64,000 bases of DNA from an uncultured Bdellovibrionales bacterium (lineage in GTDB: Bacteria; Patescibacteriota; Minisyncoccia; Moranbacterales; UBA1568). The position numbers and the translations under genes were made by a program. The notes under the pieces are model-generated. The model did not search any database. It was not told the origin of the DNA and was given only the letters and a program-made list of their open reading frames with translations. The stretch spans positions 4,604 through 68,603 of the forward strand of contig CAZBFG010000001.1 in the NCBI GenBank assembly GCA_964491155.1, given 5' to 3'. Shown piece by piece: positions 1 to 64,000 of this stretch (positions within the stretch are counted from its first letter, which is position 1; every line of letters begins with the position of its first letter).

Positions 1-1057
1 GGATTCTTTCCGCGGCAATCCGTCCGAGCGCCACTACTTCATCGCTTCGATTCACATAGTAGGCCAGTTCTTTCTTCAGGCCATCCACATCTTTGACGGA
101 GAAAAAGGCACCAGTATTGGCCACAGCTTCCCTGTGCGGTTCGATATCACTCACCAAAGGCATGAGGCCGTGCCCCATCGCCTCCAAAAGCGCCAGGGAC
201 AAGCCCTCCTGTTCTGATGGCTGGACATAGAGGTAGGCATGTGAATAGAGCGTCTCCATGGCTCTCCCGGTTCGTTCGCCCGCAAACACAATGTTCGAGC
301 GCCCTTCTGCCAAGTGCCTCAAAAACTTTTCATAGTCAGGTGTATCGGCATGAGCACCCACGATTACCAATTTGAAATTGTTGGGAATACGATTAGTGTC
401 TTCCAATTCTTTAAAGGCTTTGATCAGATAGTGCGTTCCCTTGTGCGGAACCAAGCGATGAACTGCCAAGAGATACCGTTTTGAACGGAGTCCCAATTCT
501 GTCAGCGTTTCCGTGTTCTCCTCAAAAGCTACTTCGGCTCCACTGGGGATAAAAACCACATCCGTACCATAGGACTCCTTGGCGTATTCAATAAGTGTTT
601 CGCTCGAAACAATCGTCCGCTCAGGTATGCGACAGGTAGCATACTCAGCCATACGAAGAAATAAACGGGCAAAAAATCCCCATTTCTTGTGAGTATAATC
701 CCGGCTGTGAAAGGTGGCTACGACACGGGCCTTCGGCTTGAACAGTCTCGGGAGAACCGACAAAATACTCGGGCCAATGGACTGAAAATGAATGATGTCG
801 TACGAAACAAACAGCGCATGCACGGTCGCACACAGTGCGTGCGTGATAGCATCGAGGTGCTTGGTGTGAATACTCGGCGCATGTACCAGTTTCACGCCCT
901 GAAACTCATGAAGTGTCACGGGTGTATAGTGCGAACGCACATAAACCGTCACGTCGTGCCCCTGAGCTGCCAAACGAGTTGCCAGTTTTTCGACATGCTT
1001 TTCCACCCCACCAGAAAGAGCGGGGATTCCTTTCTGACCGATAAATGCGATCTTCAT
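1..1057 (-). CDS. GT4-family glycosyltransferase; its C-terminus is truncated by the window edge, and its ATG is at 1055-1057
   Basis: Reverse-strand translation reads MKIAFIGQKGIPALSGGVEKHVEKLA...EQEGLSLALLEAMGHG, the typical GT4/GT1 N-terminal and EX7E region; the ORF track misses it because it runs off the window. Confidence 0.8.
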   Translation of the reverse strand, partial: MKIAFIGQKGIPALSGGVEKHVEKLATRLAAQGHDVTVYVRSHYTPVTLHEFQGVKLVHAPSIHTKHLDAITHALCATVHALFVSYDIIHFQSIGPSILSVLPRLFKPKARVVATFHSRDYTHKKWGFFARLFLRMAEYATCRIPERTIVSSETLIEYAKESYGTDVVFIPSGAEVAFEENTETLTELGLRSKRYLLAVHRLVPHKGTHYLIKAFKELEDTNRIPNNFKLVIVGAHADTPDYEKFLRHLAEGRSNIVFAGERTGRAMETLYSHAYLYVQPSEQEGLSLALLEAMGHGLMPLVSDIEPHREAVANTGAFFSVKDVDGLKKELAYYVNRSDEVVALGRIAAERI

Positions 1058-1097
1058 AGGATGATATATCATGAACGAACTTCGAACTCGAAATCGA

Positions 1098-2114
1098 TTA
1101 GAAACCACGGAGGACTGGAGAGGTAGCACCGACATGATTTCCTTCGAGACGGTTGTCATTGACTCCTGTACCTAAAATGATACCACCAAATGACTTGAGA
1201 CCATTCGCTGTACGCGCCATGCGAGCGACACCGTAGCGGCCGTTCCCGACCAGCTGTGCTTTCTTCAAGCCGACATTACCGGCAGCACCATAGGCATTGA
1301 CCTCAACACCTTCGCGTTTGTTGTTTCTGATACTGTTTGATTTGGTCCAAACAGAAGCGCCATCAAGAACTACCTTGATACCACTTCCACCATTGCTGTT
1401 GATACGATTCCCTTCAAACCAGGCTTCCATACCGGCTGCCAAATCGATACCGTCACTTTTGTTGGTATGAATGTTACTATTGATAATAACGATGTCGCGC
1501 TTTTCAGAATAAATACCGGCACGGGCGCTTCCTCGCACTTCGACAGCGTCAATCAGTGCGCGGTGTTTCTTGTCGCGCTTGGCGGCATCAATATGGATAC
1601 CATCACGATTACTGTTTTTTACGGTCACTTTGTAAATCTTGGCTTTGGCATCGTCCTCGATACGCACACCATGGCGACCGCCTTCAACCGTCAAAAAGTT
1701 CAGTTCTGTCTGATGCTTCATAGTGACGGTCGGCTTGTCGCCGTTGGTCGACTTGATGACCACATCACCAATATCTTTTTTCTTACCAAAAAGTTTCACG
1801 CCCTTTGGAAGCGTAATATTTTCTTTGTAAGTTCCTTTGGCAATATGAATATCAGTTCCCTCTTTGGCATTCTTGAGGGCCTTACCGATGCTGCGATAGG
1901 GATGATTGGACGTTCCTTCCTCGGAACCCTTGGCATCCTTATCAACATACACTTGCTTGCTCCCACCAAAAACAATAAGTGGGGCAGCGATTAAAAATGT
2001 AAAAGCAAAACCGAGAATTACCTCTCTTTTAAGCCAAAAGTTGCGAACCTGCATAGGGATAAAATCATGAATTTTTAGACCTTGTATCTTATCAAATTTT
2101 AGGCTTTTTGTCAA
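1098..2114 (-). CDS. Secreted or membrane-anchored right-handed parallel beta-helix repeat protein (pectate-lyase or NosD-like fold)
   Basis: N-terminal hydrophobic anchor; repeated ~22-aa G/N/I-rich turns (GNRINSNGGSGIKV, NSNIHTNKSDGIDL). The start at 2114 is TTG and an alternative ATG lies at 2054. Confidence 0.55.
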   Translation of the reverse strand: MTKSLKFDKIQGLKIHDFIPMQVRNFWLKREVILGFAFTFLIAAPLIVFGGSKQVYVDKDAKGSEEGTSNHPYRSIGKALKNAKEGTDIHIAKGTYKENITLPKGVKLFGKKKDIGDVVIKSTNGDKPTVTMKHQTELNFLTVEGGRHGVRIEDDAKAKIYKVTVKNSNRDGIHIDAAKRDKKHRALIDAVEVRGSARAGIYSEKRDIVIINSNIHTNKSDGIDLAAGMEAWFEGNRINSNGGSGIKVVLDGASVWTKSNSIRNNKREGVEVNAYGAAGNVGLKKAQLVGNGRYGVARMARTANGLKSFGGIILGTGVNDNRLEGNHVGATSPVLRGF

Positions 2115-2181
2115 GAGAGGGGTTTTGCGGTAAAATTATGTTAGTCAAGCCATAAATCCTGGATTATTTAAGATATTTTCT

Positions 2182-4284
2182 ATGAATCTCGCCCCTTTGT
2201 TTTCTCCTCGCTCTATCGCTGTCATCGGTGCCTCGACCAAACCAGGAAGTGTCGGCAATACACTGACAGAAAACTTGCTCCGCTACGGTTACACCGGAAA
2301 AGTCTATCCGATCAATCCAAAAGCCACAACACTTTTTGACCTCCCCTGCTTCGCCAGTATTCACGACATCAAAGAAGCAATAGACCTGGCCATCATCATT
2401 ATCCCCGCTGCTTTGGTGCCACAGGCTCTGCGCGAAGTCGGTGAAAAAGAAATCAAGGCTGCTATCATCATCTCGGCCGGTTTCAAAGAAACAGGTGCGG
2501 CTGGTGCTACTCTCGAAAATGAACTCTGCGAGATTGCAGAAGAATATGGCATTGCCCTCCTTGGTCCAAACTGTCTCGGATTTATTCATCCCAAGCTTGG
2601 ACTCAATGCTTCTTTTGCCAGTGGCATGCCAAAGCAAGGATCGGTGGCTTTTTTTTCTCAAAGCGGTGCGCTCTGTACTGCCCTCCTCGACCTCACTGCC
2701 GAAAAAGTAGGATTTTCCGCCTTTGTCAGTGATGGCAACAAAGCCATCTTGAACGAAAATCATTTTCTTCGTCACTTTGCTGCCGATGAAGAAACAAACG
2801 TCATCGGCTTTTATTCCGAAGGCCTGATCAATGCTCCCGAGGTCATCGCGACTGGGCGCGGTATCCTGGCTCGACCGGAGGCCAAACCAATCATTGCTCT
2901 CAAATCGGGTACTACCTCTGCTGGAACTGCTGCCTCCAGTTCTCATACGGGCGCCCTGGCCGGGAGCGATGCTGCCTATCAGGCTCTCTTTACCCAGGCT
3001 CGTATCATCCGCGCCAGTTCTCTCAAGCACCTCGCCGAGCTCCTCACAGTCTTTTCACAAAATCCACTCCCTCAGGGGAAAAATATCGCCATCCTCACCA
3101 ATGCCGGAGGCCTGGGAGTACTCGCTACGGACGCTGCCGAAAAACACGGACTCAAACTCGCAACCCTCTCCCCTGAAACCACCGCGCGCTTGGATGTCTT
3201 GCCGCCATCGGCTTCACGAAAAAATCCTGTTGATGTCCTCGGTGATGCACTGGCTGATCGCTATCGTCTAGCCCTCGAAGCCCTGGCCGTGGATACACAA
3301 GTAGATATGATATTGGTTATTGTCACACCACAAACCGTGACTCAAGCCAAAGAAACAGCCGAAGCCATTGCTGATACCAAAAAGCACTGTGCCAAACCCA
3401 TCGTCGCTATTTTTGCTGGTGCGGCAGCATTCACTGACGGCTTTCCTATACTCAAGAATAACAACATTGCCACACTGACTTATCCAGAAGATGGTGCTCG
3501 GGCACTGGCAGCGCTCGCCCAGATAGCGGCCTGGCGAAAACAATCCATGCCTACGCCTTTTTCACTCGATGCGCTTGATACAAAAAAAGCGCGAACTATC
3601 ATTGATAGCGCACGAGAAGAGGAGCGCACTACCCTCTACGAAACAGAAGTCTGGGACATACTCTCAGCCTATGGCTTTCAGTTTCTCCGGAGCCACGCCG
3701 TAAAGAGCAAAGAAGAAGCTCTCGAAGCCGCCAAGAGCTTCACCGGAAAACTCGCCATGAAAATCATCTCACCAGATATCACCCACAAATCTGATGCTGG
3801 CGGTGTTTTGCTTAATATAGAGCCACAAGAAGCGGATGTGAAATACGACGAACTCATGGCTCGCGTGACCGAGCGAGTTCCAAGCGCTACACTCGAAGGA
3901 GCGCTCATAGTAGAAATGGCCGAAACCGGTGGCCGTGAAATTATTCTCGGGATGAAAGAAGAACCGGGCCTCGGCAAACTCCTCATGGCCGGTCTCGGCG
4001 GTATCTTTGTCGAAACATTCAAAGATGTGGCCTTTCGTTTTGCGCCACTGACAGAAGAAGATGCCCACGAGATGCTCCATGAGCTCAAGAGTCTACCCCT
4101 CCTCGAGGGCGCCCGTGGACAAGATGGCGTCGATATCCCTACCATCGTCACGGCACTCGGCCGTCTCTCACAACTCGTCACAGACTTCCCGGAAATAGCT
4201 GAACTCGATATCAACCCCCTTCTCTCGTTCAAAGAACCAACCCGCTTCCGTGTCCTTGATGCCCGCATCACACTGAAAAAATAG
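2182..4284 (+). CDS. Acetate--CoA ligase (ADP-forming) / acyl-CoA synthetase (NDP-forming), alpha and beta domains fused
   Basis: 700 aa; N-terminal CoA-binding Rossmann motif (SIAVIGASTKPGSVGN), a succinyl-CoA-synthetase-like middle domain and a C-terminal ATP-grasp domain. Confidence 0.8.
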   Translation: MNLAPLFSPRSIAVIGASTKPGSVGNTLTENLLRYGYTGKVYPINPKATTLFDLPCFASIHDIKEAIDLAIIIIPAALVPQALREVGEKEIKAAIIISAGFKETGAAGATLENELCEIAEEYGIALLGPNCLGFIHPKLGLNASFASGMPKQGSVAFFSQSGALCTALLDLTAEKVGFSAFVSDGNKAILNENHFLRHFAADEETNVIGFYSEGLINAPEVIATGRGILARPEAKPIIALKSGTTSAGTAASSSHTGALAGSDAAYQALFTQARIIRASSLKHLAELLTVFSQNPLPQGKNIAILTNAGGLGVLATDAAEKHGLKLATLSPETTARLDVLPPSASRKNPVDVLGDALADRYRLALEALAVDTQVDMILVIVTPQTVTQAKETAEAIADTKKHCAKPIVAIFAGAAAFTDGFPILKNNNIATLTYPEDGARALAALAQIAAWRKQSMPTPFSLDALDTKKARTIIDSAREEERTTLYETEVWDILSAYGFQFLRSHAVKSKEEALEAAKSFTGKLAMKIISPDITHKSDAGGVLLNIEPQEADVKYDELMARVTERVPSATLEGALIVEMAETGGREIILGMKEEPGLGKLLMAGLGGIFVETFKDVAFRFAPLTEEDAHEMLHELKSLPLLEGARGQDGVDIPTIVTALGRLSQLVTDFPEIAELDINPLLSFKEPTRFRVLDARITLKK

Positions 4285-4349
4285 AGTAAAGAAAAAACAG
4301 CCGACCGTTGTTGCGGGAGACTGCTCTATAAAAATTCGCTCGCAGGCGT

Positions 4350-4862
4350 TCAGGTTCCCAGGGTGCTATGTTTCACTGTTTGCCTGATGATCGAGTCCCT
4401 CACTCGCTCAAAGTGCTGCCTGGAAAAGCTCCGAAGGACCACTCCGACTTCCAGCGGTGTTTGCAAGACGCTCACCGGTGGACGTAGTCCCTTGTCGCCA
4501 AACCACAAAGGAACAGACCCGCACTCAACCCGAAAGTTCGGGGTCTTCCGGTTTTGGAGCACCATAACCTCGCACTTTGCCAAGTGTTCCCGACTGTAAC
4601 CAACCGGCATGGGCACAAGATGCGGAGCAACCTCTTGTTGCAGATCGGCCATCAGCTTCCGCACCCGCTTCGGTTCTTTCCCACCCGGGATAACAAAATC
4701 CACCGGGACATAGATATCCTCTGCCACACCATCCTTGGGGACATACGTGACCGCCAAGTCCGTGGTAGCACCATGCGCGAAACTGCCAATGGCACCAACG
4801 GCCAAAATGGCCAGAGCGAGAATCGCCCAGCCGAGTACCCGCAGAAAAACACCATTCTTCAT
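4350..4862 (-). CDS. Hypothetical exported or membrane protein, in high-GC cassette 1
   Basis: N-terminal hydrophobic segment (WAILALAILAVGAIGSFAHG); the local GC is clearly higher than in the flanking genes; no recognisable domain. Confidence 0.5.
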   Translation of the reverse strand: MKNGVFLRVLGWAILALAILAVGAIGSFAHGATTDLAVTYVPKDGVAEDIYVPVDFVIPGGKEPKRVRKLMADLQQEVAPHLVPMPVGYSREHLAKCEVMVLQNRKTPNFRVECGSVPLWFGDKGLRPPVSVLQTPLEVGVVLRSFSRQHFERVRDSIIRQTVKHSTLGT

Positions 4863-4928
4863 GTCACCCTCCTCAGGGTTGGTTTTGAAACAACTGAACC
4901 ACTTAGAGGCGAGGCCTCTAAGTTGACC

Positions 4929-5933
4929 TTACACTACCTTGTTCCATTTTAGGAACCTTGCGATGTACATGTCAAACCAATGCGTACGAACCGTTGGTTC
5001 ATGTGCGTATTTTTCTTTCAGGTAGGCATAAGTTTTTTCCAAACCTACCTCCAAGCTCGTCATAGGATAAAAACCAAATTCTTCGTTGGCTCGACCGATG
5101 TCGAGCACGATTTTTTGCACATCAAACGGACGCTTTTCCAAACGCTTGATACGGGGCATCGACTGAGTAGTTTTTGATAACATCAGTACCAATTCAAAAA
5201 GAGCAACTCCTCGACCGCTCCCGACATTATAGGTCGAGTTCTTGTGCTGTTCGGAAAAATTTTCAGCAATAAAGCTCGTCACATCCTTCACATAAACATA
5301 GTCACGCACCGTGTTACCATACAAATCAAGCGGCTCGTGCTTCATCATATGTTTCATAAAGATCGGAATTGCCCCCTGAATACCATTGGGATCCTGACGT
5401 TCACCATAGGGATTAGCAATGCGATAAATAACAAATGATAATCCATGCTGCCGACGGTAAAAATGCAAATGCTCTTCAATAGCAAGTTTGGTCACGGCAT
5501 ATGGTGACATAGGACGAGCCTGTGTTGTCTCACTAGCTACTTCTTCCAGAGCATTACCATACACGGCACCACCAGATGAAGGATAGATAATTTTTTTCAC
5601 GCCATGTTTCACGCACAGATCAAGGAGCTGGAGTGTACTCTCCAGGTTAAGTTTGATTTCTTTCTGTGGATCATTGGCCGTCGAAGCGGGCGTGCTGAGT
5701 GAAACGAAATGAAAAACATAATCGACACCCTTAAGGGCACGTGACACGTGCCACTTATTAAGGAAATTGCCTTTGTAAAATTCAATTTTTCCCTTGAGAT
5801 GTTTCAAATTCTTGATCCGTCCTTTTTGGAAACGATCAAACACGCGGACATCGTAACCACGAGCCACAAGATCGTCTATCAGATGACTCCCGAGGAACCC
5901 ATCCCCGCCGAGTACCAGACATTTCTTTGCCAT
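4929..5933 (-). CDS. NAD-dependent epimerase/dehydratase (UDP-sugar 4-epimerase-like, SDR family)
   Basis: Begins MAKKCLVLGGDGFLGSHL (a GxxGxxG motif) and has a YxxxK region; the track start at 5939 is TTG and the ATG at 5933 is preferred. Confidence 0.8.
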   Translation of the reverse strand: MAKKCLVLGGDGFLGSHLIDDLVARGYDVRVFDRFQKGRIKNLKHLKGKIEFYKGNFLNKWHVSRALKGVDYVFHFVSLSTPASTANDPQKEIKLNLESTLQLLDLCVKHGVKKIIYPSSGGAVYGNALEEVASETTQARPMSPYAVTKLAIEEHLHFYRRQHGLSFVIYRIANPYGERQDPNGIQGAIPIFMKHMMKHEPLDLYGNTVRDYVYVKDVTSFIAENFSEQHKNSTYNVGSGRGVALFELVLMLSKTTQSMPRIKRLEKRPFDVQKIVLDIGRANEEFGFYPMTSLEVGLEKTYAYLKEKYAHEPTVRTHWFDMYIARFLKWNKVV

Positions 5934-6007
5934 ATACAAAAACCCGATTGAAAGTTAACGGGTCATCATACACTGTTTTTTGTATTTTGTCAAGTGTCAG
6001 AAAGTGA

Positions 6008-7234
6008 CTATTTTTTGGCTTGTATAAGGGAAGAATAGAGGTCGAGAATGGCCTTGAGATAGGTATGTTCGTCAAGCGACAAAACACTGCTCCGAGCATT
6101 TTCTTGCAAAGTTATTATTGGGACAGTCTGTAAAAATTGTATTTTTTCGGCCAAATCATGAGCATCACCCGGAGTAAAGAGAAGTCCATTGAAACTATCC
6201 TGTACCCGCTCCGGTAAACTCCCCACTCGTGCCGCAATGACCGGCGTCCCCGAGGCCAGTGTCTCAAGGAGTGCGTAGGGCGTGTTTTCGTACCACTCTG
6301 ATGGCACCACCACCGCTCTTGCTGGCAGGAGAATTTTTTGCAGTTCATCACCGTACATCGGACCATGAAAAATCACCCTGTTCTCCAATGCCAGTTCTTT
6401 CGTCAATTGTTTCAAGCGTTCTTCCTCCGGACCAAACCCGACAACAGAAAGTGTCTCGCTATTATGCAATTCAACAAAAGCGCGAATAAGTGTAGCAATC
6501 CCTTTTTCAGCTGACAAACGCCCAAAGTATAAAAAGTTTTTCCCTGTTTTTTCCGGCAACGGTGCTGCCACATCCGGCAGTGGTACTAGCGGCTGTGGCA
6601 AAAGCATGATTGGATAAGGAAACCCCAACCGCTTATACGTATCGATGAGAAACTGACTGAGTCCAATATAGGCATCTACTTTCCCATAGGTACCAAGGAA
6701 ATCATGCAGCCATTTTTCTATGGCACACACCAAGCTTTTTCCAAAAGAATCCTTGACACAACGGTCAGCGAGACAGCGCCATCCCGAGCCGTATTCCCAA
6801 ATCTTGCCTCGTACAAAGAGACTGTAATTAGGCGAAGCCAACTTGTAATCACAGAGTGTCATTACGATAGGTACACCATGTTTTTTAAGTGCCCAGATGA
6901 TCGATGGTGAGAGCTGATGATACGTCACAAAAAGATGTGCCACATCTGGTTTGAATTCAGCTATCAGGGATTCCAGATTGCGCTTGGCCTCCGGATTCCA
7001 GATAATGTTGCGCGCCACCTTCAGTTTTTGCCACAGCGTGAGATGGTTGGCTTCTTCGTAATCCACCTGCTCCACAAAATACTTACTCCACTCGGTCGGT
7101 TCATTTTTGGGATGCGCCATAGCAAAAAAAGCCACCTCGTGACCCTGGGCTCGGAGCAATTTGGCTGTATCAAAATACAGACGCTGCGGACCAGCATACT
7201 GACGGTGATATTTGTCGATCAGGAGAACGCGCAT
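6008..7234 (-). CDS. GT4-family glycosyltransferase
   Basis: Begins MRVLLIDKY with a Glyco_trans_4-like N-terminal half; the C-terminal half has FGRLSAEKG...EWYENTPYALLETLASGTPVIA, a GT1 signature. Confidence 0.8.
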   Translation of the reverse strand: MRVLLIDKYHRQYAGPQRLYFDTAKLLRAQGHEVAFFAMAHPKNEPTEWSKYFVEQVDYEEANHLTLWQKLKVARNIIWNPEAKRNLESLIAEFKPDVAHLFVTYHQLSPSIIWALKKHGVPIVMTLCDYKLASPNYSLFVRGKIWEYGSGWRCLADRCVKDSFGKSLVCAIEKWLHDFLGTYGKVDAYIGLSQFLIDTYKRLGFPYPIMLLPQPLVPLPDVAAPLPEKTGKNFLYFGRLSAEKGIATLIRAFVELHNSETLSVVGFGPEEERLKQLTKELALENRVIFHGPMYGDELQKILLPARAVVVPSEWYENTPYALLETLASGTPVIAARVGSLPERVQDSFNGLLFTPGDAHDLAEKIQFLQTVPIITLQENARSSVLSLDEHTYLKAILDLYSSLIQAKK

Positions 7235-7291
7235 ATTTTGACTTTTTGGCTTAGTAATGGCATTATACAATAAAGTACCACTGAAAACAAT

Positions 7292-7954
7292 ATGATTTCT
7301 GTTATCGACAAAATTGCCTACGCCATATCAGCACGTAGTCGGGAACGCAAATTTTCCCAATTTCTCTCACTCATCATGCCACGAGAGCACGAGTCCATCA
7401 TCGATGTCGGAGTCAATACCACTGAGTACTCTGCTACCGACAACTACCTCGAAAAACACTATTCCCATCCGGAAAACATTACTGCAGTCGGACTCGGTAC
7501 CGACGAGGAAATCACTACTTTCCAAACTCGCTACCCACTCGTCACAACACAAGCCGGTGATGGACGCTCACTCTCCTTTCCTGACAACGCTTTTGATATT
7601 GCCTACTCCAACGCTGTCATCGAACATGTGGGGAATTTTGATGATCAACGCCGCTTTCTCTCCGAACTCTATCGAGTAAGCCGCCGTGGCTACCTCACTA
7701 CTCCCAACCGTCTCTTTCCTATCGAGCTCCACACTCGTATTCCGCTCCTACATCTCCTCCTGTCCAAGAAAAATTTCGACGTTTTTGTCACCAAAATCGG
7801 CAAACCCTGGGCGGCTGGTGACTATATGTCCCTCCTCTCAGAATCTGACCTCCACAGACTCTTTTCCCAGGCCGGTATAAGACACTACACGCTCGTCAAA
7901 AACCGCTTGTGTGGCCTTCCTATGACCTTCACAGTGATTTGGCACAAAGAGTAA
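7292..7954 (+). CDS. Class I SAM-dependent methyltransferase
   Basis: Methyltransf_11-like motifs (IIDVGVN, FPDNAFDIAYSNAVIEHV). Confidence 0.7.
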   Translation: MISVIDKIAYAISARSRERKFSQFLSLIMPREHESIIDVGVNTTEYSATDNYLEKHYSHPENITAVGLGTDEEITTFQTRYPLVTTQAGDGRSLSFPDNAFDIAYSNAVIEHVGNFDDQRRFLSELYRVSRRGYLTTPNRLFPIELHTRIPLLHLLLSKKNFDVFVTKIGKPWAAGDYMSLLSESDLHRLFSQAGIRHYTLVKNRLCGLPMTFTVIWHKE

Positions 7955-8000
7955 ATCCATTCGACATCCGCCGGCTGGCGGATCAGGGCAAACAAACGAC

Positions 8001-9371
8001 ATGAACCATCCTATTATCGACAATACGCTCAAGAATTCCCTGCTGTGGATTTTTCTTGCTCTTATCGTAACTATTGGCATCGCCAGTTCTTTTTTTCTTC
8101 ACTTTTCACCATTATTACCCTTCCTTCTTGCTTTTGGAATCCTCTCTCTCATACTCGCCTTTCGAGCGCCTCTCCTCCTTCTTTTTGGTCTCATTATCGT
8201 CCGCATGTCACTCGACTACTCCTCGCAGTATGTCAGTGTTTCATTCTACAACATCACACTCTCCTTCTCACAGCTCCTCGGAGTCGGTATCGCGCTCTTG
8301 GGTGTCGTCATCCTCATTCTCAAACGCCAGCACCTGTTCCGCTACCCGCTCTTCTTTCCGTTTTTTCTCCTGCTCTTTTGGGGGAGCACGACGCTCTTGT
8401 ACTCATTGTCCCCCACGGATACCCTCCAGGAGCTACTCCGTATCTTTGACCTCTTTACGCTAGGCTTTCTCGCCTACGCCACCATCCGTGATACAGCAGA
8501 CTTCAAACATCTCCTCCAAGCCTTTTTTGTCTCGAGCATCCTTCCCATACTCTTTGGCCTCTACCAATACGCTTTTCACATCGGTCTCTCCGACCAAAAC
8601 GTTTCCATTCTCCGCATCTTTGGTACGTTTAGTCATCCCAACGTCTATTCACTCTACCTCTTTGCACTCATCGTTTTCGGAGGCCTCTACCTGGTCCTGT
8701 TTGCAGACAGCGGCATCCGACGTATCATCACAGCCGGCCTCGTCGCTATTTTCACTACCGTACTCGTCCTCACGTTTGCACGCGTGGCCTGGATAGCACT
8801 CTTCGTCTTTGTTTTCCTCATGGCACTCTTGCGCTATCGACTCCTCCTCTTTCCTCTCTTTCTCATTCCCTTTGTGCTCTATGTTTTTTCTCCCAGCTTT
8901 GCAGAACGCATCAACGAAAGTTTTCATTCCGATCCGGACAGTTCGCTCCTCTGGCGTCAAACACTCTGGGCAGATGTCACTCGTCATTCGCTCCAAGAAG
9001 ACCGCTTGCTTCTCGGTGCCGGTATGGATACGTTTCCCAAGGTCTCCGAAAGTGTCCGTGGTACCAATAACGGCCCCAACGATCCACACAATGATTTCGT
9101 CAAGTTCTTTGTGGAGGGCGGATTGGTTGGACTTGGCATCTTTTTCCTTTACCTCTTCTCACTCGGATATCTTCTTATAAAAAAGTATCGCCAAGCTCGT
9201 CCCGGCAGTGCCCTTCGCTTGGCCTTCGGCGTCATGTTTGTTTTCTTCCTCACGCTCGAACTCTCAGCCCTCACCGACAACATATTCAAAAACACTCCCG
9301 TCCAGTGGCTCTTCTTCACCGCCCTCGGCGCCCTCTTGGCTCTCTCGGAACAAAAAAAGAAGCTCGCTTGA
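8001..9371 (+). CDS. O-antigen ligase / Wzy-like polymerase family membrane protein
   Basis: 456 aa with about 10-12 TM helices and a periplasmic loop of Wzy_C type (FGTFSHPNVYSLYL...RVAWIALFVF). Confidence 0.7.
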   Translation: MNHPIIDNTLKNSLLWIFLALIVTIGIASSFFLHFSPLLPFLLAFGILSLILAFRAPLLLLFGLIIVRMSLDYSSQYVSVSFYNITLSFSQLLGVGIALLGVVILILKRQHLFRYPLFFPFFLLLFWGSTTLLYSLSPTDTLQELLRIFDLFTLGFLAYATIRDTADFKHLLQAFFVSSILPILFGLYQYAFHIGLSDQNVSILRIFGTFSHPNVYSLYLFALIVFGGLYLVLFADSGIRRIITAGLVAIFTTVLVLTFARVAWIALFVFVFLMALLRYRLLLFPLFLIPFVLYVFSPSFAERINESFHSDPDSSLLWRQTLWADVTRHSLQEDRLLLGAGMDTFPKVSESVRGTNNGPNDPHNDFVKFFVEGGLVGLGIFFLYLFSLGYLLIKKYRQARPGSALRLAFGVMFVFFLTLELSALTDNIFKNTPVQWLFFTALGALLALSEQKKKLA

Positions 9372-9391
9372 GCTTCAAAGTGGTATTCGGA

Positions 9392-9434
9392 TAAAAAAAG
9401 AAGGGGCCGGAACGCTGTTGCGTCCTGACCCCTT
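9392..9434 (-). terminator. Putative intrinsic terminator downstream of 9458-10279
   Basis: On the minus strand, a GC stem (aagggg...cccctt) is followed by ctttttttat. Confidence 0.4.
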
Positions 9435-9457
9435 TGTCGATACTGAAGTGTCTGGCG

Positions 9458-10279
9458 TCAGTTCCAGTAAGCCCGAGGGACTCGGATGGTGACGTACTTG
9501 CCACCCGTGTCGCCGACCCATTCGGACATCCACGACTCGCAGTTGTTGGCCGGGTAAGGGCTCCGGTTCTTCTCGCTCTTCGGATCCTCACAGTGCAGGT
9601 CGAACCCGCTGTAGGCATTGTCCATGCCGCGCCACCAGTCGAGGCCGACTTGCAGCCTGGCCGGACCAACGATCGCGACTTCCATCTCCACCAGATAGCG
9701 GGCGTCCCGTTTGTTGTCCAGGCGCCGCCCGGTCCAGTTGTGGAAAAGACGACGAGCGACTTTGCCCGGAAAGACATTGTAGACCCCGCCTTCGTAGTCG
9801 TAGACAAGGTCATTTTCGCCTGTTCCGTCGGTCTCGCCGTACCACTTCTCGACCTCATGACCGCGCGCAGTCATCTGGATCCGCGGAAAAATCCCACCTG
9901 CATCCACGTTTTCTTCACTCGTAGCATTGAACGTGATGGTCTGAAGCAGCCGTTTCGGACTGTTCTTGCCACGCTGTTCGTAGACTTTCCACGAGCGAAT
10001 CGAGACACGAGATGCGCCTCCTGTGTCACAGGGAACAGCGTTTACCACCGTGATGTGACTGATGGCCGCATGAAAGTTCGGTGGCGGCGTTTCCCGACCG
10101 GGATGGTGGTGCTCATTCTTCCAGATGGCACCCGACGGCACCAACGGTAGATTGTTCACTGGTGTCCCCGGAGCACATGGTTTGGTAACCGGGTTTTGTG
10201 CCCACAGTGACGATGAGCACAAGAGCCAGACGATGGCCAAAAAAAACCTCAATGCTTTCGTCACTTGGACTCCTTTCAT
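9458..10279 (-). CDS. Secreted hypothetical protein (high-GC island)
   Basis: Signal peptide MKGVQVTKALRFFLAIVWLLCSSSLWAQ; an AAGGAG ribosome-binding site; about 60% GC. Confidence 0.6.
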   Translation of the reverse strand: MKGVQVTKALRFFLAIVWLLCSSSLWAQNPVTKPCAPGTPVNNLPLVPSGAIWKNEHHHPGRETPPPNFHAAISHITVVNAVPCDTGGASRVSIRSWKVYEQRGKNSPKRLLQTITFNATSEENVDAGGIFPRIQMTARGHEVEKWYGETDGTGENDLVYDYEGGVYNVFPGKVARRLFHNWTGRRLDNKRDARYLVEMEVAIVGPARLQVGLDWWRGMDNAYSGFDLHCEDPKSEKNRSPYPANNCESWMSEWVGDTGGKYVTIRVPRAYWN

Positions 10280-10288
10280 CAGTTAAGT

Positions 10289-10741
10289 TCAGCAGCCCGA
10301 GGACTGCAGGTTCTTGACGTGCATCTCACCGTCGACTCCTTGGAGTCCGATGCGCACGGCGCCGTCCGTCATGTTCGGCGGGAAAACCCATTCCCGCTTG
10401 ACGGATCGGAACTCATCAGACGACCCCTGCTTGAAGTCCGGTGCCCACTTCTGTTTGCCACCGGCCATGATCTCGAAATCGAAATGAGGCCCATGGTAGG
10501 AAGCAGTCCCGCCCTTCACGCCCGTAGCCTTGTACTCGGCCGAGAGCGTGAACTTCTTGCCAGCGCAACTCGCCGGCAAGACATAGATCAGTCGCGGGAA
10601 GTCATCTCCACCGCTCTGACCACGAATGACGTACGTGTCACCGTTCTTAGTGACATCACCACCTTCCATCTTCCACACCACCTGGGCGGTGGCATTGACC
10701 GAAAAAAGAGCGGCCAAAAGCGCTAAAAACTTGGTTTGCAT
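10289..10741 (-). CDS. Small secreted hypothetical protein (high-GC island)
   Basis: Signal peptide MQTKFLALLAALFSVNATAQ; the track start at 10753 is TTG and the ATG at 10741 is preferred. Confidence 0.6.
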   Translation of the reverse strand: MQTKFLALLAALFSVNATAQVVWKMEGGDVTKNGDTYVIRGQSGGDDFPRLIYVLPASCAGKKFTLSAEYKATGVKGGTASYHGPHFDFEIMAGGKQKWAPDFKQGSSDEFRSVKREWVFPPNMTDGAVRIGLQGVDGEMHVKNLQSSGC

Positions 10742-10865
10742 GGTTTGCTCCAATTGAAAAGGACCAGAATTCGTGCGTTCGCATCACGCGAACAAAGAAG
10801 TATAGAATAAAATTCGCTTTCTGTCAATAAAGAGAAACTCGTTTGAGTTTCAGAAATATTTTGGA

Positions 10866-10910
10866 TAAAAAAAGAGGGGTTTCGCAGTACATCGTACTTT
10901 GAAACCCCTA
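10866..10910 (-). terminator. Intrinsic terminator after 10958-11608
   Basis: On the minus strand, aggggtttc...gaaacccct is followed by ctttttttat. Confidence 0.6.
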
Positions 10911-10957
10911 TTGTGTAACCGCGTCATTGACGCGGGACTTGTGGCGGCCTAGCCAGG

Positions 10958-11608
10958 CTACTGGAAGCTGCCGGCGAAGAACTGCTTGGCGGCCTTGGTC
11001 GGCAACACAACCTTGGTAGCCTTGCCGTCGGCACCGCGCTCGACGATGAGCAGTGTGATGGTTTGCCCACGGCTGTTCTTGCCGCGTGACTCACCAAAGG
11101 GGTGGGAACCCCAGGCCCGTGTTCCGTCCTTGAGTTCGATCACAGGGATCGCGCCCAAGAGGTCGTAGTCGCCGGCCACGTCGACCTGATAGGTACCACT
11201 GGCGCCCGTGATGGGTGCGCAGGCAACCCGCGGGTCGTCGAGCTTGAGACTCGGAAGGCTGGCAGTGCCTGGCCAATCACTGCCGCGCTTCAGAATGCAC
11301 TGACGTGCACCTTCGAACGCCGCCGGATTGGTCTTGTAGGACAACACCCAGTCCATGACACCCTTCTTGCCATCCTCGCTTTGCAGCTTGGTAGCGTTGT
11401 AGGTGGCGCCAGGGTCGGTTTTCCACACGGCCGCGATGCCGTGGATGGTCAACTCGACCTTGTCATTGAGAACCGGGCCGATCTGGAGCGTCGTCGCGCC
11501 GGCGCCTTGGGTACCGTTGACCTTGAAGGTCGTCTTGGCCGGTTCGGCCGCGGAAACGCTCAAGGCACATGCGAAAGCCGCGAGCGCGGCGAAGATCTTG
11601 CTGATCAT
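10958..11608 (-). CDS. Secreted hypothetical protein (high-GC island)
   Basis: Signal peptide MISKIFAALAAFACALSVSAAEP; an AGGAG ribosome-binding site. Confidence 0.6.
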   Translation of the reverse strand: MISKIFAALAAFACALSVSAAEPAKTTFKVNGTQGAGATTLQIGPVLNDKVELTIHGIAAVWKTDPGATYNATKLQSEDGKKGVMDWVLSYKTNPAAFEGARQCILKRGSDWPGTASLPSLKLDDPRVACAPITGASGTYQVDVAGDYDLLGAIPVIELKDGTRAWGSHPFGESRGKNSRGQTITLLIVERGADGKATKVVLPTKAAKQFFAGSFQ

Positions 11609-11643
11609 GGTGTGCTCCTAAGTTGCACGGTGGGAAAGTTGAT

Positions 11644-11690
11644 TGCGTCTGTAAAATCAACTCACCCGAGTTGATAGATTCACAGACGCG
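11644..11690 (-). promoter_or_regulatory. Long imperfect hairpin in the 5' UTR of 10958-11608
   Basis: gcgtctgtgaatctatcaactc pairs with gagttgattttacagacgc (8 bp then 6 bp); it lies between the promoter and the ribosome-binding site. Confidence 0.4.
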
Positions 11691-11745
11691 AGGAACTGAG
11701 TTCTCCGATGTTTACCTCTTTGACGAGATACCCACTGGAGGAATC

Positions 11746-11774
11746 AGTATACACCTTTTCTTACTTCTTGTCAA
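11746..11774 (-). promoter_or_regulatory. Sigma70-type promoter, TTGACA-17-TATACT
   Basis: On the minus strand a consensus -35 (ttgaca) is followed by a 17-nt spacer and a -10 (tatact), about 130 nt upstream of the ATG at 11608. Confidence 0.6.
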
Positions 11775-11824
11775 TAGCTAGAAAGAGAATGTTTTAAGGC
11801 TCAAGGGAGCCTAAAAAGATCAAA

Positions 11825-11852
11825 GGCAGGTCGTTCGGATGAACTTCCTGCC
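11825..11852 (-). terminator. Intrinsic terminator after 11995-13617
   Basis: On the minus strand, ggcagg...cctgcc is followed by tttgatcttttt. Confidence 0.5.
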
Positions 11853-11994
11853 CTGATTGCGACGATGTCGCTAACTGCCCTGCTGCGTTTCATTTACCTA
11901 AGCCGATATGTCGCATCCAAATGATTTTCATCATTCGTCTTGGCGCATACCCTTTTTATAGACTTTCGTACAAATTCTACGCAGCTGTGTTCAG

Positions 11995-13617
11995 TCAGTC
12001 GTCAGCGTCAGAGGGCGCGGTCTTCCACTGCTTCTGGGGACTATTCATCCCCTTAGGCAGAATGACCATGCCATCCTTGTCGAGTCGGCCACCGGCCTTT
12101 TCGATCGCGGCCGTGAATTGCGCCTTGCGCGCTTGTTCACGATGCACGTAGACCGTCTTGCGGATGTCCCAGCTCCAGCCGAAACCGAAGAGTGAACCGC
12201 CGTTCAACAGGTCATAGTTGCGACCGAGGCCTATGAAGAGCCGCTCTTCCTTATCGCTCCACTGGAAGCGCCAGTTGGCCGTTTCTGCCAGGCTCGGAGC
12301 CTCTTGGAACCAGCCGAGCGCGAACCAGAGCTTGGTACCGATCTTGTCATCCTCTTCCGAAAGGTCGAGGAGACCGATACGTCCACCCACGTTCACGACA
12401 TGACTGAGCCTGGAGTCCGGGTCGGCCAGTGGTTGACCAAAAACGGAGTGTTCGGCCTCACCTCCCGTCGGCTTGAAGGCCGAAACGAAGAGTTGGTACT
12501 TGAAGAAGGACTTCTCCCCCCTCAACTCGCGTGCGTAGTTGTTGTACGCGAGCGTGATACCACGAAGGTCGAATTGCCGTTGGCTCTTGTAAGCCGCTTG
12601 CTCGCCGTTCTCTTCCAACGTGGCCCACGGCAGCAGCTTGAGACCGAAGTCGTAGCCACCTTCGTAAGCACTGTACTTGTAGGCCGGCCCGTAACCACCG
12701 AGGTGACCACTGAAACCAAAGCCTGTATCAGTCTTGCCGTGCCAGCTGCTGAAAGTGCCGCCGATACCGAACGCGTGTTCGGCACCGGAACCTTCAATGA
12801 AGAGACCGTAGAGCGCTCCAGACACGAACGTCGATTGCGCTGTCCGATCGTACTCCTTGCCGCCCACCAGTTCCCAGTCCCAGCGACGCACTGCCTCTTC
12901 AGGCGGTACTTCTTTGGGTTCGGGTTCTGGTATAACTTCTGGCGTCGGTTCTGGCTCTTTCTGCGGCTGCGGTTCTGGTTCCGGCTGTGGCTCAGGCTGT
13001 GGTTCTGGTTCCGGCTGTGGCTCAGGCTGGGACGTCACCATGAAGGTGATGTTCCCACATGAGAGCATATCGGCCAGCGTCTTGCCGGTCGAGAGCTTCC
13101 ATGTCTCCATCGCTTCGGGTCGCCCACCTTGTTCTGGTGTGCAAACCCTGACGTCACGGAGAAACTTGATCGTACCATCTTTGGAACGGAATGGCATGGC
13201 TTTGAACACCATGTCACTAGATACTAGCTCACGAACTCCACGCTCGAGAGAGACCAGAGCTTTCGCCTCGACTTTCTCTTCTGCCGTCAGATCCGGATTG
13301 GCATCGATTGCCTCCAGCCGAAGCTTGAGAGAGCCATAACGATTCCACGGCGCCCTATTCAAGTTGATGCAGGCTTGGGGCTGCTTCGCTTCGACAGCTG
13401 TACCACGCTCCGGGAACCGGATGATGGCACCAGCCTTGATGACGTTGCAGTCGTCCAGTTGATTGAACAGGCAGAGCACCTGCCAATCATGACCGAACTT
13501 CTTGGCAATCGATCCGAGCGTCTCGCCGGGATTGATTTTGTGAGGCGGCGTTTGATCGCCAGCCCACGCCCCCACCACTCCAAAGAGCAGCAAGAGAACC
13601 ATATACCATTTCTTCAT
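11995..13617 (-). CDS. Secreted LysM-like domain protein with a PEPQ-repeat linker and a Gly/aromatic-rich C-terminal domain
   Basis: Signal peptide MKKWYMVLLLLFGVVGAWAG; a LysM-like segment (INPGETLGSIAKKFGHDWQVL...IKAGAIIRFP); the linker QPEPQPEPEPQPEPQPEPEPQPQKEPEP; a C-terminal ~300 aa rich in G/F/Y/W. Confidence 0.6.
   Translation of the reverse strand: MKKWYMVLLLLFGVVGAWAGDQTPPHKINPGETLGSIAKKFGHDWQVLCLFNQLDDCNVIKAGAIIRFPERGTAVEAKQPQACINLNRAPWNRYGSLKLRLEAIDANPDLTAEEKVEAKALVSLERGVRELVSSDMVFKAMPFRSKDGTIKFLRDVRVCTPEQGGRPEAMETWKLSTGKTLADMLSCGNITFMVTSQPEPQPEPEPQPEPQPEPEPQPQKEPEPTPEVIPEPEPKEVPPEEAVRRWDWELVGGKEYDRTAQSTFVSGALYGLFIEGSGAEHAFGIGGTFSSWHGKTDTGFGFSGHLGGYGPAYKYSAYEGGYDFGLKLLPWATLEENGEQAAYKSQRQFDLRGITLAYNNYARELRGEKSFFKYQLFVSAFKPTGGEAEHSVFGQPLADPDSRLSHVVNVGGRIGLLDLSEEDDKIGTKLWFALGWFQEAPSLAETANWRFQWSDKEERLFIGLGRNYDLLNGGSLFGFGWSWDIRKTVYVHREQARKAQFTAAIEKAGGRLDKDGMVILPKGMNSPQKQWKTAPSDADD
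12936..13034. repeat. Tandem 30-bp DNA repeat encoding the PE/PQ linker
   Basis: ggttctggttccggctgtggctcaggctgt appears in at least two perfect copies plus degenerate copies. Confidence 0.7.
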
Positions 13618-14543
13618 GGCAAACTCCTTGTCTGTAGGTTTCTGGGTGGGTCGCTCGGAAGCAACCCGGCTTGGGTTTCTTCCTTCACGGCGTCACCTTT
13701 CTTCCCGCATCCGTTGTTCGCCACAGATATGTTATGCGGCAACGACAGCACTGCGCCGACAATCATAAACGTCGCGCTGGGCACTGCCGAAGCACTACCG
13801 CATGTGACGAGTCTGTCGAGCTTATTCACGCCCTTTGTCAGGGCGCCAACATGAACGATGTCCGGCTGCGTCGAGAACACTTCCCCATCATCTCCCATCG
13901 GGAGAGGAATGGGGTAGCGTGCTTCCAGCCACACGAAGAACTTGCGTCCTGCGGGGTGGTCGCGCCGGAAATTCGAATACTCAGGAAATGGCGAGGGATG
14001 GGCGGTGAAGAACTGATTACTCAGCTCAAAGGCGCCATTCTCGATATTTACCAAAGCACCCTTGGTCGTCATGACTGTCTTGCCATCATTGAACCGGACG
14101 AGCCAGTAGCCCCGATTGTACTCCGCCACCCTTCCAGGAGGCAAGAGTACAAAAAGCTCTGTTTCGTCAGGATTCATGATGGTGTCAAACACTTCAACTC
14201 TTCCATCGACGTAGTAGGCGGTTCGCCAGACCGAACAGATGACTGGTCGAACTGACTTCCCAACCTTGTACGAGCGACTCGGGTCACGGATCTCACTGCG
14301 CCAGGCCTCAGGGAGAGGCTTGGGCAACTTGATCATGGCGACCGTGTAGCTGAAGGTCTTGGTAACATCACCACGTACTGATACGCAGCGCCACGGCAGT
14401 TGTACACCACCTTGATCGCCTTGCTTCACCTTCGTGGTCTCGATGTTGTAGCCAATATCCTCTCTGACCTCTTCGATCTTCCGATCGATACTGGCGCACC
14501 CCGTGAGGAGGGCCAGAGCGATCATACCAATGATACGCAACAT
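13614..14543 (-). CDS. Lipoprotein of unknown function, overlapping the downstream LysM gene by 4 nt
   Basis: Lipobox MLRIIGMIALALLTGCAS; a GGAG ribosome-binding site ahead of the ATG at 14543; the track start at 14609 is an upstream extension. Confidence 0.6.
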   Translation of the reverse strand: MLRIIGMIALALLTGCASIDRKIEEVREDIGYNIETTKVKQGDQGGVQLPWRCVSVRGDVTKTFSYTVAMIKLPKPLPEAWRSEIRDPSRSYKVGKSVRPVICSVWRTAYYVDGRVEVFDTIMNPDETELFVLLPPGRVAEYNRGYWLVRFNDGKTVMTTKGALVNIENGAFELSNQFFTAHPSPFPEYSNFRRDHPAGRKFFVWLEARYPIPLPMGDDGEVFSTQPDIVHVGALTKGVNKLDRLVTCGSASAVPSATFMIVGAVLSLPHNISVANNGCGKKGDAVKEETQAGLLPSDPPRNLQTRSLP

Positions 14544-14667
14544 GGATATCTCCTTGTGGGTTGCACCAAACAAACTAACTGAACACAAATTGGTAAGGAT
14601 CAAAAACAACAGATCCTAGGAAGAAAGCAGTGGTGACGATGACGCCGCACCGCTCTCTTCCCAGGAA

Positions 14668-14688
14668 CTTAGACATCAGATGTCTAAG
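14668..14688. promoter_or_regulatory. Perfect 21-bp palindrome CTTAGACATCaGATGTCTAAG, a candidate operator
   Basis: 10-bp arms with a 1-nt centre; it cannot form an RNA hairpin with a 1-nt loop, so a DNA-binding site is more likely; it lies about 125 nt upstream of the lipoprotein ATG. Confidence 0.45.
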
Positions 14689-14726
14689 TGCGGGATGACT
14701 CGGCGCTTTAGGAAAGCGCCCGTCAC

Positions 14727-15404
14727 TTAGGCCATTCGGTCATTCAAAGAAACAGTGTCATTGCGAGAAAAAGCAGAGTAGCGAGATTCGTATCTCACAA
14801 CAATAAAGAAAGCTGAGAGAAAGAGTCCGGCTAGAAAGGCGATGAAGACAGTCTTAATCACCTTGGTCAGACTCGGGCTCTGTTCGAGAATCGGACCAGA
14901 GAGGACACGGATCTCGACACTTTTTTCATCACCACCACGGAAGAGTGAGTTTTTTTCGATCAGTACCTGAGCGATACCGTCCATGATACGGGCGACATCA
15001 CGCTCACGTTCACCTTTGACAGTTACGCCGATGATGCCGAGTTCGAGATTTTTTTCGACCGCTACCATCTTGCTCCACTGTGCGAGACGATGCTGTTTGT
15101 CGAATGGCAAGAATTCTTTGTTCACTTTACCAGTCTCTACCAGTGCATCGATGAAACGATCGCTGTACACCGCCTCAGCAAGAATTTTTCCCAAGTACTC
15201 TGAAGATTTGAATTGGGTGTAAAAATCCTGATTGTTTGCATTGGTCTGCACCACCAAAAAATCCATTTTATTCTGAAATGGCTTTTCAGTCATGATAAGA
15301 CCGAAGAATGCAAGTGCGCCAAACAGCGCACCAAAAAGGATAAGTGTTCCCATCCGTGACCGCAATAAAGCGAAGATTTGCTGGTTTTCCATAATTTTTC
15401 TCAC
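14727..15404 (-). CDS. Wzz-like polysaccharide chain-length determinant family protein
   Basis: N-terminal and C-terminal TM helices flank a periplasmic helical domain (Wzz architecture); the track start at 15404 is GTG and an ATG alternative lies at 15390. Confidence 0.55.
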   Translation of the reverse strand: MRKIMENQQIFALLRSRMGTLILFGALFGALAFFGLIMTEKPFQNKMDFLVVQTNANNQDFYTQFKSSEYLGKILAEAVYSDRFIDALVETGKVNKEFLPFDKQHRLAQWSKMVAVEKNLELGIIGVTVKGERERDVARIMDGIAQVLIEKNSLFRGGDEKSVEIRVLSGPILEQSPSLTKVIKTVFIAFLAGLFLSAFFIVVRYESRYSAFSRNDTVSLNDRMA

Positions 15405-15420
15405 AATTTATAGACCTTAT

Positions 15421-15449
15421 ATACTACCAAAAAAATGACAAATTGTCAA
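15421..15449 (-). promoter_or_regulatory. Promoter TTGACAAT-N17-TGGTAGTAT (extended -10)
   Basis: The minus strand reads ttgacaatttgtcatttttttggtagtat; the greA promoter is nearly identical. Confidence 0.5.
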
Positions 15450-15475
15450 TAGCAAAACAATGATTTTTTGATATA

Positions 15476-15508
15476 GCTAAAAACCCCTTAAACAAGGGGT
15501 TTTATGGG
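15476..15508 (-). terminator. Intrinsic (bidirectional-looking) terminator
   Basis: aaaacccctt-aaac-aaggggtttt forms a stem with T-runs on the minus strand. Confidence 0.5.
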
Positions 15509-15524
15509 ATATTATATTGGACTA

Positions 15525-15694
15525 GGAAATATCTTCCCTTTTCTTACCCTTTCTTTCCGACGAACATCCCTGACTCGTTCTGCCGAACAGGGAGCTGTCT
15601 TGTACCAAGGTGTCAATCACGCTCGACTGTTACCGGCTCACTCATCACGGATGTGACCGTCGGAAACCGGAGAAAGAAAATGAAAGAATATTTC
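15525..15694. repeat. Copy 1 of a ~175-nt conserved imperfect-palindrome element (candidate structured ncRNA)
   Basis: About 85% identical to 62242-62422; nested helices (ggaaatat/atatttcc, tccgacg/cgtcgga, acatcc/ggatgt) carry compensatory changes between the copies. Confidence 0.7.
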
Positions 15695-15715
15695 CCATGC
15701 GCTTTTCAGGGCTCC

Positions 15716-16885
15716 CTAAAAAAGCTTGGTGAGTTTCTCGAGAATATCAAACTGAGCAAAATCACGCACGGTCACAAAAAGCATAAGGAGTAAAAGGAGC
15801 ATAAAGCCCACTTGATGAATCATACCCTCCACTCTGCGACTGACCGGACTACCTTTCAACTTTTCAATGAGAATAAAGAGGATACGTCCACCGTCGAGGG
15901 CCGGAATCGGCAGGATGTTGATGATACCAAGATTGATCGAAAGGAGTGCAGCAAACTGAAGGAGATATGGCAGACCGAGGTCACTCATCTGCTTGGTCAA
16001 GTAGACGATGCCGACCGGACCAGTCACATCAAGTGCCGCTTTCTCCGCCCCAAAGAGTGAAGCAATCATTTTACCAAAAGCTTCGAGGATAGCCATGGTG
16101 ATGTTGTAGGTCGCGATGGCGCCACGGTAGATGGCTTCGTACCATGGATATGAAACCACGGCTGTTTCAGAAAACGAAATGCCGAGAGCGCCTTCACTAG
16201 CTGGATATTCAGTTCGGGGTGTTCCAGAAAGCGAAAACGCCTGTCCAAAACGATCCACATCGATACTGATAGATTTGCCCTTGTTCTCACCGATTATCTG
16301 CGAGACCCGTTCGAGACTGTGTATCTTTTCCCCGTTGATAGAGACGATAGCGTCACCCATTGACAGTCCCATGGCTTCGGCTGGCGTCCCCTTCCCGACG
16401 GACAGCACCTGAATTTCCGCATTTGGATACTGACCACGTTCACTCGGCTCGATAGGCTGCGGCATGCCAAGCATGAGCACGATAGAAATGAGGAACCAGG
16501 CAAACAGAAAGTTCATGACCACCCCTGCAGCCAGCACTTTGACACGTACCCAGGCTGACTTGCTCGCAAAACTGTTGGGATCGCTCGTATCGTGTCCATC
16601 CTCTCCAGCAATTTTGACAAACCCCCCGAGTGGAATCCAATTGAGCGAATAGACCGTTTTCCCGCTTGGCATTTCCTTGTTTCCCCACACTATTCTGTAT
16701 TTCCCCGTATCATCCTTGATCACTCCGAACATCCGTGGTGGAAACCCAAAGCCAAATTCGTCTACTCGAATACCGTTTCGTACAGCTGTCACAAAATGCC
16801 CCAATTCGTGTACAAACACCAGGAGCCCAAGGAGAACAATAAATATGAGAACAGTGAGCATAGTCAGAAAATTCCTAATTCCCAA
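15716..16885 (-). CDS. rseP: RIP site-2 zinc metalloprotease RseP (M50 family) with a PDZ domain
   Basis: HELGHF motif in the first TM helix, a PDZ segment, and a C-terminal LDGG motif; the track start is TTG and an ATG alternative lies at 16861. Confidence 0.8.
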   Translation of the reverse strand: MGIRNFLTMLTVLIFIVLLGLLVFVHELGHFVTAVRNGIRVDEFGFGFPPRMFGVIKDDTGKYRIVWGNKEMPSGKTVYSLNWIPLGGFVKIAGEDGHDTSDPNSFASKSAWVRVKVLAAGVVMNFLFAWFLISIVLMLGMPQPIEPSERGQYPNAEIQVLSVGKGTPAEAMGLSMGDAIVSINGEKIHSLERVSQIIGENKGKSISIDVDRFGQAFSLSGTPRTEYPASEGALGISFSETAVVSYPWYEAIYRGAIATYNITMAILEAFGKMIASLFGAEKAALDVTGPVGIVYLTKQMSDLGLPYLLQFAALLSINLGIINILPIPALDGGRILFILIEKLKGSPVSRRVEGMIHQVGFMLLLLLMLFVTVRDFAQFDILEKLTKLF

Positions 16886-16965
16886 TCTCTAATTTCTAAA
16901 AATGCAGAAATTTTATTGGGATTCTTAGTTAGATATTTGATATTAGAAATTAGATATCCCGTTTC
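16886..16965. repeat. Copy A of the CTAATTTCTAA/TTAGAAATTAG palindromic intergenic repeat
   Basis: Inverted pairs cccaat/attggg and ctaatttctaa/ttagaaattag; it lies between frr and rseP. Confidence 0.6.
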
Positions 16966-17523
16966 TTAAACGGTCAGCACTTCTTCTTCCTTCTTCTTCC
17001 GAATCACTTCCAGTTTCTGATTGTATTCATCAACGACTTTTTGCAACTCTTCCTTTCCAAAAAACTTGTCATCCTCAGAGATATCCCCTGATTTTTCAAA
17101 ATCCTGGATATCTTTCCAGATTTCTTCTCGAACATTGCGTATAGCGATGCGCCCCTCTTCTGCCCGTTGATTGAGTGATTTGACCAAGTTTTTTCGCGTT
17201 TCCTCAGTCAATGCTGGGAGTGTGATACGAAGCGCCACGCCATCATTGCCTGGGTTCAGTCCCAGATCAGACTCCCGGATGGCTGCTTCAATGAGTACCA
17301 GACTGCCCTTGTCCCAGGGAGAAATGAGGATCTGACGAGCCTCGGGAATGCTGATACTGGCTATCTGACGGAGCGGTGTACGTGTACCGTAGTAGTCCAC
17401 CGACAAATTTTCCACCAATCCGGGATGGGCGCGTCCTGTACGAATCTTGGAGGCTTCGTCTGCAAAGTGTCCGACCGCATTCTCGAAATTCTGCTTCTTA
17501 TCATCAATCAGTTCCTTTATCAT
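16966..17523 (-). CDS. frr: Ribosome recycling factor
   Basis: 185 aa; full-length RRF-like sequence (MIKELIDDKKQNFENAVGHF...). Confidence 0.9.
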   Translation of the reverse strand: MIKELIDDKKQNFENAVGHFADEASKIRTGRAHPGLVENLSVDYYGTRTPLRQIASISIPEARQILISPWDKGSLVLIEAAIRESDLGLNPGNDGVALRITLPALTEETRKNLVKSLNQRAEEGRIAIRNVREEIWKDIQDFEKSGDISEDDKFFGKEELQKVVDEYNQKLEVIRKKKEEEVLTV

Positions 17524-17542
17524 AGTCTTGCGTTTCGTTATA

Positions 17543-18739
17543 TTACTTGAAATTTCTCAGTCCAACAAACAAATATTCCGAATCAAAGGGATCATAAGAG
17601 ACAAACGATGCACCCCGATCAACTGTCATCCCCGTCACAAACCAGGTCTGTCCGCTATCGATGGATTTGTAAAAAGCTTTGCCGGCTACAAACACGATCT
17701 CATCGGGATTTTTAGGGTTGACTGCGATAGAGCGAATCGGAAACTTCTTGGCACTCTCGATGATATTAATCTCGGTCCAGTATTTTCCAAAATCCGCACT
17801 CTTGAAAAAACCATTGCTCGTACCGGCGTAGATCACCCCTGAGCGAGTCGGATCCGAAGCGATAGAGATGATACCCGCAGGCATCTTGTTCGTTTGATTT
17901 CGTTCAGAGAGCTTGGCGGATTCCTTTTGCAGCCGCTCGGATTCCTTGGCATTGCCATTGGTCGAGGCGTCGCTTGCTCGCTTCTGGAGTGCTGCTACTT
18001 CTTTCTGCTTCTCTTCTTCCCAATCAAGCCAGGCTACTCCACCATCTCGAGAGTAGTAGAGTTTTTGACCAAAGGTCAGGAGATAGGTAGTAAACTTCTG
18101 AGTAGCATCAAACAAAATATCAGAGACCGTACCTTCAATCTTGTTTCCCACGTTCTTCCACGTCTCACCAGCGTCCGTACTCTTGACCACTGTCCCGGTC
18201 GAAGTGCCCGCAAAAATAACATTGATATCAGTCGGGTGCTGGGAAAGAGCTGTGACATTGGCCTGGACACCCGGCTCGGTATAAACTTCCTTCCATTCCT
18301 CTCCGCCATCATCTGTCCGGAAAATCTTGCCCCACTCGCCAACCACTCCCGAAGCAAACATGCGGTTGTCCGGGTCATTACGATCCAAGATGAAACTATA
18401 GATCTTTTTTGGAGGAAAGGAGATAGGTGTCCACTGCTCACCTGCATCTTCCGTTTTGAAAATACCATTGTCTACTGAACCCACATAGATAGTTCCCTGC
18501 GTATGTGGATGATAGGCGATAGAAAGGATGTCTGCCTTGGTGATAGTGGTTGTTTCATCAATCGTTGACTTGACCTCAAAGGTCTGCCCTCCATCACTGG
18601 TCCGCCACAGACTGCCCTTGGCTGGGGCGCCACTCGTAGTTGTCTCCGGCGAAAGAGATCCAGGAAGCGGGATAGTACACCCTGACAGTATAAAAGTACC
18701 CATCGCCAATACTCCTGACAACAATAATCTCTGTACCAT
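17543..18739 (-). CDS. Lipoprotein with BNR/Asp-box repeats
   Basis: Six S-x-D-x-G-x-T-W-like motifs (SDGGQTF, TEDAGEQWT, TDDGGEEWK, STDAGETWK, SRDGGVAWL, SIDSGQTWF); the signal/lipobox reads LAMGTFILSGC; the start is trimmed to the ATG at 18739. Confidence 0.65.
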   Translation of the reverse strand: MVQRLLLSGVLAMGTFILSGCTIPLPGSLSPETTTSGAPAKGSLWRTSDGGQTFEVKSTIDETTTITKADILSIAYHPHTQGTIYVGSVDNGIFKTEDAGEQWTPISFPPKKIYSFILDRNDPDNRMFASGVVGEWGKIFRTDDGGEEWKEVYTEPGVQANVTALSQHPTDINVIFAGTSTGTVVKSTDAGETWKNVGNKIEGTVSDILFDATQKFTTYLLTFGQKLYYSRDGGVAWLDWEEEKQKEVAALQKRASDASTNGNAKESERLQKESAKLSERNQTNKMPAGIISIASDPTRSGVIYAGTSNGFFKSADFGKYWTEINIIESAKKFPIRSIAVNPKNPDEIVFVAGKAFYKSIDSGQTWFVTGMTVDRGASFVSYDPFDSEYLFVGLRNFK

Positions 18740-18831
18740 ATTTGTATATAATTTCCCTTTCAGTATAGCAGAAAACTGAGCCCGAGAAAAGAAAAAACTC
18801 CTCGAGGGAGTTCTTTCCTTTTGATGAGTTT

Positions 18832-18907
18832 TGGTGGGTACAGCAGGAATCGAACCTGCGACCGTTGGCTTAAAAGGCCACTGCTCTACCGACTGAGCTA
18901 TGTACCC
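18832..18907 (-). tRNA. tRNA-Lys (anticodon TTT)
   Basis: Cloverleaf gggtaca/tgtaccc acceptor stem, D-arm gctcagtcggtagagc, anticodon loop cttttaa, T-arm ggttcgattcc, and CCA encoded. Confidence 0.85.
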
Positions 18908-18955
18908 GCAAATCAAAACAATTGTACCTGGAATGAGGCACTTTGGTCAACCCTC

Positions 18956-20278
18956 CTACTGCTTTGGCGCAATAACATCTTTACCAACAAACGGCCGGAG
19001 CACCTCGGGAATCGTCACCGAACCGTCAGCTTGCTGGTAATTTTCGAGGATCGAGATAAAGATGCGTGGGCTTGGGAGAGCGGTGTTATTGAGCATATAG
19101 ACATGTTTTTTGTCGCCGTTCTCGTCTTTGTACTTCACATTGAGCCGGCGAGCCTGCCAGTCGAGGAAATTCGAGGCTGATCCTGTCTCGCCATAGCGAT
19201 TCATCCCGGGCATCCAAGCCTCAAGATCAAAGGCGCGGTACTTGCCGGCGCTCATGTCACCACTACAGATCTGAATCTTGCGATACGGCAGCCCGAGCTC
19301 TTGGTGCATTTCTTCTGAAACAGCAATCATCTCTTCCTGAAGTTTGTTGGCCAGTTCCATATCAGCCGGACACAGTATGACCTGCTCCACTTTCATAAAC
19401 TCATGCACCCGGTACATACCCTTGGTATCTTTGCCGTAACTTCCGATTTCACTCCGGTAGCACTGACTGAAGCCAGCCATGCGCAGCGGCAGATTCTTTT
19501 CTTCTAAAACCTCATCGCTATAGTACGAAAGCAGTGATGGCTCGGCCGTTCCGACCAAGAATTTTGATTCTTTTGAAATGCTGCCATCTACTTCTTTATC
19601 GGATGTCGCTACCTGATAGATTTCATCAATCTCGCCATTGTATTCGCCACCCTTGAAGTAGCCACTCCCGAAAAGCGGAAAGCTTTTTACCAAGGTTGGC
19701 GGGATCATCGGTGTATACCCTTTGGAAACCAGCTTTTGCAATGCATAGAACATCAACCCCATCACCAGGAGCGTCCCTTCATTTTTCAAATAGTAGCCGC
19801 GGTATCCAGACACTTTGGCTCCGCGCTCCAAATCCAAAATATCGAGCATCTTCCCCAGCTCCATATGTGTCCGTGGTGCAAACTCAAACTGCTTGATATC
19901 TCCATACTTTCCCACCTCAACGTTCTCCGCATCACTTTTCCCACGCGGCGTATCCGGAGAAATAATATTTGGCACTTGTACCATGAGCGCATCAAACTCT
20001 TTCTTCACCACAGCAAAGCGCGGCTCAAGTTCATCAATTTTTACTTTGATCTCCTTGCCTTTGGCGATAATTTCAGCGCGCTCTTCATCTGTTTTTGCCT
20101 GCTGAATAAGATCATTGATATCATTCTTGAGCGACTTTAGTTCTTCCAGTTCCTGAAGCAGCGCAATGCGCTCACCATCTTTGGCGAGTAAAGCATCAAT
20201 ATCAAGCGACAAATTCTTTGCCGTCACTGCTTCTTTGATAGCGGCCGTATTAGTACGAATGTATTGGATATCTAACAT
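18956..20278 (-). CDS. serS: Seryl-tRNA synthetase
   Basis: Begins MLDIQYIRTN, with an N-terminal coiled coil and class II core motifs; the track start at 20308 is a GTG extension. Confidence 0.9.
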   Translation of the reverse strand: MLDIQYIRTNTAAIKEAVTAKNLSLDIDALLAKDGERIALLQELEELKSLKNDINDLIQQAKTDEERAEIIAKGKEIKVKIDELEPRFAVVKKEFDALMVQVPNIISPDTPRGKSDAENVEVGKYGDIKQFEFAPRTHMELGKMLDILDLERGAKVSGYRGYYLKNEGTLLVMGLMFYALQKLVSKGYTPMIPPTLVKSFPLFGSGYFKGGEYNGEIDEIYQVATSDKEVDGSISKESKFLVGTAEPSLLSYYSDEVLEEKNLPLRMAGFSQCYRSEIGSYGKDTKGMYRVHEFMKVEQVILCPADMELANKLQEEMIAVSEEMHQELGLPYRKIQICSGDMSAGKYRAFDLEAWMPGMNRYGETGSASNFLDWQARRLNVKYKDENGDKKHVYMLNNTALPSPRIFISILENYQQADGSVTIPEVLRPFVGKDVIAPKQ

Positions 20279-20337
20279 AGGAACGGCTTCATTAGCTTTT
20301 AGCTTCACTAGCTTGTTAGTCTTCTAATTATTTAGGG

Positions 20338-20411
20338 TGGACGACACTGGATTCGAACCAGTGACCCCAGCAATGTGAATGCTGTGCTCTAACCAACTGA
20401 GCTAGTCGTCC
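20338..20411 (-). tRNA. tRNA-Val (anticodon CAC)
   Basis: ggacgac/gtcgtcc acceptor stem, D-arm gctcagttggttagagc, anticodon loop ttcacat, T-arm ggttcgaatcc; the 3' end reads ACCC, so CCA is not fully encoded. Confidence 0.8.
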
Positions 20412-20419
20412 GGCTGTTC

Positions 20420-21880
20420 TTACTCTTTGTCCTTCATTGGTGGAAAGATGACCGTCTCGCGGACGGAGCGATTCATGAGGATAGCAAACAGACGTTCACT
20501 CATCCCGAATCCACAGGCTGGTGGCATACCATACTCCAGCGCCTGGATAAAGTCTTCGTCGAGCATCATCCCCTCCTTGTCACCGGCATCACGAAGCTTC
20601 ATCTGCTCCTCAAAGCGTGCTCGCTGATCAATCGGATCATTGAGTTCTGCAAATCCGTTCCCGAGCTCACTCTTGGCCGCTATCGGCTGAAAACGAAGCG
20701 TCCGACGAGGATTCTTGGGATCACACTTCGCGAGTGGCGACACTTCGATCGGGTGCCCTACCAAGAAACATGGCTGCAGCAATTTTTGACGAACTGTTTT
20801 CTTGTACAGCGTATCAATCATGCGCCCCTTGCCATAATTCTTTTCGTATTTGATATGAAGCTCATCAGCCTTTTTCTGAAGCTGCTCGATGGTCACTTCG
20901 TGAGACAAATCAATACCCGTTTCTTTCTCAAACTCAGTAAAATAGTCGACACGCGGAAATGACGTATTCCAATCAATACTCACTCCCTCATACTCCGTGG
21001 CCATCGTTTCACCGACCACCGCACGCACGATATCTTTGTACAATCGCTCCACTAGTTCCATCCCCTGCTCCATATTCATGTAAGCAGCATAAAATTCCAT
21101 GTGATCGAACTCCTGCAGATGTTCACGGTCTATTCCCTCGTTACGAAAGACCCGACCGATCTCAAACACGCGCTCATACCCGCCGACGAGCAAACGCTTG
21201 AGCGCCAGTTCGAGCGAGATGCGCAGATAAAAGTCAGCATCCAAAGCATTGTGGTGTGTCACAAACGGTTCCGCTTCGGCGCCACCAGGAATGTGCTCGA
21301 GCACCGGCGTCTGCACTTCCAAAAATTTCTGCTCTGTCAGCACTGTTCGGACAGTCTGCCAAAACGCATTTTTCTTGATAAACAACTGTCGCGTCTCTTC
21401 ATTCATGAGCAAATCGAGATAACGACGACGGAGGAGTTCTTCCTCATCTTTCAAACCATAGAATTCTGTCGGGATTGGTCGGAGTGACTTGCAGAGCATC
21501 TGCCATGAGGCCACTCGTACTGATTTTTCATCTTGTTTGGTCAAAAAAACCGCGCCGGTGATAGCCACAAAGTCACCGAGGTCAACCGTTTCTTTAAAAA
21601 GTTTGAAGTCTGTTTCGCCTAACACTTCGAGAGAAAAAAATCCCTGAATTTTTCCACTCCCATCCTCAAGATGACAAAAGGCAATCTTGCCCATGACACG
21701 CAAGGACTTGACGCGCCCCACTACCGACACCTGAGTATCGGTGCCATTCAGGGTCTCAAAAGCATCCAAAACCTCCACGCTCGTATGGGTACGCACCACA
21801 GTATCCGGATAGGCTGTTCCGGTTGCTTGGCGTATTTTCTCAAGCTTTTCGAGTTTCGTTGTCAGAATATCTTCACGCAT
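20420..21880 (-). CDS. lysS: Lysyl-tRNA synthetase (class II)
   Basis: 486 aa; N-terminal OB anticodon-binding domain plus class II motifs 1-3 (FRNEGID, GGxERxxE-like region). Confidence 0.9.
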   Translation of the reverse strand: MREDILTTKLEKLEKIRQATGTAYPDTVVRTHTSVEVLDAFETLNGTDTQVSVVGRVKSLRVMGKIAFCHLEDGSGKIQGFFSLEVLGETDFKLFKETVDLGDFVAITGAVFLTKQDEKSVRVASWQMLCKSLRPIPTEFYGLKDEEELLRRRYLDLLMNEETRQLFIKKNAFWQTVRTVLTEQKFLEVQTPVLEHIPGGAEAEPFVTHHNALDADFYLRISLELALKRLLVGGYERVFEIGRVFRNEGIDREHLQEFDHMEFYAAYMNMEQGMELVERLYKDIVRAVVGETMATEYEGVSIDWNTSFPRVDYFTEFEKETGIDLSHEVTIEQLQKKADELHIKYEKNYGKGRMIDTLYKKTVRQKLLQPCFLVGHPIEVSPLAKCDPKNPRRTLRFQPIAAKSELGNGFAELNDPIDQRARFEEQMKLRDAGDKEGMMLDEDFIQALEYGMPPACGFGMSERLFAILMNRSVRETVIFPPMKDKE

Positions 21881-22002
21881 ATTTCAAAGTTGTTTCACCG
21901 AGCGTATGGTCACATTGTAGCCTCTCCTAAAGCAAAATGCAAGGCACAAAACGAAAGAAGTTCGACTTCCAACTGGAGGTCGAACTTCTCGAAAGAGTGA
22001 AT

Positions 22003-22458
22003 CTAGTTCACAGAAACGATTTCGTACTTGACGGTCGCAGCAGGAGTCGTGACCTCTACCTTGTCTCCCTTACCTTTACCCAAGAAAGCCTGACCCAGGG
22101 GTGACTCATTGGAGATTTTTCCAGCAGCCGGGTCAACTTCGTTCGAACCAACGATTTCAAAATGAAATTCCTTGCCATGGACTTTGACACCTAGCTTGGA
22201 GCCCATACCGATTGTTGAAGCACCCTTGTGTTTGGCAGCAACCACTGAATCCTTGAGCATGCCCTCGAGCTCAGCAATACGAGACTCATTCTCGTTCTGA
22301 TGGTTCTTGGCCTCGCTGTATTCAGCATTTTCAGACAGGTCACCCTGCTCTTTTGCTTCCTTGATAGCTTCCGCAATCTCCTGACGAATCTTCGTCTTGC
22401 GTTCCTCGAGCTCTACAGTCAGTTTTTTCAACCCTTCCTCAGTAAAAATTTTTGCCAT
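22003..22458 (-). CDS. greA: Transcription elongation factor GreA
   Basis: 151 aa; N-terminal coiled coil with the DLSENAEY acidic tip and a C-terminal FKBP-like domain. Confidence 0.9.
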   Translation of the reverse strand: MAKIFTEEGLKKLTVELEERKTKIRQEIAEAIKEAKEQGDLSENAEYSEAKNHQNENESRIAELEGMLKDSVVAAKHKGASTIGMGSKLGVKVHGKEFHFEIVGSNEVDPAAGKISNESPLGQAFLGKGKGDKVEVTTPAATVKYEIVSVN

Positions 22459-22524
22459 AATTGATGTACAAATGAAAATTCTCTCCCGAGGGAAAGAATT
22501 GGATTTAGATATCAGAGTTTCTCA

Positions 22525-22552
22525 ATACTACCAAAATATGAATAATTGTCAA
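22525..22552 (-). promoter_or_regulatory. Promoter TTGACAAT-N16-TGGTAGTAT upstream of greA
   Basis: The minus strand reads ttgacaattattcatattttggtagtat. Confidence 0.5.
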
Positions 22553-22589
22553 TGCCAAACATTTTTGGCTCTAAAAAAGCAAAAAATGA

Positions 22590-24476
22590 CTATTTTTCTC
22601 GATTAAAATACCAATCGTACACTTCTTTCGTCACCGGAACAGCATTGTACCCCTCTTCTCCTTGCCCCTCAACCAGCACGATCATAGCCAGTTCCGGAGC
22701 CTCATAGGGAGCAAAAGAAACGAACCAGCCATGCGTTTTTTCAGCTGAACCAAACTGGGCTGTTCCTGTTTTTCCGGCTACTGCCACTGGCATATCCTTG
22801 AGTGACTGAGCTGTCCCTTCAGTCACCGTCTCTCGCATTCCTTCGCGAACAATATGCAAAATATCCTTGTCCATAAAGTCCTGACGAATGACCTTGGGTG
22901 CCACAGCAGTCACCTTTCCGTCGGCAGAACGGATCTGTGATACAATCCTTGGCTCATAGAGCGTGCCACCATTGGCGATAGCCACCACAGAATTGAGTAC
23001 CTGGAGCGGCGTCGCGGTCACAAACCCCTGCCCGATAGACGCATGGTAGTCGTCACCGATATACCAACGTTCACCGATTTTTTTCTGTTTCCACTCGGCG
23101 CTGGGGATGAGTCCATCTGCCTCACCCAGCATATCAATACCCGTCTTTTGGCCATATCCAAACAGTTCTTCATATTTTTTCATGCGATCCATCCCGAGAC
23201 CACTGATGTTTCCATATCCACCACCGATAGAATAAAAAAACACATCGCTTGAAACAGCGATCGCCCGCCTAATGTCGGTAAATCCGTGTACCTTCCAGTC
23301 CCCAAAGAAAAATTTTCCGATACTGATACCTCCCCGACTCTCGATCTCTGTGTGCTCATTGACAATTCCCTCACGAAGCGCTGCTGCTGCCAAAACCGGC
23401 TTGATGGTTGATCCCGGCGGATACTCCCCCGATACTGCTCGGTTAAAGAGTGGTTCGGATGGATCTTCGATCAATTTTTTGTATTCTTCTCCGGAAATCC
23501 CTCCAGAAAAAAGATTATTATCAAAACTTGGCAGACTGACCAGTGCCCGTACCGCTCCGCTCCGTGGATCGATGATGACAGCGGCCGCTCGTTTCAACTC
23601 ATTTTTTTCCAAAATAGCCTGGAGACTATCAAATGTTTTCTTTTGCAAGTCGGCATCAATATTTAAAATAAGGTCGTTGCCTGGAATCGGCTGCACAATA
23701 CCCAGTGCTTTTTTGATCTTTCCAAACGCATCTACTTCTACCCGTTCAAAACCATGTTTTCCCCGCAGCACCGACTCATAGCTTTTTTCCAAACCCTGCT
23801 TCCCGATAGAATCGGTCAACAGATACTCCGGATGTGTCACCAGCTCTTCTTTACGAATTTTTCCTTCGTAGCCCAAGACATGGGAAAAAATAAGACTGTC
23901 TAGATAGCTGCGCTCGGTTGTCTTGTACAGGCTGACCCCCGGAAAACCCTGGCTGCGACTGAGAAAAATAAGCGTTTCTTCCTGAGTCAGTTTTTCCTTG
24001 AGGAGTATCGGCAACGTTGAACGCGTATCGATCCGACTGAGTATTTCTGACAACACCGCCTCTTCGATGCCAAAATCTCCCAAAAGAGCAGCTCGCATTC
24101 TTTCACGGGCTTCACTATCGGCCGGGATATCCGCAGGTATCAATACCATATCTATACTCGGTACATTTCGTACCAACGGTTTTCCCGAGATGTCATACAC
24201 GATACCGCGTGGAGCGGGCAACACCAGCGCACGCAGGCTATTGCGAAGCGCGGCAGCCTGATACTCACTTCCCTTGATAATGCTCAAATAAAACACTCGC
24301 CCACCGAGCGCCATAAGAGCAAACATCATAACCCATAGAAAAAGAGATGACATCTTCCGATTGAGTGGCCATTCCATTTTGACGGCATCCTTTTCAGTCA
24401 CCGTCAACACGGCATCGTCAATTTCCATGCCACCCTTCTTATGAAGAAATATTCCTTTGCGAACAAAAAAACTCAT
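22590..24476 (-). CDS. mrdA: Penicillin-binding protein 2 (class B transpeptidase)
   Basis: N-terminal TM helix, a PBP dimerisation domain, and the transpeptidase motifs STIKP, SSD and KTGTAQ. Confidence 0.85.
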   Translation of the reverse strand: MSFFVRKGIFLHKKGGMEIDDAVLTVTEKDAVKMEWPLNRKMSSLFLWVMMFALMALGGRVFYLSIIKGSEYQAAALRNSLRALVLPAPRGIVYDISGKPLVRNVPSIDMVLIPADIPADSEARERMRAALLGDFGIEEAVLSEILSRIDTRSTLPILLKEKLTQEETLIFLSRSQGFPGVSLYKTTERSYLDSLIFSHVLGYEGKIRKEELVTHPEYLLTDSIGKQGLEKSYESVLRGKHGFERVEVDAFGKIKKALGIVQPIPGNDLILNIDADLQKKTFDSLQAILEKNELKRAAAVIIDPRSGAVRALVSLPSFDNNLFSGGISGEEYKKLIEDPSEPLFNRAVSGEYPPGSTIKPVLAAAALREGIVNEHTEIESRGGISIGKFFFGDWKVHGFTDIRRAIAVSSDVFFYSIGGGYGNISGLGMDRMKKYEELFGYGQKTGIDMLGEADGLIPSAEWKQKKIGERWYIGDDYHASIGQGFVTATPLQVLNSVVAIANGGTLYEPRIVSQIRSADGKVTAVAPKVIRQDFMDKDILHIVREGMRETVTEGTAQSLKDMPVAVAGKTGTAQFGSAEKTHGWFVSFAPYEAPELAMIVLVEGQGEEGYNAVPVTKEVYDWYFNREK

Positions 24477-24479
24477 ACT

Positions 24480-25022
24480 CTAACGGATATTGCGAAACTG
24501 CTTTTGATTCAAAAAATTGAGATATCGTTCAAACCGATCAATAGTATAGTGCGTAAGCAAAAATACCGGCAAGAAAACTACTAACGAAAATAACAACGTA
24601 TCAACAGACGGTGTCGCCCGCAAGAGAAGCGATGTCTCTGGAGCTATAAAGCGGTAGACCACCAGAGAAAAGAGCCCCTGATACAGCAGGGCGGCGCCAA
24701 ACGCCACCAACCCATACAACATAAGCCCCACGCCCTTATGTTCGAGCAACAGTCGCCGCAACAAAAAACTGGTCACATATGCAAAAAAAACAGCGTAGAG
24801 AGAAAACCAAGACACCCTACCCAAAGAAACAGTGTCGAACAGGAGTGTCAGCGGCAGGGTCATAAAAAGAGCCGAGGGGAAATTTCGTATCAGAACAAAA
24901 GAAATGACTGCTCCCAACAGAAACAACGGTGCTCGAAACCATGGAAAAAGAATATTGAAAAATGAGAGCTGGAGAAACACCAACAGGAGCAAAAAAGATA
25001 TCCGAAAAAAAACGTCTTTCAT
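24480..25022 (-). CDS. mreD: Rod shape-determining protein MreD
   Basis: 180-aa polytopic membrane protein; ATGA overlap with mreC. Confidence 0.7.
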   Translation of the reverse strand: MKDVFFRISFLLLLVFLQLSFFNILFPWFRAPLFLLGAVISFVLIRNFPSALFMTLPLTLLFDTVSLGRVSWFSLYAVFFAYVTSFLLRRLLLEHKGVGLMLYGLVAFGAALLYQGLFSLVVYRFIAPETSLLLRATPSVDTLLFSLVVFLPVFLLTHYTIDRFERYLNFLNQKQFRNIR

Positions 25023-25843
25023 GGTACGAGTGATTTTTTAATAACAAAGACGTAGCGGAGCGTACTGAAATTTACCGGGGAAACAATAGACGCACGCTGA
25101 TACAAATGATCAGAAGAGGGGCGGATATCCTGGATAGCACCAATGACCAGATCCTTGGGAATTTCGCCACCTAGACCGGAAGTAACCAGTCGATCCGCCG
25201 TCTGAAGCACCATATCCTGCGGCACCATATCAAGGACGATCCCAAGTCCATATTCTCCTTTGATAATTCCCTGAGCATTTCCCTCAAGCGTCACTCCACT
25301 CACCACACTCTCGGGGTTAGTCAGGAGCATGACACGCGCACTCCCCGGAAAAACCTCTATCACACGTCCAATCAAAACGCTCCCCGATACCGTTACTACC
25401 ATACCACGCTCAATCCCCTGCAGTGACCCCTGATCAATAGTCAGCCAATTTCCCAAACCGGCAGCGTCCCGCCCGATGACTTCAGCAGCCCGCAGTTCGA
25501 AACGATCTCTCGGCAACAATGACAGTTCTTTTCTCAAGATATCATTTTCGCTCGCAACAGATTGCCACTTCGCGTTCTCACCAGCCAAGCGAATATTTTC
25601 TTGCACCAGGTACTCATTCTCACGCTTCAAATTTCCGATAGAAGTCACAAAAGAAAATTTGTCGCGCACTTCAAACGCTACCGAAGACACCATACCCTGT
25701 ATCGGCCACGCTATAGTCGAAAACACCACGCGTAACGGCTCCATAAGAAAACGTGGTTGCCACACCAAAAAGACCAATAACACTATCGAAACAATAAAAG
25801 CGCGGAAAAATTTTGTTTGAGTAAATTTTCGACGAAGAGCCAT
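25019..25843 (-). CDS. mreC: Rod shape-determining protein MreC
   Basis: N-terminal TM helix, a coiled coil and beta-rich domains; located between mreB and mreD. Confidence 0.8.
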   Translation of the reverse strand: MALRRKFTQTKFFRAFIVSIVLLVFLVWQPRFLMEPLRVVFSTIAWPIQGMVSSVAFEVRDKFSFVTSIGNLKRENEYLVQENIRLAGENAKWQSVASENDILRKELSLLPRDRFELRAAEVIGRDAAGLGNWLTIDQGSLQGIERGMVVTVSGSVLIGRVIEVFPGSARVMLLTNPESVVSGVTLEGNAQGIIKGEYGLGIVLDMVPQDMVLQTADRLVTSGLGGEIPKDLVIGAIQDIRPSSDHLYQRASIVSPVNFSTLRYVFVIKKSLVP

Positions 25844-25949
25844 ATGCCACGCAGGTATACCTGTGAATTTCTAATTACCAATTTCTAATTTCCAAAAAAT
25901 ACCTTTCACGCAAGCATTCATTAGAAATTAGATATTAGAAATTAAATAT
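25844..25949. repeat. Copy B of the CTAATTTCTAA/TTAGAAATTAG palindromic intergenic repeat
   Basis: caggtatacctg palindrome, ctaatttc...gaaattag inverted pair, and a tandem attagaaatta; it lies between mreB and mreC. Confidence 0.6.
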
Positions 25950-27044
25950 TTATCCCAAAGGCTTATTGTCCTCTTCTTCTATCAAAACCTCTTTCAAGTT
26001 TTCCATATCATCAAGCACAATACCCGTACCGCGCACCACCGCCGTGAGTGGGTCCTCCATCATCCGCACCGGTATCCCTGTCTGATTGGCAATCAGTTTA
26101 TCCATACCACGAATAAGGCTGCCTCCTCCTGCTAGGATAATACCGCGCTGCATGATATCTGCCAAAAGTTCCGGTGGCGTTTCTTCGACAATAGTCTTGA
26201 TATTATTGACAATAATTCGAATCGATCGTGACAGCGCCTCACGGATATGTTCGTCTGTTGCCAATACTTCTTTGGGCAAACCCGATACGAGATCACGACC
26301 GCGGAGCGGAAACGTCAGACGCTCCCGCTGCGGATACGCACTGCCGATAGCAATCTTGGCTTCCTCAGCTGTACGCTCGCCTATGAGAATATTGAATTCA
26401 TCACGACTGAAACGGACGATATCTTCATTCATCTCATCACCAGCGATACGGAGACTCCGAGAAATAACCACGCCTCCCAATGATATGACGGCAATTTCGG
26501 TCGTCCCGCCACCGATATCCACTACCATATTGCCGGCAGCATCGGTCACTGGCAAACGCGCACCGATAGCAGCTGCCATCGGCTCATCAATGAGAAAGGC
26601 CTGCCGTGCTCCGGCATTCATAGCTGCCTCCATTACCGCACGCTTCTCCACCTCTGTCACGCCCGAAGGAATACCGATGAGCACTCGAGGGCGCCGGAGA
26701 AAAGAAAAACTGTCCTGATTGACTTTGTTGATGAAATAACGAAGCATCTGTTCGGTTACTTCAAAATCGCTGATGACACCATCAACGAGTGGGCGTGTAG
26801 CCACGATATGCCCCGGTGTCTTGCCTACCATTTTCTTGGCCTCCCGGCCAATAGCCAAGATTTGCCCGGTCCGCTGATTGACCGCCACCACCGACGGTTC
26901 ATTGATCACAATCCCTCTTCCTTTGACGTAGACCAGCGTGTTAGCTGTCCCTAAATCAATCCCGATATCCTGTGACAAATGACTAAAAAACCTATCAATA
27001 AGGCCTTTTTGGAAATTTTTTATGAAGCGCTCAAAACTCGACAT
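25950..27044 (-). CDS. mreB: Rod shape-determining actin homolog MreB
   Basis: Begins MSSFERFIKNFQKGLIDRFFSHLSQDIGIDLGTANT; full actin-fold motifs; the start is trimmed to the ATG at 27044. Confidence 0.9.
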   Translation of the reverse strand: MSSFERFIKNFQKGLIDRFFSHLSQDIGIDLGTANTLVYVKGRGIVINEPSVVAVNQRTGQILAIGREAKKMVGKTPGHIVATRPLVDGVISDFEVTEQMLRYFINKVNQDSFSFLRRPRVLIGIPSGVTEVEKRAVMEAAMNAGARQAFLIDEPMAAAIGARLPVTDAAGNMVVDIGGGTTEIAVISLGGVVISRSLRIAGDEMNEDIVRFSRDEFNILIGERTAEEAKIAIGSAYPQRERLTFPLRGRDLVSGLPKEVLATDEHIREALSRSIRIIVNNIKTIVEETPPELLADIMQRGIILAGGGSLIRGMDKLIANQTGIPVRMMEDPLTAVVRGTGIVLDDMENLKEVLIEEEDNKPLG

Positions 27045-27209
27045 AGACAAAAAGAGGAGAAAAAAGTAAAAAATCAACCGGAAAACACAAAAAGGCACTC
27101 AAAAACAGGACATCCCCCATTCTATCCTATCCTTGAGAATTTTTCCAGTGTAAAAGAATAAGCCCCTCCCATATCGGGAAAAGGCTCTCCTTTCTCTTGA
27201 AGATGGTGT

Positions 27210-28601
27210 CTACTTCTTGAGGGTGATACCGAGTTCGCGAAGCTGTTCGGAAGAAATCTCGGAGGGAGCTTCCATCATCGGATCCTTACCCTCGCCCGTC
27301 TTGGCAAAGGCAATAACTTCACGAATATTTGGTTCATTCTGGAGGAGCATCATGAGACGATCAAACCCAAAGGCCAACCCTCCGTGTGGAGGCGTCCCAG
27401 AGCCAAGAGCCTGGAGCATATGACCAAAGTTCTTTTCGATACGCTCCGGAGAATATCCCATGATTTCAAAAACTTTTTTGAGCGCTTCCGGCCGGTGATT
27501 GCGAATGCCTCCACCACCGATCTCATAGCCGTTTAGTACCATGTCATACTGTGCCGCCACAATCCCGCCGATATTTTTCTCCGCCATCAAGTCTTCCATA
27601 TACTCCGGCTTGGGTGCAGAAAAAGGATTGTGTGTAAACGTCCAACCACCATCGTCAGCCTTTTCAAAAAACGGAAAGTCCACCACCCAGCAAAATGCCA
27701 GAAGATTCGGATCATTCTTGTCTTCGCGGATATCGGGCTTGTCTGAGTTATACTTCTCCATCGCTTCGGAGTAGGTCAAACGAGGAAATGGGAGCGCCTG
27801 AATTCTCTTTTCCGGATACAACTCCGTGACCAGATCCACGATCATCTTTTCATTGATGGCCATGACATCTTCTTGTGTCACAAAACTCATTTCCAAATCT
27901 ATTTGCGTAAATTCTGGCTGTCTGTCGCCACGCGTATCTTCGTCACGAAAGCACCGAGCAATCTGGAAATACCGCTCGAAGCCAGCGGACATGAGGAGCT
28001 GCTTGTACTGCTGTGGAGACTGCGGCAGCGCATAAAACTTGCCCTGATCCAGTCGCGATGGTACCACATAGTCACGCGAACCCTCTGGTGTCGACTTGGT
28101 CATGTTTGGTGTCTCAATCTCGACAAATCCTTCCTGAGTATAAAATCCCCGTACAAAATGCGTGGCGAGATGACGCTTGCGAATATTCTGTTGCATCCGA
28201 TCACGACGCAGATCGAGGTACCGATACTTCAAACGAATCTCCTCATTGATTTCCTTGCCATCAGAAGCGATATCAAACACTGGAGTCACCGCCTCATTCA
28301 GCACTGACAAAGTGAGTGCCTCTATTTCAATAGCGCCATTGGGTTGCTCGGTATTGATCAGCTTATCGGGACGAGCATTGACTTTGCCCACTACTTCAAC
28401 CACCCATTCCGGACGCAGGGTTTCAGCTACTGCTTTGGCTTCCGGGTGGTGTGGCAGAACAACCATCTGTACCTGGCCACTACTGTCACGCAAATCCAAG
28501 AAAATAAGTTTTCCATGATCTCGACGAATATGCACCCAGCCCTGAAGGGTAATTTCTTCTCCAATATGTTCTTTGGCTTCACTCACCAGTGTCCGTTTCA
28601 T
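27210..28601 (-). CDS. aspS: Aspartyl-tRNA synthetase (short, archaeal-type, probably non-discriminating)
   Basis: Begins MKRTLVSEAKEHIGEEITLQGWVH (OB fold); class II motifs (FRDE, GGGIRNH); an ATG at 28601 is preferred over 28616. Confidence 0.85.
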   Translation of the reverse strand: MKRTLVSEAKEHIGEEITLQGWVHIRRDHGKLIFLDLRDSSGQVQMVVLPHHPEAKAVAETLRPEWVVEVVGKVNARPDKLINTEQPNGAIEIEALTLSVLNEAVTPVFDIASDGKEINEEIRLKYRYLDLRRDRMQQNIRKRHLATHFVRGFYTQEGFVEIETPNMTKSTPEGSRDYVVPSRLDQGKFYALPQSPQQYKQLLMSAGFERYFQIARCFRDEDTRGDRQPEFTQIDLEMSFVTQEDVMAINEKMIVDLVTELYPEKRIQALPFPRLTYSEAMEKYNSDKPDIREDKNDPNLLAFCWVVDFPFFEKADDGGWTFTHNPFSAPKPEYMEDLMAEKNIGGIVAAQYDMVLNGYEIGGGGIRNHRPEALKKVFEIMGYSPERIEKNFGHMLQALGSGTPPHGGLAFGFDRLMMLLQNEPNIREVIAFAKTGEGKDPMMEAPSEISSEQLRELGITLKK

Positions 28602-28634
28602 AGTCATACATCTCATGCATTAAAATCCTACACG

Positions 28635-29447
28635 CTACTTCCCCTGAAAATAGTCATTGACAGCATACACCAACTGGCTGGGTGTTATTTCGGTCTTGAG
28701 AAAAGCCTGCGTCACAATACCGGCATCTTTCAACACCTTGACGCTTTCGTCTTCCATGGAAACTGATGCCGACAACAGAAATATAGGAACATTTTTCCCT
28801 TGTTCTTCGTCTCGCAATTTCTTGATGAACTCACGGCCATCCATATTGGGCATCATAACATCAGTAATGATGAGATCAAAAACTTCACTCAGTGCCGCTG
28901 CCAAACCCTGCACTCCATCTTGTTTGGCAACTACTTCATATCCTTCACTCTGCAAGCGCTTACTAAACATCTCAACAAAAACCGGCTCATCCTCAATCAA
29001 AAGAATCTTTTTCTCCAAATGTGCTCTCTCTCCCTGTGGTCGAGCATCATTGGCAGAATTTTTATCCTGCTCATTAAATTGTCGTAAAAATCGTTCAATT
29101 TCACTGACTACCTCAGAAGGTGAAAACTCTGTCTTGGAAATAAAGCCGTTGGCACCCAGTTTCAATACTTGTTCCCGATCTTCGGCACTACTCAAATTGC
29201 TAAACACTACCACTTTCAAAGTTTGGTCGTATTCCTTGTTATGACGCAGCTCTCGTAGGACTTCGATACCACTCATTTCTGGCAATACCAAATCAAGCAG
29301 AATCAAATCAAATTTTTGCTCCTGGACATACTTCAAAACAGCTTTGCCCGAAGTGGCATTGACCGTCTCAAAACCGGACGACTCCAATTTCTTTTGATAA
29401 ATCTCGGCAATAAACGGGTCATCTTCGACGAGGAGAATTTTTGCCAT
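28635..29447 (-). CDS. Response regulator with two tandem receiver domains and no output domain
   Basis: REC1 begins MAKILLVEDDP...D54-like; REC2 reads KKILLIEDEPVFVEMF...; no helix-turn-helix. Confidence 0.8.
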   Translation of the reverse strand: MAKILLVEDDPFIAEIYQKKLESSGFETVNATSGKAVLKYVQEQKFDLILLDLVLPEMSGIEVLRELRHNKEYDQTLKVVVFSNLSSAEDREQVLKLGANGFISKTEFSPSEVVSEIERFLRQFNEQDKNSANDARPQGERAHLEKKILLIEDEPVFVEMFSKRLQSEGYEVVAKQDGVQGLAAALSEVFDLIITDVMMPNMDGREFIKKLRDEEQGKNVPIFLLSASVSMEDESVKVLKDAGIVTQAFLKTEITPSQLVYAVNDYFQGK

Positions 29448-29507
29448 AGGTCATGTTGACATTTAAATCAAATGTAGGATATCAAAAAATTGGCTTATAA
29501 TCAACAT

Positions 29508-31208
29508 TTACAGACTAGCTGCCTTTCCAAGCGTCTCCACTGGGAGCTTGATGATAAACGTCGATCCCTTCCCTGAGCCTTCTGATTCGACAGAGAGCAA
29601 TCCCCCATGAGCTTCCACAAAGTTTTTGCCCACATAAAGACCAAGTCCCGTGCCGGAAACATCCAACTTCATAGTCTCCGTGCTTCTCGTGAATTTCTCA
29701 AAAAGCCGTTTACTCTCCTTTGGATCAACACCAATACCCGTATCCTTTATCCTGACAGAGACACACTTAGTATCTCCTTCAACAGTCACCGTGACACCGC
29801 CTTCTTTAGTATATTTGAGAGCATTATCGATCAAATTGGAAACCACTTCACGAATCTTATTCACGTCCAGTGTCAATTTTGGCAGAGACTTGTTCGGCAG
29901 CTTGATCTTGAGTGATAATTTTTTCTCTTTGGCCATGATCGTGAACATATCGACGATATCAGCCACAATCGGTTCCAGTTGGGCTTCGACAAAATTGTAC
30001 TGCACCCGACCGGATTCAATACGAGAAATACTAAGGAGATCCTCGACCAACTGACCCATGCGATTGTTCACTATATACACTTTGTTCAAAACATCCTGGA
30101 GTGTCATGGGAACTTTGCCATATGAACCCTCAAGTATGAGCGAAACATAACCCTTGATAGCTGTCAGTGGCGTCCTGAGCTGATGCGAAGCGATCGAAAT
30201 AAATTCCGATTTTGCCGCATCCAAACGTTTCAATTCGTTGTTTGCAATGGCCAACTCCTGCGTCAACGCCTGTAATTCCTCCTTACGCTTCACTTCTTCC
30301 TTAACAGATCGAATGAGTATAATTCCAAAGATAGAAGCCAGGATAAAGGTAGTGGCAACCAGTATGTAACTCGTCATCTCCCGGATAAAGAACAGCTGTG
30401 ATCCGATCAAAGATATAAGCCCCACCACCAATGCCTGAGCCCCAATAAGTTTTAGATTAAAAGCCTGATACTTCACAATCAAATAGGTAAGAAACCCAAG
30501 AAAAACCGGCATTCCAAAAAGTCCATACTGAAGAATTTTCCAATTATCTGGATCATCGGGATTGATAACCGAAGCAATACTCCCAGCTATATTCGCCCCG
30601 GAAAAAGAAAGAAGGAATAATACCGAACCAAGAACAAGATATACGGCTTGAACTCGAGCAGAATCTCGCGTTTTAAATATTTTCCAAATTCCATATCCAA
30701 GTAAAGTCAGAAAAAATACCACCTCAAGGAAATAAAAATAGTTAACAAGCACTCCTTGCTGCGCTTCACAAAGAGTCGCATTAAAACCAGTTATATTGTA
30801 TTGTGTGGGCAAAAGAACAAGAAAAGGAACAAAAAGCAAAGCGAATACTGCTTTATATCGCATTGCCAAATCTCGCTTTTCAATGAAAACATAGACGAAA
30901 TACACTGTGAGACAACTCACCATGTTTTCAAGAAGATTAATTATCGACCAAAAAAACATCGTTTTCCGACTGTCAGGACTACTCCAGAGAATCAAATCAA
31001 AGGCAGACCAAAGAGCGAAAAGAACTGTCACCAAAAAAAACAGCCTACTCGAGAGATCTTTTTTATTCTTAAAGAAAATAAACAGTCCCAAAAGCAAAGT
31101 GACAATCGCCGTTGGAATGTGAGAATAATACAAAATCACATTACCACTCAAAATAGAGTCCATTATTGCCTTGCAATATTCCGAGTTTGTAACAAGATTG
31201 AAATTCAT
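29508..31208 (-). CDS. Sensor histidine kinase with an N-terminal ~8-TM sensor domain
   Basis: Polytopic N-terminus, a coiled coil, the HisKA motif (SHQLRTPLTAIKGY) and a HATPase_c domain (N, G1, G2 boxes). Confidence 0.8.
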   Translation of the reverse strand: MNFNLVTNSEYCKAIMDSILSGNVILYYSHIPTAIVTLLLGLFIFFKNKKDLSSRLFFLVTVLFALWSAFDLILWSSPDSRKTMFFWSIINLLENMVSCLTVYFVYVFIEKRDLAMRYKAVFALLFVPFLVLLPTQYNITGFNATLCEAQQGVLVNYFYFLEVVFFLTLLGYGIWKIFKTRDSARVQAVYLVLGSVLFLLSFSGANIAGSIASVINPDDPDNWKILQYGLFGMPVFLGFLTYLIVKYQAFNLKLIGAQALVVGLISLIGSQLFFIREMTSYILVATTFILASIFGIILIRSVKEEVKRKEELQALTQELAIANNELKRLDAAKSEFISIASHQLRTPLTAIKGYVSLILEGSYGKVPMTLQDVLNKVYIVNNRMGQLVEDLLSISRIESGRVQYNFVEAQLEPIVADIVDMFTIMAKEKKLSLKIKLPNKSLPKLTLDVNKIREVVSNLIDNALKYTKEGGVTVTVEGDTKCVSVRIKDTGIGVDPKESKRLFEKFTRSTETMKLDVSGTGLGLYVGKNFVEAHGGLLSVESEGSGKGSTFIIKLPVETLGKAASL

Positions 31209-31244
31209 AGATATTTACACTATTTATATTTTTTACACCATCAG

Positions 31245-32099
31245 TCACTCGCTTTCTTTCATTATAGCAGAAACAACGGTCTTATATTCTTCCGGATAAT
31301 ACCTCCAATAAACATCTTCTTCAGTCTCTGCCGGAACAAGCCTCACAATAAGAGGTCTAACGCCAAAATCAGCAACTATACTCCTATATGTAGGTAAAAG
31401 AATGTTTTTTGTAAGATCACTATAAAATCCGCTCAAGAGGAAATTCTCAAAAAGAACGCCATGACAAATAAAAATTGAAAGGATATATCTATAGTATCTA
31501 CTTGCCTGCCCTCCATTTCTAGCATAATACTCAGACATATCAATTCTATTTTCAGATCCTAAAATAGAAGAAACTATACTGTGATGAAAATTAACAAGGC
31601 TTGTACCTGAAATAATTTTTACATCAGAAATTTTTTTTCCATCAAAAAAATCAAAATCCACAGCTTTTACAGACGATATTTTTCTGCCGCCCTTCTTGCC
31701 GAGTCCTTCATAAAAAACCATTTTTCCTAGATAATATTTATCCTCATTCTTGGTTACAAACTTATCACTGAGATACTCAAATCCTACCGGATCAATACCT
31801 ATACTCTTAACAGATTCTAAAAAATTTATAAGCTCAAAATTTGGACTCATGACATGCCGAGAGATCACTGCTCTCGGGGAAAGCTTCACTACTTCTGGAA
31901 TATCTTGCCCTAAGAATTCTTCTATTTTTGATTTTAACGCCGCATTATTCCACCGCTTCTTTATCTCTTCCTTTGCTTCATCAAGTGACATGTATATAGA
32001 ATCCAGCTCTGCTCTTGCATTCAAATCTTCTTGCGACATAAGACAGACACTATTATTCTCCAGTATTACTCTCAACATTCGTCTCGGGAAATTCCGCAC
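31245..32099 (-). CDS. Hypothetical cytoplasmic protein (AT-rich gene)
   Basis: 284-aa ORF with no recognisable motif; GC roughly 33%. The start is uncertain (GTG 32099, ATG 32078 or ATG 32039) and the first two options overlap the upstream gene. Confidence 0.45.
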   Translation of the reverse strand: MRNFPRRMLRVILENNSVCLMSQEDLNARAELDSIYMSLDEAKEEIKKRWNNAALKSKIEEFLGQDIPEVVKLSPRAVISRHVMSPNFELINFLESVKSIGIDPVGFEYLSDKFVTKNEDKYYLGKMVFYEGLGKKGGRKISSVKAVDFDFFDGKKISDVKIISGTSLVNFHHSIVSSILGSENRIDMSEYYARNGGQASRYYRYILSIFICHGVLFENFLLSGFYSDLTKNILLPTYRSIVADFGVRPLIVRLVPAETEEDVYWRYYPEEYKTVVSAIMKESE

Positions 32100-32553
32100 T
32101 CATCACTTCCTCTTCGGGCTCCAAAACCTCAACTGGCGCATTGAGCATGTTGTACGCTTCCGGATCACTACACTCTGATCCATCCTCCAAACTCGCATCA
32201 CAAAGAGTTATCACACATCCAACTTCATCTTCCTTACACTCAAGTGGCACACAGTCTTCGCTAGCAGGATCACACAGTGGGATATTCTTAGCATTTCTAT
32301 CAATCAGCTTATAATACGAAGTATCTGCCACTGGATCACCTGTGCATTCCTCTACGGTCGCATCACAATGGTACACAAAACAAGCCTCAGTCGTAGGATC
32401 GCACTCTATCTGTGATTGAAGAGGATAGTCTCGTAGAATAAAAAACCGATAGAAAGACAACCCGATTGAAATCGTTGTAGCAATAACAAACACCGCAATT
32501 AGTACCCTGCTACTCCTCTTTACCACAGCATCGCTCTTTGTCTCGATTTCCAT
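32053..32553 (-). CDS. Single-pass membrane protein with a Cys-rich acidic ectodomain
   Basis: TM helix VLIAVFVIATTISIGLSFYRFFIL; about 14 Cys residues in a ~110-aa extracytoplasmic region; acidic C-terminus. Confidence 0.5.
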   Translation of the reverse strand: MEIETKSDAVVKRSSRVLIAVFVIATTISIGLSFYRFFILRDYPLQSQIECDPTTEACFVYHCDATVEECTGDPVADTSYYKLIDRNAKNIPLCDPASEDCVPLECKEDEVGCVITLCDASLEDGSECSDPEAYNMLNAPVEVLEPEEEVMSAEFPETNVESNTGE

Positions 32554-32562
32554 AAAAAAATT

Positions 32563-33516
32563 TTAACTAATCAAGTATATCCCTATCGCAATAATACAAC
32601 ATGCGATGATTTTTGTCTTAAAAGCGACCAGCTGATCTTGATAAATCTGCCTGGATTTCTCTCTATTTGTCTTCAAAAAGATTACGACGAGCAGTAAACT
32701 GAGTACCATTACAAACACTGGCGCCAAGCTTCCGATAACAGCAACAAATGATACGGCCGGACTCAGATCGATGGCTCGCTGCAAAGCCACAACAGCCAAT
32801 AAATTCAAAACTTCAGCGAGAACAAAAACGAGGAAGAAATTCCGACTGATATCGTAGATATGTTTCATCCGAGAGCCTATCGACTTATGATCGAGCAGAG
32901 ATATGAGCAAGCCACTCACGGTAGCTCCAATGGAAAAAAGCAAAAAGCAGCTCCAAAAATCATTCCCTGTCGCTTGAAATGCCATCGTTTGAAACACCAT
33001 GCTTAGGGAAAGGAAAACAAAGGCTCCTATCATCAGGGAAAACACTTTCCCAAAGTTTTTTTCTTTAATTTCACCATGAAATGAAAATAGCATGGCTCCT
33101 GCAAAGGCTATAGCAATACCGATATAGTGCATCACAGATAACTGCTCCCCCACAAGAAGCCAGGCCAAAAATGGTACCAATGGAACGCTCAAATTAGCCA
33201 GCGCCTGCACCACTACCATATCATTCGAGACAAATAGAGTCTTGAAGTAAAAGTAATAGGAGAACATAAGAAAAGCACCGCTTGAGAAAGCGATGCCGGC
33301 AACTGTCCAACCTGGAAAAATAAATTCTACGAGTCCAAATAAAGGAAGGAGCCACGGGAGGAGCTGGAAGAGTGCATTGATGATAACACCGTCCCACTCA
33401 TCCTCATATACACCGCTCACAAAGTAGATGTCTATGATATTCACAAGAGCCCAAAAGAATGGCGCTAGAAATGCGACAAAAATCCAATGACTCCATAAAT
33501 ACCCAAAAAAATCCAT
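32563..33516 (-). CDS. DMT-superfamily (EamA-like) 10-TM permease
   Basis: 317 aa with two repeated 5-TM halves. Confidence 0.6.
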   Translation of the reverse strand: MDFFGYLWSHWIFVAFLAPFFWALVNIIDIYFVSGVYEDEWDGVIINALFQLLPWLLPLFGLVEFIFPGWTVAGIAFSSGAFLMFSYYFYFKTLFVSNDMVVVQALANLSVPLVPFLAWLLVGEQLSVMHYIGIAIAFAGAMLFSFHGEIKEKNFGKVFSLMIGAFVFLSLSMVFQTMAFQATGNDFWSCFLLFSIGATVSGLLISLLDHKSIGSRMKHIYDISRNFFLVFVLAEVLNLLAVVALQRAIDLSPAVSFVAVIGSLAPVFVMVLSLLLVVIFLKTNREKSRQIYQDQLVAFKTKIIACCIIAIGIYLIS

Positions 33517-33539
33517 ATCTGAGAAAAGAAAAATTCTTC

Positions 33540-33929
33540 CTACACAATATCTTGAAGAGGATATTTCTTACCGCGTTCGATAAAATTAACTTCTGTATCT
33601 TTCAGATCAAACTGTTTCACAAAATAGTTGATAATATGATCCTGTGAAAGACCATTCTTGCAGGTATAGACGTCGATACTGACGAAACCACGGGCTGGAA
33701 AGGTATGAATACTGATATGACTCTCGGCGATGACAGTAAATCCACTCCAGCCACCCGGGTCTTTCTTGTCATTTCCCTCAGCAAAGTACACTTCCGGACC
33801 GGCAAGAATATGCATATCGAGCATATCCGGTAAACCTTTGAGACAGTTTAGAACGAGCTCTTTGTCATTCAACTTCTCGTAATTCCCACCATATCCATCC
33901 AACGTCAAGTGCTCACCAAAATGCGTCAT
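33540..33929 (-). CDS. speH: S-adenosylmethionine decarboxylase proenzyme (class 1b, SpeH-like)
   Basis: AESHISIHTFP self-processing motif; about 130 aa when started at MTHFGEHLTLDGYG; the track start at 34019 is TTG. Confidence 0.75.
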   Translation of the reverse strand: MTHFGEHLTLDGYGGNYEKLNDKELVLNCLKGLPDMLDMHILAGPEVYFAEGNDKKDPGGWSGFTVIAESHISIHTFPARGFVSIDVYTCKNGLSQDHIINYFVKQFDLKDTEVNFIERGKKYPLQDIV

Positions 33930-34047
33930 AAAACAAGAGAAAAAATATATTTCACCAACAGAAAAATAATAACACAAAAACACATTTTTGGAAAGAAAAA
34001 AGGACTGCAACTTGTGCAACCCCGTTGAAGTTTAGTAGCCCTCGTGG

Positions 34048-34584
34048 CTACTTCCGTAAACGCAGCACATCGCTGCAGAACCTCTCGGCACATAGCGTGC
34101 CGCGTGTCTTGAAGTCCCGGCTCCCCTGCCGCAGATCGGTCACGAACGGAAAGGACTGTTCGATTTCAAAGTCGACCCCGTACTTCGGAGTGCTGCCCTT
34201 GTCCGCCGAGAGTAACCAGACCTTGAAACGGTAGGAATGCCTGGCATCAAAACACCAGTTTTCCCGATTCAAGCTCTTTGACACGAAGAACCAGCGCTCG
34301 TTTTTCTCGTCACCATCCCGCGCGTGAACAACAAATCCGTGATTCCCCGGTGTGTTGAGGAAAAACGTGCCGATGCAGAACGATCTTGCATTGGAGCGCG
34401 GACTGATGTCAAACTCCACCTCACTGTCCCGAAAAATCGCCGACCACAACTCGGTCTGTGGGGTAGGGGCGATGGAGGATGAATAGACACGAACGTCCGT
34501 GTGGTAACCAGGGTAATCAGCCGGCGTTTGCGCACGCGCCGCCACCGAAACCAGCAAGCAAAGAACCATGGCGATGAGTTGCAT
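34048..34584 (-). CDS. Secreted hypothetical protein, in high-GC cassette 2
   Basis: Signal peptide MQLIAMVLCLLVSVAARAQTPAD; an AGGAGG ribosome-binding site; own promoter at 34620-34648 (TTGACT-17-TATGGT) and terminator. Confidence 0.6.
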   Translation of the reverse strand: MQLIAMVLCLLVSVAARAQTPADYPGYHTDVRVYSSSIAPTPQTELWSAIFRDSEVEFDISPRSNARSFCIGTFFLNTPGNHGFVVHARDGDEKNERWFFVSKSLNRENWCFDARHSYRFKVWLLSADKGSTPKYGVDFEIEQSFPFVTDLRQGSRDFKTRGTLCAERFCSDVLRLRK

Positions 34585-34619
34585 CGCTTCCTCCTATGCG
34601 TCACGGATTGTGACTGTTC

Positions 34620-34648
34620 ACCATAACCTGAAATAAGAAAAAAGTCAA
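34620..34648 (-). promoter_or_regulatory. Sigma70-type promoter TTGACT-17-TATGGT for 34048-34584
   Basis: The minus strand reads cttgacttttttcttatttcaggttatggt. Confidence 0.45.
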
Positions 34649-34677
34649 GAAAAAACAGAGGAGCTGGAAACCCTCTG
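34645..34677 (-). terminator. Intrinsic terminator after the acidic protein gene
   Basis: On the minus strand, cagaggg-tttccagc-tcctctg is followed by ttttttctt. Confidence 0.55.
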
Positions 34678-34706
34678 CTTTTCTTTCTGTCTATCCTCCC
34701 CTTGTG

Positions 34707-36101
34707 TTATTTCCCGATGTTGAAGAACCAACCCAAGAGACTGAGGCGATCACGCTGACCTCCCACAAAATTCTGTAACTTCGATGTCTGTGCCTTGAGC
34801 ACTTCGACCTGATCAAGGATGATGGATTTCATGTCCTGATCTTCCACGGCCTCAGCTGCTTTCAGCAAGGACTCCGTACGAGTCTTGTTCGCAGCGATTT
34901 CTTGTTCCAAGCTATTCAAATCAGCATCACTGGCGCCAAACAATGCCTGCAAGACCGGATTGCGCTTGTCGACTTCTTTGACAGTCTCACCAATCTTCTT
35001 GGTAGCATCCTTATGGTCATCAGCGATACGACGGATTGCCCGTCCAACGTTGTCATCTTCAATATCAGCCACATCATTCAGGTGTTCAGCAATATCGTCA
35101 CTTTCGTCCTCCAGATCATCGTCGAGCTCTTCGTCCGTACCACCCAAGGCATAGATCATTCCTTCAACACTACTCTTGAGACGCTTGACCTTGCGCTCCA
35201 AGGCATCAAGAGAATCCTCCATCGCAGCCAAATCATATCCACCTGCAGCGATAGTAGCCTTGAGTGCTGCCAAATCAGACTCATACGACGCAAGAGTAGA
35301 CTTCACAGAACTACTATCACCTCCAACCGCTTCTAACAAAGCAATCTTGCCATTCGTTTGAGTAATCCGCTTGGCTACTTTGGCGACATCTTCAGCAACT
35401 TCCTTGGCATCATGCAAATCGTCGTTACGAGCGAAATGAGCCAATTTCTTCACTTCTTTGCTCAGCTGCTTGGCAGCTTCAAGATCATTACTATCAAACG
35501 CACCGCCCACTGTTGCTGCCATTATCTTGGCTTCGGCCAATCGAGCCAGGGCCGCCGTCACATCCACTCCTTCAGCCTGCTTCTCGAGAATTTCCTTTTC
35601 TGCTTCAGCAAGTTCTTTATCGAGCTTTGAAAGGGTCTTGGCACGATCCTTGTACATGCCATTGTCACTTCCCTTTCGGTCATCTCCGTCCTCATCCTCC
35701 AATTCGTCAACTCCGTTTTCATCACTGTCATCGTCTGCATCATCACTGTCATCATCCAAGTCATCTAATCCGTCATCGTCGGAAGTCTTTCCTGATCGCT
35801 CAGCCGCTTTCTTGAGCGTTTCACGCTCTCGCTCGGCTTTCTTTTTAGCTTCTTCCTTGGCTTTCTTCTCAGACTTCGACTCCTTATCATCATCTTTATC
35901 TTCGTCATCATCCTTGTCTTCGTCACTATCATCACCCCCATCATCATCTCCATCATCACCGCTCCCACTTTCAGCCAATGAAGTAGGAATGAAATTTAAA
36001 CCATTTTGAGTTGCCAGAGCCATGATACCAACGAACCCACCAAACGAAAGCACTGCTACCAACAATGCCGGCAACAGAGCGACTTTTTTCTTCTCAGACA
36101 T
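34707..36101 (-). CDS. Membrane-anchored, extremely acidic coiled-coil protein
   Basis: N-terminal TM helix; poly-Asp/Glu tracts (GDDGDDDGGDDSDEDKDDDEDKDDD); long heptad-like helical repeats; encoded by GAT/GAC-rich low-complexity DNA. Confidence 0.6.
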   Translation of the reverse strand: MSEKKKVALLPALLVAVLSFGGFVGIMALATQNGLNFIPTSLAESGSGDDGDDDGGDDSDEDKDDDEDKDDDKESKSEKKAKEEAKKKAERERETLKKAAERSGKTSDDDGLDDLDDDSDDADDDSDENGVDELEDEDGDDRKGSDNGMYKDRAKTLSKLDKELAEAEKEILEKQAEGVDVTAALARLAEAKIMAATVGGAFDSNDLEAAKQLSKEVKKLAHFARNDDLHDAKEVAEDVAKVAKRITQTNGKIALLEAVGGDSSSVKSTLASYESDLAALKATIAAGGYDLAAMEDSLDALERKVKRLKSSVEGMIYALGGTDEELDDDLEDESDDIAEHLNDVADIEDDNVGRAIRRIADDHKDATKKIGETVKEVDKRNPVLQALFGASDADLNSLEQEIAANKTRTESLLKAAEAVEDQDMKSIILDQVEVLKAQTSKLQNFVGGQRDRLSLLGWFFNIGK

Positions 36102-36201
36102 ACTTTTTATTTTTATGGCAAGTAGAACAAATTAAAAACCTACTCACCTTATATATTTCTCAGACGTAGTATAGCACAAAATCTTACAGAAACCGTCGCT
36201 C

Positions 36202-36846
36202 CTACTCAGTGGCCGCATTTTCTATGGCTTTTTTAAACGCATCCACACTACTTGGGTTCTCAAGCTTTTTCCCATTCAAAAAGAATGATGGTGTTCCTGA
36301 TATCTTGAGTTCGTTTCCAGTTGCACGGTCTTGATTGATTTTTTCATCCAAAGACGAATCATTCATGTCTTGTTTGAATTTTTCCACATCAATACCAACC
36401 CGGGTAGCGTAGGCAGGAAAAATACTCTTGGTTGGATCATCAGCGCTTGACCATTCTTTCTGATTGGTAAAAAGCATATCGTACATTTCCCAAAACTTCC
36501 CCTGACGGCCAGCTGCCTCCGCGGCCCGCGAGCTCGGTAACGCGTTTTTATGGATCTGAATGAGTGGATAATGACGCACCACAAACTTCATCTTTCCTTC
36601 TAGCTCTTTTGAAAGCTGATCAATGATAGGATGGTATGCCGCACAAGCCGGGCACTGAAAATCAGTATATTCTACCAACGTTACCGGAGCCCCAGCATCG
36701 CCTTTGACTCTGTCTTGCTCCGTGAGAGCGATTGGCCCGCCAAGAGCGACTGATCCTTCATTTTCTCCGGAAAACCCGTACTGCCAAACCGTAAACCCAA
36801 TAAACCCAACTAACGCTACCAATCCCAGCTTTATCAATGCACCCAT
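36202..36846 (-). CDS. DsbA-like thiol:disulfide oxidoreductase (thioredoxin fold), membrane anchored
   Basis: N-terminal TM helix; CPAC active site within FQCPACAAYHP. Confidence 0.75.
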   Translation of the reverse strand: MGALIKLGLVALVGFIGFTVWQYGFSGENEGSVALGGPIALTEQDRVKGDAGAPVTLVEYTDFQCPACAAYHPIIDQLSKELEGKMKFVVRHYPLIQIHKNALPSSRAAEAAGRQGKFWEMYDMLFTNQKEWSSADDPTKSIFPAYATRVGIDVEKFKQDMNDSSLDEKINQDRATGNELKISGTPSFFLNGKKLENPSSVDAFKKAIENAATE

Positions 36847-36894
36847 AGGTATTATGCTTTCAGAAGTTATTCTCTCTCCCTATGATACTCCTTT

Positions 36895-38052
36895 TCAATT
36901 TCCTTTGGCAAGAAAGACATTTACGGTCTCACCTGCTGCCTTTCCCCAAGAAAACCGAGCTGCTTGTGCCAACCCATCCTGTTGCATCCGTGCTGAGAGC
37001 TCCTGATTTTCCAAAACGGACTGCAGTGCCAGATATAGCTCCTCCGGCTGGTAGGGATCGATCATGATACTGGCTTTTCCTACTACTTCAGAAAGAGCCG
37101 AGGAATGACTGGTCACCACTGGGACGCCGCAGGCCATCGCTTCAAGCGGCGGAAATCCGAAACCCTCGTAAAAAGATGGATAAACAAACACGCTAGCCAA
37201 ATTATACAACGCCACCTTGTCTTCATCGGCGATAAATCCAGGGAGTCGGATACGATCTCTGTAGAGCGATGACTCGCAGGCAACAAATACATCCTGACAC
37301 TCCCAGCCGCGCGTACCGGCCAATACCAAATCGTGTTTCTTCGAAATATCATTTCCCGTGCGAAGCAGTGCTTCATACCCATGAATGAGCGAGCTCATAT
37401 TCTTCCGCGGTTCAAATGTCCCCAAAAAGAGGATAAACCGATATGGGAGATAATACTTTTCTTTAACACGCAAAAGCTCGGGGTCATTGCGATCCAACCG
37501 ATGGAAGCGTTTTTCGATGCCGCTGTGAACAACCGTGATCTTTTCCGCCGGCACCCGGTATTCTGTCACTAGATCCCCCTTGGTGGAATGAGAGACGGCA
37601 ATCACGCGATCAGCCCGACGCACCAAACTCCGGAAATTCACTAGGAAATGCCATATACGCTGCTTCCAAGAAAACATCTCTGGAAACCACTCAAATGACA
37701 CATCATGTGCCGTTACTACCAGTTCCGTATCTCGTGATACCGCAGCAAAGTTCAAATTGGGAAGAAAAAACACATCCGTACCTCCGACCAAGCGATCAAG
37801 CTTGGGAAAACCAAAATACCAAAGCGATAGATTGAACAGCTTGTTCGGAAAATGAAATACGCGGAGCGTAACGTTTGGGTACACCTCTACCCATGAAAAA
37901 TCCACTTCTTCGCTGCGCCAAGCATTGAAAAAGAGGATATACTCATTCGTCTGATCACGCTCAAAGACCGCTTTCAAAAGCGCTAGGGTATACTCTTCTA
38001 CCCCAGTACGCTTCCCCTCTGCCAAACACCGTATGTCTATTCCGATACGCAT
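36895..38052 (-). CDS. GT4-family glycosyltransferase
   Basis: Begins MRIGIDIRCLAEGKRTGVEEYT; GT1 C-terminal EGFGFPPLEAMACGVPVV; the ATG at 38052 lies 3 nt after the upstream stop. Confidence 0.8.
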   Translation of the reverse strand: MRIGIDIRCLAEGKRTGVEEYTLALLKAVFERDQTNEYILFFNAWRSEEVDFSWVEVYPNVTLRVFHFPNKLFNLSLWYFGFPKLDRLVGGTDVFFLPNLNFAAVSRDTELVVTAHDVSFEWFPEMFSWKQRIWHFLVNFRSLVRRADRVIAVSHSTKGDLVTEYRVPAEKITVVHSGIEKRFHRLDRNDPELLRVKEKYYLPYRFILFLGTFEPRKNMSSLIHGYEALLRTGNDISKKHDLVLAGTRGWECQDVFVACESSLYRDRIRLPGFIADEDKVALYNLASVFVYPSFYEGFGFPPLEAMACGVPVVTSHSSALSEVVGKASIMIDPYQPEELYLALQSVLENQELSARMQQDGLAQAARFSWGKAAGETVNVFLAKGN

Positions 38053-38054
38053 GC

Positions 38055-38651
38055 CTAGTGCTTCCGTAAAAAGTAATGTCTGAAAAGCACCGCCCAAAAC
38101 CCCACAAACAACCCCAAGGCCAAACCAATGAGCAGCGCTGTACGCAGATTCACCCGAGCATCCTCGAGCACCGGTTCGCTCCCTAGCACCACAAACCAAC
38201 TCTTTTCTTGTCCTTCCGTATTGAGCGTATTGGTATAGCGATTGAGCACGGTAACGAGAGCAGCCGACAATTGTTCCAAGGTCTTCTGATGTTCCCCATC
38301 GTATTTGACGCTAATAACCTGAGAAGAAAGTCTCCCCGCACGAAATGTAGCCCTCTCTGCCGTATCAATATGTGCCTCACGATAAATATCCTCGACGACC
38401 CGTGGTGTACCAAGCCAACGCACCACCGTATCAGCAAACCGCTCATCAGCCTGGAGACGATAAAAACTATCATAGGTGTAGTCGGTCGTTTCACTGACTC
38501 CTGTGCGCCCGATATTGATGAGGAGTGTCGCCTGGTATGATACCGGCTGTGATATTTGCCATACCCAAGCAACCAGAACACACAAACTGATCAACACCAT
38601 ATAGAACATGCGCTGCTTTTTGAATATGTCGAGAAATTCTTTCAGTTCCAT
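38055..38651 (-). CDS. Wzz-like chain-length determinant family protein (short)
   Basis: N-terminal and C-terminal TM helices flank a periplasmic domain; same architecture as 14727-15404. Confidence 0.5.
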   Translation of the reverse strand: MELKEFLDIFKKQRMFYMVLISLCVLVAWVWQISQPVSYQATLLINIGRTGVSETTDYTYDSFYRLQADERFADTVVRWLGTPRVVEDIYREAHIDTAERATFRAGRLSSQVISVKYDGEHQKTLEQLSAALVTVLNRYTNTLNTEGQEKSWFVVLGSEPVLEDARVNLRTALLIGLALGLFVGFWAVLFRHYFLRKH

Positions 38652-38728
38652 ATATCTTGGTTAAAAACACAGATATCAAAGCACAAAAGCCAAACAAAGC
38701 ACAGTTTCCAAAAAAATAATCAAAAAAA

Positions 38729-39895
38729 CTAGGGTGGGGTTTGTGGAATTGTGTTTTGTGTTTTGTTTGGACTTTGGACTCTGTGTTTTGTGTTTTCCAA
38801 ATGCTCATTTAGAGCATTGGTGACATAATTCCGTATTTTAGTCTTAAACTGCTCTTTGTCAAAATGAAGGGCCTGATTCCTGATAAAGACCGGGTCGTAG
38901 CGACTCTCATCAAATCCCTGCACGGCCCCCACTATTGATGCAGTAGTCTGTTCATTGAAAAACACTCCTGTCTCCCCTTCTTTCATATGTTCTACGATAT
39001 CGCCTCCCCGATAGGCAATCACCGGGCGACCCGAGGCCATCGCTTCCATGGCCACAATGCCGAAATCTTCTTCTTGGGGGAAAACAAAGGCCCGACACTC
39101 CGCATAGTACTGAGGCAACGCTTCATCCGAAACCCGTCCCAAAAATTCAATCGTCGGTCCGGCCAATTTCTTCAACCGATCCATTTCCGGACCACGACCG
39201 ATAATCTTCAGTGGAAGCTTGAGAGTATTAAAGGCCTCGATGGCGATATCAAAACGCTTGTAGGCAATCAGTCGGCCTACCATAAGAAAATAAGGCTTGC
39301 GATCTTCCGGCTTGGCAATATAGAACTGATCGACGTTGACCGGCGGGTGGATGACGGTCGCTTCTTTATGATAGTACTTGGCGATGCGCTTCCCCACAAA
39401 CTGCGAATTCGCGAGATAGCGGTCGACCCGATCGGCACTGGCCTTGTCCCACAGACGGATAGGACTCATGAAAAAAGGCACCAGTCGCTTCACGAGACTC
39501 GGGAAACCAAAATCCTGCGTGTATTTCTGGCAGTCATCCCACGCATAGCGCATCGGGGTGTGCATGTAGCAGATGTGGAGCGTCTCCGGTCTGGTGATAA
39601 TGCCTTTGGCATAGCTCGACGAATCAGACAACACGATGTCGTACTTACTAAAATCAAATTCTTCGATAGCGAGCGGCATCAGTGGCGGGAAAAAGCGATG
39701 ATGTTTGCGCGAAAAAGGCATTTTTTGTAGAAACGAGGTATAGATACGTTTCTCTGAAAACTGCCCCCGCATAGCCTGATCGTCGTGAATCAAAGTATAA
39801 ATCGGGGCATAGGGAAAAACCTCGGTAAAGGCCTCGAGTACCCGCTCGGCTCCACCATACTGCACCAAATAGTCATGCACCAGCGCTATTTTCAT
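38729..39895 (-). CDS. GT4-family glycosyltransferase
   Basis: Begins MKIALVHDYLVQYGGAERVLE; GT1 C-terminal EDFGIVAMEAMASGRPVIA. Confidence 0.8.
   Translation of the reverse strand: MKIALVHDYLVQYGGAERVLEAFTEVFPYAPIYTLIHDDQAMRGQFSEKRIYTSFLQKMPFSRKHHRFFPPLMPLAIEEFDFSKYDIVLSDSSSYAKGIITRPETLHICYMHTPMRYAWDDCQKYTQDFGFPSLVKRLVPFFMSPIRLWDKASADRVDRYLANSQFVGKRIAKYYHKEATVIHPPVNVDQFYIAKPEDRKPYFLMVGRLIAYKRFDIAIEAFNTLKLPLKIIGRGPEMDRLKKLAGPTIEFLGRVSDEALPQYYAECRAFVFPQEEDFGIVAMEAMASGRPVIAYRGGDIVEHMKEGETGVFFNEQTTASIVGAVQGFDESRYDPVFIRNQALHFDKEQFKTKIRNYVTNALNEHLENTKHRVQSPNKTQNTIPQTPP
38744..38798. repeat. GT-rich direct repeat (tgtgttttgtgttttg, two copies) overlapping the 3' end of the glycosyltransferase
   Basis: Two copies flank ggactttggactc; they encode the low-complexity tail PNKTQNTIPQTPP. 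Confidence 0.5.
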
Positions 39896-39943
39896 ATATA
39901 CCCACTCTAGCGCAAAATGAGCCTTTCGGCGAGGGTAAGCCAA

Positions 39944-39984
39944 GAAAAAGAAAAGCCCGCGCTTGGTTGTTCACCTTGCGCGGG
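39944..39984 (-). terminator. Intrinsic terminator after 39990-40547
   Basis: On the minus strand, cccgcgc-aaggtgaacaaccaa-gcgcggg is followed by cttttctttttctt. Confidence 0.6.
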
Positions 39985-39989
39985 AAAGA

Positions 39990-40547
39990 TCAGTACTCAG
40001 CGTCGTCCGTGAAGTGTACGAAGTACCACTTCCCGGCGACCGAGCATTTGCCACCGAAGCGCGGGCTCGCCGGATTGCGCCGGTTATTCCACAATTCGGT
40101 ATACTCCACAGAACAGGCCAGCGTGTAGAGTTGCCCACTCATACGGTCAGTGAGCATGATCCAGAGCGTGTCGCCCTGAACACTGATCGACTCGAGCGGA
40201 CCCCGCTTCCACAACCAGTCCGCATGGAAGCGTGGAGTGATCTCCACCACCCAGTGATTCCGCACGTGTTCGGCCGTCCGTTCTATGAACGGATGTTGTC
40301 CCGACGGCGTCTTCAGTCGACGACTCGCGTGACAGAAAACGATGTGTCCGTTCGGGCTGTGCTCGGGGTAGACCTCCCACTCTTCGCCAGCGGAGATCGA
40401 TTGCCGGCGAGGAGGCTCGATGATGAGCTTGTAGTTCTTGCCGTCGAATTCGTACGGCGCCCACAGTTGCCTCTGACTGTTGTGGACACCCTCCCGCACC
40501 GTGACGGTGATGGTGTGGAAGAAGGGAATGTTGCGGTTGGTAGACAT
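39990..40547 (-). CDS. Hypothetical cytoplasmic protein, in high-GC cassette 3
   Basis: 185 aa with no signal peptide; an AAGGAG ribosome-binding site; about 60% GC. Confidence 0.55.
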   Translation of the reverse strand: MSTNRNIPFFHTITVTVREGVHNSQRQLWAPYEFDGKNYKLIIEPPRRQSISAGEEWEVYPEHSPNGHIVFCHASRRLKTPSGQHPFIERTAEHVRNHWVVEITPRFHADWLWKRGPLESISVQGDTLWIMLTDRMSGQLYTLACSVEYTELWNNRRNPASPRFGGKCSVAGKWYFVHFTDDAEY

Positions 40548-40698
40548 CGTAGTCTCCTTGGTTCAGGGGTTGCATCGCTGCATCCCACAGACTTCGGATT
40601 CCACTTGTCCAGAAAAAAATTGAGATGCAGACAGTTGTTCAAAAATCTACATCATATGTGCCAATACATGAGTATCTCCTTTTAAAGTACGAAACGAG

Positions 40699-40727
40699 AT
40701 GATAGCATATTTTCGTATAAAAGTCAA
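40699..40727 (-). promoter_or_regulatory. Sigma70-type promoter TTGACT-17-TATCAT for 39990-40547
   Basis: The minus strand reads ttgacttttatacgaaaatatgctatcat; it implies a ~145-nt leader containing a tiny uORF (MYWHI). Confidence 0.55.
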
Positions 40728-40741
40728 TAGATAAGAGTTCA

Positions 40742-40769
40742 AAAAAGAGGCTTAAAAAATCCTCTTTTA
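40742..40769 (-). terminator. Intrinsic terminator after the metzincin gene
   Basis: On the minus strand, aagagg-attttttaag-cctctt is followed by tttttt. Confidence 0.55.
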
Positions 40770-40806
40770 AATATTTTACATTGAAGTAACCGTACTTTCT
40801 CACGCT

Positions 40807-41766
40807 TCAAACTATTTTATCAACCACTCTCCCCTTCAAAATATTAATCCGTTCCCAAATGATGTCCCAGACAGTCTGATTGCACCGAGTGAGGAGCATG
40901 GCTTTGTCTTCGGATGACAGCGCTATCGGATCGAGAGACTGCTGTTCCATCAAATAGTACATCATCGACTGGGGATCGCTTCCGTGAGCAAACCCCAGGG
41001 CATGCCCAAATTCATGTACCAAGACGGCCCGGAGATGCGAGACATCATCGTACTGATAAATATTGATTTCTTCACCAACATAGTCCCCCTGGTCGAACTG
41101 CGCTGACTGTCCATAGCGCCCGGTATATTCTTCTACCCGCGCATTGTAGTCCTCGACCACTGCCACTTGTTTGGCCGAAAATGAATTAACTTCTTTGGCC
41201 AGTGCATTCACCTCGAGTCGTTTGGCCTCCAGTTCTTTTTCTTCCTTGAGAAGCACCCGCGAGACCTTTTCCAGGTCTTTATAGACATCCTCCGGAGCAC
41301 CGCCTTCGCGATTCCATTTTTCCACCTCAGCATTATAGGCACTCAGTTTTCTCTTGAACGATTCAAACAAACGCTCGTATTCTCTACTGGTCTTTTCGTA
41401 CAAAGAACGGGTCTTTTGCTGCTTTTGTTCCAGAGTTTCTTGTGAAGCCTTTGTTTTTTCCAAAAAAGATTCTAGTTTTTGACCCTCAAGCGTGCGCTCC
41501 TGCCGCTCGTCAAAAACCAGATTTATTTTGAACGCAGCCTCTGGCACAAAGCGAAACAACTCCCGACCCAGTGCACTTTCCCATAGTTCTTCGGCAGCAC
41601 TGGCTTCCTGCAAGAAATCTTCCTGACTGATACCAAAGCGACTATCGAATGCCCCGAGAGCATACTCGATCGGCGTAGCACACGGCACTGGTACGGTTTT
41701 CCACACTAAAACTGTGCCCAAAACAAGGACAACAAAAAGTCCGTACTGGAGAATCTTTTTTATCAT
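40807..41766 (-). CDS. Membrane-anchored metzincin (matrixin-like) zinc peptidase
   Basis: N-terminal TM helix, a coiled-coil spacer, and the HEFGHALGFAHGSD motif (HExxHxxGxxH) followed by a Met-turn (MMYYLM). Confidence 0.7.
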   Translation of the reverse strand: MIKKILQYGLFVVLVLGTVLVWKTVPVPCATPIEYALGAFDSRFGISQEDFLQEASAAEELWESALGRELFRFVPEAAFKINLVFDERQERTLEGQKLESFLEKTKASQETLEQKQQKTRSLYEKTSREYERLFESFKRKLSAYNAEVEKWNREGGAPEDVYKDLEKVSRVLLKEEKELEAKRLEVNALAKEVNSFSAKQVAVVEDYNARVEEYTGRYGQSAQFDQGDYVGEEINIYQYDDVSHLRAVLVHEFGHALGFAHGSDPQSMMYYLMEQQSLDPIALSSEDKAMLLTRCNQTVWDIIWERINILKGRVVDKIV

Positions 41767-41774
41767 ATAAACGG

Positions 41775-44213
41775 CTAGACTCGCAGGCGACCATTGTGAG
41801 TAGCGGCCAGAGCGACGATGCGATCGAAAGCAGCGTCCATTTCCGTGCTGGACAGCGTCCGATCAGGAGCGCCAAAAGACAAATGAAAGGCAAAACTTTT
41901 TTCGCCATCTTTTTCGTAAATATCAAAGAGCTCTGCTCGCTGTAACAGGGGCGCGCCCGCTTCATGGAGTAACCGTTCGACTTCACTCACGGTCATGGCC
42001 CTGGGGAATGTGAGTGAAATATCCCGTAGGGCATACGGAAATTTCTGAAGTGGCGTAAAAACAGTTTCTTTTTGCTGTAGTGAGAGCAATTCTGAAGTGA
42101 TAAATCCCCCCACTGTTACTCGTGGTTCCAAACCAAACGATTTGAGCACTTGCGGATGCACTTCACCGATGATACCGATCACTTGGCCATTCACTGTGTA
42201 GCAGGCACTCCGTGTCGGATGAAGCATGGCCAGTACTGGAATGTCTCTGTGTTTCTCACTCGGTTCGAGTACTACCTTGGATGTGTCGATATGAAGTGCC
42301 GTAAGCATGGCCTCTATCTTCCCTTTCAGAGCAAAAAAGCCCGCTCCTTGTTCGCTTTTTTTAGCAGCAACAGAAATGAGTGAAAGAGCAGAAATTTCAA
42401 CTGGCTGCTTGGTTTTTGGATGTTTAGCAAATACCTTGCCCCATTCGAAGCAGTCAAAACTCTCAAAGTGTCTGGCATTTTCCACTGCCCGACGCAGATG
42501 GAGCGGCACCAACGTCATACGGAGGTACTTTTGATCAGGACTGAGAGGATTTTCCAGCTCTACATGATGATCGAGTGGCAAACGAGTGGCTGCTATTTCT
42601 TTCTCACCATAAAAAGAATAGGTCATGAGCTCATCAAAACCAACAGAAGCGAGATATTCCTTGGCTGCTCGTTCCAACAGTTTGGCTGGGTTCTTCGGAC
42701 GAGCGGAGAGCGGCAGGAGTGGCGCCGTCGCCTCGATACCATCATACCCATGCATGCGACCAATTTCCTCGATCAGATCCCATTCGTCGCGCAGGTCAGG
42801 ACGCCTGGTCGGCACTATCACCGAAACAGCATTTTCACTGGCTACTTTCTTGACCTTGAGCCCCAAGAGTGCCAGATGCTGCACCACCTGAAAGAGCGGC
42901 AGCTTCACTCCGAGTACATGCTCTACCCGATCAAGAGAGAGCGTGATTTTCCCGGGAGTCACTTCTTTGGGGTAGACATCGCGCATCCCAACAATTTTTC
43001 CTCCACAGAGTCCCGGCAAAAGAGCAGCTGCCTCACGAAGCGCCTCACCAACCAGATTCGGATCGAGGTTGCGTTCAAAGCGATAACTGGCATCCGTGGG
43101 CATATTGTGACGATTCTTGGTCCGACGAATAGAAGAACCATCAAAGTTGGCTACTTCTAAGAAGATATTCTTCGTTTCTGCTGTCACAGCCGAAAACTGT
43201 CCTCCCATTACGCCAGCCAAAGCCAAAGCGTGTTTGGTATCAGCAATCACCAAATCTTCGGGAGATAACTTGCGCGTATCGCCGTTCAAGAGTACCAGTT
43301 TCTCATTTTTCTTGGCTCGCCGTACGGTCACCGCCCCTGCAATCTTGTCCGCATCAAAAGCATGCATTGGCTGCCCCGTGAGGAGCATGAGGTAGTTGGT
43401 CACGTCCACGATATTGTTGATCGGTCGCAACCCAGAAACAAGCAGGCGTACTTTGAGCCACAGTGGCGACTCGCTCACCGTCACATCGCGCAGTGCCAGT
43501 GCTCCATAACGCGCACAACCAATTTTATCAGCAATCACGACTTTGGCCGCTTTGTTATACGAAGGAAAATGTACGGGTTTCAGCGATTTCTCCACAAAAT
43601 GCGGTGCGTAGCCATCAAGCGCTGCGATTTCACGAGCCAGTCCTTGATAAGCCAGAGCATCAGAACCACGATCCGGCAGGATCTTGACCTCGATGATACT
43701 ATCATCCAGACCGACATACTTCACAAACGACGCTCCTACTGGCGCCTCTTCATCCAAAACGAGAATACCGGCATGATCATCACCCAGGCCCAGCTCCTTG
43801 GCCGAACAAATCATACCGTTTGATTCGATACCGCGCAATTTCGCAACTTTGATCTCGATACCACCAGGCCCGCCCGCATCGTTACGCGCGGACGCGTCCG
43901 AAGCGTTTCGGGCAGGCAGTTTCGTTCCTGGTAAAGCCACTGCCACTTTCTGACCCTCCACAATATTCGGAGCACCACAAACAATCGTCCGGGTATCTTT
44001 TTTTCCCACCTCTACTTGTGCCACGCGCAATTTGTCAGCGTCCGGGTGCTGCGCCAGTGCCACTACTTTCCCAATCACGACATCATCGATGCCCAGGGAA
44101 AATTTCTCGATGCCTTCTACCTCAAAAGCATGCACCATCAAAAGCTTGGCCAGTTGTTCGGCGCTTTTCTTGGTTCCCGAAAGTTCTTTCAATAGCCGGT
44201 AAGAATATTTCAT
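41775..44213 (-). CDS. pheT: Phenylalanyl-tRNA synthetase beta subunit
   Basis: 812 aa; tRNA-binding OB fold, B3/B4, B5, class II-like and FDX-ACB domains; lies next to pheS. Confidence 0.9.
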   Translation of the reverse strand: MKYSYRLLKELSGTKKSAEQLAKLLMVHAFEVEGIEKFSLGIDDVVIGKVVALAQHPDADKLRVAQVEVGKKDTRTIVCGAPNIVEGQKVAVALPGTKLPARNASDASARNDAGGPGGIEIKVAKLRGIESNGMICSAKELGLGDDHAGILVLDEEAPVGASFVKYVGLDDSIIEVKILPDRGSDALAYQGLAREIAALDGYAPHFVEKSLKPVHFPSYNKAAKVVIADKIGCARYGALALRDVTVSESPLWLKVRLLVSGLRPINNIVDVTNYLMLLTGQPMHAFDADKIAGAVTVRRAKKNEKLVLLNGDTRKLSPEDLVIADTKHALALAGVMGGQFSAVTAETKNIFLEVANFDGSSIRRTKNRHNMPTDASYRFERNLDPNLVGEALREAAALLPGLCGGKIVGMRDVYPKEVTPGKITLSLDRVEHVLGVKLPLFQVVQHLALLGLKVKKVASENAVSVIVPTRRPDLRDEWDLIEEIGRMHGYDGIEATAPLLPLSARPKNPAKLLERAAKEYLASVGFDELMTYSFYGEKEIAATRLPLDHHVELENPLSPDQKYLRMTLVPLHLRRAVENARHFESFDCFEWGKVFAKHPKTKQPVEISALSLISVAAKKSEQGAGFFALKGKIEAMLTALHIDTSKVVLEPSEKHRDIPVLAMLHPTRSACYTVNGQVIGIIGEVHPQVLKSFGLEPRVTVGGFITSELLSLQQKETVFTPLQKFPYALRDISLTFPRAMTVSEVERLLHEAGAPLLQRAELFDIYEKDGEKSFAFHLSFGAPDRTLSSTEMDAAFDRIVALAATHNGRLRV

Positions 44214-44214
44214 A

Positions 44215-45252
44215 CTAGAATTGTCGAATAAAACGAAGGTCGCCGCTCATCAGGAGACGGATATCAGTAATCTTGTACTTCATCATGGCGAGACGTGTCA
44301 TCCCGAAACCCCAAGCAAAGCCCTGGTACACGCCGCGTTTGTAACCCGCCGCCTCAAAGACTCGCTGATTGACCATACCTGCGCCCCCTATTTCGAGCCA
44401 GCCGCTCTGCTTGCACGTTGCACACCCTTTTCCACTGCACAGGATACAACTGATATCAAATTCAAACGAAGGTTCCGTAAATGGAAAAAAGCTTGGTCGC
44501 AATCGCACACTCACTTTTTCTCCAAAAAACCTGCTAAAAAACTCCTCAGCCACATACTTGAATGTCGCCACACTCACTGCGCCCTCCACATCTACCATGA
44601 GGCACTCAAACTGATGAAAGGTATGCTCATGTGAAGCATCAGTCGCTTCATTGCGAAACACCCGACCCGGTACAATCACACGGAGCGGTGGCTTGTGTGC
44701 CTCCATGTAGCGCACTTGGACACCCGATGTATGAGTACGTGGGAGATAATGGTCTTTTACTTTTTTCTCACTTTTTATCCAGAAAGTATCCTGCATGTCA
44801 CGAGATGGGTGATCCTTTGGAAAGTTCAGCGCATCAAAATTGTAACTTTCCGTTTCTACTTCCGGTCCATCAGCAATATCGAAACCCATCGACGAGAAAA
44901 TATCTTCAATGTCGTGTTCGAGACGAGTGATAGGATGCAAATGGCCAGCTCGTGCGGATACACCAGGTGCCGTGATGTCGATCCCTTCGGCTTGCCAATC
45001 GATACTATTTTCAAGCAGCTCCTTTTTCTTGGCATCAAACAAAGCGATGAGCTTCTGCTTGGTACTGTTCCCAAGGGGTCCGACAATTTTCTTTTCCTCG
45101 GGTGACAAATCACGGAGGCCTTTGAGGAGTGTGTTCAGTTCACTCTTGCGACCCAGATATTCAATTTCCCAAGCTTCAAGAAGAGCCATCGTTTTGATTG
45201 CTCCCAATTTTTCCTCCCCTGCCTGACCGATTTTTTCAATCTGTTCTTTCAT
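44215..45252 (-). CDS. pheS: Phenylalanyl-tRNA synthetase alpha subunit
   Basis: 345 aa; class II motifs (FRNE, GxGxGxxR-like region) and a C-terminal catalytic core. Confidence 0.9.
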   Translation of the reverse strand: MKEQIEKIGQAGEEKLGAIKTMALLEAWEIEYLGRKSELNTLLKGLRDLSPEEKKIVGPLGNSTKQKLIALFDAKKKELLENSIDWQAEGIDITAPGVSARAGHLHPITRLEHDIEDIFSSMGFDIADGPEVETESYNFDALNFPKDHPSRDMQDTFWIKSEKKVKDHYLPRTHTSGVQVRYMEAHKPPLRVIVPGRVFRNEATDASHEHTFHQFECLMVDVEGAVSVATFKYVAEEFFSRFFGEKVSVRLRPSFFPFTEPSFEFDISCILCSGKGCATCKQSGWLEIGGAGMVNQRVFEAAGYKRGVYQGFAWGFGMTRLAMMKYKITDIRLLMSGDLRFIRQF

Positions 45253-45292
45253 GATTTCATTCTACCCAATTTTTCCTTTTTTACCTAAAATA

Positions 45293-46501
45293 CTAATCTT
45301 TGAAAACAACCTTCACGAAATCCTTTTTCCCAACTTTCATTACCTTGCCATTATCTTCTTTAGTAAACATCCGTGATCCGACGACAATTCTCTCATCACC
45401 AAGATTCACTCCGCCCTGCTGAATCTTCCTTCTAGCATCAGATTTACTGGTTGCAAGACCAATGCGCGCAATGAAAGATTCAATGTTTTCATATCCCTCC
45501 AAAGCTGGCTCAAGTAGCACTTCTCTTACATTTTGAGGTGTTACACCTTTCGAAAACGTCTCAATAAAATACTGCTCCGCCTGTATCGCTTCGGCTTCAC
45601 CATGGTACAGTTGCACGATTTCCTTGGCCAGACGCACCTTGGCATCCCGCGGATTGCCACCAGTCACCATGTCCTCCGCCATCTTCGCGATTTCCGTCAT
45701 CGGTATACGCGTGCAGTGCACAAAATAATCCGTAATGAGATTGTCCGGCACACTCATCACTTTGCCAAACATCTCATTCGGCGCATCCATGAGATTGATA
45801 GTGTTTCCCCAGCTCGAGCTCATCTTGCGCCCGTCTGTTCCGAGAATCAAGTTCATCATGAGAATATCCTGTGCTGGCTGGCCATGCGCTTCCTGCAATC
45901 GTCGTCCCGCCAAAAGATTGAAACGCTGGTCGATGCCCCCCAGTTCGACATCGGCATTGATGGCGATACTGTCGAAGCCTTGCATGAGCGGATAGAGTAC
46001 CTCGCGCAAAGATACACGCTTCCCTTCGCTTAGTCGTTTCTTGATATTGTCGCGAGAAATGAATTCAGCCAAGGAAAAAACATTTGCTTGCTGTCCAATT
46101 TCTTCATACCCGAGTTTTTCCAACCATGTGGAGTTGTAGTGTACCTCTGCCTGTTCCAAATCGATCAATTTTCCCAGTTGCTCGGTGTAGGTCTGCATGT
46201 TCTGTTCGATAGCATCAGTTGTGAGCATTGGTCGTTCACTCTCTTTGTCAGACGTATCACCGATCACACCCGTGAAGTCACCGACGATAAGCACAATCTT
46301 ATGTCCCAGTTGCTGCAAATCACGCATCTTGAGCAACACAACCGCTCGACCAATATGGATATTGGCGCTGGTCGGATCGATACCAAGTTTGATACGAAGT
46401 GGCTTACCCTCAAGCAAACGCGCCTTCAGATGATCATGGTCGATCACTTCCGCCACGCCTCGAGAAAGAATTTCTTCTACCAATTGTTCTTTATTTTCCA
46501 T
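45293..46501 (-). CDS. tyrS: Tyrosyl-tRNA synthetase
   Basis: HIGH-like motif (GIDPTSANIHIGRAV), KMSSS, and a C-terminal S4 domain. Confidence 0.85.
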   Translation of the reverse strand: MENKEQLVEEILSRGVAEVIDHDHLKARLLEGKPLRIKLGIDPTSANIHIGRAVVLLKMRDLQQLGHKIVLIVGDFTGVIGDTSDKESERPMLTTDAIEQNMQTYTEQLGKLIDLEQAEVHYNSTWLEKLGYEEIGQQANVFSLAEFISRDNIKKRLSEGKRVSLREVLYPLMQGFDSIAINADVELGGIDQRFNLLAGRRLQEAHGQPAQDILMMNLILGTDGRKMSSSWGNTINLMDAPNEMFGKVMSVPDNLITDYFVHCTRIPMTEIAKMAEDMVTGGNPRDAKVRLAKEIVQLYHGEAEAIQAEQYFIETFSKGVTPQNVREVLLEPALEGYENIESFIARIGLATSKSDARRKIQQGGVNLGDERIVVGSRMFTKEDNGKVMKVGKKDFVKVVFKD

Positions 46502-46513
46502 AACGGGTAAAAA

Positions 46514-46813
46514 TTATTTTAACCCAAAACGAGCTTTAGCCAGTCTATACTGATCGTCGGACATCTGACCAGCCTTGCGCATAGCCTCGAGCGACGCCAG
46601 GATTTCGCCTTTGTGCTTTTCAATATTCTTGGGAGTCATAGCTTTGCGCAGGGTTTTTTCACGATCCGCCGGACTCATGTTCATGAGACGCTTCATGGCA
46701 AAACGCTGAAGCATGTTCATGTCCTTGGTATCCGGCATACCTGGAATACTTGGGGTCGCTTCTCCTTTTTTTTCTTCGTCTTGTTCGTCTTTTTTGCTGA
46801 ATGGATTCCACAT
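46514..46813 (-). CDS. Small basic hypothetical protein (99 aa)
   Basis: Lys/Arg-rich helical C-terminus; no recognisable family. Confidence 0.4.
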   Translation of the reverse strand: MWNPFSKKDEQDEEKKGEATPSIPGMPDTKDMNMLQRFAMKRLMNMSPADREKTLRKAMTPKNIEKHKGEILASLEAMRKAGQMSDDQYRLAKARFGLK

Positions 46814-46922
46814 ACACTCTAAATGTCAAAGCTCAAATTACAAATATCAAATCAATTTTCAATGTCTCAATTTTTAAATTTTTTCATTCGGATTTCATTT
46901 GTCATTTGGTATTGGGATTTTG

Positions 46923-47825
46923 TCATTTTCCAGACATCTTCATCTTGTACCGAGACACGAGCAAAGCCGAGGCGATATAGATGGACGAGTACGTTCCAAA
47001 AACAACACCCGAGAGCAATGCGACACCGAAATACTTGATGCTCTCTCCACCAAACAATACGATAGCGATAAGGGTGATAATAACCGTCATCGACGTGTTG
47101 ATCGAACGTCCCATGGTTTCATTGAGCGAGCGGTTCACGATATTTTCAAAATCTTCTTTGTGACTGCTGCGCATCAGATTCTCACGCACCCGATCATACA
47201 CCACGATGGTATCATTGACCGAATACCCGAGAATCGTGAGGAGTGCTGCCACAAAAGGAATACCCACCTCAACATCATAATACTCTCCGAGGATTGCAAA
47301 CAACCCCACAACGATAATGATGTCATGAGCGAGCGCAATAATAGCCCCCAGACCATACTCCCATGACGTCACCACGCCCGAAACACGTCGAAAGGCCCAG
47401 GCAATATAGAGCGCGATACCAACGAGAGAGAGGGCTGTCCCGGTAAAAGCATTGCGTTTAATTTGTTCAGAAACAGATCCCCCGATAAAATCCGTACGTA
47501 GCTGTTTCACCTCCGGATCAAGAGCCACCAATTTTTCCAGTACCAGATCATTGGCTGCCTCATCGGACGCCAGATAGCGGAGCAGCATGCCATTATTTTC
47601 AGTCGGCTGTAGGGTCAAACTCTGAAGCGATAGTTCTGACAAGCTGGCCTCCACTTCCTGCACCTGCGGCACAGGATCTTTCACAAACTGTACCTCCATG
47701 AGCGTCCCGCCTTTGAAATCAATACCCAGTCTCAATCCAAAAAGAACGATACAGACGACGCTGGCCACGGTCAAAACAGTCGACAGGGCGTAGGCGTATT
47801 TTCTTTTTTGAATAATCTTGAGCAT
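46923..47825 (-). CDS. secF: Protein-export membrane protein SecF
   Basis: 6 TM helices; SecD/SecF GG motif region; lies immediately downstream of secD. Confidence 0.85.
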   Translation of the reverse strand: MLKIIQKRKYAYALSTVLTVASVVCIVLFGLRLGIDFKGGTLMEVQFVKDPVPQVQEVEASLSELSLQSLTLQPTENNGMLLRYLASDEAANDLVLEKLVALDPEVKQLRTDFIGGSVSEQIKRNAFTGTALSLVGIALYIAWAFRRVSGVVTSWEYGLGAIIALAHDIIIVVGLFAILGEYYDVEVGIPFVAALLTILGYSVNDTIVVYDRVRENLMRSSHKEDFENIVNRSLNETMGRSINTSMTVIITLIAIVLFGGESIKYFGVALLSGVVFGTYSSIYIASALLVSRYKMKMSGK

Positions 47826-47859
47826 ACTGTACAGTCAACAATCAGCAATTAACAATCTA

Positions 47860-49551
47860 CTATTCTTCCAGCTTCTTCTTGGGTGATACCAACAGCTTTG
47901 GGTGACGTTCCATCCAGTCTCCGGCCAAATACGTCGTCGTGATGCGCACCAGTACCACCGCAGTAAACAATGAGAGGAGGACACCAAGCGCCAAGATGAC
48001 CGCAAACCCCTTCACGAATCCTGTTCCTAGACCGATAAGTATGACTGTGGTGATCAGTGTCGAAACATGACCGTCCCGAATACTTGGCCAAGCCCGCCTG
48101 TAGCCTTCCTTGATAGAGCGGATGACCCCTTTGCCATAGGACAACTCTTCTCGTGTGCGTTCAAAGATAAGCACGTTGGCATCAACCGCGATACCAATCG
48201 AAAGGATAAAGCCTGCGATACCCGAGAGTGTGACCGTGATAGCAAACGGGGTAAACACCGAAAGCTTGAAAATCGTCAAAAGCATCGCTGTATAAAGAAG
48301 CAACGCAAACACGGCTACGAGTCCCAACAACCGATAGTAGAAAATCATAAACACCGCGACCGCCGCCAAACCAACAATTCCCGCAAACAAACTCTGCTTT
48401 AGTGCCACTTCTCCGAGAGAAGCATCGACACTCTGCTGACCGACCAGCGTGATCGGTACTGGGAGTGCTCCCTCATTCAAACGCTTCACCAGGTTATTGG
48501 CCTCCTGCATGGTAAAGTCTCCTGTGATAACAGCCTGCCCGTTCGGTATCTCATTTTGCACCGTTGGCTGACTGATGATTTCGTCATCGAGGAAGATAGC
48601 CACCGGCTTACCGATATTGCGTTTGGTTATTTCCGAAAAAAGAGTCGTCCCCTCATCGTCAAATTGCAGTGCGATCTGCGGCGACCCGACACCCTGCGTC
48701 TGATAGTCCACATAGGCGTTTTTCAAGTGTTTGCCAGAAAGTCCCGTTGCCTTGTAAGCAAGCTTGGGGAAATCCTGGGCGGCGTACTTACGAAACAGCA
48801 CATGCGCCACTTTGACTTCACGCTCATCACCCTCACCGCGCTCATCGAGTTTTTTCATGATATGCCACCCAAAATCCGTTTCTACTAGAGCAGGATGCAC
48901 GCTCCCTTTGGAAAAATTCGGATCAAATGTCACGGCATCAAACTCACCAACGTAATATCCCTTCTTGGCAAAATCATACTCCCCACCATTGTCTTTGGAT
49001 CCCGGGTCTTCACTGAATTGTGTTGCCAGGACAGCAAATTCTTCTCCTTCTTTGGCGCGCGCCAAAATACTTTCTGCCTTGCCACGGTTGGAATCATTCA
49101 GTTGATCGAGCTGTCCCTGCTCTTCCGGAGTGATGTTGCCATCTGAAGATTCACGAAATTCCAAAAACGGCGTTTCTTTGATCATCTTTTTCGCCTGATC
49201 AATATCCTTGATCCCCGGGAGCTCTACGATGATACGGTGTTCCGTACCCGAGCGAGACAGCTGCACGAGCGGCTCTCCCACACCAAAGGCATTGACGCGT
49301 CGTTCGATGACCGCTTCCGCTGCCACGAGCGCATCACTCACCTTTTCACTCTCAATTTGCGACACATCAGCCTTGTACTCGAGGTGGATACCGCCCTGCA
49401 AATCCAGTCCTTTGTTCACCTGCATGGCATCGAACACGTCAAAAACCGGCGGGATAAATTTCACCGCCTGCGGGTACGAAATAACTCCACAGACCAAGCC
49501 AAGAAGGAGTACCGCTATGAATTGATATCGGATTTTTGCCTGTTGTTTCAT
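47860..49551 (-). CDS. secD: Protein-export membrane protein SecD
   Basis: N-terminal TM helix, a large periplasmic domain (LDLQGGIHLEY) and a C-terminal 5-TM bundle. Confidence 0.85.
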   Translation of the reverse strand: MKQQAKIRYQFIAVLLLGLVCGVISYPQAVKFIPPVFDVFDAMQVNKGLDLQGGIHLEYKADVSQIESEKVSDALVAAEAVIERRVNAFGVGEPLVQLSRSGTEHRIIVELPGIKDIDQAKKMIKETPFLEFRESSDGNITPEEQGQLDQLNDSNRGKAESILARAKEGEEFAVLATQFSEDPGSKDNGGEYDFAKKGYYVGEFDAVTFDPNFSKGSVHPALVETDFGWHIMKKLDERGEGDEREVKVAHVLFRKYAAQDFPKLAYKATGLSGKHLKNAYVDYQTQGVGSPQIALQFDDEGTTLFSEITKRNIGKPVAIFLDDEIISQPTVQNEIPNGQAVITGDFTMQEANNLVKRLNEGALPVPITLVGQQSVDASLGEVALKQSLFAGIVGLAAVAVFMIFYYRLLGLVAVFALLLYTAMLLTIFKLSVFTPFAITVTLSGIAGFILSIGIAVDANVLIFERTREELSYGKGVIRSIKEGYRRAWPSIRDGHVSTLITTVILIGLGTGFVKGFAVILALGVLLSLFTAVVLVRITTTYLAGDWMERHPKLLVSPKKKLEE

Positions 49552-49657
49552 GTTCTCGAGTATACCCGAAAGTCAAAATCCAGGCAACTGCAAGCCTTTT
49601 TTGAGATATTTTTTGCCTTTCTACTTTCCGTGTTTTTCTTCCAAACGTTTCAAGACG

Positions 49658-50449
49658 CTATTTTTTCGATATGTCCACATTTCGCACATAGACCGTATTG
49701 TCAGTAGCGATATCCGAATGACGATACTGACCAATTTTCACATAATGTTGATACCCGTTCAACATATTGGCTCCGGTCGCCACAAATATCGGTTCATCCA
49801 ATCCATTTAGGTACACTACTGCTTTACCGGTATCTGATTGCGACCACGTGATATCAATAGTAATCGTGTTCCAGACATTTTTCTTGAGAGGGATGGTCCC
49901 AATGGGAGTATATGCCGTCCCATACGTAAAACTGAGGATATCGTCCTTCCCGTCGTTCCCATACCCAAACAATACAGGTGGACTCTGTGACTCATGACCG
50001 TCCCACGTTTCTCCCTTGCTGATATCTGGTTGATCGTGCCACTGACCTATTACCCACCAACGATTGAGAGGGAAATCTGACGGAAATACTTCAGGTAATT
50101 TGAATTGCCAAGAATAGCGAAGGGTTTCTCCCTCATTGTATGGATAATCAATCGATATTTCTGCCCGTACTCTATCTCGCAGTTTTTTATTCTCCTGAAA
50201 AAGATTGAGGGCGAGCGAATCACCTTCTGTCTCGTGTACGATATCCACGCCTTCCATCTGAGCGATCTCGATATGTGCATATTCTATAAGCGCCTCCGAA
50301 AGAGCTGCCCGCAGATATTGCTCTTCTAGCTGCCTCGTAGCATCATCCACGGGTGAGTCGGTAGAAAGAGTGGTATTTCTCGTACCAAGATATGTGATAC
50401 CTCCCAAAAAAACTATCACCAAAAGAAAAATAATCAAATATTTTTTCAT
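49658..50449 (-). CDS. Secreted concanavalin-A-like (polysaccharide-lyase or glycanase-like) protein
   Basis: Signal anchor MKKYLIIFLLVIVFLGG; a beta-rich ~230 aa region with aromatic/Q/H/Y motifs (QWHDQP, HYVKIGQYRH) reminiscent of PL7 and heparin-lyase-I jelly-rolls; the assignment is tentative. Confidence 0.4.
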   Translation of the reverse strand: MKKYLIIFLLVIVFLGGITYLGTRNTTLSTDSPVDDATRQLEEQYLRAALSEALIEYAHIEIAQMEGVDIVHETEGDSLALNLFQENKKLRDRVRAEISIDYPYNEGETLRYSWQFKLPEVFPSDFPLNRWWVIGQWHDQPDISKGETWDGHESQSPPVLFGYGNDGKDDILSFTYGTAYTPIGTIPLKKNVWNTITIDITWSQSDTGKAVVYLNGLDEPIFVATGANMLNGYQHYVKIGQYRHSDIATDNTVYVRNVDISKK

Positions 50450-50509
50450 ATTTGTTCTTACATATTTCTTTCAGGATATCACACTTCTTTTCAGTAGACT
50501 CTAGGGAAT

Positions 50510-52225
50510 CTACTTTCCATGTTTTTCTTCCAAACGCTTCAAGACGCGAGTCACTTTCGAGAGTGCTTCTTTTTCATAGGTCGCATAGTCGGCCACTACG
50601 GACAGCTGGCCATCTTCCAAGAGATAACTCTGTGTCAATTGCAGACGTTCGAGAAACAAGCGATCATGGGTCACCAACAAAATCGTACCGGGGTAGAGAG
50701 CGAGCGACTCCTCTAGCGCCTCAATGGCTTCAAGGTCGAGATGATTGGTCGGTTCATCGAGAACCAAGACATTGGCGTGCAGCATCGAGAGGAGAGCGAG
50801 GATGAGTCGCACGCGTTCGCCCGGACTCAGGTATTTGATCTTGTCATCGAGCACATCCGGTGAAAACTGAAACTCGGTGAGCTGCAGTGCTACCTCGTAA
50901 GCATCGAAATTCATCAGACGTTTTTTGAACAACTCACGCGGTGTCAGCGCCTGAGAAATATTTTCGTGTTCCTGCATCAAGTATCCAAAAACAATCTGCT
51001 TCCCACAGACGAGCTCTCCTTCCAATGGCGGAAGCGTCCCGGTGATGGTCTGGAGCAGGGTCGATTTGCCCACGCCGTTGTTGCCCAAGATAGCAATACG
51101 CGCCCCGAGCGGAATCTCAAGGTCGATAGGTCCACCCTGAAATGGCTTGGTTCCACCCTTTTTTTCAGCATACCCAAACACCAATTTTTTCAAAAAGATG
51201 CTACTGTCTTCATTTTTTTCCGTCGTCAGAACAATATCAAGCGGTGGTCGCTCCAGTGGTCGTTCGACGCCATCTAGGCGCTTCTCGCGACCCTGCAGAG
51301 CCGTAGCCGCGCCATCAAACTTGCGGATAGCGCGCTCTTTCTTGAAGTTGGCCGTTAGTTTGTCATGATCTGGCGTTTTTCGTTCCTTCACTCGCACCAC
51401 CCATTCTTTCTTTTCATCAATAGACTCAAACAAACGCTCACGCTCGGCCTCTTGCATGCGATACTGTTCTTTATGTTTTCGAAACGCATGTGCCTTCATT
51501 TCGGCAAATTCACTCCAACCACCGGTGTACATAACGGCTTCGCGCTTGAACCAATCAATCTCCACTACTTTCTTCACCACATGATCGAGAAAGCGCCGGT
51601 CATGAGACGCGATGAGACACGTCGCTTTGGAACGACGCAAATAATTCTCGAGCCAGAGGAGAGCCGGCAGGTCGAGGTTGTTGGTCGGCTCATCAAGGAG
51701 CAAGATATCGACACCACGGAGCAATACTCCGGCCAATGCCGCCTTGCGTTTCTCACCGCCAGACAGTTCCGAGAGCGGACGCCTCAGTCCAACATGCGAA
51801 AGAAACAATCCTTCCAAAATACTTTTTGCCTTCCGTTCAAAGTCATAGCCGCCCAAACGTTCGTAGTCATGCTGCACCAACTCGAACTGTGCGAGTATCG
51901 CCTCTTCATCCAAATTTTTTTCCAAACGCTTCATTTCTTTTTCCAGTTCCGCCAAGCCCGCCATGCGCCGCAAGTATTCAATCAGCGTTTCATCCGGCAG
52001 CGCTCCCACTTCCTGTGGCAGATAACCAACCAGACAGCGGTTCGGCACAGTGCGCTCCCCTTTTTCAAATGTTTCCAGTCCGGCAGCAATCTTGAGGAGC
52101 GTCGACTTGCCGACACCGTTTTGTCCGACCAACGCTACTTTCTGTCCCTCGCCCAACGAAAAAGAGACCTTTTCGAGGACGCGGTGAATACCATAAATTT
52201 TCCGAATGTTTTTGAGAACGAGCAT
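50510..52225 (-). CDS. ABC-F family ATPase (tandem ABC domains with a linker; Uup/EttA-like)
   Basis: Two sets of Walker A (GQNGVGKST / GNNGVGKST), LSGGE signature and Walker B motifs; no TM helix. Confidence 0.85.
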   Translation of the reverse strand: MLVLKNIRKIYGIHRVLEKVSFSLGEGQKVALVGQNGVGKSTLLKIAAGLETFEKGERTVPNRCLVGYLPQEVGALPDETLIEYLRRMAGLAELEKEMKRLEKNLDEEAILAQFELVQHDYERLGGYDFERKAKSILEGLFLSHVGLRRPLSELSGGEKRKAALAGVLLRGVDILLLDEPTNNLDLPALLWLENYLRRSKATCLIASHDRRFLDHVVKKVVEIDWFKREAVMYTGGWSEFAEMKAHAFRKHKEQYRMQEAERERLFESIDEKKEWVVRVKERKTPDHDKLTANFKKERAIRKFDGAATALQGREKRLDGVERPLERPPLDIVLTTEKNEDSSIFLKKLVFGYAEKKGGTKPFQGGPIDLEIPLGARIAILGNNGVGKSTLLQTITGTLPPLEGELVCGKQIVFGYLMQEHENISQALTPRELFKKRLMNFDAYEVALQLTEFQFSPDVLDDKIKYLSPGERVRLILALLSMLHANVLVLDEPTNHLDLEAIEALEESLALYPGTILLVTHDRLFLERLQLTQSYLLEDGQLSVVADYATYEKEALSKVTRVLKRLEEKHGK

Positions 52226-52394
52226 TTGAGTAGCTTCCTAGCTGCTTAGCTTTTAGCTTCTTAGTTCTTAGAAGCCGGACTTCTAAGTAATATACGACTT
52301 CACGAACAGATGATTTACTATACAGTAAATCCTGAAAAAAGCAAGAGTTGGTGCATAAAAATACCTATTTCAAGCCATAATTTCCTAAAAAGTA

Positions 52395-52423
52395 TTGACA
52401 GGAATAGTTTTTAGGTGTATAAT
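52395..52423 (+). promoter_or_regulatory. Consensus sigma70 promoter TTGACA-17-TATAAT
   Basis: ttgaca at 52395-52400, a 17-nt spacer, and tataat at 52418-52423, about 70 nt upstream of the 52496 start. Confidence 0.65.
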
Positions 52424-52495
52424 GTTTGGTTGGTGTTTGAGCTTACCTTATAAGATTCAACCCGACAAACTCGTCCTCAACAACTGGAGAAGAAA

Positions 52496-52885
52496 TTGAA
52501 CGAACTACAAGTCGGTCGAAAAATAGCAGATGCTCTCGTCAATCTGTTCGCCCAGCTCGTGGTGGATAGACTTAACAACAATCGCAGACCGGAGGATGGT
52601 TTCTACTCGTTTGTTCCTGACGGGTGCAACCGCTTCGAAATTCTGCTCTCGGCGCCCGGTCTCGGCACGACTCTGAAATCGCAGGTACTGGTGATCATTG
52701 CACTTCCTATCCACCCAGTTCAGCGCCGAGTCATAGGGGTGTTTGTCGACCCTTCGGCTAACACTTTTTTGACAATCAACGAAGTGGATAGATACAAGCT
52801 GATTGTCCGTGAGGCTCTCAAGCAATTCTTCCTGCACTTCAATTTCACAGAAGTACGATTCGGCGACGAACTCATCGGACCGTAA
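52496..52885 (+). CDS. Hypothetical protein (129 aa), starting at TTG
   Basis: A GGAG ribosome-binding site lies 7 nt before TTG; it has its own promoter and terminator; no recognisable domain. Confidence 0.45.
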   Translation: MNELQVGRKIADALVNLFAQLVVDRLNNNRRPEDGFYSFVPDGCNRFEILLSAPGLGTTLKSQVLVIIALPIHPVQRRVIGVFVDPSANTFLTINEVDRYKLIVREALKQFFLHFNFTEVRFGDELIGP

Positions 52886-52917
52886 ACCGAACCACGACGG
52901 TCACGCCGTCACCAAGA

Positions 52918-52972
52918 AGAAAGCCGCACACCGAGGACTCCTCACCGTGCGGCTTTTGAATTTTACTAAACC
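52918..52972 (+). terminator. Intrinsic terminator (bidirectional-looking)
   Basis: aagccgcac-accgaggactcctcacc-gtgcggctt is followed by ttgaatttt. Confidence 0.65.
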
Positions 52973-52979
52973 CTAATTG

Positions 52980-53495
52980 CTAATCGCTAACCCCTGCCCG
53001 GAGATACTCCTCCATCTCACGGAGCACACGCTTGGCGTTGTCAAAGGTGACGCGCTCGAGTGCCGCATCGTACTTCTCCCATATATGTCCCTGGTGTTCA
53101 TGCGAAATCGTCACGGCTTCGGTTGTGGTCTCCGCAGGATAAAAGTGCACTTCCTTGAAAATCCAAATGCCCTGCGCCTTGCCACGCCGTTTGGCACGCT
53201 CTGTTCCCTTGGCCACATAGAAATAGCGGATACTGACCCGATGAGGAAAGACCTGCAAATCCTTGATGCCGGATTCTTCTTCGGTCTCACGTCTGAGTGT
53301 CATTTCCTCGGTTTCACCCTTTTCGACATGTCCCTTGGCAAAATCATAGTGTCCACTGGGATAATGAAGCAACAAATACAGTCGCTCACCGTCCACTCGG
53401 CGAAATACCACTGCTCCCACCGATGTTTCCCATATCACTGGAAAGCTAAAAAATCGAAGAAAAAAATAAAGCCACTTGGAAACTGGTATTTTCAT
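52980..53495 (-). CDS. NUDIX hydrolase
   Basis: Nudix box GHVEKGETEEMTLRRETEEESGI. Confidence 0.8.
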   Translation of the reverse strand: MKIPVSKWLYFFLRFFSFPVIWETSVGAVVFRRVDGERLYLLLHYPSGHYDFAKGHVEKGETEEMTLRRETEEESGIKDLQVFPHRVSIRYFYVAKGTERAKRRGKAQGIWIFKEVHFYPAETTTEAVTISHEHQGHIWEKYDAALERVTFDNAKRVLREMEEYLRAGVSD

Positions 53496-53594
53496 AAATT
53501 TGCGCTTGATTGACAGATACCTCTAATACTTCTACTGTAACATAATACCCTATTTTCCGTCTAAGTATCTATAGTCCCTTAAGAGCTCTCGGCC

Positions 53595-55718
53595 ATGTAT
53601 TTTTTTTCCCGCTACAAACTCAAAAACCCTATTCTGACCTTGTTGTCTGAGATTATTTTTTTCTCATGCCTCGTCGTGCTCGGAGTCATCATCGGCCTCT
53701 TTCTCATCTATTACTACGCCACTCCTAGTATCGACCATATTCGTAACTACCAGTGGAAGCTGCCCTCTATCATCTACGATCGCACGGGCGCAGTCGAACT
53801 GTACCGTCTATACGACGAAGAAAACCGTATCGTTATCTCGCACGACGCCATCCCGGAATCTATTCGTCTCGCCACTATTGCCTCCGAAGATCAAAACTTT
53901 TATACCCACCACGGTGTCGATCCTCTCTCGATTTTGCGCGCGCTGCGTGCCAATCTCTCCAGCGGTCGCATCGAACAAGGTGGATCCACTATCACCCAGC
54001 AGCTGGCGCGCGCCCTCTTCCTCACCAATGAACGTACTTTGGAACGCAAAGTCCGTGAAGCGCTCCTCGCCATCAAAATCGATCGAGCCCTCGAAAAAGA
54101 CGAAATCCTGGATCTTTACTTGAATACCGTCCCCTACGGAGCCAATGCCTATGGTATCGAATCCGCTGCTCATCTCTTTTTTGATAAAAAAGCGCTCGAC
54201 CTGACGATCGACGAAAGTGCCCTGCTCGCCGCTCTCCCCAACGCCCCGACATTTTTCTCGCCCTACAAAAACAACCTCGACGAACTGAAAAATCGCCAGG
54301 AACATATCCTGCTCCGCATGTACACCCTGGGCTACATATCCCGCAGTGAGTACAATGAGGCCATCGCCACTGAGACCCTGGCTCGTATCCTGCCTCGCAG
54401 TGACAGCATCATCGCTCCGCACTTTGTGTTTGCTGTCCTAGATGAGCTCAAGGAAAAATATTCCGAAGCCGACCTTCAAACCAAAGGTCTTCACATTGTT
54501 ACGACGCTTGATCTCGACCTCCAAAAAGAAGCTGAGCGTGTCGTCCGTGAAGGCGCTGAAAAAAACAAAACTCGTGGTGCCGAAAATGCCGCTCTCGTTG
54601 CGATTGATGCCAAGAATGGCGACATCCTGGCCATGGTCGGGTCGCGTGATTACTTTGATACCACCATCGATGGCAACGTCAACGTGACGATGGAAAAACG
54701 TCAGCCGGGTTCGGCATTCAAACCCTTTGCCTACGCCACCGCTTTTTCCAAAGGCTTCCAACCGGAAACCCCCATCTACGATACCCTCATCAACTTTGGT
54801 CCGGATGGTTCGGGCAAAAACTATATTCCTCGTAACTACGATGGCAAATTCCATGGTCGTCTAACTATGCGCCAAGCTCTCGCCATGTCACTCAATGTCC
54901 CGGCCGTTCAAACACTCGCGCTCGCTGGTATCGAAGACACCATCAAACTGGCAACGAATATGGGGATCACCACGCTCACTGATCCCAAACGCTACGGCCT
55001 TGCTCTCGTCTTGGGTGGTGCCGAAGTCCGTCCACTCGACATGGCCAACGCTTTTTCGGTATTTGGACAAGAGGGTCGTACCCACGACACCACCGGTATC
55101 GTCAAAGTGCTCGATCGTACTGGACACGAAGTGGTCTTTCATGAAACCAAAGAATCCAAACAGGTTCTCGATCCACAAGTAGCCCGCAAGGTCAACTCAA
55201 TCCTGACTGACAACGCGGCGCGCACTCCTATTTTTGGCCCTCGCAGTCCGCTCGCGTTTCCGGCCGGCACCGTCGTCGCTGGCAAGACTGGTACCACGCA
55301 GAATTTCCGTGATGCCTGGACAGTCGGCTACACGCCCTCTATCGCTGTAGCTGTGTGGGCTGGCAACAATGACAACCGTCCCATGCATGCCGGTGCCGAT
55401 GGCATCTTTGTCGCTGCTCCCATCTGGCGCGCCTTTATCGATCAGGCGCTCAAAAAATATCCTGTAACCGGCTTTACTGCCTACACACCGACTGTCAGCA
55501 CCCAGGCCATCGCCCGGCCGGAATCTCTCCCCACCAAAACTATTTATATCGATAAAAAAACCGGACGCGAAATCCCGGAAAGCAAGGCCAAGAAAATGAA
55601 AAAGGGTCGTGTTGAAAAAATTTCCACTGGTGATATCAACATTTCGCCCGAAAGCCTCGACGGCACCGTCCCAATGAATCTCAGTGACTTCCAAAGTTTT
55701 TACGCCCAAAACCCGTAA
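53595..55718 (+). CDS. Class A penicillin-binding protein (PBP1A, transglycosylase plus transpeptidase)
   Basis: N-terminal TM helix; GT51 motifs (EDQNFYTHHGVD, GGSTITQQL); transpeptidase motifs (SxxK region, KTGT). Confidence 0.85.
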   Translation: MYFFSRYKLKNPILTLLSEIIFFSCLVVLGVIIGLFLIYYYATPSIDHIRNYQWKLPSIIYDRTGAVELYRLYDEENRIVISHDAIPESIRLATIASEDQNFYTHHGVDPLSILRALRANLSSGRIEQGGSTITQQLARALFLTNERTLERKVREALLAIKIDRALEKDEILDLYLNTVPYGANAYGIESAAHLFFDKKALDLTIDESALLAALPNAPTFFSPYKNNLDELKNRQEHILLRMYTLGYISRSEYNEAIATETLARILPRSDSIIAPHFVFAVLDELKEKYSEADLQTKGLHIVTTLDLDLQKEAERVVREGAEKNKTRGAENAALVAIDAKNGDILAMVGSRDYFDTTIDGNVNVTMEKRQPGSAFKPFAYATAFSKGFQPETPIYDTLINFGPDGSGKNYIPRNYDGKFHGRLTMRQALAMSLNVPAVQTLALAGIEDTIKLATNMGITTLTDPKRYGLALVLGGAEVRPLDMANAFSVFGQEGRTHDTTGIVKVLDRTGHEVVFHETKESKQVLDPQVARKVNSILTDNAARTPIFGPRSPLAFPAGTVVAGKTGTTQNFRDAWTVGYTPSIAVAVWAGNNDNRPMHAGADGIFVAAPIWRAFIDQALKKYPVTGFTAYTPTVSTQAIARPESLPTKTIYIDKKTGREIPESKAKKMKKGRVEKISTGDINISPESLDGTVPMNLSDFQSFYAQNP

Positions 55719-55736
55719 AAAAGTTTCTTTTTTTCT

Positions 55737-56993
55737 TCAATCCCTACGGAGGGCTTCCATGGGAGTGAGCGAGGCGGCGCGATAGGCGGGCGCCAGACCA
55801 AAGATAATACCGACCGCTGTCGAAAATCCGACACCTAAGAAAAATGACTGCAGTGAAAACGAGAGCGGTAGCGCAAAACCGAGAGAGGCAAACACCAGAC
55901 CTAATCCCCAGGTGAGGAGCATACCAAGGACAATTCCGATGAATCCTCCGAGAAGTGTGATGATCAGTGCCTCAAACAAAAACTGCTGCAGAATACTACG
56001 AGACGTGGCACCCACCGCTTTACGCAGGCCGATTTCCGACGTACGCTCGGACACCGAGACGTACATGACGTTCATAATGCCCACCCCACCAACAACGAGC
56101 GAGATGGAGGTGAGAGCGAGGAGAAGAATCGACAACGACCCCAAAACATCACTGAGGGTTTCTTGCGCTTCTTTGGTGGAAGTCACAGAAAAATCATCCT
56201 TATCAGGATTGTCGATATCATGCCGCTTGCGGAGCAGAGCCACGATATCCGCCACCGTCTCTGTCTCGCGTGTGGTATCCTGCATTTTAACCGAAACAAA
56301 CTGCACATAGTCGACACCAAGCAGCTTCTTTTGCAGCGTTTGAACCGGCACATACGTAAAAACATCCAGATTGAAAAACGCGGCTGCTCCACGAGGAGCC
56401 AGCACTCCGATGACTCGATACTTATCCCCCTTGAGCGTAATCGACTGTCCGACCGCCTCACTCTCCCCAAAAAACGTTTCTTTAATTTCACTTCCCAACA
56501 CCACGACCTGCGCCAAACTATAATCTTCTTCATCAGTAAAAAATCGCCCGCTCTCAATCTTGGCGTTACCATCAACCAGAGCCACTCCCGATCCCGTTCC
56601 AAACAGTGAAATACGTTTACCAATGGATCCATACGTCGCTCGTTCTTGTCCGATAGTTCCAGCATACACCGCTTCCACATTCGGGAGCTTGGCAATCGCT
56701 TCACCGTCTTTGACCGTCAGTGTCGTGATCTGTGTCCCCTGGGCTCGTGACGAAGCATTGTCACTCGACATGGCAGTGGTATTGGGAATCTTGACTTCCA
56801 CCTGAATGAGATCTGTTCCAAAACTCTCCACCTGACCAAGAACAAATCCTTTCACCCCTTCACCGAGCGACGTCACCACTACCACGGCAAAGACCCCAAT
56901 CACCACGCCCAAAAGTGCCAGTGCCGTCCGGGCCTTGTGGGTCCGAATAGTTCGGAAAGCAAACAAGAGTGGAATGAGAGTTTTTTTATTCAT
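55737..56993 (-). CDS. MacB/FtsX-family ABC transporter permease
   Basis: Begins MNKKTLIPLLFAFRTIRTHKARTALALLGVVIG; a periplasmic domain then a C-terminal 3-TM FtsX fold; the start is trimmed to the ATG at 56993. Confidence 0.75.
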   Translation of the reverse strand: MNKKTLIPLLFAFRTIRTHKARTALALLGVVIGVFAVVVVTSLGEGVKGFVLGQVESFGTDLIQVEVKIPNTTAMSSDNASSRAQGTQITTLTVKDGEAIAKLPNVEAVYAGTIGQERATYGSIGKRISLFGTGSGVALVDGNAKIESGRFFTDEEDYSLAQVVVLGSEIKETFFGESEAVGQSITLKGDKYRVIGVLAPRGAAAFFNLDVFTYVPVQTLQKKLLGVDYVQFVSVKMQDTTRETETVADIVALLRKRHDIDNPDKDDFSVTSTKEAQETLSDVLGSLSILLLALTSISLVVGGVGIMNVMYVSVSERTSEIGLRKAVGATSRSILQQFLFEALIITLLGGFIGIVLGMLLTWGLGLVFASLGFALPLSFSLQSFFLGVGFSTAVGIIFGLAPAYRAASLTPMEALRRD

Positions 56994-58227
56994 ATCTGAG
57001 TGCTTCCATGGGACTGACACGAGATGCTTTGAATGCCGGGTACAAACCAAAGATAATACCAATACTGAGCGATACGGAAAAACCAATCACCACAGACGAG
57101 AGAGGAATCAGAAACTGCCACTCATACCCCAAACGAGGGATGATCAAAGCCGCCACATAGGCAATAAAAATACCGAAAACAATACCGATAACGCCGCCGA
57201 TAAGCGTCACGCATGCTGACTCGATAAGAAACTGCGTCATGATATGAACCGGCCGAGCCCCTACCGCTTTGCGCAGACCGATTTCGCGGATACGTTGCGA
57301 CACCGATATGAGCATGGAATTCATGATGCCGATACCTCCCACGACCAGTGAAATAGAAGCGATAGCAATCAGAAAATATTTGAGGACATCGGTGATACTG
57401 GTGAGTGCGCCCAGTGCTGCCTTGGTACTTCGCACAGAAAAATCCGACTCTTCTCCTTCTTCGATATCGTGGCGCTTGCGAAGGAGCTCGGTCATATCAG
57501 CCATAGCACGTTCGATATTTTCTGGTGTATCCACCTTGCCGCGTGCAAAATTGAGATAGTTGATGCCGAGCAAAATTTTCTGAGCCGTTTCTAGTGGCAC
57601 AAAAATGAGCGTATCGGGATTGGAAAAAGCCGCTGATCCACGCTCTTCCAGAACACCGATCACTTTGAATGGATTCTTTTTGATGATGATCGTTTCACCG
57701 ATCGGGTCACGATTGGGAAACAGGTCGGCTGCTCGGGTGGCACCGAGCACGACCACACGTGACAAATCCCCTTCTTCTTCCGCAAAAAAGAACCGTCCTT
57801 TGGCCACAGTGATGTTTTCTACTTTTATCATGTCCGGGGAAACGCCCTGAAAGCTCGCTTCAAACGACTCCGTTGCTGATTCCACGGTCGCAGAACCGCT
57901 CACATACCCGGACAAAGCCTCAAGGTGTGGAACATTACGCCGTTCCCGAAGTGCTTTCAAATCATCATTCTTGAACGTCGTAGTAACAATCCCCATGGCC
58001 GAAGCTGGCGGACCCTTTTCTTCCGAGGCACCGGGGAGTACTGCCACTAGATTGGATCCCACGTTTTCCACTTGCGACAGCACCAGTCTTTGTGCACTCG
58101 CTCCGATAGCCATGACCATGATAACTGCCGCCACGCCAATCACTACTCCAAGTACCGTAAGGAGAAACCGCAATTTTGAAGCAGAGAGAGATCGATAGGT
58201 GATCTTGATTGGATCTGAAAACTTCAT
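56986..58227 (-). CDS. MacB/FtsX-family ABC transporter permease, a paralog that overlaps the previous gene by 8 nt
   Basis: Begins MKFSDPIKITYRSLSASKLRFLLTVLGVVIG; same architecture; the track start at 58245 is GTG. Confidence 0.75.
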   Translation of the reverse strand: MKFSDPIKITYRSLSASKLRFLLTVLGVVIGVAAVIMVMAIGASAQRLVLSQVENVGSNLVAVLPGASEEKGPPASAMGIVTTTFKNDDLKALRERRNVPHLEALSGYVSGSATVESATESFEASFQGVSPDMIKVENITVAKGRFFFAEEEGDLSRVVVLGATRAADLFPNRDPIGETIIIKKNPFKVIGVLEERGSAAFSNPDTLIFVPLETAQKILLGINYLNFARGKVDTPENIERAMADMTELLRKRHDIEEGEESDFSVRSTKAALGALTSITDVLKYFLIAIASISLVVGGIGIMNSMLISVSQRIREIGLRKAVGARPVHIMTQFLIESACVTLIGGVIGIVFGIFIAYVAALIIPRLGYEWQFLIPLSSVVIGFSVSLSIGIIFGLYPAFKASRVSPMEALRYE

Positions 58228-58289
58228 ATTTCGTTCAAAACACACATTCTAAAACACAACGCTCAATCGAGACTTGTGTTTGTAAAAAA

Positions 58290-59012
58290 CTACTTTAGTA
58301 ATTCTGTTTCAACATTAGCAAAGCGACGTTTGGCAACCGGTTCGTCACTCACAATACGACCGTCCACCATACGCAAAATGCGTTTGGCATGCTCAGCCGT
58401 TGATGTCTCGTGTGTTACGAGAATAATAGTTTTTCCCTCCTCATTGAGTCGCTGCAAAATTGCCATCACCTGCAAACCAGATTTGGAATCCAAATTTCCG
58501 GTTGGTTCATCGGCAAAAATAATATCAGGATTATTGACCAGTGCTCTGGCGATAGCCACGCGTTGCTTTTCACCACCAGACAACTGACTGGAGAGGTAGG
58601 TCTCCCGATGTGACAATCCAACTGCCTGGAGCGCCGCTTTGACGCGCGCATCATTCGACTCCATGACCGCCTCATCATAGAGGAGAGGTAGCTCGACATT
58701 TTCCGCCACGCTAGTCTTGGGCAACAGATTGAACGCCTGAAAAACAAATCCGATTTTTCTATTTCGCAAACGAGCCAATTCATCGTCCGTAAACTGTGAG
58801 ACTTCTTTTCCATCCAACTGATAACTGCCTCCCGTCGCTCGATCGAGCAGCCCGAGCACTTGCATGAGTGTTGATTTTCCGGAACCCGATGGTCCCATGA
58901 TAGCCAAGAACTCACCCTTTTCGATAGTAAAAGTAGCCCCGAGAAGCGCCCGCGTTTGCACGCCTTCGCTTTCATAGATCTTCTCCAGTGTGGTAGCGGA
59001 AATCAAAGTCAT
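58290..59012 (-). CDS. ABC transporter ATP-binding protein (MacB/LolD-type)
   Basis: Walker A GPSGSGKST, signature LSGGEKQR, Walker B IIFADEPTGNLD. Confidence 0.85.
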   Translation of the reverse strand: MTLISATTLEKIYESEGVQTRALLGATFTIEKGEFLAIMGPSGSGKSTLMQVLGLLDRATGGSYQLDGKEVSQFTDDELARLRNRKIGFVFQAFNLLPKTSVAENVELPLLYDEAVMESNDARVKAALQAVGLSHRETYLSSQLSGGEKQRVAIARALVNNPDIIFADEPTGNLDSKSGLQVMAILQRLNEEGKTIILVTHETSTAEHAKRILRMVDGRIVSDEPVAKRRFANVETELLK

Positions 59013-60010
59013 TTCTTTTGTGTTGCTCCGATGGTCACCTCATCGCCTTCCTTCAGTCCGGATTTTACTTCAATAGTGCCTTCGTCACCTTCCAGTCCGG
59101 TGGTGACTTCTACTTTTTCAAAATTTTCAGCACTTCGTTTTACTTCCGCATACGTTTTACTTCCTTCTTTTGTTAAGGCGCGATACGGTACCCAAAGTAC
59201 GCCAGTACGCTTGGCTGTTTCTACATCGATATTACCAGTCATCCCCTCTTTCAAACGATCATCCTGCTTATTCAAACGAAATTTTACCCTGTAGGACACA
59301 ACATCTTGCACTACGGTAGCAGCCGGATCAATACTCATCACTTCGCCCTCGAAAATATCGTCGTTCGTAAACGCATCAAAGGTAATCGAGGCCTTCATCC
59401 CCAGTTGTATCTTGGCGATATCCGATTCTGGTACTCGTGATTCAAGCAGATAACTCCCCGGCTTGATGACTCGAGCAATCACCTTGCCGAGCGTCACTAC
59501 CTCACCGATACGCGTATCAAATTTTGAAATCTGCCCAGTCATTGGTGACCTTAGAACACTCTGCTTCATTTGTGCCTCTACCGTCCGGACGCTTTCCCGC
59601 GCTTGTTCAGAGAGATATTTCTTGGCTGCCAACTCCTCAGGCGTATAGTTAGTGCGACCACGACGCAGTAATTTTTCATTTTGTTCAGCCACACGCGCAC
59701 CAATACGCGCTTCTTTCAGCTGAGAAAAAAGTACCATCCGATCAAGGGAAGCTATCGCGTCACCCTCTGAGATGCTATCACCAATTTTCACCATCACGGC
59801 ATCGACAGCTCCGGTACTAGAAAATGACAAATCTGCATATTCTTCCGGCACCAGCTCTCCGGTCACGCTCACTGTCTCCGCCACATCACCACGCTTCACC
59901 GTCTCAGTCTGCACGACCGCTCCAGTATCTTTGCGTGTGAAAAAATAATAGCCGCCACCCACAAGAACCAGGAGGATTATAGCGATGATGATTCTTTTTT
60001 TCGTAAACAT
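59009..60010 (-). CDS. HlyD/MacA-family periplasmic adaptor
   Basis: N-terminal TM anchor, a coiled-coil hairpin, and lipoyl and beta-barrel domains; overlaps the ATPase gene in an operon; the start is taken at MFTKKRIII. Confidence 0.7.
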   Translation of the reverse strand: MFTKKRIIIAIILLVLVGGGYYFFTRKDTGAVVQTETVKRGDVAETVSVTGELVPEEYADLSFSSTGAVDAVMVKIGDSISEGDAIASLDRMVLFSQLKEARIGARVAEQNEKLLRRGRTNYTPEELAAKKYLSEQARESVRTVEAQMKQSVLRSPMTGQISKFDTRIGEVVTLGKVIARVIKPGSYLLESRVPESDIAKIQLGMKASITFDAFTNDDIFEGEVMSIDPAATVVQDVVSYRVKFRLNKQDDRLKEGMTGNIDVETAKRTGVLWVPYRALTKEGSKTYAEVKRSAENFEKVEVTTGLEGDEGTIEVKSGLKEGDEVTIGATQKK

Positions 60011-60014
60011 ATGT

Positions 60015-60443
60015 TTAGAGAAGTGACTTTTGTTTTGAGTGCTCATCCATCGATTTGTTGGCTTCGGCATCAGCCCGCGTATTAAATTCTCGTCTGACAT
60101 GAACAAACTCTACTTCGGAAAAATCAAGCATCAGGTTCCAGACCTGAAAAAACAGCGGTTGCAACTTTTCATTTTCAATCTTGTAGATATGATTGAGCTG
60201 ACGACAAGCCAGTTCCGAGTCCATCCGACACTCAACCTTGGCCTTCTTGGCTTTTTCTTTCCCAACAAGAGACTTGATTTTTTTCAGCCCCGCGACGATG
60301 GCGGCGTACTCGGCCTCGTTGTTGGTCTTGGTGCCGAGAAACTCACCAAACGCCACATCAAGCGTCTCAATATAGACACCCAAAGCCGCTGGTCCCGGAT
60401 TCCCCCGCGACCCTCCATCACTGTACATCACAATTTTTTCCAT
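60015..60443 (-). CDS. rnhA: Ribonuclease HI
   Basis: YSDGGSRGNPGPAALGVY and NNEAEYAAIVAGL motifs with the D-E-D-D catalytic residues. Confidence 0.8.
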   Translation of the reverse strand: MEKIVMYSDGGSRGNPGPAALGVYIETLDVAFGEFLGTKTNNEAEYAAIVAGLKKIKSLVGKEKAKKAKVECRMDSELACRQLNHIYKIENEKLQPLFFQVWNLMLDFSEVEFVHVRREFNTRADAEANKSMDEHSKQKSLL

Positions 60444-60468
60444 ATGACCCTATTGTATCAGAAAAGTC

Positions 60469-62184
60469 TTATTTCCGCTTCATATCAACCAGTTTGAGCT
60501 GGAGTGAGGTCGAGCCGTTCCAAGTGTTTTCATCGAGAGTAAAGGCCACATCGAGGACGTCGTTTTCTTTGAGGTCTGGGAAAGTCGTCCCGAGGGAAAA
60601 CCCGATAGCGTCAAAACACTTGATGCCACCCTGTGCGACCAAGGAGAGTTTCCAATGCTTACTACCATTGCCCACCAATCGCGCCTCGCGTACCACCATA
60701 TTTTCCAGAGCAAACACCGGTTCGGGATTCCCTTCACCAAAAGGGGCAAAAGCTACTAAATCACGGTAGAGTTTCGGGGTAAGATGTTCCGGCTTCACCA
60801 CAACGTCTACCCACTGCTCCGGCTCGGTCACGACATCGGCCAGCTTTTTCTCCACCAAGGCATTGAACTTTTCATAAAACGCCCCCATGCGGTCATTTCT
60901 GATAGTCATACCGGCTGCTTGGGCATGACCGCCAAACTTTTCAAGCATATCGCCACACTCCTCAATTGCTTCAATAATGTTGAGTTCAGCAATGCTGCGA
61001 AATGATCCGACACTGGTGGTCTCGCCCCGGGTCATGATACAGGTCGGTTTATTAAATTCTCGGGCGATTCGTCCGGCAATAAGACCAACCACTCCATACG
61101 GGAAGTGTTCGTCGGCTGCGAAAATAAATTTCTTGTTGGCAAATTTCTCAAGCGCAATTTTCCGCACCCGATCCGTCACTTCGGTACTTACTTTCTGCCG
61201 CCTGACGTTACAGTCATCGAGTTCGAGCGCGAGGATACGTGCCTCGGCCTGATCCCGTTCCATGAGGAGCTGGTGGGCCAACATGGCATGCGCCATGCGC
61301 GACGCCGCATTTATACGCGGAGCAATCTGAAACCCGATGGTGTGCGCATCCGGTACATGATCCTCATCGATGGGAATCCGCCCGACCGCGAACATTTCCT
61401 GAAACCCCACTCGTTTCGTTTTGGAAAGCACAATCAAACCATATTTGACGATACAGCGGTTCTCACCAACCAGGGGCATAACGTCAGCCACTGTCCCCAC
61501 GGCCACCACATCGAGGAGCCATTTCAATTGCTCAACTTCTTTCGGCAGGTAGCGCTGGTAGAGTGCTTGCGCCACCTTGAAGCTCGTCCCCGCCCCGCAC
61601 AGTTCCCGAAACGGATAGGTCTCGGTCGGCACTTTGGGATTGATAATAGCATATGCTTCGGGCATCACCTCGGGCACATGGTGGTGATCAATGACAATAG
61701 TGGCGATACCGCGCTTTTTGGCCTCGAGAATCACATCGTGATTCATGATGCCACAGTCGAGCGTCAGCACCAGCTTGATACCCTTGCTCTCAAAGAAATC
61801 CACCGCCAGAATATTGAACCCATGGCCCTCATTCACTTTTTCTGGAATATACACCTGGACCGGTACGCCGATAGCCTGCAGTGCCTCGCGCATAATGACG
61901 GACGATGTCACACCATCGGCATCAAAATCTCCAAACACTCCCACTGTTTCCAGATTGACCCGCGCTTCACCGAGCCGCGTGACGATTTTCTCCATTTCCT
62001 TGAATAGAAACGGGTCATGGATATCTCGATCAAAATTGGGCGACAAAAACAACTCCCGCGCCTCCTTGGTCGTATAGCCCCGATGATTGAGGAGTGCCTC
62101 GGTCACAGGATGCCATTCCTCCTGCCCCGTATGCTGTCCAGTATTTTTGGGCAACTCTGTAATTTTATATTTCCACTCTGGCAT
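60469..62184 (-). CDS. recJ: Single-stranded-DNA-specific exonuclease RecJ
   Basis: DHH motifs (DFDADGVTS, IVIDHHH), DHHA1 (GGHAQAAG) and a C-terminal OB domain. Confidence 0.85.
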   Translation of the reverse strand: MPEWKYKITELPKNTGQHTGQEEWHPVTEALLNHRGYTTKEARELFLSPNFDRDIHDPFLFKEMEKIVTRLGEARVNLETVGVFGDFDADGVTSSVIMREALQAIGVPVQVYIPEKVNEGHGFNILAVDFFESKGIKLVLTLDCGIMNHDVILEAKKRGIATIVIDHHHVPEVMPEAYAIINPKVPTETYPFRELCGAGTSFKVAQALYQRYLPKEVEQLKWLLDVVAVGTVADVMPLVGENRCIVKYGLIVLSKTKRVGFQEMFAVGRIPIDEDHVPDAHTIGFQIAPRINAASRMAHAMLAHQLLMERDQAEARILALELDDCNVRRQKVSTEVTDRVRKIALEKFANKKFIFAADEHFPYGVVGLIAGRIAREFNKPTCIMTRGETTSVGSFRSIAELNIIEAIEECGDMLEKFGGHAQAAGMTIRNDRMGAFYEKFNALVEKKLADVVTEPEQWVDVVVKPEHLTPKLYRDLVAFAPFGEGNPEPVFALENMVVREARLVGNGSKHWKLSLVAQGGIKCFDAIGFSLGTTFPDLKENDVLDVAFTLDENTWNGSTSLQLKLVDMKRK

Positions 62185-62241
62185 AAGCTATTTCTTTTCT
62201 AAAGTAAAAAATTCGTTTATCATTGTTATTCGGTGTTTCTC

Positions 62242-62422
62242 GAAAATACTTTCCATTTTCTTACCCTTTCGTGGCCGTCGAACATTTCTGACTCGCTGCA
62301 CCGAACAGGGAGCTGTCCTGTACCAAGTCGTCAGTCACGCTCGACTGTTACCGGTACGCTCATCAAAAATGTTACCGACGGCACCCGGAGAAAGAAAATG
62401 AAAAGTATTTCCAAGAAACTGT
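62242..62422. repeat. Copy 2 of the ~175-nt conserved imperfect-palindrome element (candidate structured ncRNA)
   Basis: Aligns over its whole length with 15525-15694; helix partners change co-ordinately (gccgtcg/cgacggc versus tccgacg/cgtcgga, and acattt/aaatgt versus acatcc/ggatgt). Confidence 0.7.
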
Positions 62423-62699
62423 TCAAACAGACACTATTTCATCAACAAACGTTTGTTTCCTCTAGAAACTTCCAAGCAAGAATCTTTCAAAGTAACTTCT
62501 GAGAGCCCGCACGGGCACGGTTTTTTCGAAGAAAAAGAGTGCGGGCATAAGGGTAGGGCGCTTCGCCACGCCGGGGCGAGCGACCGGTACTTTGGAAGGT
62601 TGCTTGCTTGGGAAGTTTCTACATTTTATAAAGGAAAGTCTTCATTGCAGAAGCACTCAAATAACATCCCAAAAACAAACAGTCCTTCTAGTCTAACAC

Positions 62700-62747
62700 A
62701 AAATAAAAACCCGCGCTCTCAATAATCGAACGCGGGGATATCTCAAG
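62700..62747 (-). terminator. Intrinsic terminator after dnaJ
   Basis: On the minus strand, cccgcg-ttcgattattgagag-cgcggg is followed by tttttatttt. Confidence 0.6.
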
Positions 62748-62750
62748 AAA

Positions 62751-63839
62751 TCAACGTTTCAAATCCCGCAAAGCCTCAATCAAGCGTTTTTCTTCGGAAG
62801 AAAGCTTTTTAGGAACAGCCAGCGTCACAGAAACCAAGTGATCGCCACGACCATACCGCTGCAGGTGTGGGATACCCTTACCTTTGATCCGAAAGACCTC
62901 GCCTGGCTGGGTGCCAGCGGGAATTTTCATGATCACTTCGCCCTCAATAGTCTCAATAGAAACTTTGGCTCCGAGCGTCGCCTCAGTGAAACTCATAGCA
63001 TACTGCGATACGATATCATCAGCGCGCCGAAGCAGCGTCGCATGCGGTCGCACATGAACATTGACATACAAATCCCCCGGGCGACTGCCAGCTTCTCCGG
63101 CGGCACCATGACCCCCGAGCGACAGCGTCTGTCCATCGCTGATACCAGCCGGAATATCAATCGAAACCTTTTCTTCGCGCTGCGTGCGACCGGCACCATG
63201 ACAGGTACCGCACTGATCAGCATAGGTCTTGCCTCGTCCCTGGCAACGATCACAGAGGACCGCTTGTTGCATAGTTCCAAAGATACTCTGCATCGTGCGC
63301 CGCACCTGCCCCGCTCCCTGACACTGTGAACACGTTGACTCTTTGGATCCTGGTTTGCCGCCCGTTCCATGGCAAGTGTCGCATTCGGACATTTTCCGTA
63401 GCGTAACTTCACGTTTGGCTCCACGCACCATCTCTTCAAAAGAAATCTCTACGTCAATCTGAATATCCGCACCCGCGCGTGAACGACTACGACCGGCACG
63501 TCCTCCAAAAAGATCAGAAAAGACATCCTCAAAGCCGGAACCATTGAAGTCGAATCCTTGGCCTCCATTGAAACCACTAAAATCGAAACCACCGAAACCT
63601 TGGCCAGCGCCCGGGCCACCCTGACCCTGGGTATGATAATCCTGGCCAGTCTGGTCGTAGCGAGCACGCTTTTCTTGATTACTGAGTACCTGATAAGCCT
63701 CATTGATCTCTTTGAACTTCTTTTCGTCTCCTGTTCCTTTGTCCGGGTGGTACTTGTGCGCCAGCTTGCGAAAAGCCTTTTTGATATCGTCTTCCGACGC
63801 GGACCGTGACACTCCGAGCGTACTGTAGTAATCAGCCAT
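62751..63839 (-). CDS. dnaJ: Chaperone DnaJ
   Basis: J domain with HPD (YHPDK), a G/F-rich region, four CxxCxGxG zinc-finger repeats, and a C-terminal substrate-binding domain. Confidence 0.9.
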   Translation of the reverse strand: MADYYSTLGVSRSASEDDIKKAFRKLAHKYHPDKGTGDEKKFKEINEAYQVLSNQEKRARYDQTGQDYHTQGQGGPGAGQGFGGFDFSGFNGGQGFDFNGSGFEDVFSDLFGGRAGRSRSRAGADIQIDVEISFEEMVRGAKREVTLRKMSECDTCHGTGGKPGSKESTCSQCQGAGQVRRTMQSIFGTMQQAVLCDRCQGRGKTYADQCGTCHGAGRTQREEKVSIDIPAGISDGQTLSLGGHGAAGEAGSRPGDLYVNVHVRPHATLLRRADDIVSQYAMSFTEATLGAKVSIETIEGEVIMKIPAGTQPGEVFRIKGKGIPHLQRYGRGDHLVSVTLAVPKKLSSEEKRLIEALRDLKR

Positions 63840-64000
63840 AAAACTTCAATAATAAGCTCTCCAATTACACGTCCATTCTATAATAAAAACAAAAAATTAG
63901 CAATCATCGTATGAGAGTGCTAATTCTACGTAATCTACGGGAGCAATATTTCCTGAACCCGTGGTACACGATCTAACTGTACCCACCCAAAAAAGAGTGC

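What the first reader, a model, noticed from the sequence alone, without database searches (positions are those of the whole stretch)
34020..34706. High-GC cassette 2: a secreted 178-aa protein with its own promoter and terminator, between speH and the acidic protein gene
The gene at 34048-34584 has signal peptide MQLIAMVLCLLVSVAARAQ and an AGGAGG ribosome-binding site. The minus strand upstream reads cttgact-17-tatggt at 34620-34648, placed directly after the acidic protein's terminator hairpin at 34656-34677. The composition is again about 60% GC within an AT-richer neighbourhood. The protein is unknown and rich in Trp/Phe/Arg.
Basis: seen in the sequence. Interest (0 to 1): 0.5.

Follow-up and report, generated by a model that had tools for sequence, protein, structure and literature searches.

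The report
Strain-specific secreted-protein gene in variable slot
This is a real, self-contained gene for a small exported protein of a very rare, unnamed family, and it sits in a spot of a Moranbacteria (candidate phyla radiation) genome where related strains carry other genes or none; it is a fairly ordinary strain-specific accessory gene.

Summary
The ORF at 34048-34584 (minus strand, 178 aa), its AGGAGG site, the TTGACT-17-TATGGT promoter-like site and both flanking hairpin/T-run terminators are at the stated coordinates. GC is 55.5% for the ORF, not about 60%. GC3 is 0.69, against 0.51 +/- 0.07 for the window's genes.

It is a real coding gene. Two distant homologs (26-35% identity, E about 1e-10 among 1.84 billion representatives) share the signal peptide, four invariant cysteines and several motifs. 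No Pfam, NCBIfam, PHROG, PADLOC or PDB match exists. AlphaFold gives only a low-confidence all-beta model.

The window comes from a Candidatus Moranbacteria genome. In relatives, the acidic-protein gene is followed directly by speH in 4 loci. Other loci hold unrelated content there: a PsbP-like protein, a PD-(D/E)XK nuclease or a 176-aa secreted orphan. The closest relative (about 88-92% nucleotide identity) has a different 563-bp higher-GC segment between the same two boundaries.

The 650-bp segment 34002-34651 is therefore a strain-specific, probably horizontally acquired, single-gene unit in a replacement hot spot of a cell-envelope locus. Its product is most likely a Sec-exported, disulfide-stabilised beta-sandwich protein. 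Its function is unknown, and transcription could not be tested.

The parts
34650..34683 (-). Intrinsic terminator of the upstream acidic-protein gene (core stem CAGAGG/CCTCTG at 34656-34677, T-run at 34650-34655). It belongs to the conserved backbone and marks the left edge of the variable segment.
   Evidence: -16.7 kcal/mol. The homologous hairpin is conserved in L002 (-20.4 kcal/mol, z -5.7) and present in L007, L008, L010 and L012.
34002..34651 (-). Strain-specific variable segment (650 bp, 54% GC). It holds the promoter, a 5' UTR of about 25-30 nt, the CDS and the terminator stem.
   Evidence: blastn homology with L002 stops at window 34652 and resumes at 34001. L002 has an unrelated 563-bp segment there, with no DNA or protein similarity. 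Four relatives have only 140-240 bp between the two flanking genes.
34620..34648 (-). Sigma-70-like promoter candidate: TTGACT, 17 nt, TATGGT. The -35 hexamer starts 2 nt after the upstream T-run.
   Evidence: 9 of 12 matches. TTGAC[AT] with a 17-nt spacer also precedes cassette 1, the L003 slot gene and the homologs in L024 and L029. Function was not tested.
34590..34595 (-). Ribosome-binding site AGGAGG, 5 nt upstream of the ATG.
34048..34584 (-). CDS of the 178-aa protein (stop codon TAG at 34048-34050). The mature part of 160 aa has pI 7.9, is beta-rich, and carries four conserved Cys (C70, C111, C165, C170).
   Evidence: It is the only open frame of the six. Homologs P0002 and P0003 match at E 6e-11 and 3.5e-10.
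34531..34584 (-). Predicted Sec signal peptide, residues 1-18 (MQLIAMVLCLLVSVAARA, then Q). The hydrophobic core is followed by A-R-A. The n-region has no basic residue, and there is no lipobox.
   Evidence: Read directly from the sequence. In the alignment the homologs have MKIIRLLIASVLLALSINAQA|W and MSRGIVCVASILLMFFSSRSLYA|W at the same place. AF2 models residues 2-14 as a helix.
33992..34023 (-). The gene's own intrinsic terminator (9-bp stem GGGGTTGCA/TGCAGTCCT, loop CAAGT, T-run TTTTTTCTTT). The T-run overlaps the -35 of the speH promoter (33966-33994).
   Evidence: -14.2 kcal/mol for the 61-nt stretch. Homology to L002 resumes at the T-run.

Best explanation
The segment 34002-34651 is a strain-specific single-gene transcription unit: promoter, ribosome-binding site, 178-codon ORF and intrinsic terminator. 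It lies in a recombination and replacement hot spot between the acidic-protein gene's terminator and the speH promoter of a Candidatus Moranbacteria (CPR/Patescibacteria) genome. It was most likely gained by horizontal transfer from a higher-GC donor after this lineage split from its nearest sampled relative.

The product is a Sec-exported protein of about 18.6 kDa from a very rare, unannotated family. Only three distinct members were found in the two protein collections searched. I infer that after signal-peptide cleavage (A18|Q19) it folds outside the cytoplasm into a beta-sandwich held by two disulfides. Those disulfides would be formed by the DsbA-type oxidoreductase encoded two genes upstream. 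I also infer that it acts as a cell-surface or extracellular binding protein, part of the variable envelope and secretome repertoire of this presumed episymbiont.

Shown here: the gene structure, that the ORF codes for protein, its homologs, the conserved Cys, its absence or replacement in relatives, and its atypical codon usage. Inferred: export, disulfides, independent transcription and horizontal origin. Speculative (about 0.3): a binding role rather than an enzymatic one.
For: 1. Coding.
- It is the only open frame, and a run this long occurs in 0.65% of shuffles.
- GC by codon position is 0.52, 0.45 and 0.69.
- Two homologs were found among 1.84e9 representatives, at E 6.4e-11 and 3.5e-10.
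- The alignment has 31 invariant columns, including 4 Cys and the motifs EVEFD, FC[IL], GGGF, WCF[DN], FE[IV]EQ and C-x3-FC-x-D.

2. Export. All three members have an N-terminal hydrophobic segment that ends in a small-x-small site.

3. Disulfides. The mature part has four invariant Cys. A DsbA/Thioredoxin_4 gene lies at 36202-36846 (E 5.6e-31). The homolog P0003 lies immediately downstream of a membrane-anchored DsbA gene with a CPYC motif.

5. Cassette and hot spot.
- The backbone GT4-Wzz-like-GT4-DsbA-acidic protein-[slot]-speH is conserved in the relatives.
- The slot is empty in L007, L008, L010 and L012, with gaps of 140-240 bp.
- It holds PsbP_2-like genes in L005 and L013-L017 (Pfam match made on the L005 protein only).
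- It holds a 176-aa secreted orphan in L003.
- It holds a PD-(D/E)XK nuclease of GC 0.60 in L020.
- It holds an unrelated 563-bp segment of 55% GC in L002, whose flanks are about 88-92% identical to the window.
- No member of the family occurs in any frame of the 22 related loci L002-L023.
- Nucleotide identity to L002 drops to 0.75-0.86 next to the slot.

6. Foreign origin. GC3 is 2.8 SD above the host genes. The host codon model scores it at about 0 bits per codon, against 0.13-0.39 for host genes. One annotation pipeline did not call the gene on an identical contig.

7. Own signals. The promoter, ribosome-binding site and terminators are documented.
Against: - No transcription data exist. 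The -10 hexamer (TATGGT) is weak, and the promoter score alone is at chance level for the region.
- The upstream terminator's energy is not better than that of shuffles (z -0.4), so read-through from the acidic-protein gene is possible.
- The signal peptide has no basic residue in its n-region.
- The structure models are of low confidence (pLDDT 46-49), so the fold statement is weak.
- No donor, integrase, flanking repeat or target duplication was found, so the mechanism of gain is unknown.
- The link to DsbA is weak. In the window the DsbA gene belongs to the conserved backbone. The third homolog sits near a cytoplasmic peroxiredoxin, not a DsbA.
- The two homologs have low GC3 (0.41-0.44), so they say nothing about the donor.
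Confidence: 0.7

Rival explanations
1. The gene is ancestral and vertically inherited. It would be a fast-evolving positional ortholog of the other small exported proteins found in this slot (the L003 176-aa protein and the PsbP_2-like proteins), lost in the lineages whose slot is empty.
For: The L003 slot gene has almost the same length (176 aa), a similar signal peptide (MRSFIVCLLLCFGLIQAQA) and the same promoter-gene-terminator layout. Exported proteins occupy the slot in several lineages.
Against: No similarity is detectable to the L003 protein (BLASTP E 0.049 for a single pairwise comparison) or to PsbP_2. The family profile finds nothing in any frame of the 22 related loci. The nearest relative, with flanks about 88-92% identical, has an unrelated segment. 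GC3 and codon usage are foreign to the host. Four relatives spread across the group have an empty slot.
Confidence: 0.1
2. The gene is not an independent unit. It would be transcribed mainly by read-through from the acidic-protein gene (and perhaps on into speH), with the promoter-like hexamers being fortuitous.
For: All genes here lie on the same strand with short gaps. The promoter matches only 9 of 12 positions, and such sites are as common in shuffles. The upstream hairpin's energy is unremarkable (z -0.4).
Against: The hairpin plus T-run is conserved in all relatives, where it ends the acidic-protein gene. The -35 TTGACT starts 2 nt after the T-run. The same TTGAC[AT]-17 architecture precedes the other stand-alone slot genes and both homologs. 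The gene also has its own terminator, and speH has its own extended -10 promoter.
Confidence: 0.15
3. The ORF is spurious or a decaying remnant, so the segment is non-coding foreign DNA.
For: The gene caller used for the 117-kb ENA contig, which is identical over the 20.6 kb compared, left a 778-bp gap here. The host codon model does not separate the sense frame from antisense frame 0 (-0.001 against -0.008 bits per codon).
Against: The homologs are significant, with conserved Cys, conserved motifs and aligned signal peptides. A strong ribosome-binding site sits at the right spacing. The open frame is improbable by chance. GC is highest at the third codon position. The antisense frames are broken by stops.
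Confidence: 0.03
4. The segment is a cassette of a defined mobile system: an integron cassette, a miniature transposon, or a phage or plasmid remnant.
For: It is a compact single-gene unit of foreign composition in a slot that holds a transposase-carrying insertion in L005 and L015-L017. The other higher-GC cassette of the window (39990-40547) belongs to a family found at different genomic positions.
Against: There are no flanking direct or inverted repeats beyond chance. No attC-like element is present: the only 3' structure is a terminator with a T-run. The unit has its own promoter, unlike typical integron cassettes. It has no phage, plasmid or viral-contig relatives and no PHROG or PADLOC match. 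It shares no similarity with cassette 1 apart from one 11-mer.
Confidence: 0.05
5. The N-terminal hydrophobic segment is an uncleaved signal anchor or a lipoprotein signal, so the protein stays tethered to the membrane rather than being released.
For: The n-region has no basic residue and the hydrophobic core contains a Cys (C9). Neighbouring backbone proteins (the acidic protein and the 166-aa Cys-rich protein) appear to be membrane-anchored by an N-terminal hydrophobic segment.
Against: C9 is preceded by M-V-L, which is not a lipobox, and lies in the middle of the hydrophobic core. An A-R-A|Q site follows a 14-residue core. Both homologs have canonical cleavable signals (AQA|W and LYA|W).
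Confidence: 0.1

Closest known systems
Uncharacterised homologs P0002 (203 aa; Logan SRR22388173) and P0003 (199 aa; ENA ERZ4201063, ERZ4201064 and ERZ27287888)
   Same: They share the signal peptide, the size of the mature domain, four invariant Cys and the motifs EVEFD, FC[IL], GGGF, WCF[DN], FE[IV]EQ and C-x3-FC-x-D. Both are stand-alone genes with their own promoter-like site and terminator.
   Different: Identity is only 26-35%. They are acidic (pI 4.8-5.3, against 7.9). Their GC3 is low (0.41-0.44, against 0.69). They sit in different genomic contexts in distantly related organisms. None has a name or a known function.
Replacement flexible genomic islands or islets of closely related strains (concept as in PMC4033161; only the abstract was seen)
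   Same: The position is the same between conserved flanking genes, the content is non-homologous among close relatives, divergence is raised in the flanks, and the slot is embedded in a cell-envelope and glycosyltransferase locus.
   Different: The scale is a single gene (650 bp) rather than a multi-gene cluster. The genomes compared are about 88-92% identical, so they are related species rather than strains of one species. Exchange by homologous recombination is inferred, not shown.
Integron gene cassettes
   Same: Both are compact, single-ORF units of foreign composition that differ between relatives at one site.
   Different: This unit has its own promoter and an intrinsic terminator. No attC-like repeat and no flanking repeats were found. 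I did not scan the window specifically for an integrase.
PsbP_2-like (PF18933) membrane-anchored proteins that occupy the same slot in other Moranbacteria
   Same: They are exported or anchored small proteins of about 200 aa encoded directly after the acidic-protein gene.
   Different: There is no sequence similarity. This protein has no Pfam match. It is predicted to be all-beta with four Cys.
Small disulfide-bonded periplasmic beta-sandwich binders and inhibitors (for example MliC/PliC, PliG or ecotin). This is recalled from memory as a lead only.
   Same: They are similar in size, are Sec-exported, are beta-rich and are stabilised by disulfides.
   Different: No sequence or confident structural match was obtained. 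Membership is not claimed.

Membership tests
Sec-dependent secreted protein (type I signal peptide) | An N-terminal hydrophobic core of 10-15 residues followed by a small-x-small cleavage site | tested here: met
   The core LIAMVLCLLVSVAA is followed by A16-R17-A18|Q19. The aligned homologs end in AQA|W and LYA|W. This was judged by inspection; no dedicated predictor was available.
Sec-dependent secreted protein (type I signal peptide) | A positively charged n-region | tested here: not met
   The n-region is only M-Q. The homologs do have K/R there (MKIIR, MSR). This weakens the call but does not exclude it.
Sec-dependent secreted protein (type I signal peptide) | Actual export and cleavage | not testable with these tools
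   This needs a PhoA or beta-lactamase fusion, or N-terminal sequencing.
Bacterial lipoprotein | A lipobox [LVI][ASTVI][GAS]C at the end of the hydrophobic core | tested here: not met
   The only N-terminal Cys (C9) is preceded by M-V-L and lies inside the hydrophobic core.
DsbA substrate (disulfide-bonded exported protein) | An even number of conserved Cys in the exported part, and a DsbA-type oxidoreductase in the genome | tested here: met
   C70, C111, C165 and C170 are invariant in the three members. A DsbA/Thioredoxin_4 gene lies at 36202-36846.
DsbA substrate (disulfide-bonded exported protein) | Disulfides actually formed, and dependent on DsbA | not testable with these tools
   This needs expression with and without DsbA, and thiol mapping.
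Replacement-type flexible genomic islet | The same site between conserved flanking genes carries non-homologous content in related genomes | tested here: met
   six different states of the slot were seen among 23 loci.
Replacement-type flexible genomic islet | Exchange by homologous recombination in the flanks | tested here: inconclusive
   Identity to L002 dips to 0.75-0.86 beside the slot, against about 0.9 elsewhere. No recombination test was possible with two sequences.
Integron gene cassette | An attC recombination site at the 3' end; usually no promoter; an integrase and attI nearby | tested here: not met
   No imperfect inverted repeat other than the terminator and no flanking repeats. 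The unit has its own promoter-like site. An integrase was not specifically searched for in the whole window.
Any curated protein family (Pfam, NCBIfam, PHROGs, PADLOC) or solved structure | A significant profile or sequence match | tested here: not met
   Searches gave no match for this protein or its two homologs.
Phage- or plasmid-borne gene | Relatives in phage, plasmid or viral-contig collections | tested here: not met
   Searches gave no match. The BFVD fold search gave nothing at E <= 0.001.

The most novel reading that the evidence does not exclude
Self-contained promoter-ORF-terminator units, of which this is one and the window's other higher-GC cassette at 39990-40547 is another, may move between CPR genomes as autonomous cassettes. 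They would insert next to intrinsic terminators by a mechanism that needs no integrase and leaves no repeats. On this reading the 178-aa protein founds a new family of DsbA-dependent secreted effectors used by these episymbionts on their hosts.
Probability: 0.1. Interest if true: 0.6.

Novelty: new member of a known kind. Interest (0 to 1): 0.3.

Why it matters
CPR/Patescibacteria have tiny genomes and are thought to live attached to host cells. Their variable exported proteins are therefore the natural candidates for host recognition and for the arms race with phages.

This finding pins down one such gene exactly. It has defined boundaries, and it sits in a defined hot spot whose alleles differ between near relatives. 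It belongs to a three-member protein family with a conserved four-Cys signature that no database names. One public annotation missed the gene.

That makes it a small, clean test case for how streamlined genomes gain single genes. By itself it is an ordinary accessory gene of unknown function.

Tried and rejected
- **Paralogy with cassette 1 (39990-40547):** none (BLASTP E 0.085).
- **Similarity to the L003 slot protein:** none. The L002 slot ORF also shows no similarity at DNA or protein level.
- **P0004 (771 aa, four repeats, E 1e-4):** rejected as a relative. hhalign gave 7.9% probability over 33 columns.
- **Flanking repeats or target duplications:** only short chance-level matches, for example a 10-nt AT-rich inverted repeat that is not conserved in L002.
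- **Rfam scan:** nothing in the leaders of this gene, of cassette 1 or of the homologs.
- **Phage, plasmid, IMG/VR, PHROG and PADLOC searches:** all negative.
- **afdb50 fold library:** not available.
- **Thioredoxin-fold neighbour in all three contexts as a functional link:** weakened. The L029 neighbour is a cytoplasmic Prx5-type peroxiredoxin, and the window's DsbA gene belongs to the backbone present in relatives that lack this gene.
- **Taxonomy of the organisms carrying P0002 and P0003:** They share only 35-40% identity with the window in DsbA and FtsE.
- the first representative and PDB queries dropped the initial Met because of a coordinate error. This has no effect on the results.

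Full report
**1. Observation**

The minus strand of 33990-34700 reads, in order, as follows.
- The stop codon of a 464-aa acidic protein lies at 34707-34709.
- A hairpin follows, with core CAGAGG/CCTCTG at 34656-34677 and extended stem at 34650-34683, then a T-run.
- TTGACT is at 34648-34643.
- A 17-nt spacer follows.
- TATGGT is at 34625-34620.
- AGGAGG is at 34595-34590.
- The ATG is at 34584.
- A 178-codon ORF ends with TAG at 34050-34048.
- A 9-bp GC-rich hairpin at 34023-34001 carries a T-run down to 33992.
- The speH promoter has an extended -10 (TGTTATTAT) and spans 33994-33966.
- The speH ATG is at 33932.

The composition claim is overstated. The ORF is 55.5% GC and the interval 34020-34706 is 53.6% GC. 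The window averages 48.3%, and the 3-kb flanks are 39% and 47%. GC3 is 0.69, against 0.507 +/- 0.067 for 35 long ORFs of the window. Trp, Phe and Arg are enriched.

The promoter-like site matches 9 of 12 positions. Over the 3-kb region such sites are as frequent in shuffled sequence (4 found, 3.9 expected). Only its placement in the roughly 54-nt gap between T-run and ribosome-binding site is unlikely by chance, with about 0.02 sites expected (my estimate from the rates).

**2. Is it a gene?**

Yes.
- It is the only open frame of the six.
- A stop-free run this long occurs in 0.65% of shuffles of the segment.
- The ribosome-binding site is strong and well spaced.
- An exhaustive HMMER search of 1.84 billion cluster representatives found two real relatives besides the protein itself: P0002 (203 aa, 35% identity, E 6.4e-11) and P0003 (199 aa, 26% identity, E 3.5e-10).

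The three-way alignment has 31 invariant columns. All four Cys of the mature protein are invariant (C70, C111, C165, C170). The shared motifs are EVEFD, FC[IL], GGGF, WCF[DN], YS.R, FE[IV]EQ and C-x3-FC-x-D. All three proteins start with a hydrophobic signal-type segment ending in A-x-A or Y-A.

A profile of the three, searched against 5.8 billion proteins, finds no further member. A fourth hit, P0004, was rejected (hhalign probability 7.9%).

No curated family or solved structure matches any member.

The host-trained codon model gives this ORF about 0 bits per codon, against 0.13-0.39 for host genes. The gene caller used on the 117-kb ENA contig left the region unannotated, although that contig is identical to the window over the 20.6 kb compared. 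The caller used on the Logan contig did call the gene.

**3. Where it sits**

The acidic protein has relatives in 11 GTDB genomes and 11 metagenome contigs. They are labelled Candidatus Moraniibacteriota or Moranbacteria. Some third-party assemblies label them 'uncultured Bdellovibrionales', which their synteny and identity contradict.

The backbone is conserved: GT4 glycosyltransferase, Wzz-like 198-aa protein, GT4, DsbA, acidic protein, [slot], speH, EamA-like transporter, Cys-rich 166-aa membrane protein.

The slot after the acidic protein's terminator varies.

| Slot content | Loci |
|---|---|
| Empty (140-240 bp to speH) | L007, L008, L010, L012 |
| PsbP_2-like anchored proteins of about 200 aa; in L005 and L015-L017 a transposase gene follows (second copy and 772-aa protein seen in L005) | L005, L013-L017 |
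| 176-aa secreted orphan with its own promoter and terminator | L003 |
| PD-(D/E)XK nuclease gene of 60% GC | L020 |
| Unrelated 563-bp, 55%-GC segment with a 125-codon ORF | L002 |

L002 is the closest relative, with flanks about 88-92% identical in nucleotides. Homology between the window and L002 stops at window 34652, just after the shared terminator. It resumes at 34001, at the T-run in front of the shared speH promoter. The two inserts share nothing at DNA or protein level.

The family profile finds no trace of this protein in any frame of any related locus. Identity to L002 drops to 0.75-0.86 beside the slot. No flanking repeats, attC-like element or integrase signature were seen.

**4. 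Interpretation**

Several steps are inferred rather than shown.
- **Origin.** The simplest reading is a strain-specific single-gene unit gained in a replacement hot spot. It probably came from a higher-GC donor, because GC3 and codon usage are foreign and the nearest relatives lack it.
- **Export.** The product is most likely exported by Sec and cleaved after A18. It has an even number of invariant Cys, and a DsbA gene lies two genes upstream. In the P0003 organism the homolog lies directly after a membrane-anchored DsbA gene. I therefore infer two extracytoplasmic disulfides.
- **Role.** The locus around it encodes envelope functions: glycosyltransferases, a chain-length-determinant-like protein, DsbA, and anchored acidic and Cys-rich proteins. 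I therefore propose a surface or secreted binding role in the variable envelope repertoire. This last step is speculative.

**5. Rivals**

- An ancestral, fast-evolving positional ortholog is disfavoured by distribution and composition.
- Read-through transcription cannot be excluded, but conserved terminators and the recurrent TTGAC[AT]-17 promoter architecture argue against it.
- A spurious ORF is excluded by the homologs.
- A defined mobile element has no supporting features.
- A membrane-tethered form is possible but less likely.

**6. Comparison and novelty**

The arrangement behaves like a miniature replacement-type flexible genomic islet. It is not an integron cassette. The protein belongs to no described family, and its only relatives are two unnamed metagenomic proteins.

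This is a new member of a known kind: a strain-specific accessory exported-protein gene. The interest is modest. Orphan accessory genes are common in CPR genomes, and no function emerges.

**7. Side observation worth its own look**

The window's other higher-GC cassette (39990-40547) belongs to a small family that sits at different genomic sites in other genomes, including between fusA and tuf. It carries a very conserved leader with a five-codon upstream ORF (M-x-W-H-I-stop) followed by a hairpin.

Noticed in passing
window 39918-40874 (gene 39990-40547, minus strand); L030 4800-5600; L031 4870-5620; L033 4870-5650: The other higher-GC cassette (185 aa, GC 0.586, GC3 0.76, no signal peptide, no family match) is absent from L002 at this site. 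Its homologs (49-76% identity) lie at different positions in other genomes: between fusA and tuf, after fusA, and between two HtrA-like genes. DNA homology spans the leader (from about 134 nt upstream of the start codon), gene and terminator; the TTGACTTTTATA promoter is shared with L031 and L033. The leader holds a strongly conserved mini-ORF, AAGGAGA...ATG-nnn-TGG-CAC-ATA-TGA (M-[Y/N/G]-W-H-I-stop), followed by a conserved hairpin. It looks like an attenuator-type leader on a mobile stand-alone gene. No Rfam match.
   Followed up: partly
window 34571-34594 and 40553-40575: The 11-mer AGCGATGCAAC occurs both across the start codon of the 178-aa gene and in the leader of cassette 1, and both promoters begin TTGACTTTT. 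In the 178-aa gene the ATG lies in a 6-bp hairpin, GCGATG-caact-CATCGC (34587-34571). This could be chance (roughly 0.01 expected) or a trace of common origin. It remains unexplained.
   Followed up: no
L034 15842-16618 (identical to window 34706-33930): The gene calls on record for the ENA contig of 117 kb, which is 100% identical to the window over the 20.6 kb compared, leave a 778-bp gap where the 178-aa gene lies. The protein cluster lists only the Logan contig as its source. So the gene is unannotated in at least one public record.
   Followed up: yes
L002 9556-10118: The closest relative carries an unrelated 563-bp, 55%-GC segment in the same slot. It has a good promoter (TTGCAG-17-TATAAA with TG), a terminator-like hairpin right after it, a 125-codon ORF (9693-10070) without a signal peptide, and its own terminator. 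GC by codon position (0.66, 0.52, 0.55) is not clearly that of a coding sequence, and no family matches.
   Followed up: partly
window 31245-32099 (minus strand): A 284-aa ORF with very low GC (0.354; GC3 0.29) is only 53% identical to its positional counterpart in L002, whereas the flanking genes are 89-94% identical. Nucleotide identity dips to about 0.6. This is a second hypervariable gene in the same locus, with no Pfam match.
   Followed up: no
L005 11467-16190; L015-L017: In these Moranbacteria the same slot has grown to about 5 kb. It holds two paralogous PsbP_2-like anchored proteins separated by a split transposase/integrase-like gene on the opposite strand, plus a 772-aa secreted protein of 54% GC.
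   Followed up: no
L020 5047-5802: In this relative the slot holds a PD-(D/E)XK nuclease gene (PF12705, E 6e-15) of 60% GC and GC3 0.77, in a locus of 51% GC. This is another compositionally foreign single gene at the same site.
   Followed up: no
L002 607-990 against window 44214-44216; window 52231-52264: L002 has a roughly 380-bp insertion relative to the window. It contains a 34-bp stretch 97% identical to window 52231-52264, possibly a short dispersed repeat.
   Followed up: no
L002, L004-L007, L010, L012 (record titles): Several third-party MAG assemblies titled 'uncultured Bdellovibrionales bacterium' share gene order with the Moraniibacteriota MAGs and the window, with 40-92% acidic-protein identity. 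The taxonomic label of those records looks wrong.
   Followed up: no
window 11995-14609 (minus strand): Two adjacent long ORFs have GC 0.54-0.57 and GC3 0.63-0.66, also above the window's mean. They may form another compositionally distinct stretch.
   Followed up: no
L024 5163-6170: The homolog P0003 is also a stand-alone unit. It follows the DsbA terminator, then TTGACA-17-TAGTAT and an untranslated leader of about 200 nt with no Rfam match. It has its own terminator, and a tRNA-Thr gene lies on the opposite strand 60 nt downstream.
   Followed up: partly

What the first reader, a model, noticed from the sequence alone, without database searches (positions are those of the whole stretch)
34707..36846. 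Membrane-anchored hyper-acidic coiled-coil protein, adjacent to a membrane DsbA-like oxidoreductase
The 464-aa product has one N-terminal TM helix. It then carries about 120 residues that are more than 50% Asp/Glu, including uninterrupted DDDGDDSDEDKDDDEDKDDD runs, followed by about 300 residues of Ala/Lys/Glu-rich coiled coil. It is preceded by an extended -10 promoter (tgctatact at 36168-36176, minus strand). The next gene encodes a membrane-tethered CPAC thioredoxin-fold protein. A poly-acidic extracytoplasmic stalk could bind divalent cations or basic host or cell-wall polymers. The pairing with a disulfide oxidoreductase suggests an envelope-associated module.
Basis: partly seen in the sequence, partly recalled or inferred. 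Interest (0 to 1): 0.5.

Follow-up and report, generated by a model that had tools for sequence, protein, structure and literature searches.

The report
Exported hyper-acidic helical envelope protein
This gene encodes a real, conserved and very acidic protein of Moranbacteria (tiny uncultured CPR bacteria) that is almost certainly exported to the cell surface; its tail domain belongs to a large, unnamed family of secreted CPR proteins, and the neighbouring DsbA enzyme is probably not its functional partner.

Summary
ORF 34707-36101(-) encodes 464 aa: a K-rich N-terminus with a hydrophobic segment, two D/E-rich disordered stretches (63% and 53% D/E) around a basic helix, then about 315 helical residues. 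It is the acidity outlier of the window, with net charge -52. The upstream gene is a membrane-tethered CPAC DsbA.

- The helical part models as about 10 helices of 22-52 residues in tandem bundles, not one long coiled coil.
- DsbA sits upstream in only 12 of 28 related species loci.
- 102 of 103 family members have no cysteine, so the protein cannot be a DsbA substrate.
- A GT4 / Wzz-like / GT4 glycosyltransferase block upstream is the more widely conserved neighbour.
- The gene has its own promoter-like site and terminator-like hairpin.

Topology is N-in, C-out. A conserved P(-5), S/T/A(-3), A(-1) site suggests signal-peptidase cleavage.

The last ~140 residues, ending in an invariant G-W hydrophobic tail, match about 1,900 representative proteins. 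Most are ~215-aa secreted proteins of Paceibacteria-type CPR bacteria. They have no Pfam or NCBIfam model and no solved relative.

Best reading: an exported polyanionic envelope or surface protein of unknown biochemical function.

The parts
36168..36176 (-). Extended -10 promoter-like element TGCTATACT, 75 nt upstream of the ATG
   Evidence: Read directly. The strict two-hexamer scan did not list it, so no good -35 was found. TATAAT/TATACT lies 33-76 nt upstream of the start in most of 29 related loci, and TGnTATA[AC]T is present in 11 of them.
34707..36101 (-). CDS of the 464-aa acidic helical protein, stop codon included
   Evidence: The exact protein is found on ENA contig k141_762857. 126 full-length-type homologues, all from Moranbacteria where a source names them.
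35973..36101 (-). Residues 1-43: K-rich n-region, 23-residue hydrophobic segment, polar stretch ending in P-T-S-L-A. This is a signal anchor or a cleavable Sec signal peptide.
   Evidence: Hydropathy. Column statistics: A at -1 in 92/97 sequences, S/T/A at -3 in 79/103, P at -5 in 44/103. Charge asymmetry across the hydrophobic segment is also.
35877..35972 (-). Residues 44-75: first acidic low-complexity run (63% D/E for 46-75). It contains DGDDDG (residues 50-55), which fits the DxDxDG pattern; the family consensus here is DGEDDG.
   Evidence: pLDDT <50, so it is modelled as disordered. The DNA here is short tandem repeats of period 3/12/15/18.
35787..35876 (-). Residues 76-105: conserved basic K/E/R-rich helix (EKKAKEEAKKKAERERE) between the two acidic runs
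   Evidence: Conserved columns E83, K86, E90, E94, K97. Modelled as helix 76-104 with pLDDT around 75.
35652..35786 (-). Residues 106-150: second acidic disordered run (53% D/E). Its length varies among homologues, and some carry V-K-V-R-G-D-G-S-V-D-D-D inserts.
   Evidence: DNA repeats of period 9/12/21.
35142..35651 (-). Residues 151-320: two ~85-residue helical repeats (about 150-232 and 233-320). This part is specific to the Moranbacteria long form.
   Evidence: pLDDT >90, helices 153-176, 182-203, 207-258, 264-286, 291-318. hhalign of the two halves gives 92% probability, E 5e-7. Only 46 library representatives (E<=1e-30) score at the level of the long form or its nearest relatives.
34710..35141 (-). 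Residues 321-464: acidic loop plus a C-terminal helical bundle ending in the hydrophobic tail LSLLGWFFNIGK (G and W invariant). This domain is shared with a very large family of short secreted CPR proteins.
   Evidence: Profile search: 1891 representatives at E<=1e-3 and 1106 at <=1e-10, most matching only profile positions ~178-318. Alignment A4. 1024 hits at E<=1e-5 in the second search. No Pfam, NCBIfam or PDB match.
34650..34683 (-). Terminator-like hairpin (13-bp stem, T-run) 24 nt after the stop codon
36202..36846 (-). Upstream neighbour: membrane-tethered DsbA-like thiol-disulfide oxidoreductase (CPAC). Adjacent, but probably not a functional partner.
   Evidence: Present at this position in only 12 related species loci.
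36895..39895 (-). Conserved upstream block: GT4 glycosyltransferase (36895-38052), 198-aa Wzz-like protein predicted to have two transmembrane helices (38055-38651), GT4 glycosyltransferase (38729-39895)
   Evidence: Pfam hits. Wzz is sub-threshold only, E 0.014. Gene boundaries from the public gene calls. The block lies directly upstream of the acidic gene, or of DsbA, in 27 of the 34 related loci fetched for this comparison (L001-L034).

Best explanation
The gene encodes a Sec-exported, extracytoplasmic envelope or surface protein of a Moranbacteria (CPR/Patescibacteria) cell.

Export. The K-rich N-terminus and hydrophobic segment direct export with the rest of the chain outside. The segment then either stays as a signal anchor or is removed at the conserved P-x-S-x-A | (K/D)-DGEDD site.

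Layout outside the membrane:
- About 105 residues of disordered polyanion, as two D/E-rich runs split by a conserved basic helix.
- Two ~85-residue helical repeats.
- A conserved ~140-residue helical bundle whose extreme C-terminus is an invariant G-W hydrophobic tail.

Family. That last domain is the defining module of a very large, unannotated family of small secreted proteins of Paceibacteria-type CPR bacteria. The Moranbacteria protein is a lineage-specific long form of it.

Inferred mechanism, not shown. The helical rod with its hydrophobic tail docks to the membrane or to a partner. The polyanionic spacer fills the wall zone, where it binds divalent cations or basic polymers, or acts as a charged brush.

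Transcription and the DsbA neighbour. The gene appears to be transcribed on its own, from a strong -10 promoter-like site to a terminator-like hairpin. Its adjacency to DsbA is a clade-restricted gene-order feature, not an enzyme-substrate pairing.
For: Shown here:
- The ORF and its composition, and its acidity outlier status in the window.
- The family is conserved to 38% identity with the same architecture.
- Charge asymmetry fits N-in/C-out: N-flank net positive in 85/103, C-flank net negative in 103/103.
- A conserved -5/-3/-1 pattern precedes the acidic run.
- In the AlphaFold model residues 150-462 are helical with pLDDT >90 and the acidic runs are <50.
- The C-terminal domain matches 1891 representative proteins. 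In the sample examined, 197/212 have signal-peptide-like N-termini and 206/212 have the G-W tail at the very C-terminus. Alignment A4 shows clear homology.
- Source names are only 'hypothetical protein' from Paceibacterota, Pacebacteria, Staskawiczbacteria and Moranbacteria.
- No cysteine in 102/103 members.
- DsbA is adjacent in 12 of 28 species loci.
- Promoter-like -10 elements recur upstream in most loci, and a terminator-like hairpin follows the stop.

Background: CPR-enriched protein families are mostly unannotated, and most are predicted to be membrane or extracellular proteins (PMC6744442).

Inferred only: cation or polymer binding by the acidic spacer, docking by the G-W tail, and the cleaved versus anchored state.
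Against: - The hydrophobic segment is long (23 residues) and the putative cleavage site lies 13 residues beyond it. This is atypical for signal peptidase I, so anchoring cannot be excluded.
- One relative (P0171, on a 1.8-kb contig) fuses the domain to a RelA/SpoT-type domain without a signal peptide, which would put the domain in the cytoplasm.
- The acidity of the linker varies widely among short-form relatives (3-56% D/E), so polyanion function may not be essential to the family.
- The topology inference rests on simple rules, not on a trained predictor.
Confidence: 0.55

Rival explanations
1. Accessory component of a surface-glycan assembly module. The protein works with the upstream GT4 / Wzz-like / GT4 genes, for example as an extracytoplasmic scaffold or docking protein for the polymer made by them, or as the protein that is glycosylated.
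For: The GT4b / Wzz-like / GT4a block lies directly upstream, on the same strand, in 27 of the 34 related loci fetched for this comparison (L001-L034). These span acidic-protein identities from 92% down to about 36%. Both GT4 genes pass the Pfam thresholds. The 198-aa protein has a sub-threshold Wzz N-terminal match over 83 of 91 profile positions.
Against: - Wider collinearity also holds: PheS/PheT upstream, and the Cys-rich p166 protein, EamA and AdoMet decarboxylase downstream recur as well. The linkage may therefore reflect general synteny conservation in the lineage.
- The acidic gene has its own promoter-like element across loci and an 88-142 nt gap from GT4a where DsbA is absent.
- Loci L004, L023 and L033 lack the block upstream.
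- Three short-form relatives sit in unrelated contexts.
- The Wzz assignment is below threshold.
Confidence: 0.2
2. Secreted membrane-active or lipid-binding helical protein used at the host interface. It would act as an alpha-helical pore-former or an apolipoprotein-like lipid carrier, with the C-terminal hydrophobic G-W tail inserting into a membrane.
For: - The family is secreted.
- It has an invariant hydrophobic C-terminal tail.
- It is widespread in CPR bacteria, which are thought to depend on hosts (family distribution; CPR-enriched cell-cell interaction families in PMC6744442).
Against: - The best Foldseek E-value is 0.26.
- The ApoLp-III Pfam match is insignificant, E 1.2.
- The hydrophobic tail is only about 11 residues, too short to span a bilayer.
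- No hydrophobic hairpin or head domain is evident in the sequence.
Confidence: 0.15
3. The first reader's module: the acidic protein and the DsbA-like oxidoreductase form a functional envelope pair, as substrate, partner or co-regulated unit.
For: Same strand, a 100-nt gap, and both are predicted to be extracytoplasmic. The pair is conserved in 12 related species loci with DsbA identities of 58-92%. In one distant locus (L004) a DsbB gene lies directly downstream of the homologue.
Against: - 102 of 103 family members have no cysteine, so there is no disulfide to make.
- DsbA is absent from this position in 16 of 28 species loci with upstream DNA, including L032 at 70-79% identity.
- A promoter-like element lies between the two genes.
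- A likelier DsbA client is nearby: the Cys-rich exported protein at 32053-32553.
Confidence: 0.07
4. Cytoplasmic, membrane-tethered helical scaffold, similar to the cell-division protein EzrA (N-terminal transmembrane helix followed by spectrin-like helical repeats).
Against: - The charge distribution is the reverse of what a cytoplasmic C-terminal domain needs: positive before the hydrophobic segment and strongly negative after it, in all 103 sequences.
- Short-form relatives have ordinary cleavable-type signal peptides.
- The EzrA matches are no better than those to designed helix bundles.
Confidence: 0.03

Closest known systems
Uncharacterised short secreted proteins of Paceibacteria-type CPR bacteria (about 170-260 aa, named only 'hypothetical protein', no Pfam or NCBIfam model), e.g. 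P0196, P0180, P0294
   Same: The C-terminal ~140-residue domain is homologous: HMMER E-values of 1e-20 to 1e-25 to the Moranbacteria profile, and 6e-42 for the window protein against the short-form profile. It shares the conserved G-I-G loop, the R...F-L-I-G motif and the terminal F-S-L-F-G-W-L-x-K-L-F tail. These proteins are also exported and carry a low-complexity polar or acidic linker.
   Different: The window protein is twice as long. It adds two ~85-residue helical repeats and a much more acidic, bipartite spacer with a conserved basic helix, and it has a longer hydrophobic N-terminal segment. The long form is confined to Moranbacteria and sits in a conserved gene neighbourhood, whereas three short forms sit in unrelated contexts.
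Bitopic envelope spacer proteins such as TolA (N-terminal anchor, long charged helical region, distal domain). This comparison rests on general knowledge and was not tested here.
   Same: One N-terminal hydrophobic segment, followed by an extended, highly charged extracytoplasmic region and a distal folded domain.
   Different: No sequence or profile similarity was found. The charged region here is disordered polyacid rather than a K/A/E helix. CPR cells have no outer membrane to bridge. The N-terminal segment may be cleaved.
EzrA (membrane-tethered protein with spectrin-like helical repeats, PDB 4uxv/4uy3)
   Different: The predicted topology is the opposite. There is no sequence similarity, and the matches are no better than those to designed bundles.
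Tripartite alpha-pore-forming toxin subunits AhlC and AhlB (ClyA superfamily, PDB 6h2d/6grj)
   Different: Only about 120-140 residues align, at 7% identity. No hydrophobic head or hairpin is recognisable, and there is no partner-subunit gene nearby. The similarity is generic to helix bundles.
Acidic low-complexity, cation-binding segments such as the acidic 'hinge' subunit QCR6 of cytochrome bc1 or the acidic stretches of ryanodine receptors
   Same: D/E-rich composition. These are the only PDB sequence-profile hits, with QCR6 at E 6.5e-4.
   Different: The match is purely compositional (bias 21.6 of 21.5 bits) and carries no evolutionary or functional information.

Membership tests
Sec-type signal peptide cleaved by signal peptidase I | Positively charged n-region followed by a hydrophobic h-region | tested here: met
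   MSEKKK followed by a 23-residue hydrophobic stretch. The N-flank is net positive in 85/103 homologues, and the rest look N-terminally truncated.
Sec-type signal peptide cleaved by signal peptidase I | Small residues at -3 and -1, with a helix breaker around -5, close to the end of the h-region | tested here: inconclusive
   A at -1 in 92/97 sequences, S/T/A at -3 in 79/103, P at -5 in 44/103. However, the site lies 13 residues after a 23-residue h-region, which is longer than is typical. No trained predictor was available, and cleavage itself cannot be tested with these tools.
DsbA substrate (protein oxidised by the neighbouring oxidoreductase) | At least two exported cysteines able to form a disulfide | tested here: not met
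   The window protein has no Cys. 102/103 family members have none.
DsbA / Thioredoxin_4 family (the neighbouring gene 36202-36846) | Thioredoxin fold with a CxxC active site, scoring above the Pfam gathering threshold | tested here: met
   PF13462 108.4 bits (cut-off 23.2) and PF01323 65.4 bits (cut-off 25.6). CPAC motif present.
Conserved acidic-protein / DsbA gene pair | Adjacency conserved across the family | tested here: not met
   Adjacent in 12 of 28 GTDB species loci that have upstream DNA, mostly the closer relatives. Absent in L032 (70-79% identity) and in all loci at or below about 48% identity.
Long two-stranded coiled coil | Continuous helix of hundreds of residues with unbroken heptad register | tested here: not met
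   AlphaFold with a 103-sequence alignment gives 10 helices of 7-52 residues separated by loops, at pLDDT >90. Structure matches are to 3- and 4-helix bundles and to the talin rod. No dedicated coiled-coil predictor was run.
Any curated protein family (Pfam-A, NCBIfam) | Score above the curated threshold | tested here: not met
   The best Pfam hit is Metal_resist at 16.9 bits against a cut-off of 29.2. NCBIfam gives none. The same holds for ten short-form relatives.
CPR short secreted 'G-W tail' domain family (unnamed) | A C-terminal ~140-residue helical domain with the G-I-G loop, the R...F-L-I-G motif and a terminal hydrophobic G-W tail, on an exported protein | tested here: met
   An HMM built from A4 hits the window ORF at 6.3e-42. 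The reverse profile search finds 1891 representatives. G138 and W139 are invariant in A4.
Wzz / polysaccharide co-polymerase (the 198-aa neighbour 38055-38651) | Pfam Wzz domain above threshold, with transmembrane helices at both ends | tested here: inconclusive
   PF02706 E 0.014, 16.1 bits against a cut-off of 25.5, covering profile positions 4-86 of 91. Hydrophobic segments at both ends are visible in the sequence. No NCBIfam hit.
ClyA-type alpha-pore-forming toxins (AhlB/AhlC) | Elongated helical bundle with a hydrophobic head or tongue that inserts into membranes, usually with partner subunits encoded nearby | tested here: not met
DxDxDG calcium-binding loop | Sequence pattern D-x-[DN]-x-D-G in a loop that coordinates Ca2+ | tested here: inconclusive
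   The pattern occurs once, as DGDDDG at residues 50-55. The family consensus is DGEDDG, with G51 in 93/103. The region is modelled as disordered. In a segment this rich in D and G the pattern is expected by chance, and binding cannot be tested here.

The most novel reading that the evidence does not exclude
The C-terminal ~140-residue helical bundle with its invariant terminal G-W hydrophobic tail defines a large protein family. It has about 1,900 clusters at 50% identity and more than 1,000 at E<=1e-10. It is seen so far only in CPR/Patescibacteria genomes and metagenomes, and it has no Pfam or NCBIfam model, no name and no solved relative. On this reading the family is a core surface or host-interface component of these episymbiotic bacteria. 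The Moranbacteria hyper-acidic long form would be a specialised derivative that builds a proteinaceous polyanion layer, taking over a role played elsewhere by anionic wall polymers.
Probability: 0.25. Interest if true: 0.6.

Novelty: new variant of a known kind. Interest (0 to 1): 0.38.

Why it matters
CPR bacteria are a large part of bacterial diversity, and most of their lineage-specific proteins are unannotated and predicted to sit in the membrane or outside the cell (PMC6744442). This finding links one oddly acidic gene to a very large, consistently secreted and completely unnamed domain family. That gives a concrete target for a family definition (a new Pfam or DUF entry), for metaproteomic look-ups and for structural work on the CPR cell surface. 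It also removes a tempting but unsupported 'DsbA module' annotation. On present evidence the biochemical function is unknown, so the practical value is as a well-delimited lead rather than a discovery of mechanism.

Tried and rejected
- Curated family scans of the whole protein, of the helical part alone and of ten short-form relatives gave nothing above threshold.
- PDB sequence-profile searches with the full-length alignment and with the C-terminal domain alignment returned only compositional matches (QCR6, ryanodine receptor) or coiled-coil noise.
- The AlphaFold-database Foldseek library was not available.
- Cluster look-up for names of ten relatives found none informative.
- The contexts of three short-form relatives share no neighbours.
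- Literature searches for Moranbacteria envelope proteins and for DsbA in Patescibacteria returned nothing relevant.
- I considered an EzrA-like cytoplasmic scaffold and rejected it on charge topology. I considered a DsbA substrate and rejected it on the absence of cysteine. I considered a di-iron or hemerythrin-like bundle, as one JGI label suggests, and rejected it because only one conserved His is present in the short-form alignment A4.
- The 178-aa ORF at 34048-34584 was checked as a possible conserved partner. It has no protein or DNA match in any related locus, not even the 92% relative.
Full report
**1. What is in the sequence**

The ORF at 34707..36101 on the minus strand starts with ATG and encodes 464 residues. 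Its layout is as follows:
- Residues 1-6 are MSEKKK, and residues 7-30 are hydrophobic.
- Residues 31-43 are polar and end in P-T-S-L-A.
- Residues 46-75 are 63% D/E.
- Residues 76-105 are a K/E/R-rich stretch.
- Residues 106-150 are 53% D/E.
- A third acidic patch lies at 320-350 (55% D/E).
- Net charge is -52, and there is no cysteine.

The real sequence is DDGDDDGGDDSDEDKDDDEDKDDD. The longest run made only of D/E is five residues, and residues 46-150 as a whole are 48% D/E rather than more than 50%.

The ORF is the clear compositional outlier of the window. Its D+E content is 24.7% against a median of 12.2% for 54 non-overlapping ORFs of at least 150 aa. Its best 30-residue stretch has 20 acidic residues, against 11 for the runner-up. 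The acid-coding DNA consists of short imperfect tandem repeats of period 3 to 21, which fits the length variation seen among homologues.

The upstream gene 36202..36846(-) is a 214-aa DsbA/Thioredoxin_4 protein with an N-terminal hydrophobic segment and a CPAC motif. TGCTATACT is at 36176..36168(-), 75 nt before the ATG. A terminator-like hairpin with a 13-bp stem and a T-run lies at 34683..34650(-), 24 nt after the stop.

**2. The protein belongs to a conserved Moranbacteria family**

A search with residues 151-464 found 126 proteins. Nearly all are 440-490 aa, with identities from 93% down to 38%. Where a source names them, they are 'hypothetical protein' of Candidatus Moranbacteria.

The exact protein is on a 117-kb ENA metagenome contig. 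A scan of one genome per GTDB species found 30 loci. All are in Moranbacteria-type assemblies. Several carry an 'uncultured Bdellovibrionales' label that looks like a mislabel.

Alignments of 32 and 103 members show that the whole architecture is conserved. The shared elements are:
- a K/R-rich start and a hydrophobic segment;
- a conserved S-x-A followed by (K/D)-D-G-E-D-D;
- an acidic run, then the basic helix EKKAKEEAKKKAERERE, then a second acidic run of variable length;
- a well-conserved helical region from N-G-M-Y-K-D-R to a C-terminal F-G-W-F-F-N-L-F.

**3. Topology**

Before the hydrophobic segment the net charge is positive in 85 of 103 sequences, and the others look truncated at the start. 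In the 25 residues after it, the net charge is -1 to -14 in all 103. By the positive-inside rule the acidic and helical parts are outside the cytoplasm.

Directly before the acidic run, Ala occupies the -1 position in 92 of 97 sequences. S/T/A occupies -3 in 79 of 103, and Pro occupies -5 in 44 of 103. That is the pattern of a signal peptidase I site.

The hydrophobic segment is long (23 residues) and the site is 13 residues further on. I therefore cannot decide between a retained signal anchor and a cleaved signal peptide, and put it at roughly even odds. I had no trained predictor.

**4. Structure**

AlphaFold2 with the 103-sequence alignment gives mean pLDDT 78:
- Residues 150-462 are all helical and mostly above 90.
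- Residues 21-73 and 107-147 are below 50, which I read as disordered.
- The basic helix 76-104 is intermediate.

The helical part is ten helices of 7 to 52 residues with short loops. That makes it tandem helical bundles, not one long coiled coil. A profile-profile comparison of residues 150-232 with 233-320 gives 92% probability and E 5e-7, which suggests an internal duplication of an ~85-residue unit.

**5. The C-terminal domain is much more widespread than the full-length protein**

A profile of residues 146-464 was searched against 1.84 billion representative proteins. It found 1891 hits at E<=1e-3 and 1106 at E<=1e-10. Only 46 reach E<=1e-30, the level at which the Moranbacteria long form and its nearest relatives score.

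Most of the rest are proteins of about 170-260 aa that match only the last ~140 profile positions, which correspond to window residues ~323-464. Their layout is a signal peptide, a low-complexity polar or acidic linker, and then the domain, which ends at the very C-terminus with F-S-L-F-G-W-L-V-K-L-F.

In the sample I examined, 197 of 212 have a signal-peptide-like N-terminus and 206 of 212 have the G-W tail.

A second search with the domain alignment found 1024 proteins at E<=1e-5. The only organism names are Paceibacterota, Pacebacteria and Staskawiczbacteria, and no Pfam domain is on record for any listed hit. Ten representatives have no Pfam or NCBIfam hit, and there is no solved relative.

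Architectural variants exist: two tandem copies (P0174), added 'secreted repeat' modules (P0254), a Thr-rich tail (P0183), and one fusion to a RelA/SpoT-type domain without a signal peptide (P0171, on a 1.8-kb contig). The window protein is therefore a lineage-specific long form of a large, unnamed, secreted CPR protein family. The 64-kb window has only this one copy.

**6. Gene neighbourhood**

I compared 34 related loci (L001-L034) and confirmed the DsbA result by tblastn.
- The block GT4 glycosyltransferase / ~200-aa Wzz-like protein predicted to have two transmembrane helices / GT4 glycosyltransferase lies directly upstream, on the same strand, in 27 of these loci. They span the whole identity range.
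- DsbA is inserted between that block and the acidic gene in only 12 species loci (L005-L016). These are mostly the closer relatives, with acidic-protein identity of 46-92%.
- DsbA is absent in 16 of the 28 species loci that have upstream DNA. One of them, L032, is 70-79% identical.
- In one distant locus (L004) the context is different and a DsbB gene lies downstream.

Because the family has no cysteine, the protein cannot be a DsbA substrate.

The link to the glycosyltransferase block is more conserved but not decisive, for three reasons:
- Wider collinearity is also conserved. PheS/PheT recur upstream, and a Cys-rich exported protein, EamA and AdoMet decarboxylase recur downstream.
- The acidic gene has its own -10-like element in most loci. 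TATAAT or TATACT lies 33-76 nt upstream, and TGnTATA[AC]T is present in 11 of 29 loci, several with a TTGACA upstream.
- Three short-form relatives sit in unrelated contexts.

The Wzz assignment of the 198-aa neighbour is sub-threshold (E 0.014). The GT4 genes match only generic GT4 models.

**7. Most likely mechanism**

Shown or strongly supported:
- The protein is exported.
- It has a disordered polyanionic N-terminal part and a folded helical C-terminal part.
- The C-terminal module is a conserved secreted domain with an invariant hydrophobic G-W terminus.
- The gene looks like an independent transcription unit.

Inferred:
- The helical rod and its tail dock to the membrane or to a partner.
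- The acidic spacer occupies the wall zone and binds divalent cations or basic polymers, or acts as a charged brush.
- The D-G-D-D-D-G at residues 50-55 fits the DxDxDG calcium-loop pattern (family consensus D-G-E-D-D-G). In such a D/G-rich segment this is weak evidence.

I give the overall reading about 0.55: about 0.85 for extracytoplasmic location and about 0.3 for cation or polymer binding.

Rivals:
- Accessory of the glycan module, 0.2.
- Secreted membrane-active or lipid-binding host-interface protein, 0.15.
- Cytoplasmic EzrA-like scaffold, 0.03.

**8. Comparison with what is known, and novelty**

The protein is a member of no curated family. By homology its closest relatives are the unnamed short secreted CPR proteins. 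By architecture it resembles bitopic envelope spacer proteins, but no homology supports that.

It is a real feature and an uncharacterised one. Nothing here shows a new mechanism, so I class it as a new variant of a known kind: an exported surface protein with a low-complexity spacer and a helical domain.

The most interesting by-product is the size of the unannotated domain family, together with its consistent secretion and its apparent restriction to CPR bacteria. Published work notes that CPR-enriched families are mostly unannotated and mostly membrane or extracellular (PMC6744442). I did not find this family named there or elsewhere.

**9. Verdict**

The envelope location is likely. The 'coiled coil' is a set of helical bundles. 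The DsbA pairing is probably incidental, and membrane anchoring is uncertain. Interest is 0.38.

Noticed in passing
window 32053-32553 (-): A 166-aa protein with one N-terminal hydrophobic segment and an acidic, Cys-rich exported part (about 12 Cys, net charge -25). It is the second most acidic ORF in the window. Homologues recur a few kb downstream of the acidic gene in many related loci. It is a likelier client of the nearby DsbA than the Cys-free acidic protein.
   Followed up: partly
window 34019-34710 (-), including ORF 34048-34584: The 178-aa ORF with a signal-peptide-like start (MQLIAMVLCLLVSVAARA|QT) lies between the acidic gene and AdoMet decarboxylase. It has no protein or DNA match in any related locus, not even the 92%-identical relative L005. 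It is called as a gene in one public assembly but not in the other. It is either a strain-specific insertion or a spurious ORF.
   Followed up: partly
window 36102-36125 (-) and the equivalent positions in loci L006, L009, L010, L012, L013, L016, L021, L023, L033: The leader just before the ATG is a conserved A-rich tract (AAAAATAAAAA-n-T-ATG) with no GGAGG-type Shine-Dalgarno sequence. This may be a lineage-typical translation start for this gene.
   Followed up: no
homologues P0002, P0004, P0006, P0033, P0095, P0108, P0114, P0116, P0119 (alignment A1, columns ~180-200): A short conserved insert, V-N-G-V-K-V-R-G-D-G-S-V-D-D-D, sits inside the second acidic run. It is sometimes present twice. 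It is absent from the window protein. Its function is unknown.
   Followed up: no
P0171 (497 aa), P0174 (445 aa), P0254 (280 aa), P0183 (220 aa): Architectural variants of the C-terminal G-W-tail domain: a fusion to a RelA/SpoT nucleotidyltransferase domain without a signal peptide, two tandem copies of the domain, added Lipoprotein_15 'secreted repeat' modules, and a Thr-rich C-terminal extension.
   Followed up: partly
loci L005, L007-L009, L011, L012, L014, L016, L018, L020, L029, L031, L033, L034: Many TPA metagenome-assembled genomes titled 'uncultured Bdellovibrionales bacterium' carry this Moranbacteria-specific locus with the same gene order. The taxonomic label of those records is probably wrong.
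   Followed up: no
window 36895-38199 (-): The longest ORF for the GT4 gene starts at a TTG at 38199 and overlaps the Wzz-like gene by 145 nt. Public gene calls start it at 38052 (385 aa), directly after the Wzz-like stop, which is the more plausible start.
   Followed up: yes
window 8001-14000 and 30001-34000: Base composition departs from the window mean of about 0.48 GC. The 8-14 kb stretch reaches 0.52-0.57 and has a strongly negative AT skew at 8-10 kb. The 30-34 kb stretch drops to 0.37-0.41. These may be foreign or otherwise differently evolving segments.
   Followed up: no
locus L004 (7467-8018) and L004 5276-5941: In one distant relative the acidic gene is followed directly by a DsbB-family gene and preceded by a 221-aa membrane protein with no family match. 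This is a second, independent juxtaposition with a disulfide-bond gene.
   Followed up: partly

What the first reader, a model, noticed from the sequence alone, without database searches (positions are those of the whole stretch)
39944..40740. High-GC cassette 3: a cytoplasmic 185-aa protein with a TTGACT-17-TATCAT promoter, a 145-nt leader and a perfect terminator
The gene at 39990-40547 has no signal peptide, unlike the other high-GC genes. It has a near-consensus promoter (40699-40727), a leader containing a 5-codon uORF (ATGTATTGGCACATATGA) and an AAGGAG ribosome-binding site, and it is followed 5 nt after its stop by the cccgcgc...gcgcggg terminator. This self-contained architecture sits between a glycosyltransferase and the metzincin gene. 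It could be a regulated accessory function; the uORF and long leader suggest attenuation or translational control.
Basis: seen in the sequence. Interest (0 to 1): 0.5.

Follow-up and report, generated by a model that had tools for sequence, protein, structure and literature searches.

The report
Movable gene with ribosome-sensing leader
A small stand-alone gene of unknown function, found at different places in related uncultured bacteria, always travels with its own promoter, terminator and a folded leader holding a five-codon mini-gene that probably switches the main gene on when ribosomes linger on it.

Summary
The 185-aa frame on the minus strand is the coding one.

Seven homologous copies exist in about 5.8 billion protein clusters. 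They sit in four genomic contexts: pheT-M10|GT4, fusA|tuf, HtrA|DUF5656 and HtrA|ClpB. A collinear relative has an empty M10|GT4 site, and the same MAG carries the copy between fusA and tuf. The unit is therefore a roughly 0.84-kb accessory cassette that changes location.

The leader is under selection:
- The uORF M-X-W-H-I-UGA and its Shine-Dalgarno are kept in all seven copies.
- The main ribosome-binding site and start codon are paired.
- Mutually exclusive helices A:B, B:C and C:C' are conserved, and one B:C pair shows a U:A to C:G swap.
- No conserved terminator lies inside the leader.

The best reading is uORF-dependent translational attenuation of the erm/cat type. The inducing signal is unknown.

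This is a new variant of a known regulatory kind and is moderately interesting.

The parts
40743..40768 (.). T1: palindromic terminator-like hairpin AAAAGAGG-N8-CCTCTTTTTT at the 5' edge of the cassette. It also ends the upstream M10 gene.
   Evidence: Folds at -7.6 kcal/mol. It is the only AAGAGG..CCTCTTTT hairpin in the 64-kb window. It is kept upstream of the promoter in L006, L009, L008 and L131, that is behind both M10 and HtrA. It is absent from the empty site in L134.
40699..40727 (-). Sigma-70-type promoter TTGACT-17-TATCAT with a TG extension.
   Evidence: TTGAC(T)-spacer-TAnnnT is kept at the same position in L006, L009, L008 and L131, and further upstream in L004 and L007.
40676..40681 (-). 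Shine-Dalgarno AAGGAG of the uORF.
   Evidence: GGAG lies 6-8 nt before the uORF ATG in all 7 loci, while the spacer sequence varies.
40652..40669 (-). uORF ATG TAT TGG CAC ATA TGA, encoding M-Y-W-H-I-stop.
   Evidence: M-X-W-H-I-UGA in 7 of 7 loci. Codon 2 is TAT, CAT, AAC, AAT or GGC. There is one synonymous CAC>CAT change. TGG, CAC and ATA are rare codons and TGA is the rarest stop in host genes.
40646..40653 (-). Helix arm A (GATGTAGA), which overlaps the uORF stop codon.
   Evidence: Pairs with B. The 8-bp helix has 89% of cells paired across 7 sequences and is predicted independently by RNAalifold.
40621..40631 (-). Arm B (TCTGCATCTCA), which pairs either with A or with C.
   Evidence: A:B. 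B:C is 10 bp with 100% of 69 cells paired, and one pair is CG:3, UA:3, UG:1.
40596..40611 (-). Arm D (TGGACAAGTGGAATCC), the segment that pairs with the main Shine-Dalgarno and start region.
   Evidence: It pairs with the main SD, spacer and start codon in the minimum-energy folds. The duplex has the same architecture in 6 of 7 loci at -10 to -19 kcal/mol. The consensus fold also contains it.
40567..40587 (-). Arm C and hairpin C:C' (T-GGGATGCA-GCGA-TGCAACCC).
   Evidence: The stem is invariant in all 7 loci while the loop varies: GCGA, GCAC, GTAA, GCTTC. Arm C alternatively pairs with B.
40545..40559 (-). Main translation start region: SD AAGGAG (40559-40554), spacer, and start codon ATG (40547-40545). 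This is arm D'.
   Evidence: CAAGGAGAC and (A/G)TGTCTACCAAC are invariant in 7 of 7 loci, including at synonymous sites. The region is paired in the predicted folds.
39990..40547 (-). CDS of a 185-aa cytoplasmic protein from an unannotated family with an SPNGH(I/V)VFC motif.
39942..39984 (-). T2: intrinsic terminator CCCGCGC..GGT..ACC..GCGCGGG followed by a U-run.
   Evidence: -18.8 kcal/mol, z -2.9. A hairpin plus U-run directly after the stop codon is present in all loci, with changed inner stems.

Best explanation
The region is an autonomous accessory expression cassette of about 0.84 kb. Its order is terminator hairpin T1, promoter, 145-nt leader, 185-aa gene, terminator T2. It has changed location among related uncultured bacteria.

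Expression of the gene is most likely controlled at translation by the leader. In the resting fold, the main Shine-Dalgarno and start codon are paired with an upstream segment (D:D'). This pairing is stacked on an invariant hairpin (C:C'). A second hairpin (A:B) starts inside the UGA of a well-initiated five-codon uORF, M-X-W-H-I-stop. The uORF is built from rare codons and the rarest stop codon.

A ribosome that dwells at the end of the uORF covers arm A and the W-H codons. Arm B is then free to form a 10-bp helix with C. That helix excludes C:C' and loosens the masking of the ribosome-binding site, so the main gene is translated. This is the logic of erm/cat translational attenuation.

Shown:
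- the anatomy of the unit;
- its relocation and the empty site;
- conservation of the uORF and helices;
- the energetics of the alternative folds.

Inferred:
- that stalling occurs;
- the direction of the switch;
- the inducing signal, which could be a ribosome-targeting compound, limiting RF2, or limiting Trp, His or Ile(AUA) tRNA;
- that the product, a two-lobed beta-barrel protein, acts on nucleic acid or the translation apparatus.
For: Mobility:
- Four contexts hold the unit.
- Similarity between the window and L004 is confined to window 40681-39947.
- A 17-kb collinear relative (70-78% nt identity, PheS >= 90% identical) has a 78-nt M10|GT4 spacer and no cassette. The same MAG carries the cassette between fusA and tuf.
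- The closest pair of coding sequences, L006 and L004 at 87% nt identity, lie in different contexts.

Leader under selection:
- Leader identity is 0.85-0.88 against 0.64-0.68 at third codon positions for the same pairs.
- Conservation is patchy: uORF, arms and SD are kept while linkers vary.

uORF translated:
- SD and ATG are kept while the spacer varies. W-H-I-UGA is invariant, codon 2 is free, and there is one synonymous change.
- The uORF uses rare codons and the rarest stop.

Structure:
- In the resting fold 94% of cells are paired, against 30-44% in slid controls.
- B:C is 100% paired and one pair shows CG:3, UA:3, UG:1.
- RNAalifold independently returns A:B, C:C' and D:D', plus pairing of uORF GGCAC with the main start codon.
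- A:B adds about -11.7 kcal/mol to the resting state. With arm A masked, the resting fold and the B:C fold lie within 0-6.5 kcal/mol of each other, and B:C is the minimum-energy fold in L131.
- The anti-SD/start duplex is kept in 6 of 7 loci, using different bases.

Precedents:
- MsrDL (MYLIFM) stalls at its stop codon, and only residue 2 is dispensable (PMC10314930).
- PepNL arrests at UGA (PMC11890864).
Against: - There are only 7 sequences, about 5 of them independent. Shuffle controls are not decisive: 58 of 500 shuffles reach the observed B:C score, and the resting structure shows no pair changed on both sides.
- Thermodynamic folding with arm A masked still slightly prefers the resting 3' hairpin in 6 of 7 loci, so a switch would need kinetic, co-transcriptional help.
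- B:C and D:D' could coexist as a pseudoknot, so unmasking of the ribosome-binding site is not guaranteed.
- The invariant TGGCAC could be kept for RNA pairing with the main start codon rather than for the peptide.
- No inducer is known and the protein function is unknown.
- A distant family member (L132) has a short leader without a uORF.
Confidence: 0.55

Rival explanations
1. Autogenous control. The protein, if it binds RNA or ssDNA, binds the invariant hairpin C:C' or the folded leader of its own mRNA and represses its translation. T4 gp32, ribosomal proteins and CspA-type proteins work this way. The uORF would only tune ribosome loading.
For: The fold resembles only nucleic-acid-binding small barrels: S1, OB, TRAM, tandem-OB SSB-like proteins such as LEF-3 and Teb1, and HIN domains. 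The C:C' stem and its flanks are invariant while the loop varies. The leader always travels with this gene.
Confidence: 0.15
2. There is no regulation. The gene is a constitutively expressed hypothetical gene, and the leader looks conserved only because the cassette spread recently.
For: The family of close copies is tiny and closely related: 7 proteins at 49-77% identity. The promoter match alone is at chance level. Covariation statistics are weak.
Against: The leader is more conserved than synonymous sites of the adjacent CDS: 0.88 against 0.64 for the window versus L007. Conservation is confined to the uORF, helix arms and SD, with variable linkers and loops. Copies at only 49-57% protein identity still keep every element.
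Confidence: 0.12
3. Transcription attenuation. A terminator and antiterminator pair in the leader is chosen by the ribosome on the uORF, as in trp or msrD.
For: In the window, hairpin A:B is followed after 4 nt by TTTTTTT. Mutually exclusive helices exist.
Against: The U-tract after A:B is absent in the other six loci, and C:C' is followed by CCCUGAACC rather than U residues. No terminator-like site was scored in the leader.
Confidence: 0.05
4. The leader is a ligand-binding riboswitch or a thermosensor that frees the ribosome-binding site without help from the uORF.
For: The fold is conserved, compact and three-way-junction-like, with the Shine-Dalgarno and start codon paired.
Against: No Rfam family matches even at E <= 10. 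There is no conserved internal-loop sequence beyond the helix arms. The translated-uORF signature is left unexplained.
Confidence: 0.08

Closest known systems
erm (ermC/ermB) and cat/cmlA translational attenuation leaders
   Same: All have a short leader ORF with its own Shine-Dalgarno. The ribosome-binding site of the downstream gene is buried in a hairpin. The 5' helix arm lies within the footprint of a ribosome on the leader ORF. Mutually exclusive 1:2, 2:3 and 3:4-type pairings are present. Basis: established knowledge of these systems, PMC8274638 and PMC5499644, and here.
   Different: The peptide here is only 5 residues (M-X-W-H-I) and is unrelated to ErmCL, ErmBL or the Cat leaders. The predicted dwell site is at or next to the UGA stop. 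The regulated gene is neither a methyltransferase nor an acetyltransferase but an unannotated beta-barrel protein. The masked start region is closed by a long interrupted helix around a separate invariant hairpin. No inducer is known.
MsrDL (MYLIFM) leader of msrD
   Same: Both are very short, aromatic and hydrophobic leader peptides with a strong SD. [quoted passage not shown] Here residue 2 is likewise the only variable position.
   Different: MsrDL controls a Rho-independent terminator, so it acts on transcription, and it uses UAA. Here no leader terminator is conserved and the stop is always UGA. The sequences are unrelated, and macrolide dependence is untested.
PepNL and TnaC, arrest peptides acting at UGA through RF2
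   Same: Arrest occurs at a UGA stop codon, and the last residues of the nascent chain matter (PMC11890864). Here UGA is invariant and is the rarest stop in the host.
   Different: PepNL is 14 residues and folds as a mini-hairpin in the exit tunnel. A 5-residue peptide cannot do this. There is no sequence similarity, and arrest is unproven here.
S1 / OB / TRAM small beta-barrel nucleic-acid-binding domains, including tandem-OB SSB-like proteins (LEF-3, Teb1, HIN)
   Same: The confident all-beta model matches these folds best. Some distant family members carry acidic C-terminal tails, as many SSBs do.

Membership tests
Ribosome-dependent translational attenuation (erm/cat type) | Short leader ORF with its own ribosome-binding site upstream of the regulated gene | tested here: met
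   AAGGAG-6 nt-ATG, 5 codons, kept in 7 of 7 loci with a variable spacer.
Ribosome-dependent translational attenuation (erm/cat type) | Ribosome-binding site and start codon of the regulated gene sequestered in secondary structure | tested here: met
   In silico only. Minimum-energy folds, the consensus fold and duplex predictions all pair the SD, spacer and start codon. The D:D' helix has 94% of cells paired.
Ribosome-dependent translational attenuation (erm/cat type) | Mutually exclusive alternative helices, with the first arm inside the footprint of a ribosome on the leader ORF | tested here: met
   Arm A starts in the uORF stop codon. A:B, B:C and C:C' exclude one another. B:C is 100% paired with one compensatory pair. 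The two states are near-isoenergetic when A is masked.
Ribosome-dependent translational attenuation (erm/cat type) | Peptide-specific and/or inducer-dependent ribosome stalling on the leader ORF | not testable with these tools
   Only indirect hints exist: invariant W-H-I-UGA, one synonymous change, and rare codons.
Transcription attenuation (trp / msrD type) | Intrinsic terminator (hairpin plus U-tract) inside the leader | tested here: not met
   A U7 tract follows A:B only in the window and is absent in the 6 other loci. There is no U-tract after C:C'.
Described RNA families (Rfam 15: riboswitches, leaders, ribozymes) | Covariance-model match | tested here: not met
   No relevant match at E <= 10 in 39800-40900. 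Only two tRNAs match in the whole window.
OB / S1 / TRAM nucleic-acid-binding proteins | Fold match at a convincing score, or a profile match | tested here: inconclusive
Integron gene cassette | Promoterless ORF followed by an attC recombination site, next to an integrase or cassette array | tested here: not met
   The unit has its own conserved promoter. Its 3' hairpin is a GC stem plus U-run terminator. Its neighbours are housekeeping genes (pheT, fusA, tuf, htrA) with no array. attC was not modelled formally.
Phage, plasmid or defence-system gene | Homologue in phage or plasmid records, or in PHROGs or PADLOC | tested here: not met
   No hits.

The most novel reading that the evidence does not exclude
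M-X-W-H-I-UGA is a new, minimal sensory arrest peptide. It reports a specific translation stress, such as a ribosome-targeting natural product, RF2 shortage, or AUA/Trp/His decoding shortage. It switches on a previously unknown two-barrel protein that acts on the ribosome or on RNA, as a new resistance or rescue factor. The whole sensor-effector unit moves as a single-gene cassette between housekeeping loci of uncultured small-genome bacteria by an unknown, transposase-free route.
Probability: 0.2. Interest if true: 0.8.

Novelty: new variant of a known kind. Interest (0 to 1): 0.55.

Why it matters
If the model holds, the cassette offers three things. It gives a five-residue leader peptide that would be among the shortest ribosome-sensing peptides known. 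It gives a compact attenuator RNA from bacteria that cannot be grown. It also gives a strong functional hint for a protein family with no annotation at all: something the cell wants only when translation is disturbed.

The sensor and effector travel together as an 0.84-kb unit. They can therefore be synthesised and tested in a model host, which makes an otherwise opaque hypothetical gene from metagenomes directly testable.

The relocation of a promoter-to-terminator unit without any recombinase gene is a small puzzle about gene flow in these lineages.

Tried and rejected
- Sequence annotation of the protein found nothing: Pfam, NCBIfam, PHROGs, PADLOC and PDB by sequence and by profile.
- tblastn against phage and plasmid records, and an IMG/VR scan, found nothing.
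- Rfam found nothing for the leader.
It returned almost only chance 18-mers, with one true copy identical to L007, so the leader could not be sought in front of other genes.
- The plus-strand 240-aa ORF was rejected as an in-register antisense artefact.
- A leader terminator was rejected because it is not conserved.
- Metal-site or enzyme ideas based on His and Cys residues invariant among close copies were dropped. Only Q27, G54, P65, G67 and F71 stay nearly invariant in the wider family.
- The host taxon could not be settled. One MAG is labelled Bdellovibrionales by its submitter. The gene content looks like a small-genome uncultured lineage, but this was not tested.
- DNA of three distant homologues could not be fetched.

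Full report
**1. Observation**

- The promoter is TTGACT-17-TATCAT at 40727-40699. It scores 10 of 12 with a TG extension.
- The 18-nt uORF ATGTATTGGCACATATGA lies at 40669-40652.
- The main AAGGAG lies at 40559-40554, six nt before the ATG at 40547.
- The ORF is 185 aa and ends at 39990.
- Five nt after the stop comes CCCGCGC...GCGCGGG followed by a U-run. It folds at -18.8 kcal/mol, z -2.9.

The promoter match by itself is at chance level: 4 sites were found in 4 kb against 3.7 expected. Its weight comes from conservation, described below.

- The uORF has its own AAGGAG at 40681-40676.
- A palindromic terminator-like hairpin at 40768-40743 belongs to the unit.
- A longer 240-aa ORF runs on the opposite strand (39963-40685).

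That antisense ORF is in register with the codons of the 185-aa gene. It is open only because the gene uses no TTA, CTA or TCA codons. Among homologues, differences fall in the order position 3 > 1 > 2 in the minus-strand frame, and the antisense frame is broken in L008. The 185-aa frame is therefore the gene.

The gene has GC 0.59 and GC3 0.76, against flanks of 0.48-0.49. The same contrast (GC3 0.67-0.83) holds in all homologous loci.

**2. An accessory unit that changes location**

Only seven close homologues exist among about 5.8 billion protein clusters. Their contigs show four contexts:

| Context | Loci |
|---|---|
| pheS-pheT-M10 peptidase \| gene \| GT4 | window/L001, L006, L009 |
| rpsL-rpsG-fusA \| gene \| (...) tuf | L004, L007, L010 |
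| HtrA \| gene \| DUF5656-HtrA | L008 |
| HtrA \| gene \| ClpB | L131 |

DNA similarity between the window and the fusA-context locus L004 is confined to window 40681-39947. That stretch runs from the uORF ribosome-binding site to the end of the terminator.

A relative whose PheS is at least 90% identical is collinear with the window over 17 kb at 70-78% nt identity. It has only a 78-nt spacer between M10 and GT4. The window carries about 836 extra nt exactly there.

One copy of that empty site (L135) comes from the same MAG assembly, CAZHDL01, as L010. L010 has the cassette between fusA and tuf.

Further points bear on the history of the unit.
- The closest pair of coding sequences, L006 and L004 at 87% nt identity, lie in different contexts.
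- L006 has a leader whose 3' half matches the L008-type copies while its CDS is of the window type. The copies therefore recombine.
- The upstream hairpin AAGAGG...CCTCTTTT occurs once in the 64-kb window. It accompanies the cassette behind both M10 and HtrA and is missing from the empty site. The unit therefore runs from about 40770-40790 to about 39945.
- No recombinase gene is part of it. No copy was found in phage, plasmid or IMG/VR collections.

**3. The leader**

All seven copies keep the following elements:
- a GGAG 6-8 nt before the uORF ATG, with a variable spacer;
- the uORF M-X-W-H-I-UGA, where codon 2 is TAT, CAT, AAC, AAT or GGC and the rest is invariant apart from one synonymous CAC>CAT;
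- arm A (GATGTAGA), which starts inside the UGA;
- arm B (TCTGCATCTCA);
- a segment D ending in AATCC;
- the hairpin GGGRTGCA-loop-TGCAACCC (C:C'), with a variable loop;
- the invariant CAAGGAGAC...(A/G)TGTCTACCAAC of the main start region.

Linkers between these elements vary freely.

Leader identity is 0.85-0.88 between the window and L004 or L007. Third codon positions of the adjacent CDS are only 0.64-0.68 identical for the same pairs. The non-coding leader is therefore under purifying selection.

Pair counts and fold predictions give the following.
- On the 7-sequence alignment, the resting structure (A:B, C:C', D:D') has 94% of cells paired. Controls with the 3' partner slid by 1-3 columns give 30-44%.
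- The alternative 10-bp helix B:C has 100% of 69 cells paired, against 29-59% in slid controls. One pair occurs as C:G three times, U:A three times and U:G once.
- RNAalifold, run independently, returns A:B, C:C' and D:D'. It adds a five-pair helix between the uORF bases GGCAC (the W-H codons) and the main start codon region.
- The duplex between the D linker and the main start region has the same SD-spacer-start architecture in 6 of 7 loci at -10 to -19 kcal/mol. It is built from different bases in the two cassette subtypes.

The energetics fit a switch. A:B contributes about -11.7 kcal/mol to the resting state. When the footprint of a ribosome with Ile in the P site is made unpairable, folds containing B:C lie within 0-6.5 kcal/mol of the resting fold. 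In L131 the B:C fold is the minimum.

No hairpin followed by a U-tract is conserved in the leader. The U7 after A:B is peculiar to the window. Control would therefore act on translation, not on transcription.

Rfam has no matching family.

The three invariant sense codons are rare in host genes: TGG 7.0, CAC 6.2 and ATA 5.7 per 1000. TGA is the rarest stop, used in 4 of 22 genes. This fits a slow, sensor-like uORF, but the sample is small.

**4. Mechanism proposed**

In the resting fold the ribosome-binding site and start codon are masked. The uORF is well initiated. A ribosome that dwells at its end covers the W-H codons and arm A. This frees arm B, which pairs with C as C is made, prevents C:C' and weakens the mask, so the main ORF is translated.

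The RNA anatomy and its conservation are shown. Stalling, the direction of the switch and the signal are inferred.

Two points weaken the case. Thermodynamics alone still slightly favours the resting 3' hairpin in six loci, so kinetics would have to help. B:C and D:D' could also coexist as a pseudoknot.

Precedents make a five-residue sensor plausible. MsrDL (MYLIFM) stalls at its stop codon in the presence of erythromycin, and only residue 2 is dispensable (PMC10314930). PepNL arrests at UGA by blocking RF2 (PMC11890864).

**5. The protein**

An exhaustive profile search finds 46 representatives at E <= 1e-3 and 24 at E <= 1e-10. They share an N-terminal module with the pattern LP..FP...Q(L)WA...GE.W.V.P..SPNGH(I/V)VFC. 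Some are single-domain. Several have acidic C-terminal tails with a YRERQEELYWE-like motif. None has a Pfam domain or a relative in the PDB by sequence.

With 37 sequences AlphaFold gives pLDDT 93 and pTM 0.81. The model has fourteen strands and one helix at residues 86-97.

Nucleic-acid binding is a reasonable guess, not a result.

The contexts of distant members are unrelated to one another: next to Fic and HSP20, next to NusA, or variable. The one whose DNA could be read has a short leader without a uORF. The leader is therefore specific to the close subfamily.

**6. Comparison and verdict**

The unit works like an erm/cat-type translational attenuator and shares traits with MsrDL. It differs in four respects:
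- the peptide, which is 5 residues long and unrelated in sequence;
- the invariant UGA;
- the architecture, a long interrupted mask around a separate invariant hairpin;
- the regulated gene.

It fails the tests for transcription attenuation, Rfam families, integron cassettes, and phage or defence genes.

I rate it a new variant of a known regulatory kind, attached to an unannotated protein family. Interest is moderate at 0.55.

The most novel reading not excluded is a minimal sensory arrest peptide driving a new translation-stress or resistance factor on a transposase-free mobile unit. I give it a probability of about 0.2.

Noticed in passing
window 9458-14609, 34048-34584 and 4350-4862 (minus strand): Other ORFs have raised GC3 (0.62-0.79, against about 0.50 for host genes), and all have signal-peptide-like N-termini. 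Their origin was not examined.
   Followed up: no
window 39963-40685 (+): A 240-aa ORF lies antisense to the gene and in register with its codons. It is also stop-free over the whole CDS in 4 of the 5 other copies compared (not in L008), because TTA, CTA and TCA codons are avoided. It is a trap for gene callers.
   Followed up: yes
L004 5730-5865; L007 5700-5795; L010 3080-3215: In the fusA|tuf copies, about 100 nt are inserted between the conserved promoter/CGTAyCTT motif and the uORF ribosome-binding site. The insert contains a long hairpin (TTTGCCTTAGCAGAGAGG...TTCTCTGCTATGGCAAA). It may be an extra regulatory or mobile element.
   Followed up: no
L009 5975-6105: A segment of about 130 nt lies between the cassette terminator and GT4. 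It is bounded by roughly 19-nt inverted repeats (CCCGTTAGAAGC.GCGGTCGC ... GCGACCTGCTTCTAACGGG). It looks MITE-like and is absent from the window and L006.
   Followed up: no
L006 versus L004, L008 and the window (alignment A4): The cassette is mosaic. The 3' half of the L006 leader matches the L008/L131 subtype, while its CDS is closest to L004. This implies recombination between cassette copies.
   Followed up: partly
L007 5932-6486; L008 6061-6609: Public gene calls for P0005 (161 aa) and P0007 (202 aa) use wrong starts. The conserved start, (A/G)TGTCTACCAAC preceded by CAAGGAGAC, gives 184 aa and 182 aa.
   Followed up: yes
window 40807-41766 (-): The neighbouring M10 metzincin has an N-terminal membrane anchor and a long charged coiled-coil-like insert before the HExxHxxGxxH region. 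It diverges as fast as the cassette, at 58-71% identity, while PheT and GT4 stay at 81-84%.
   Followed up: no
L010 and L135 (assembly CAZHDL01): The MAG that holds both the empty M10|GT4 site and the fusA|tuf copy is labelled 'uncultured Bdellovibrionales' by its submitter. The gene content and one-strand gene order of the window look more like a small-genome uncultured lineage. The taxonomy was not checked.
   Followed up: no
distant homologues P0008, P0011, P0012, P0014, P0016, P0020, P0029: Several distant family members end in a strongly acidic tail with a recurring Y(R/D)ER(Q/R)EE(L/I)(Y/F)W(E/D)R motif, which is absent from the window subfamily. It recalls the acidic tails of SSB proteins, but this was not tested.
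   Followed up: no
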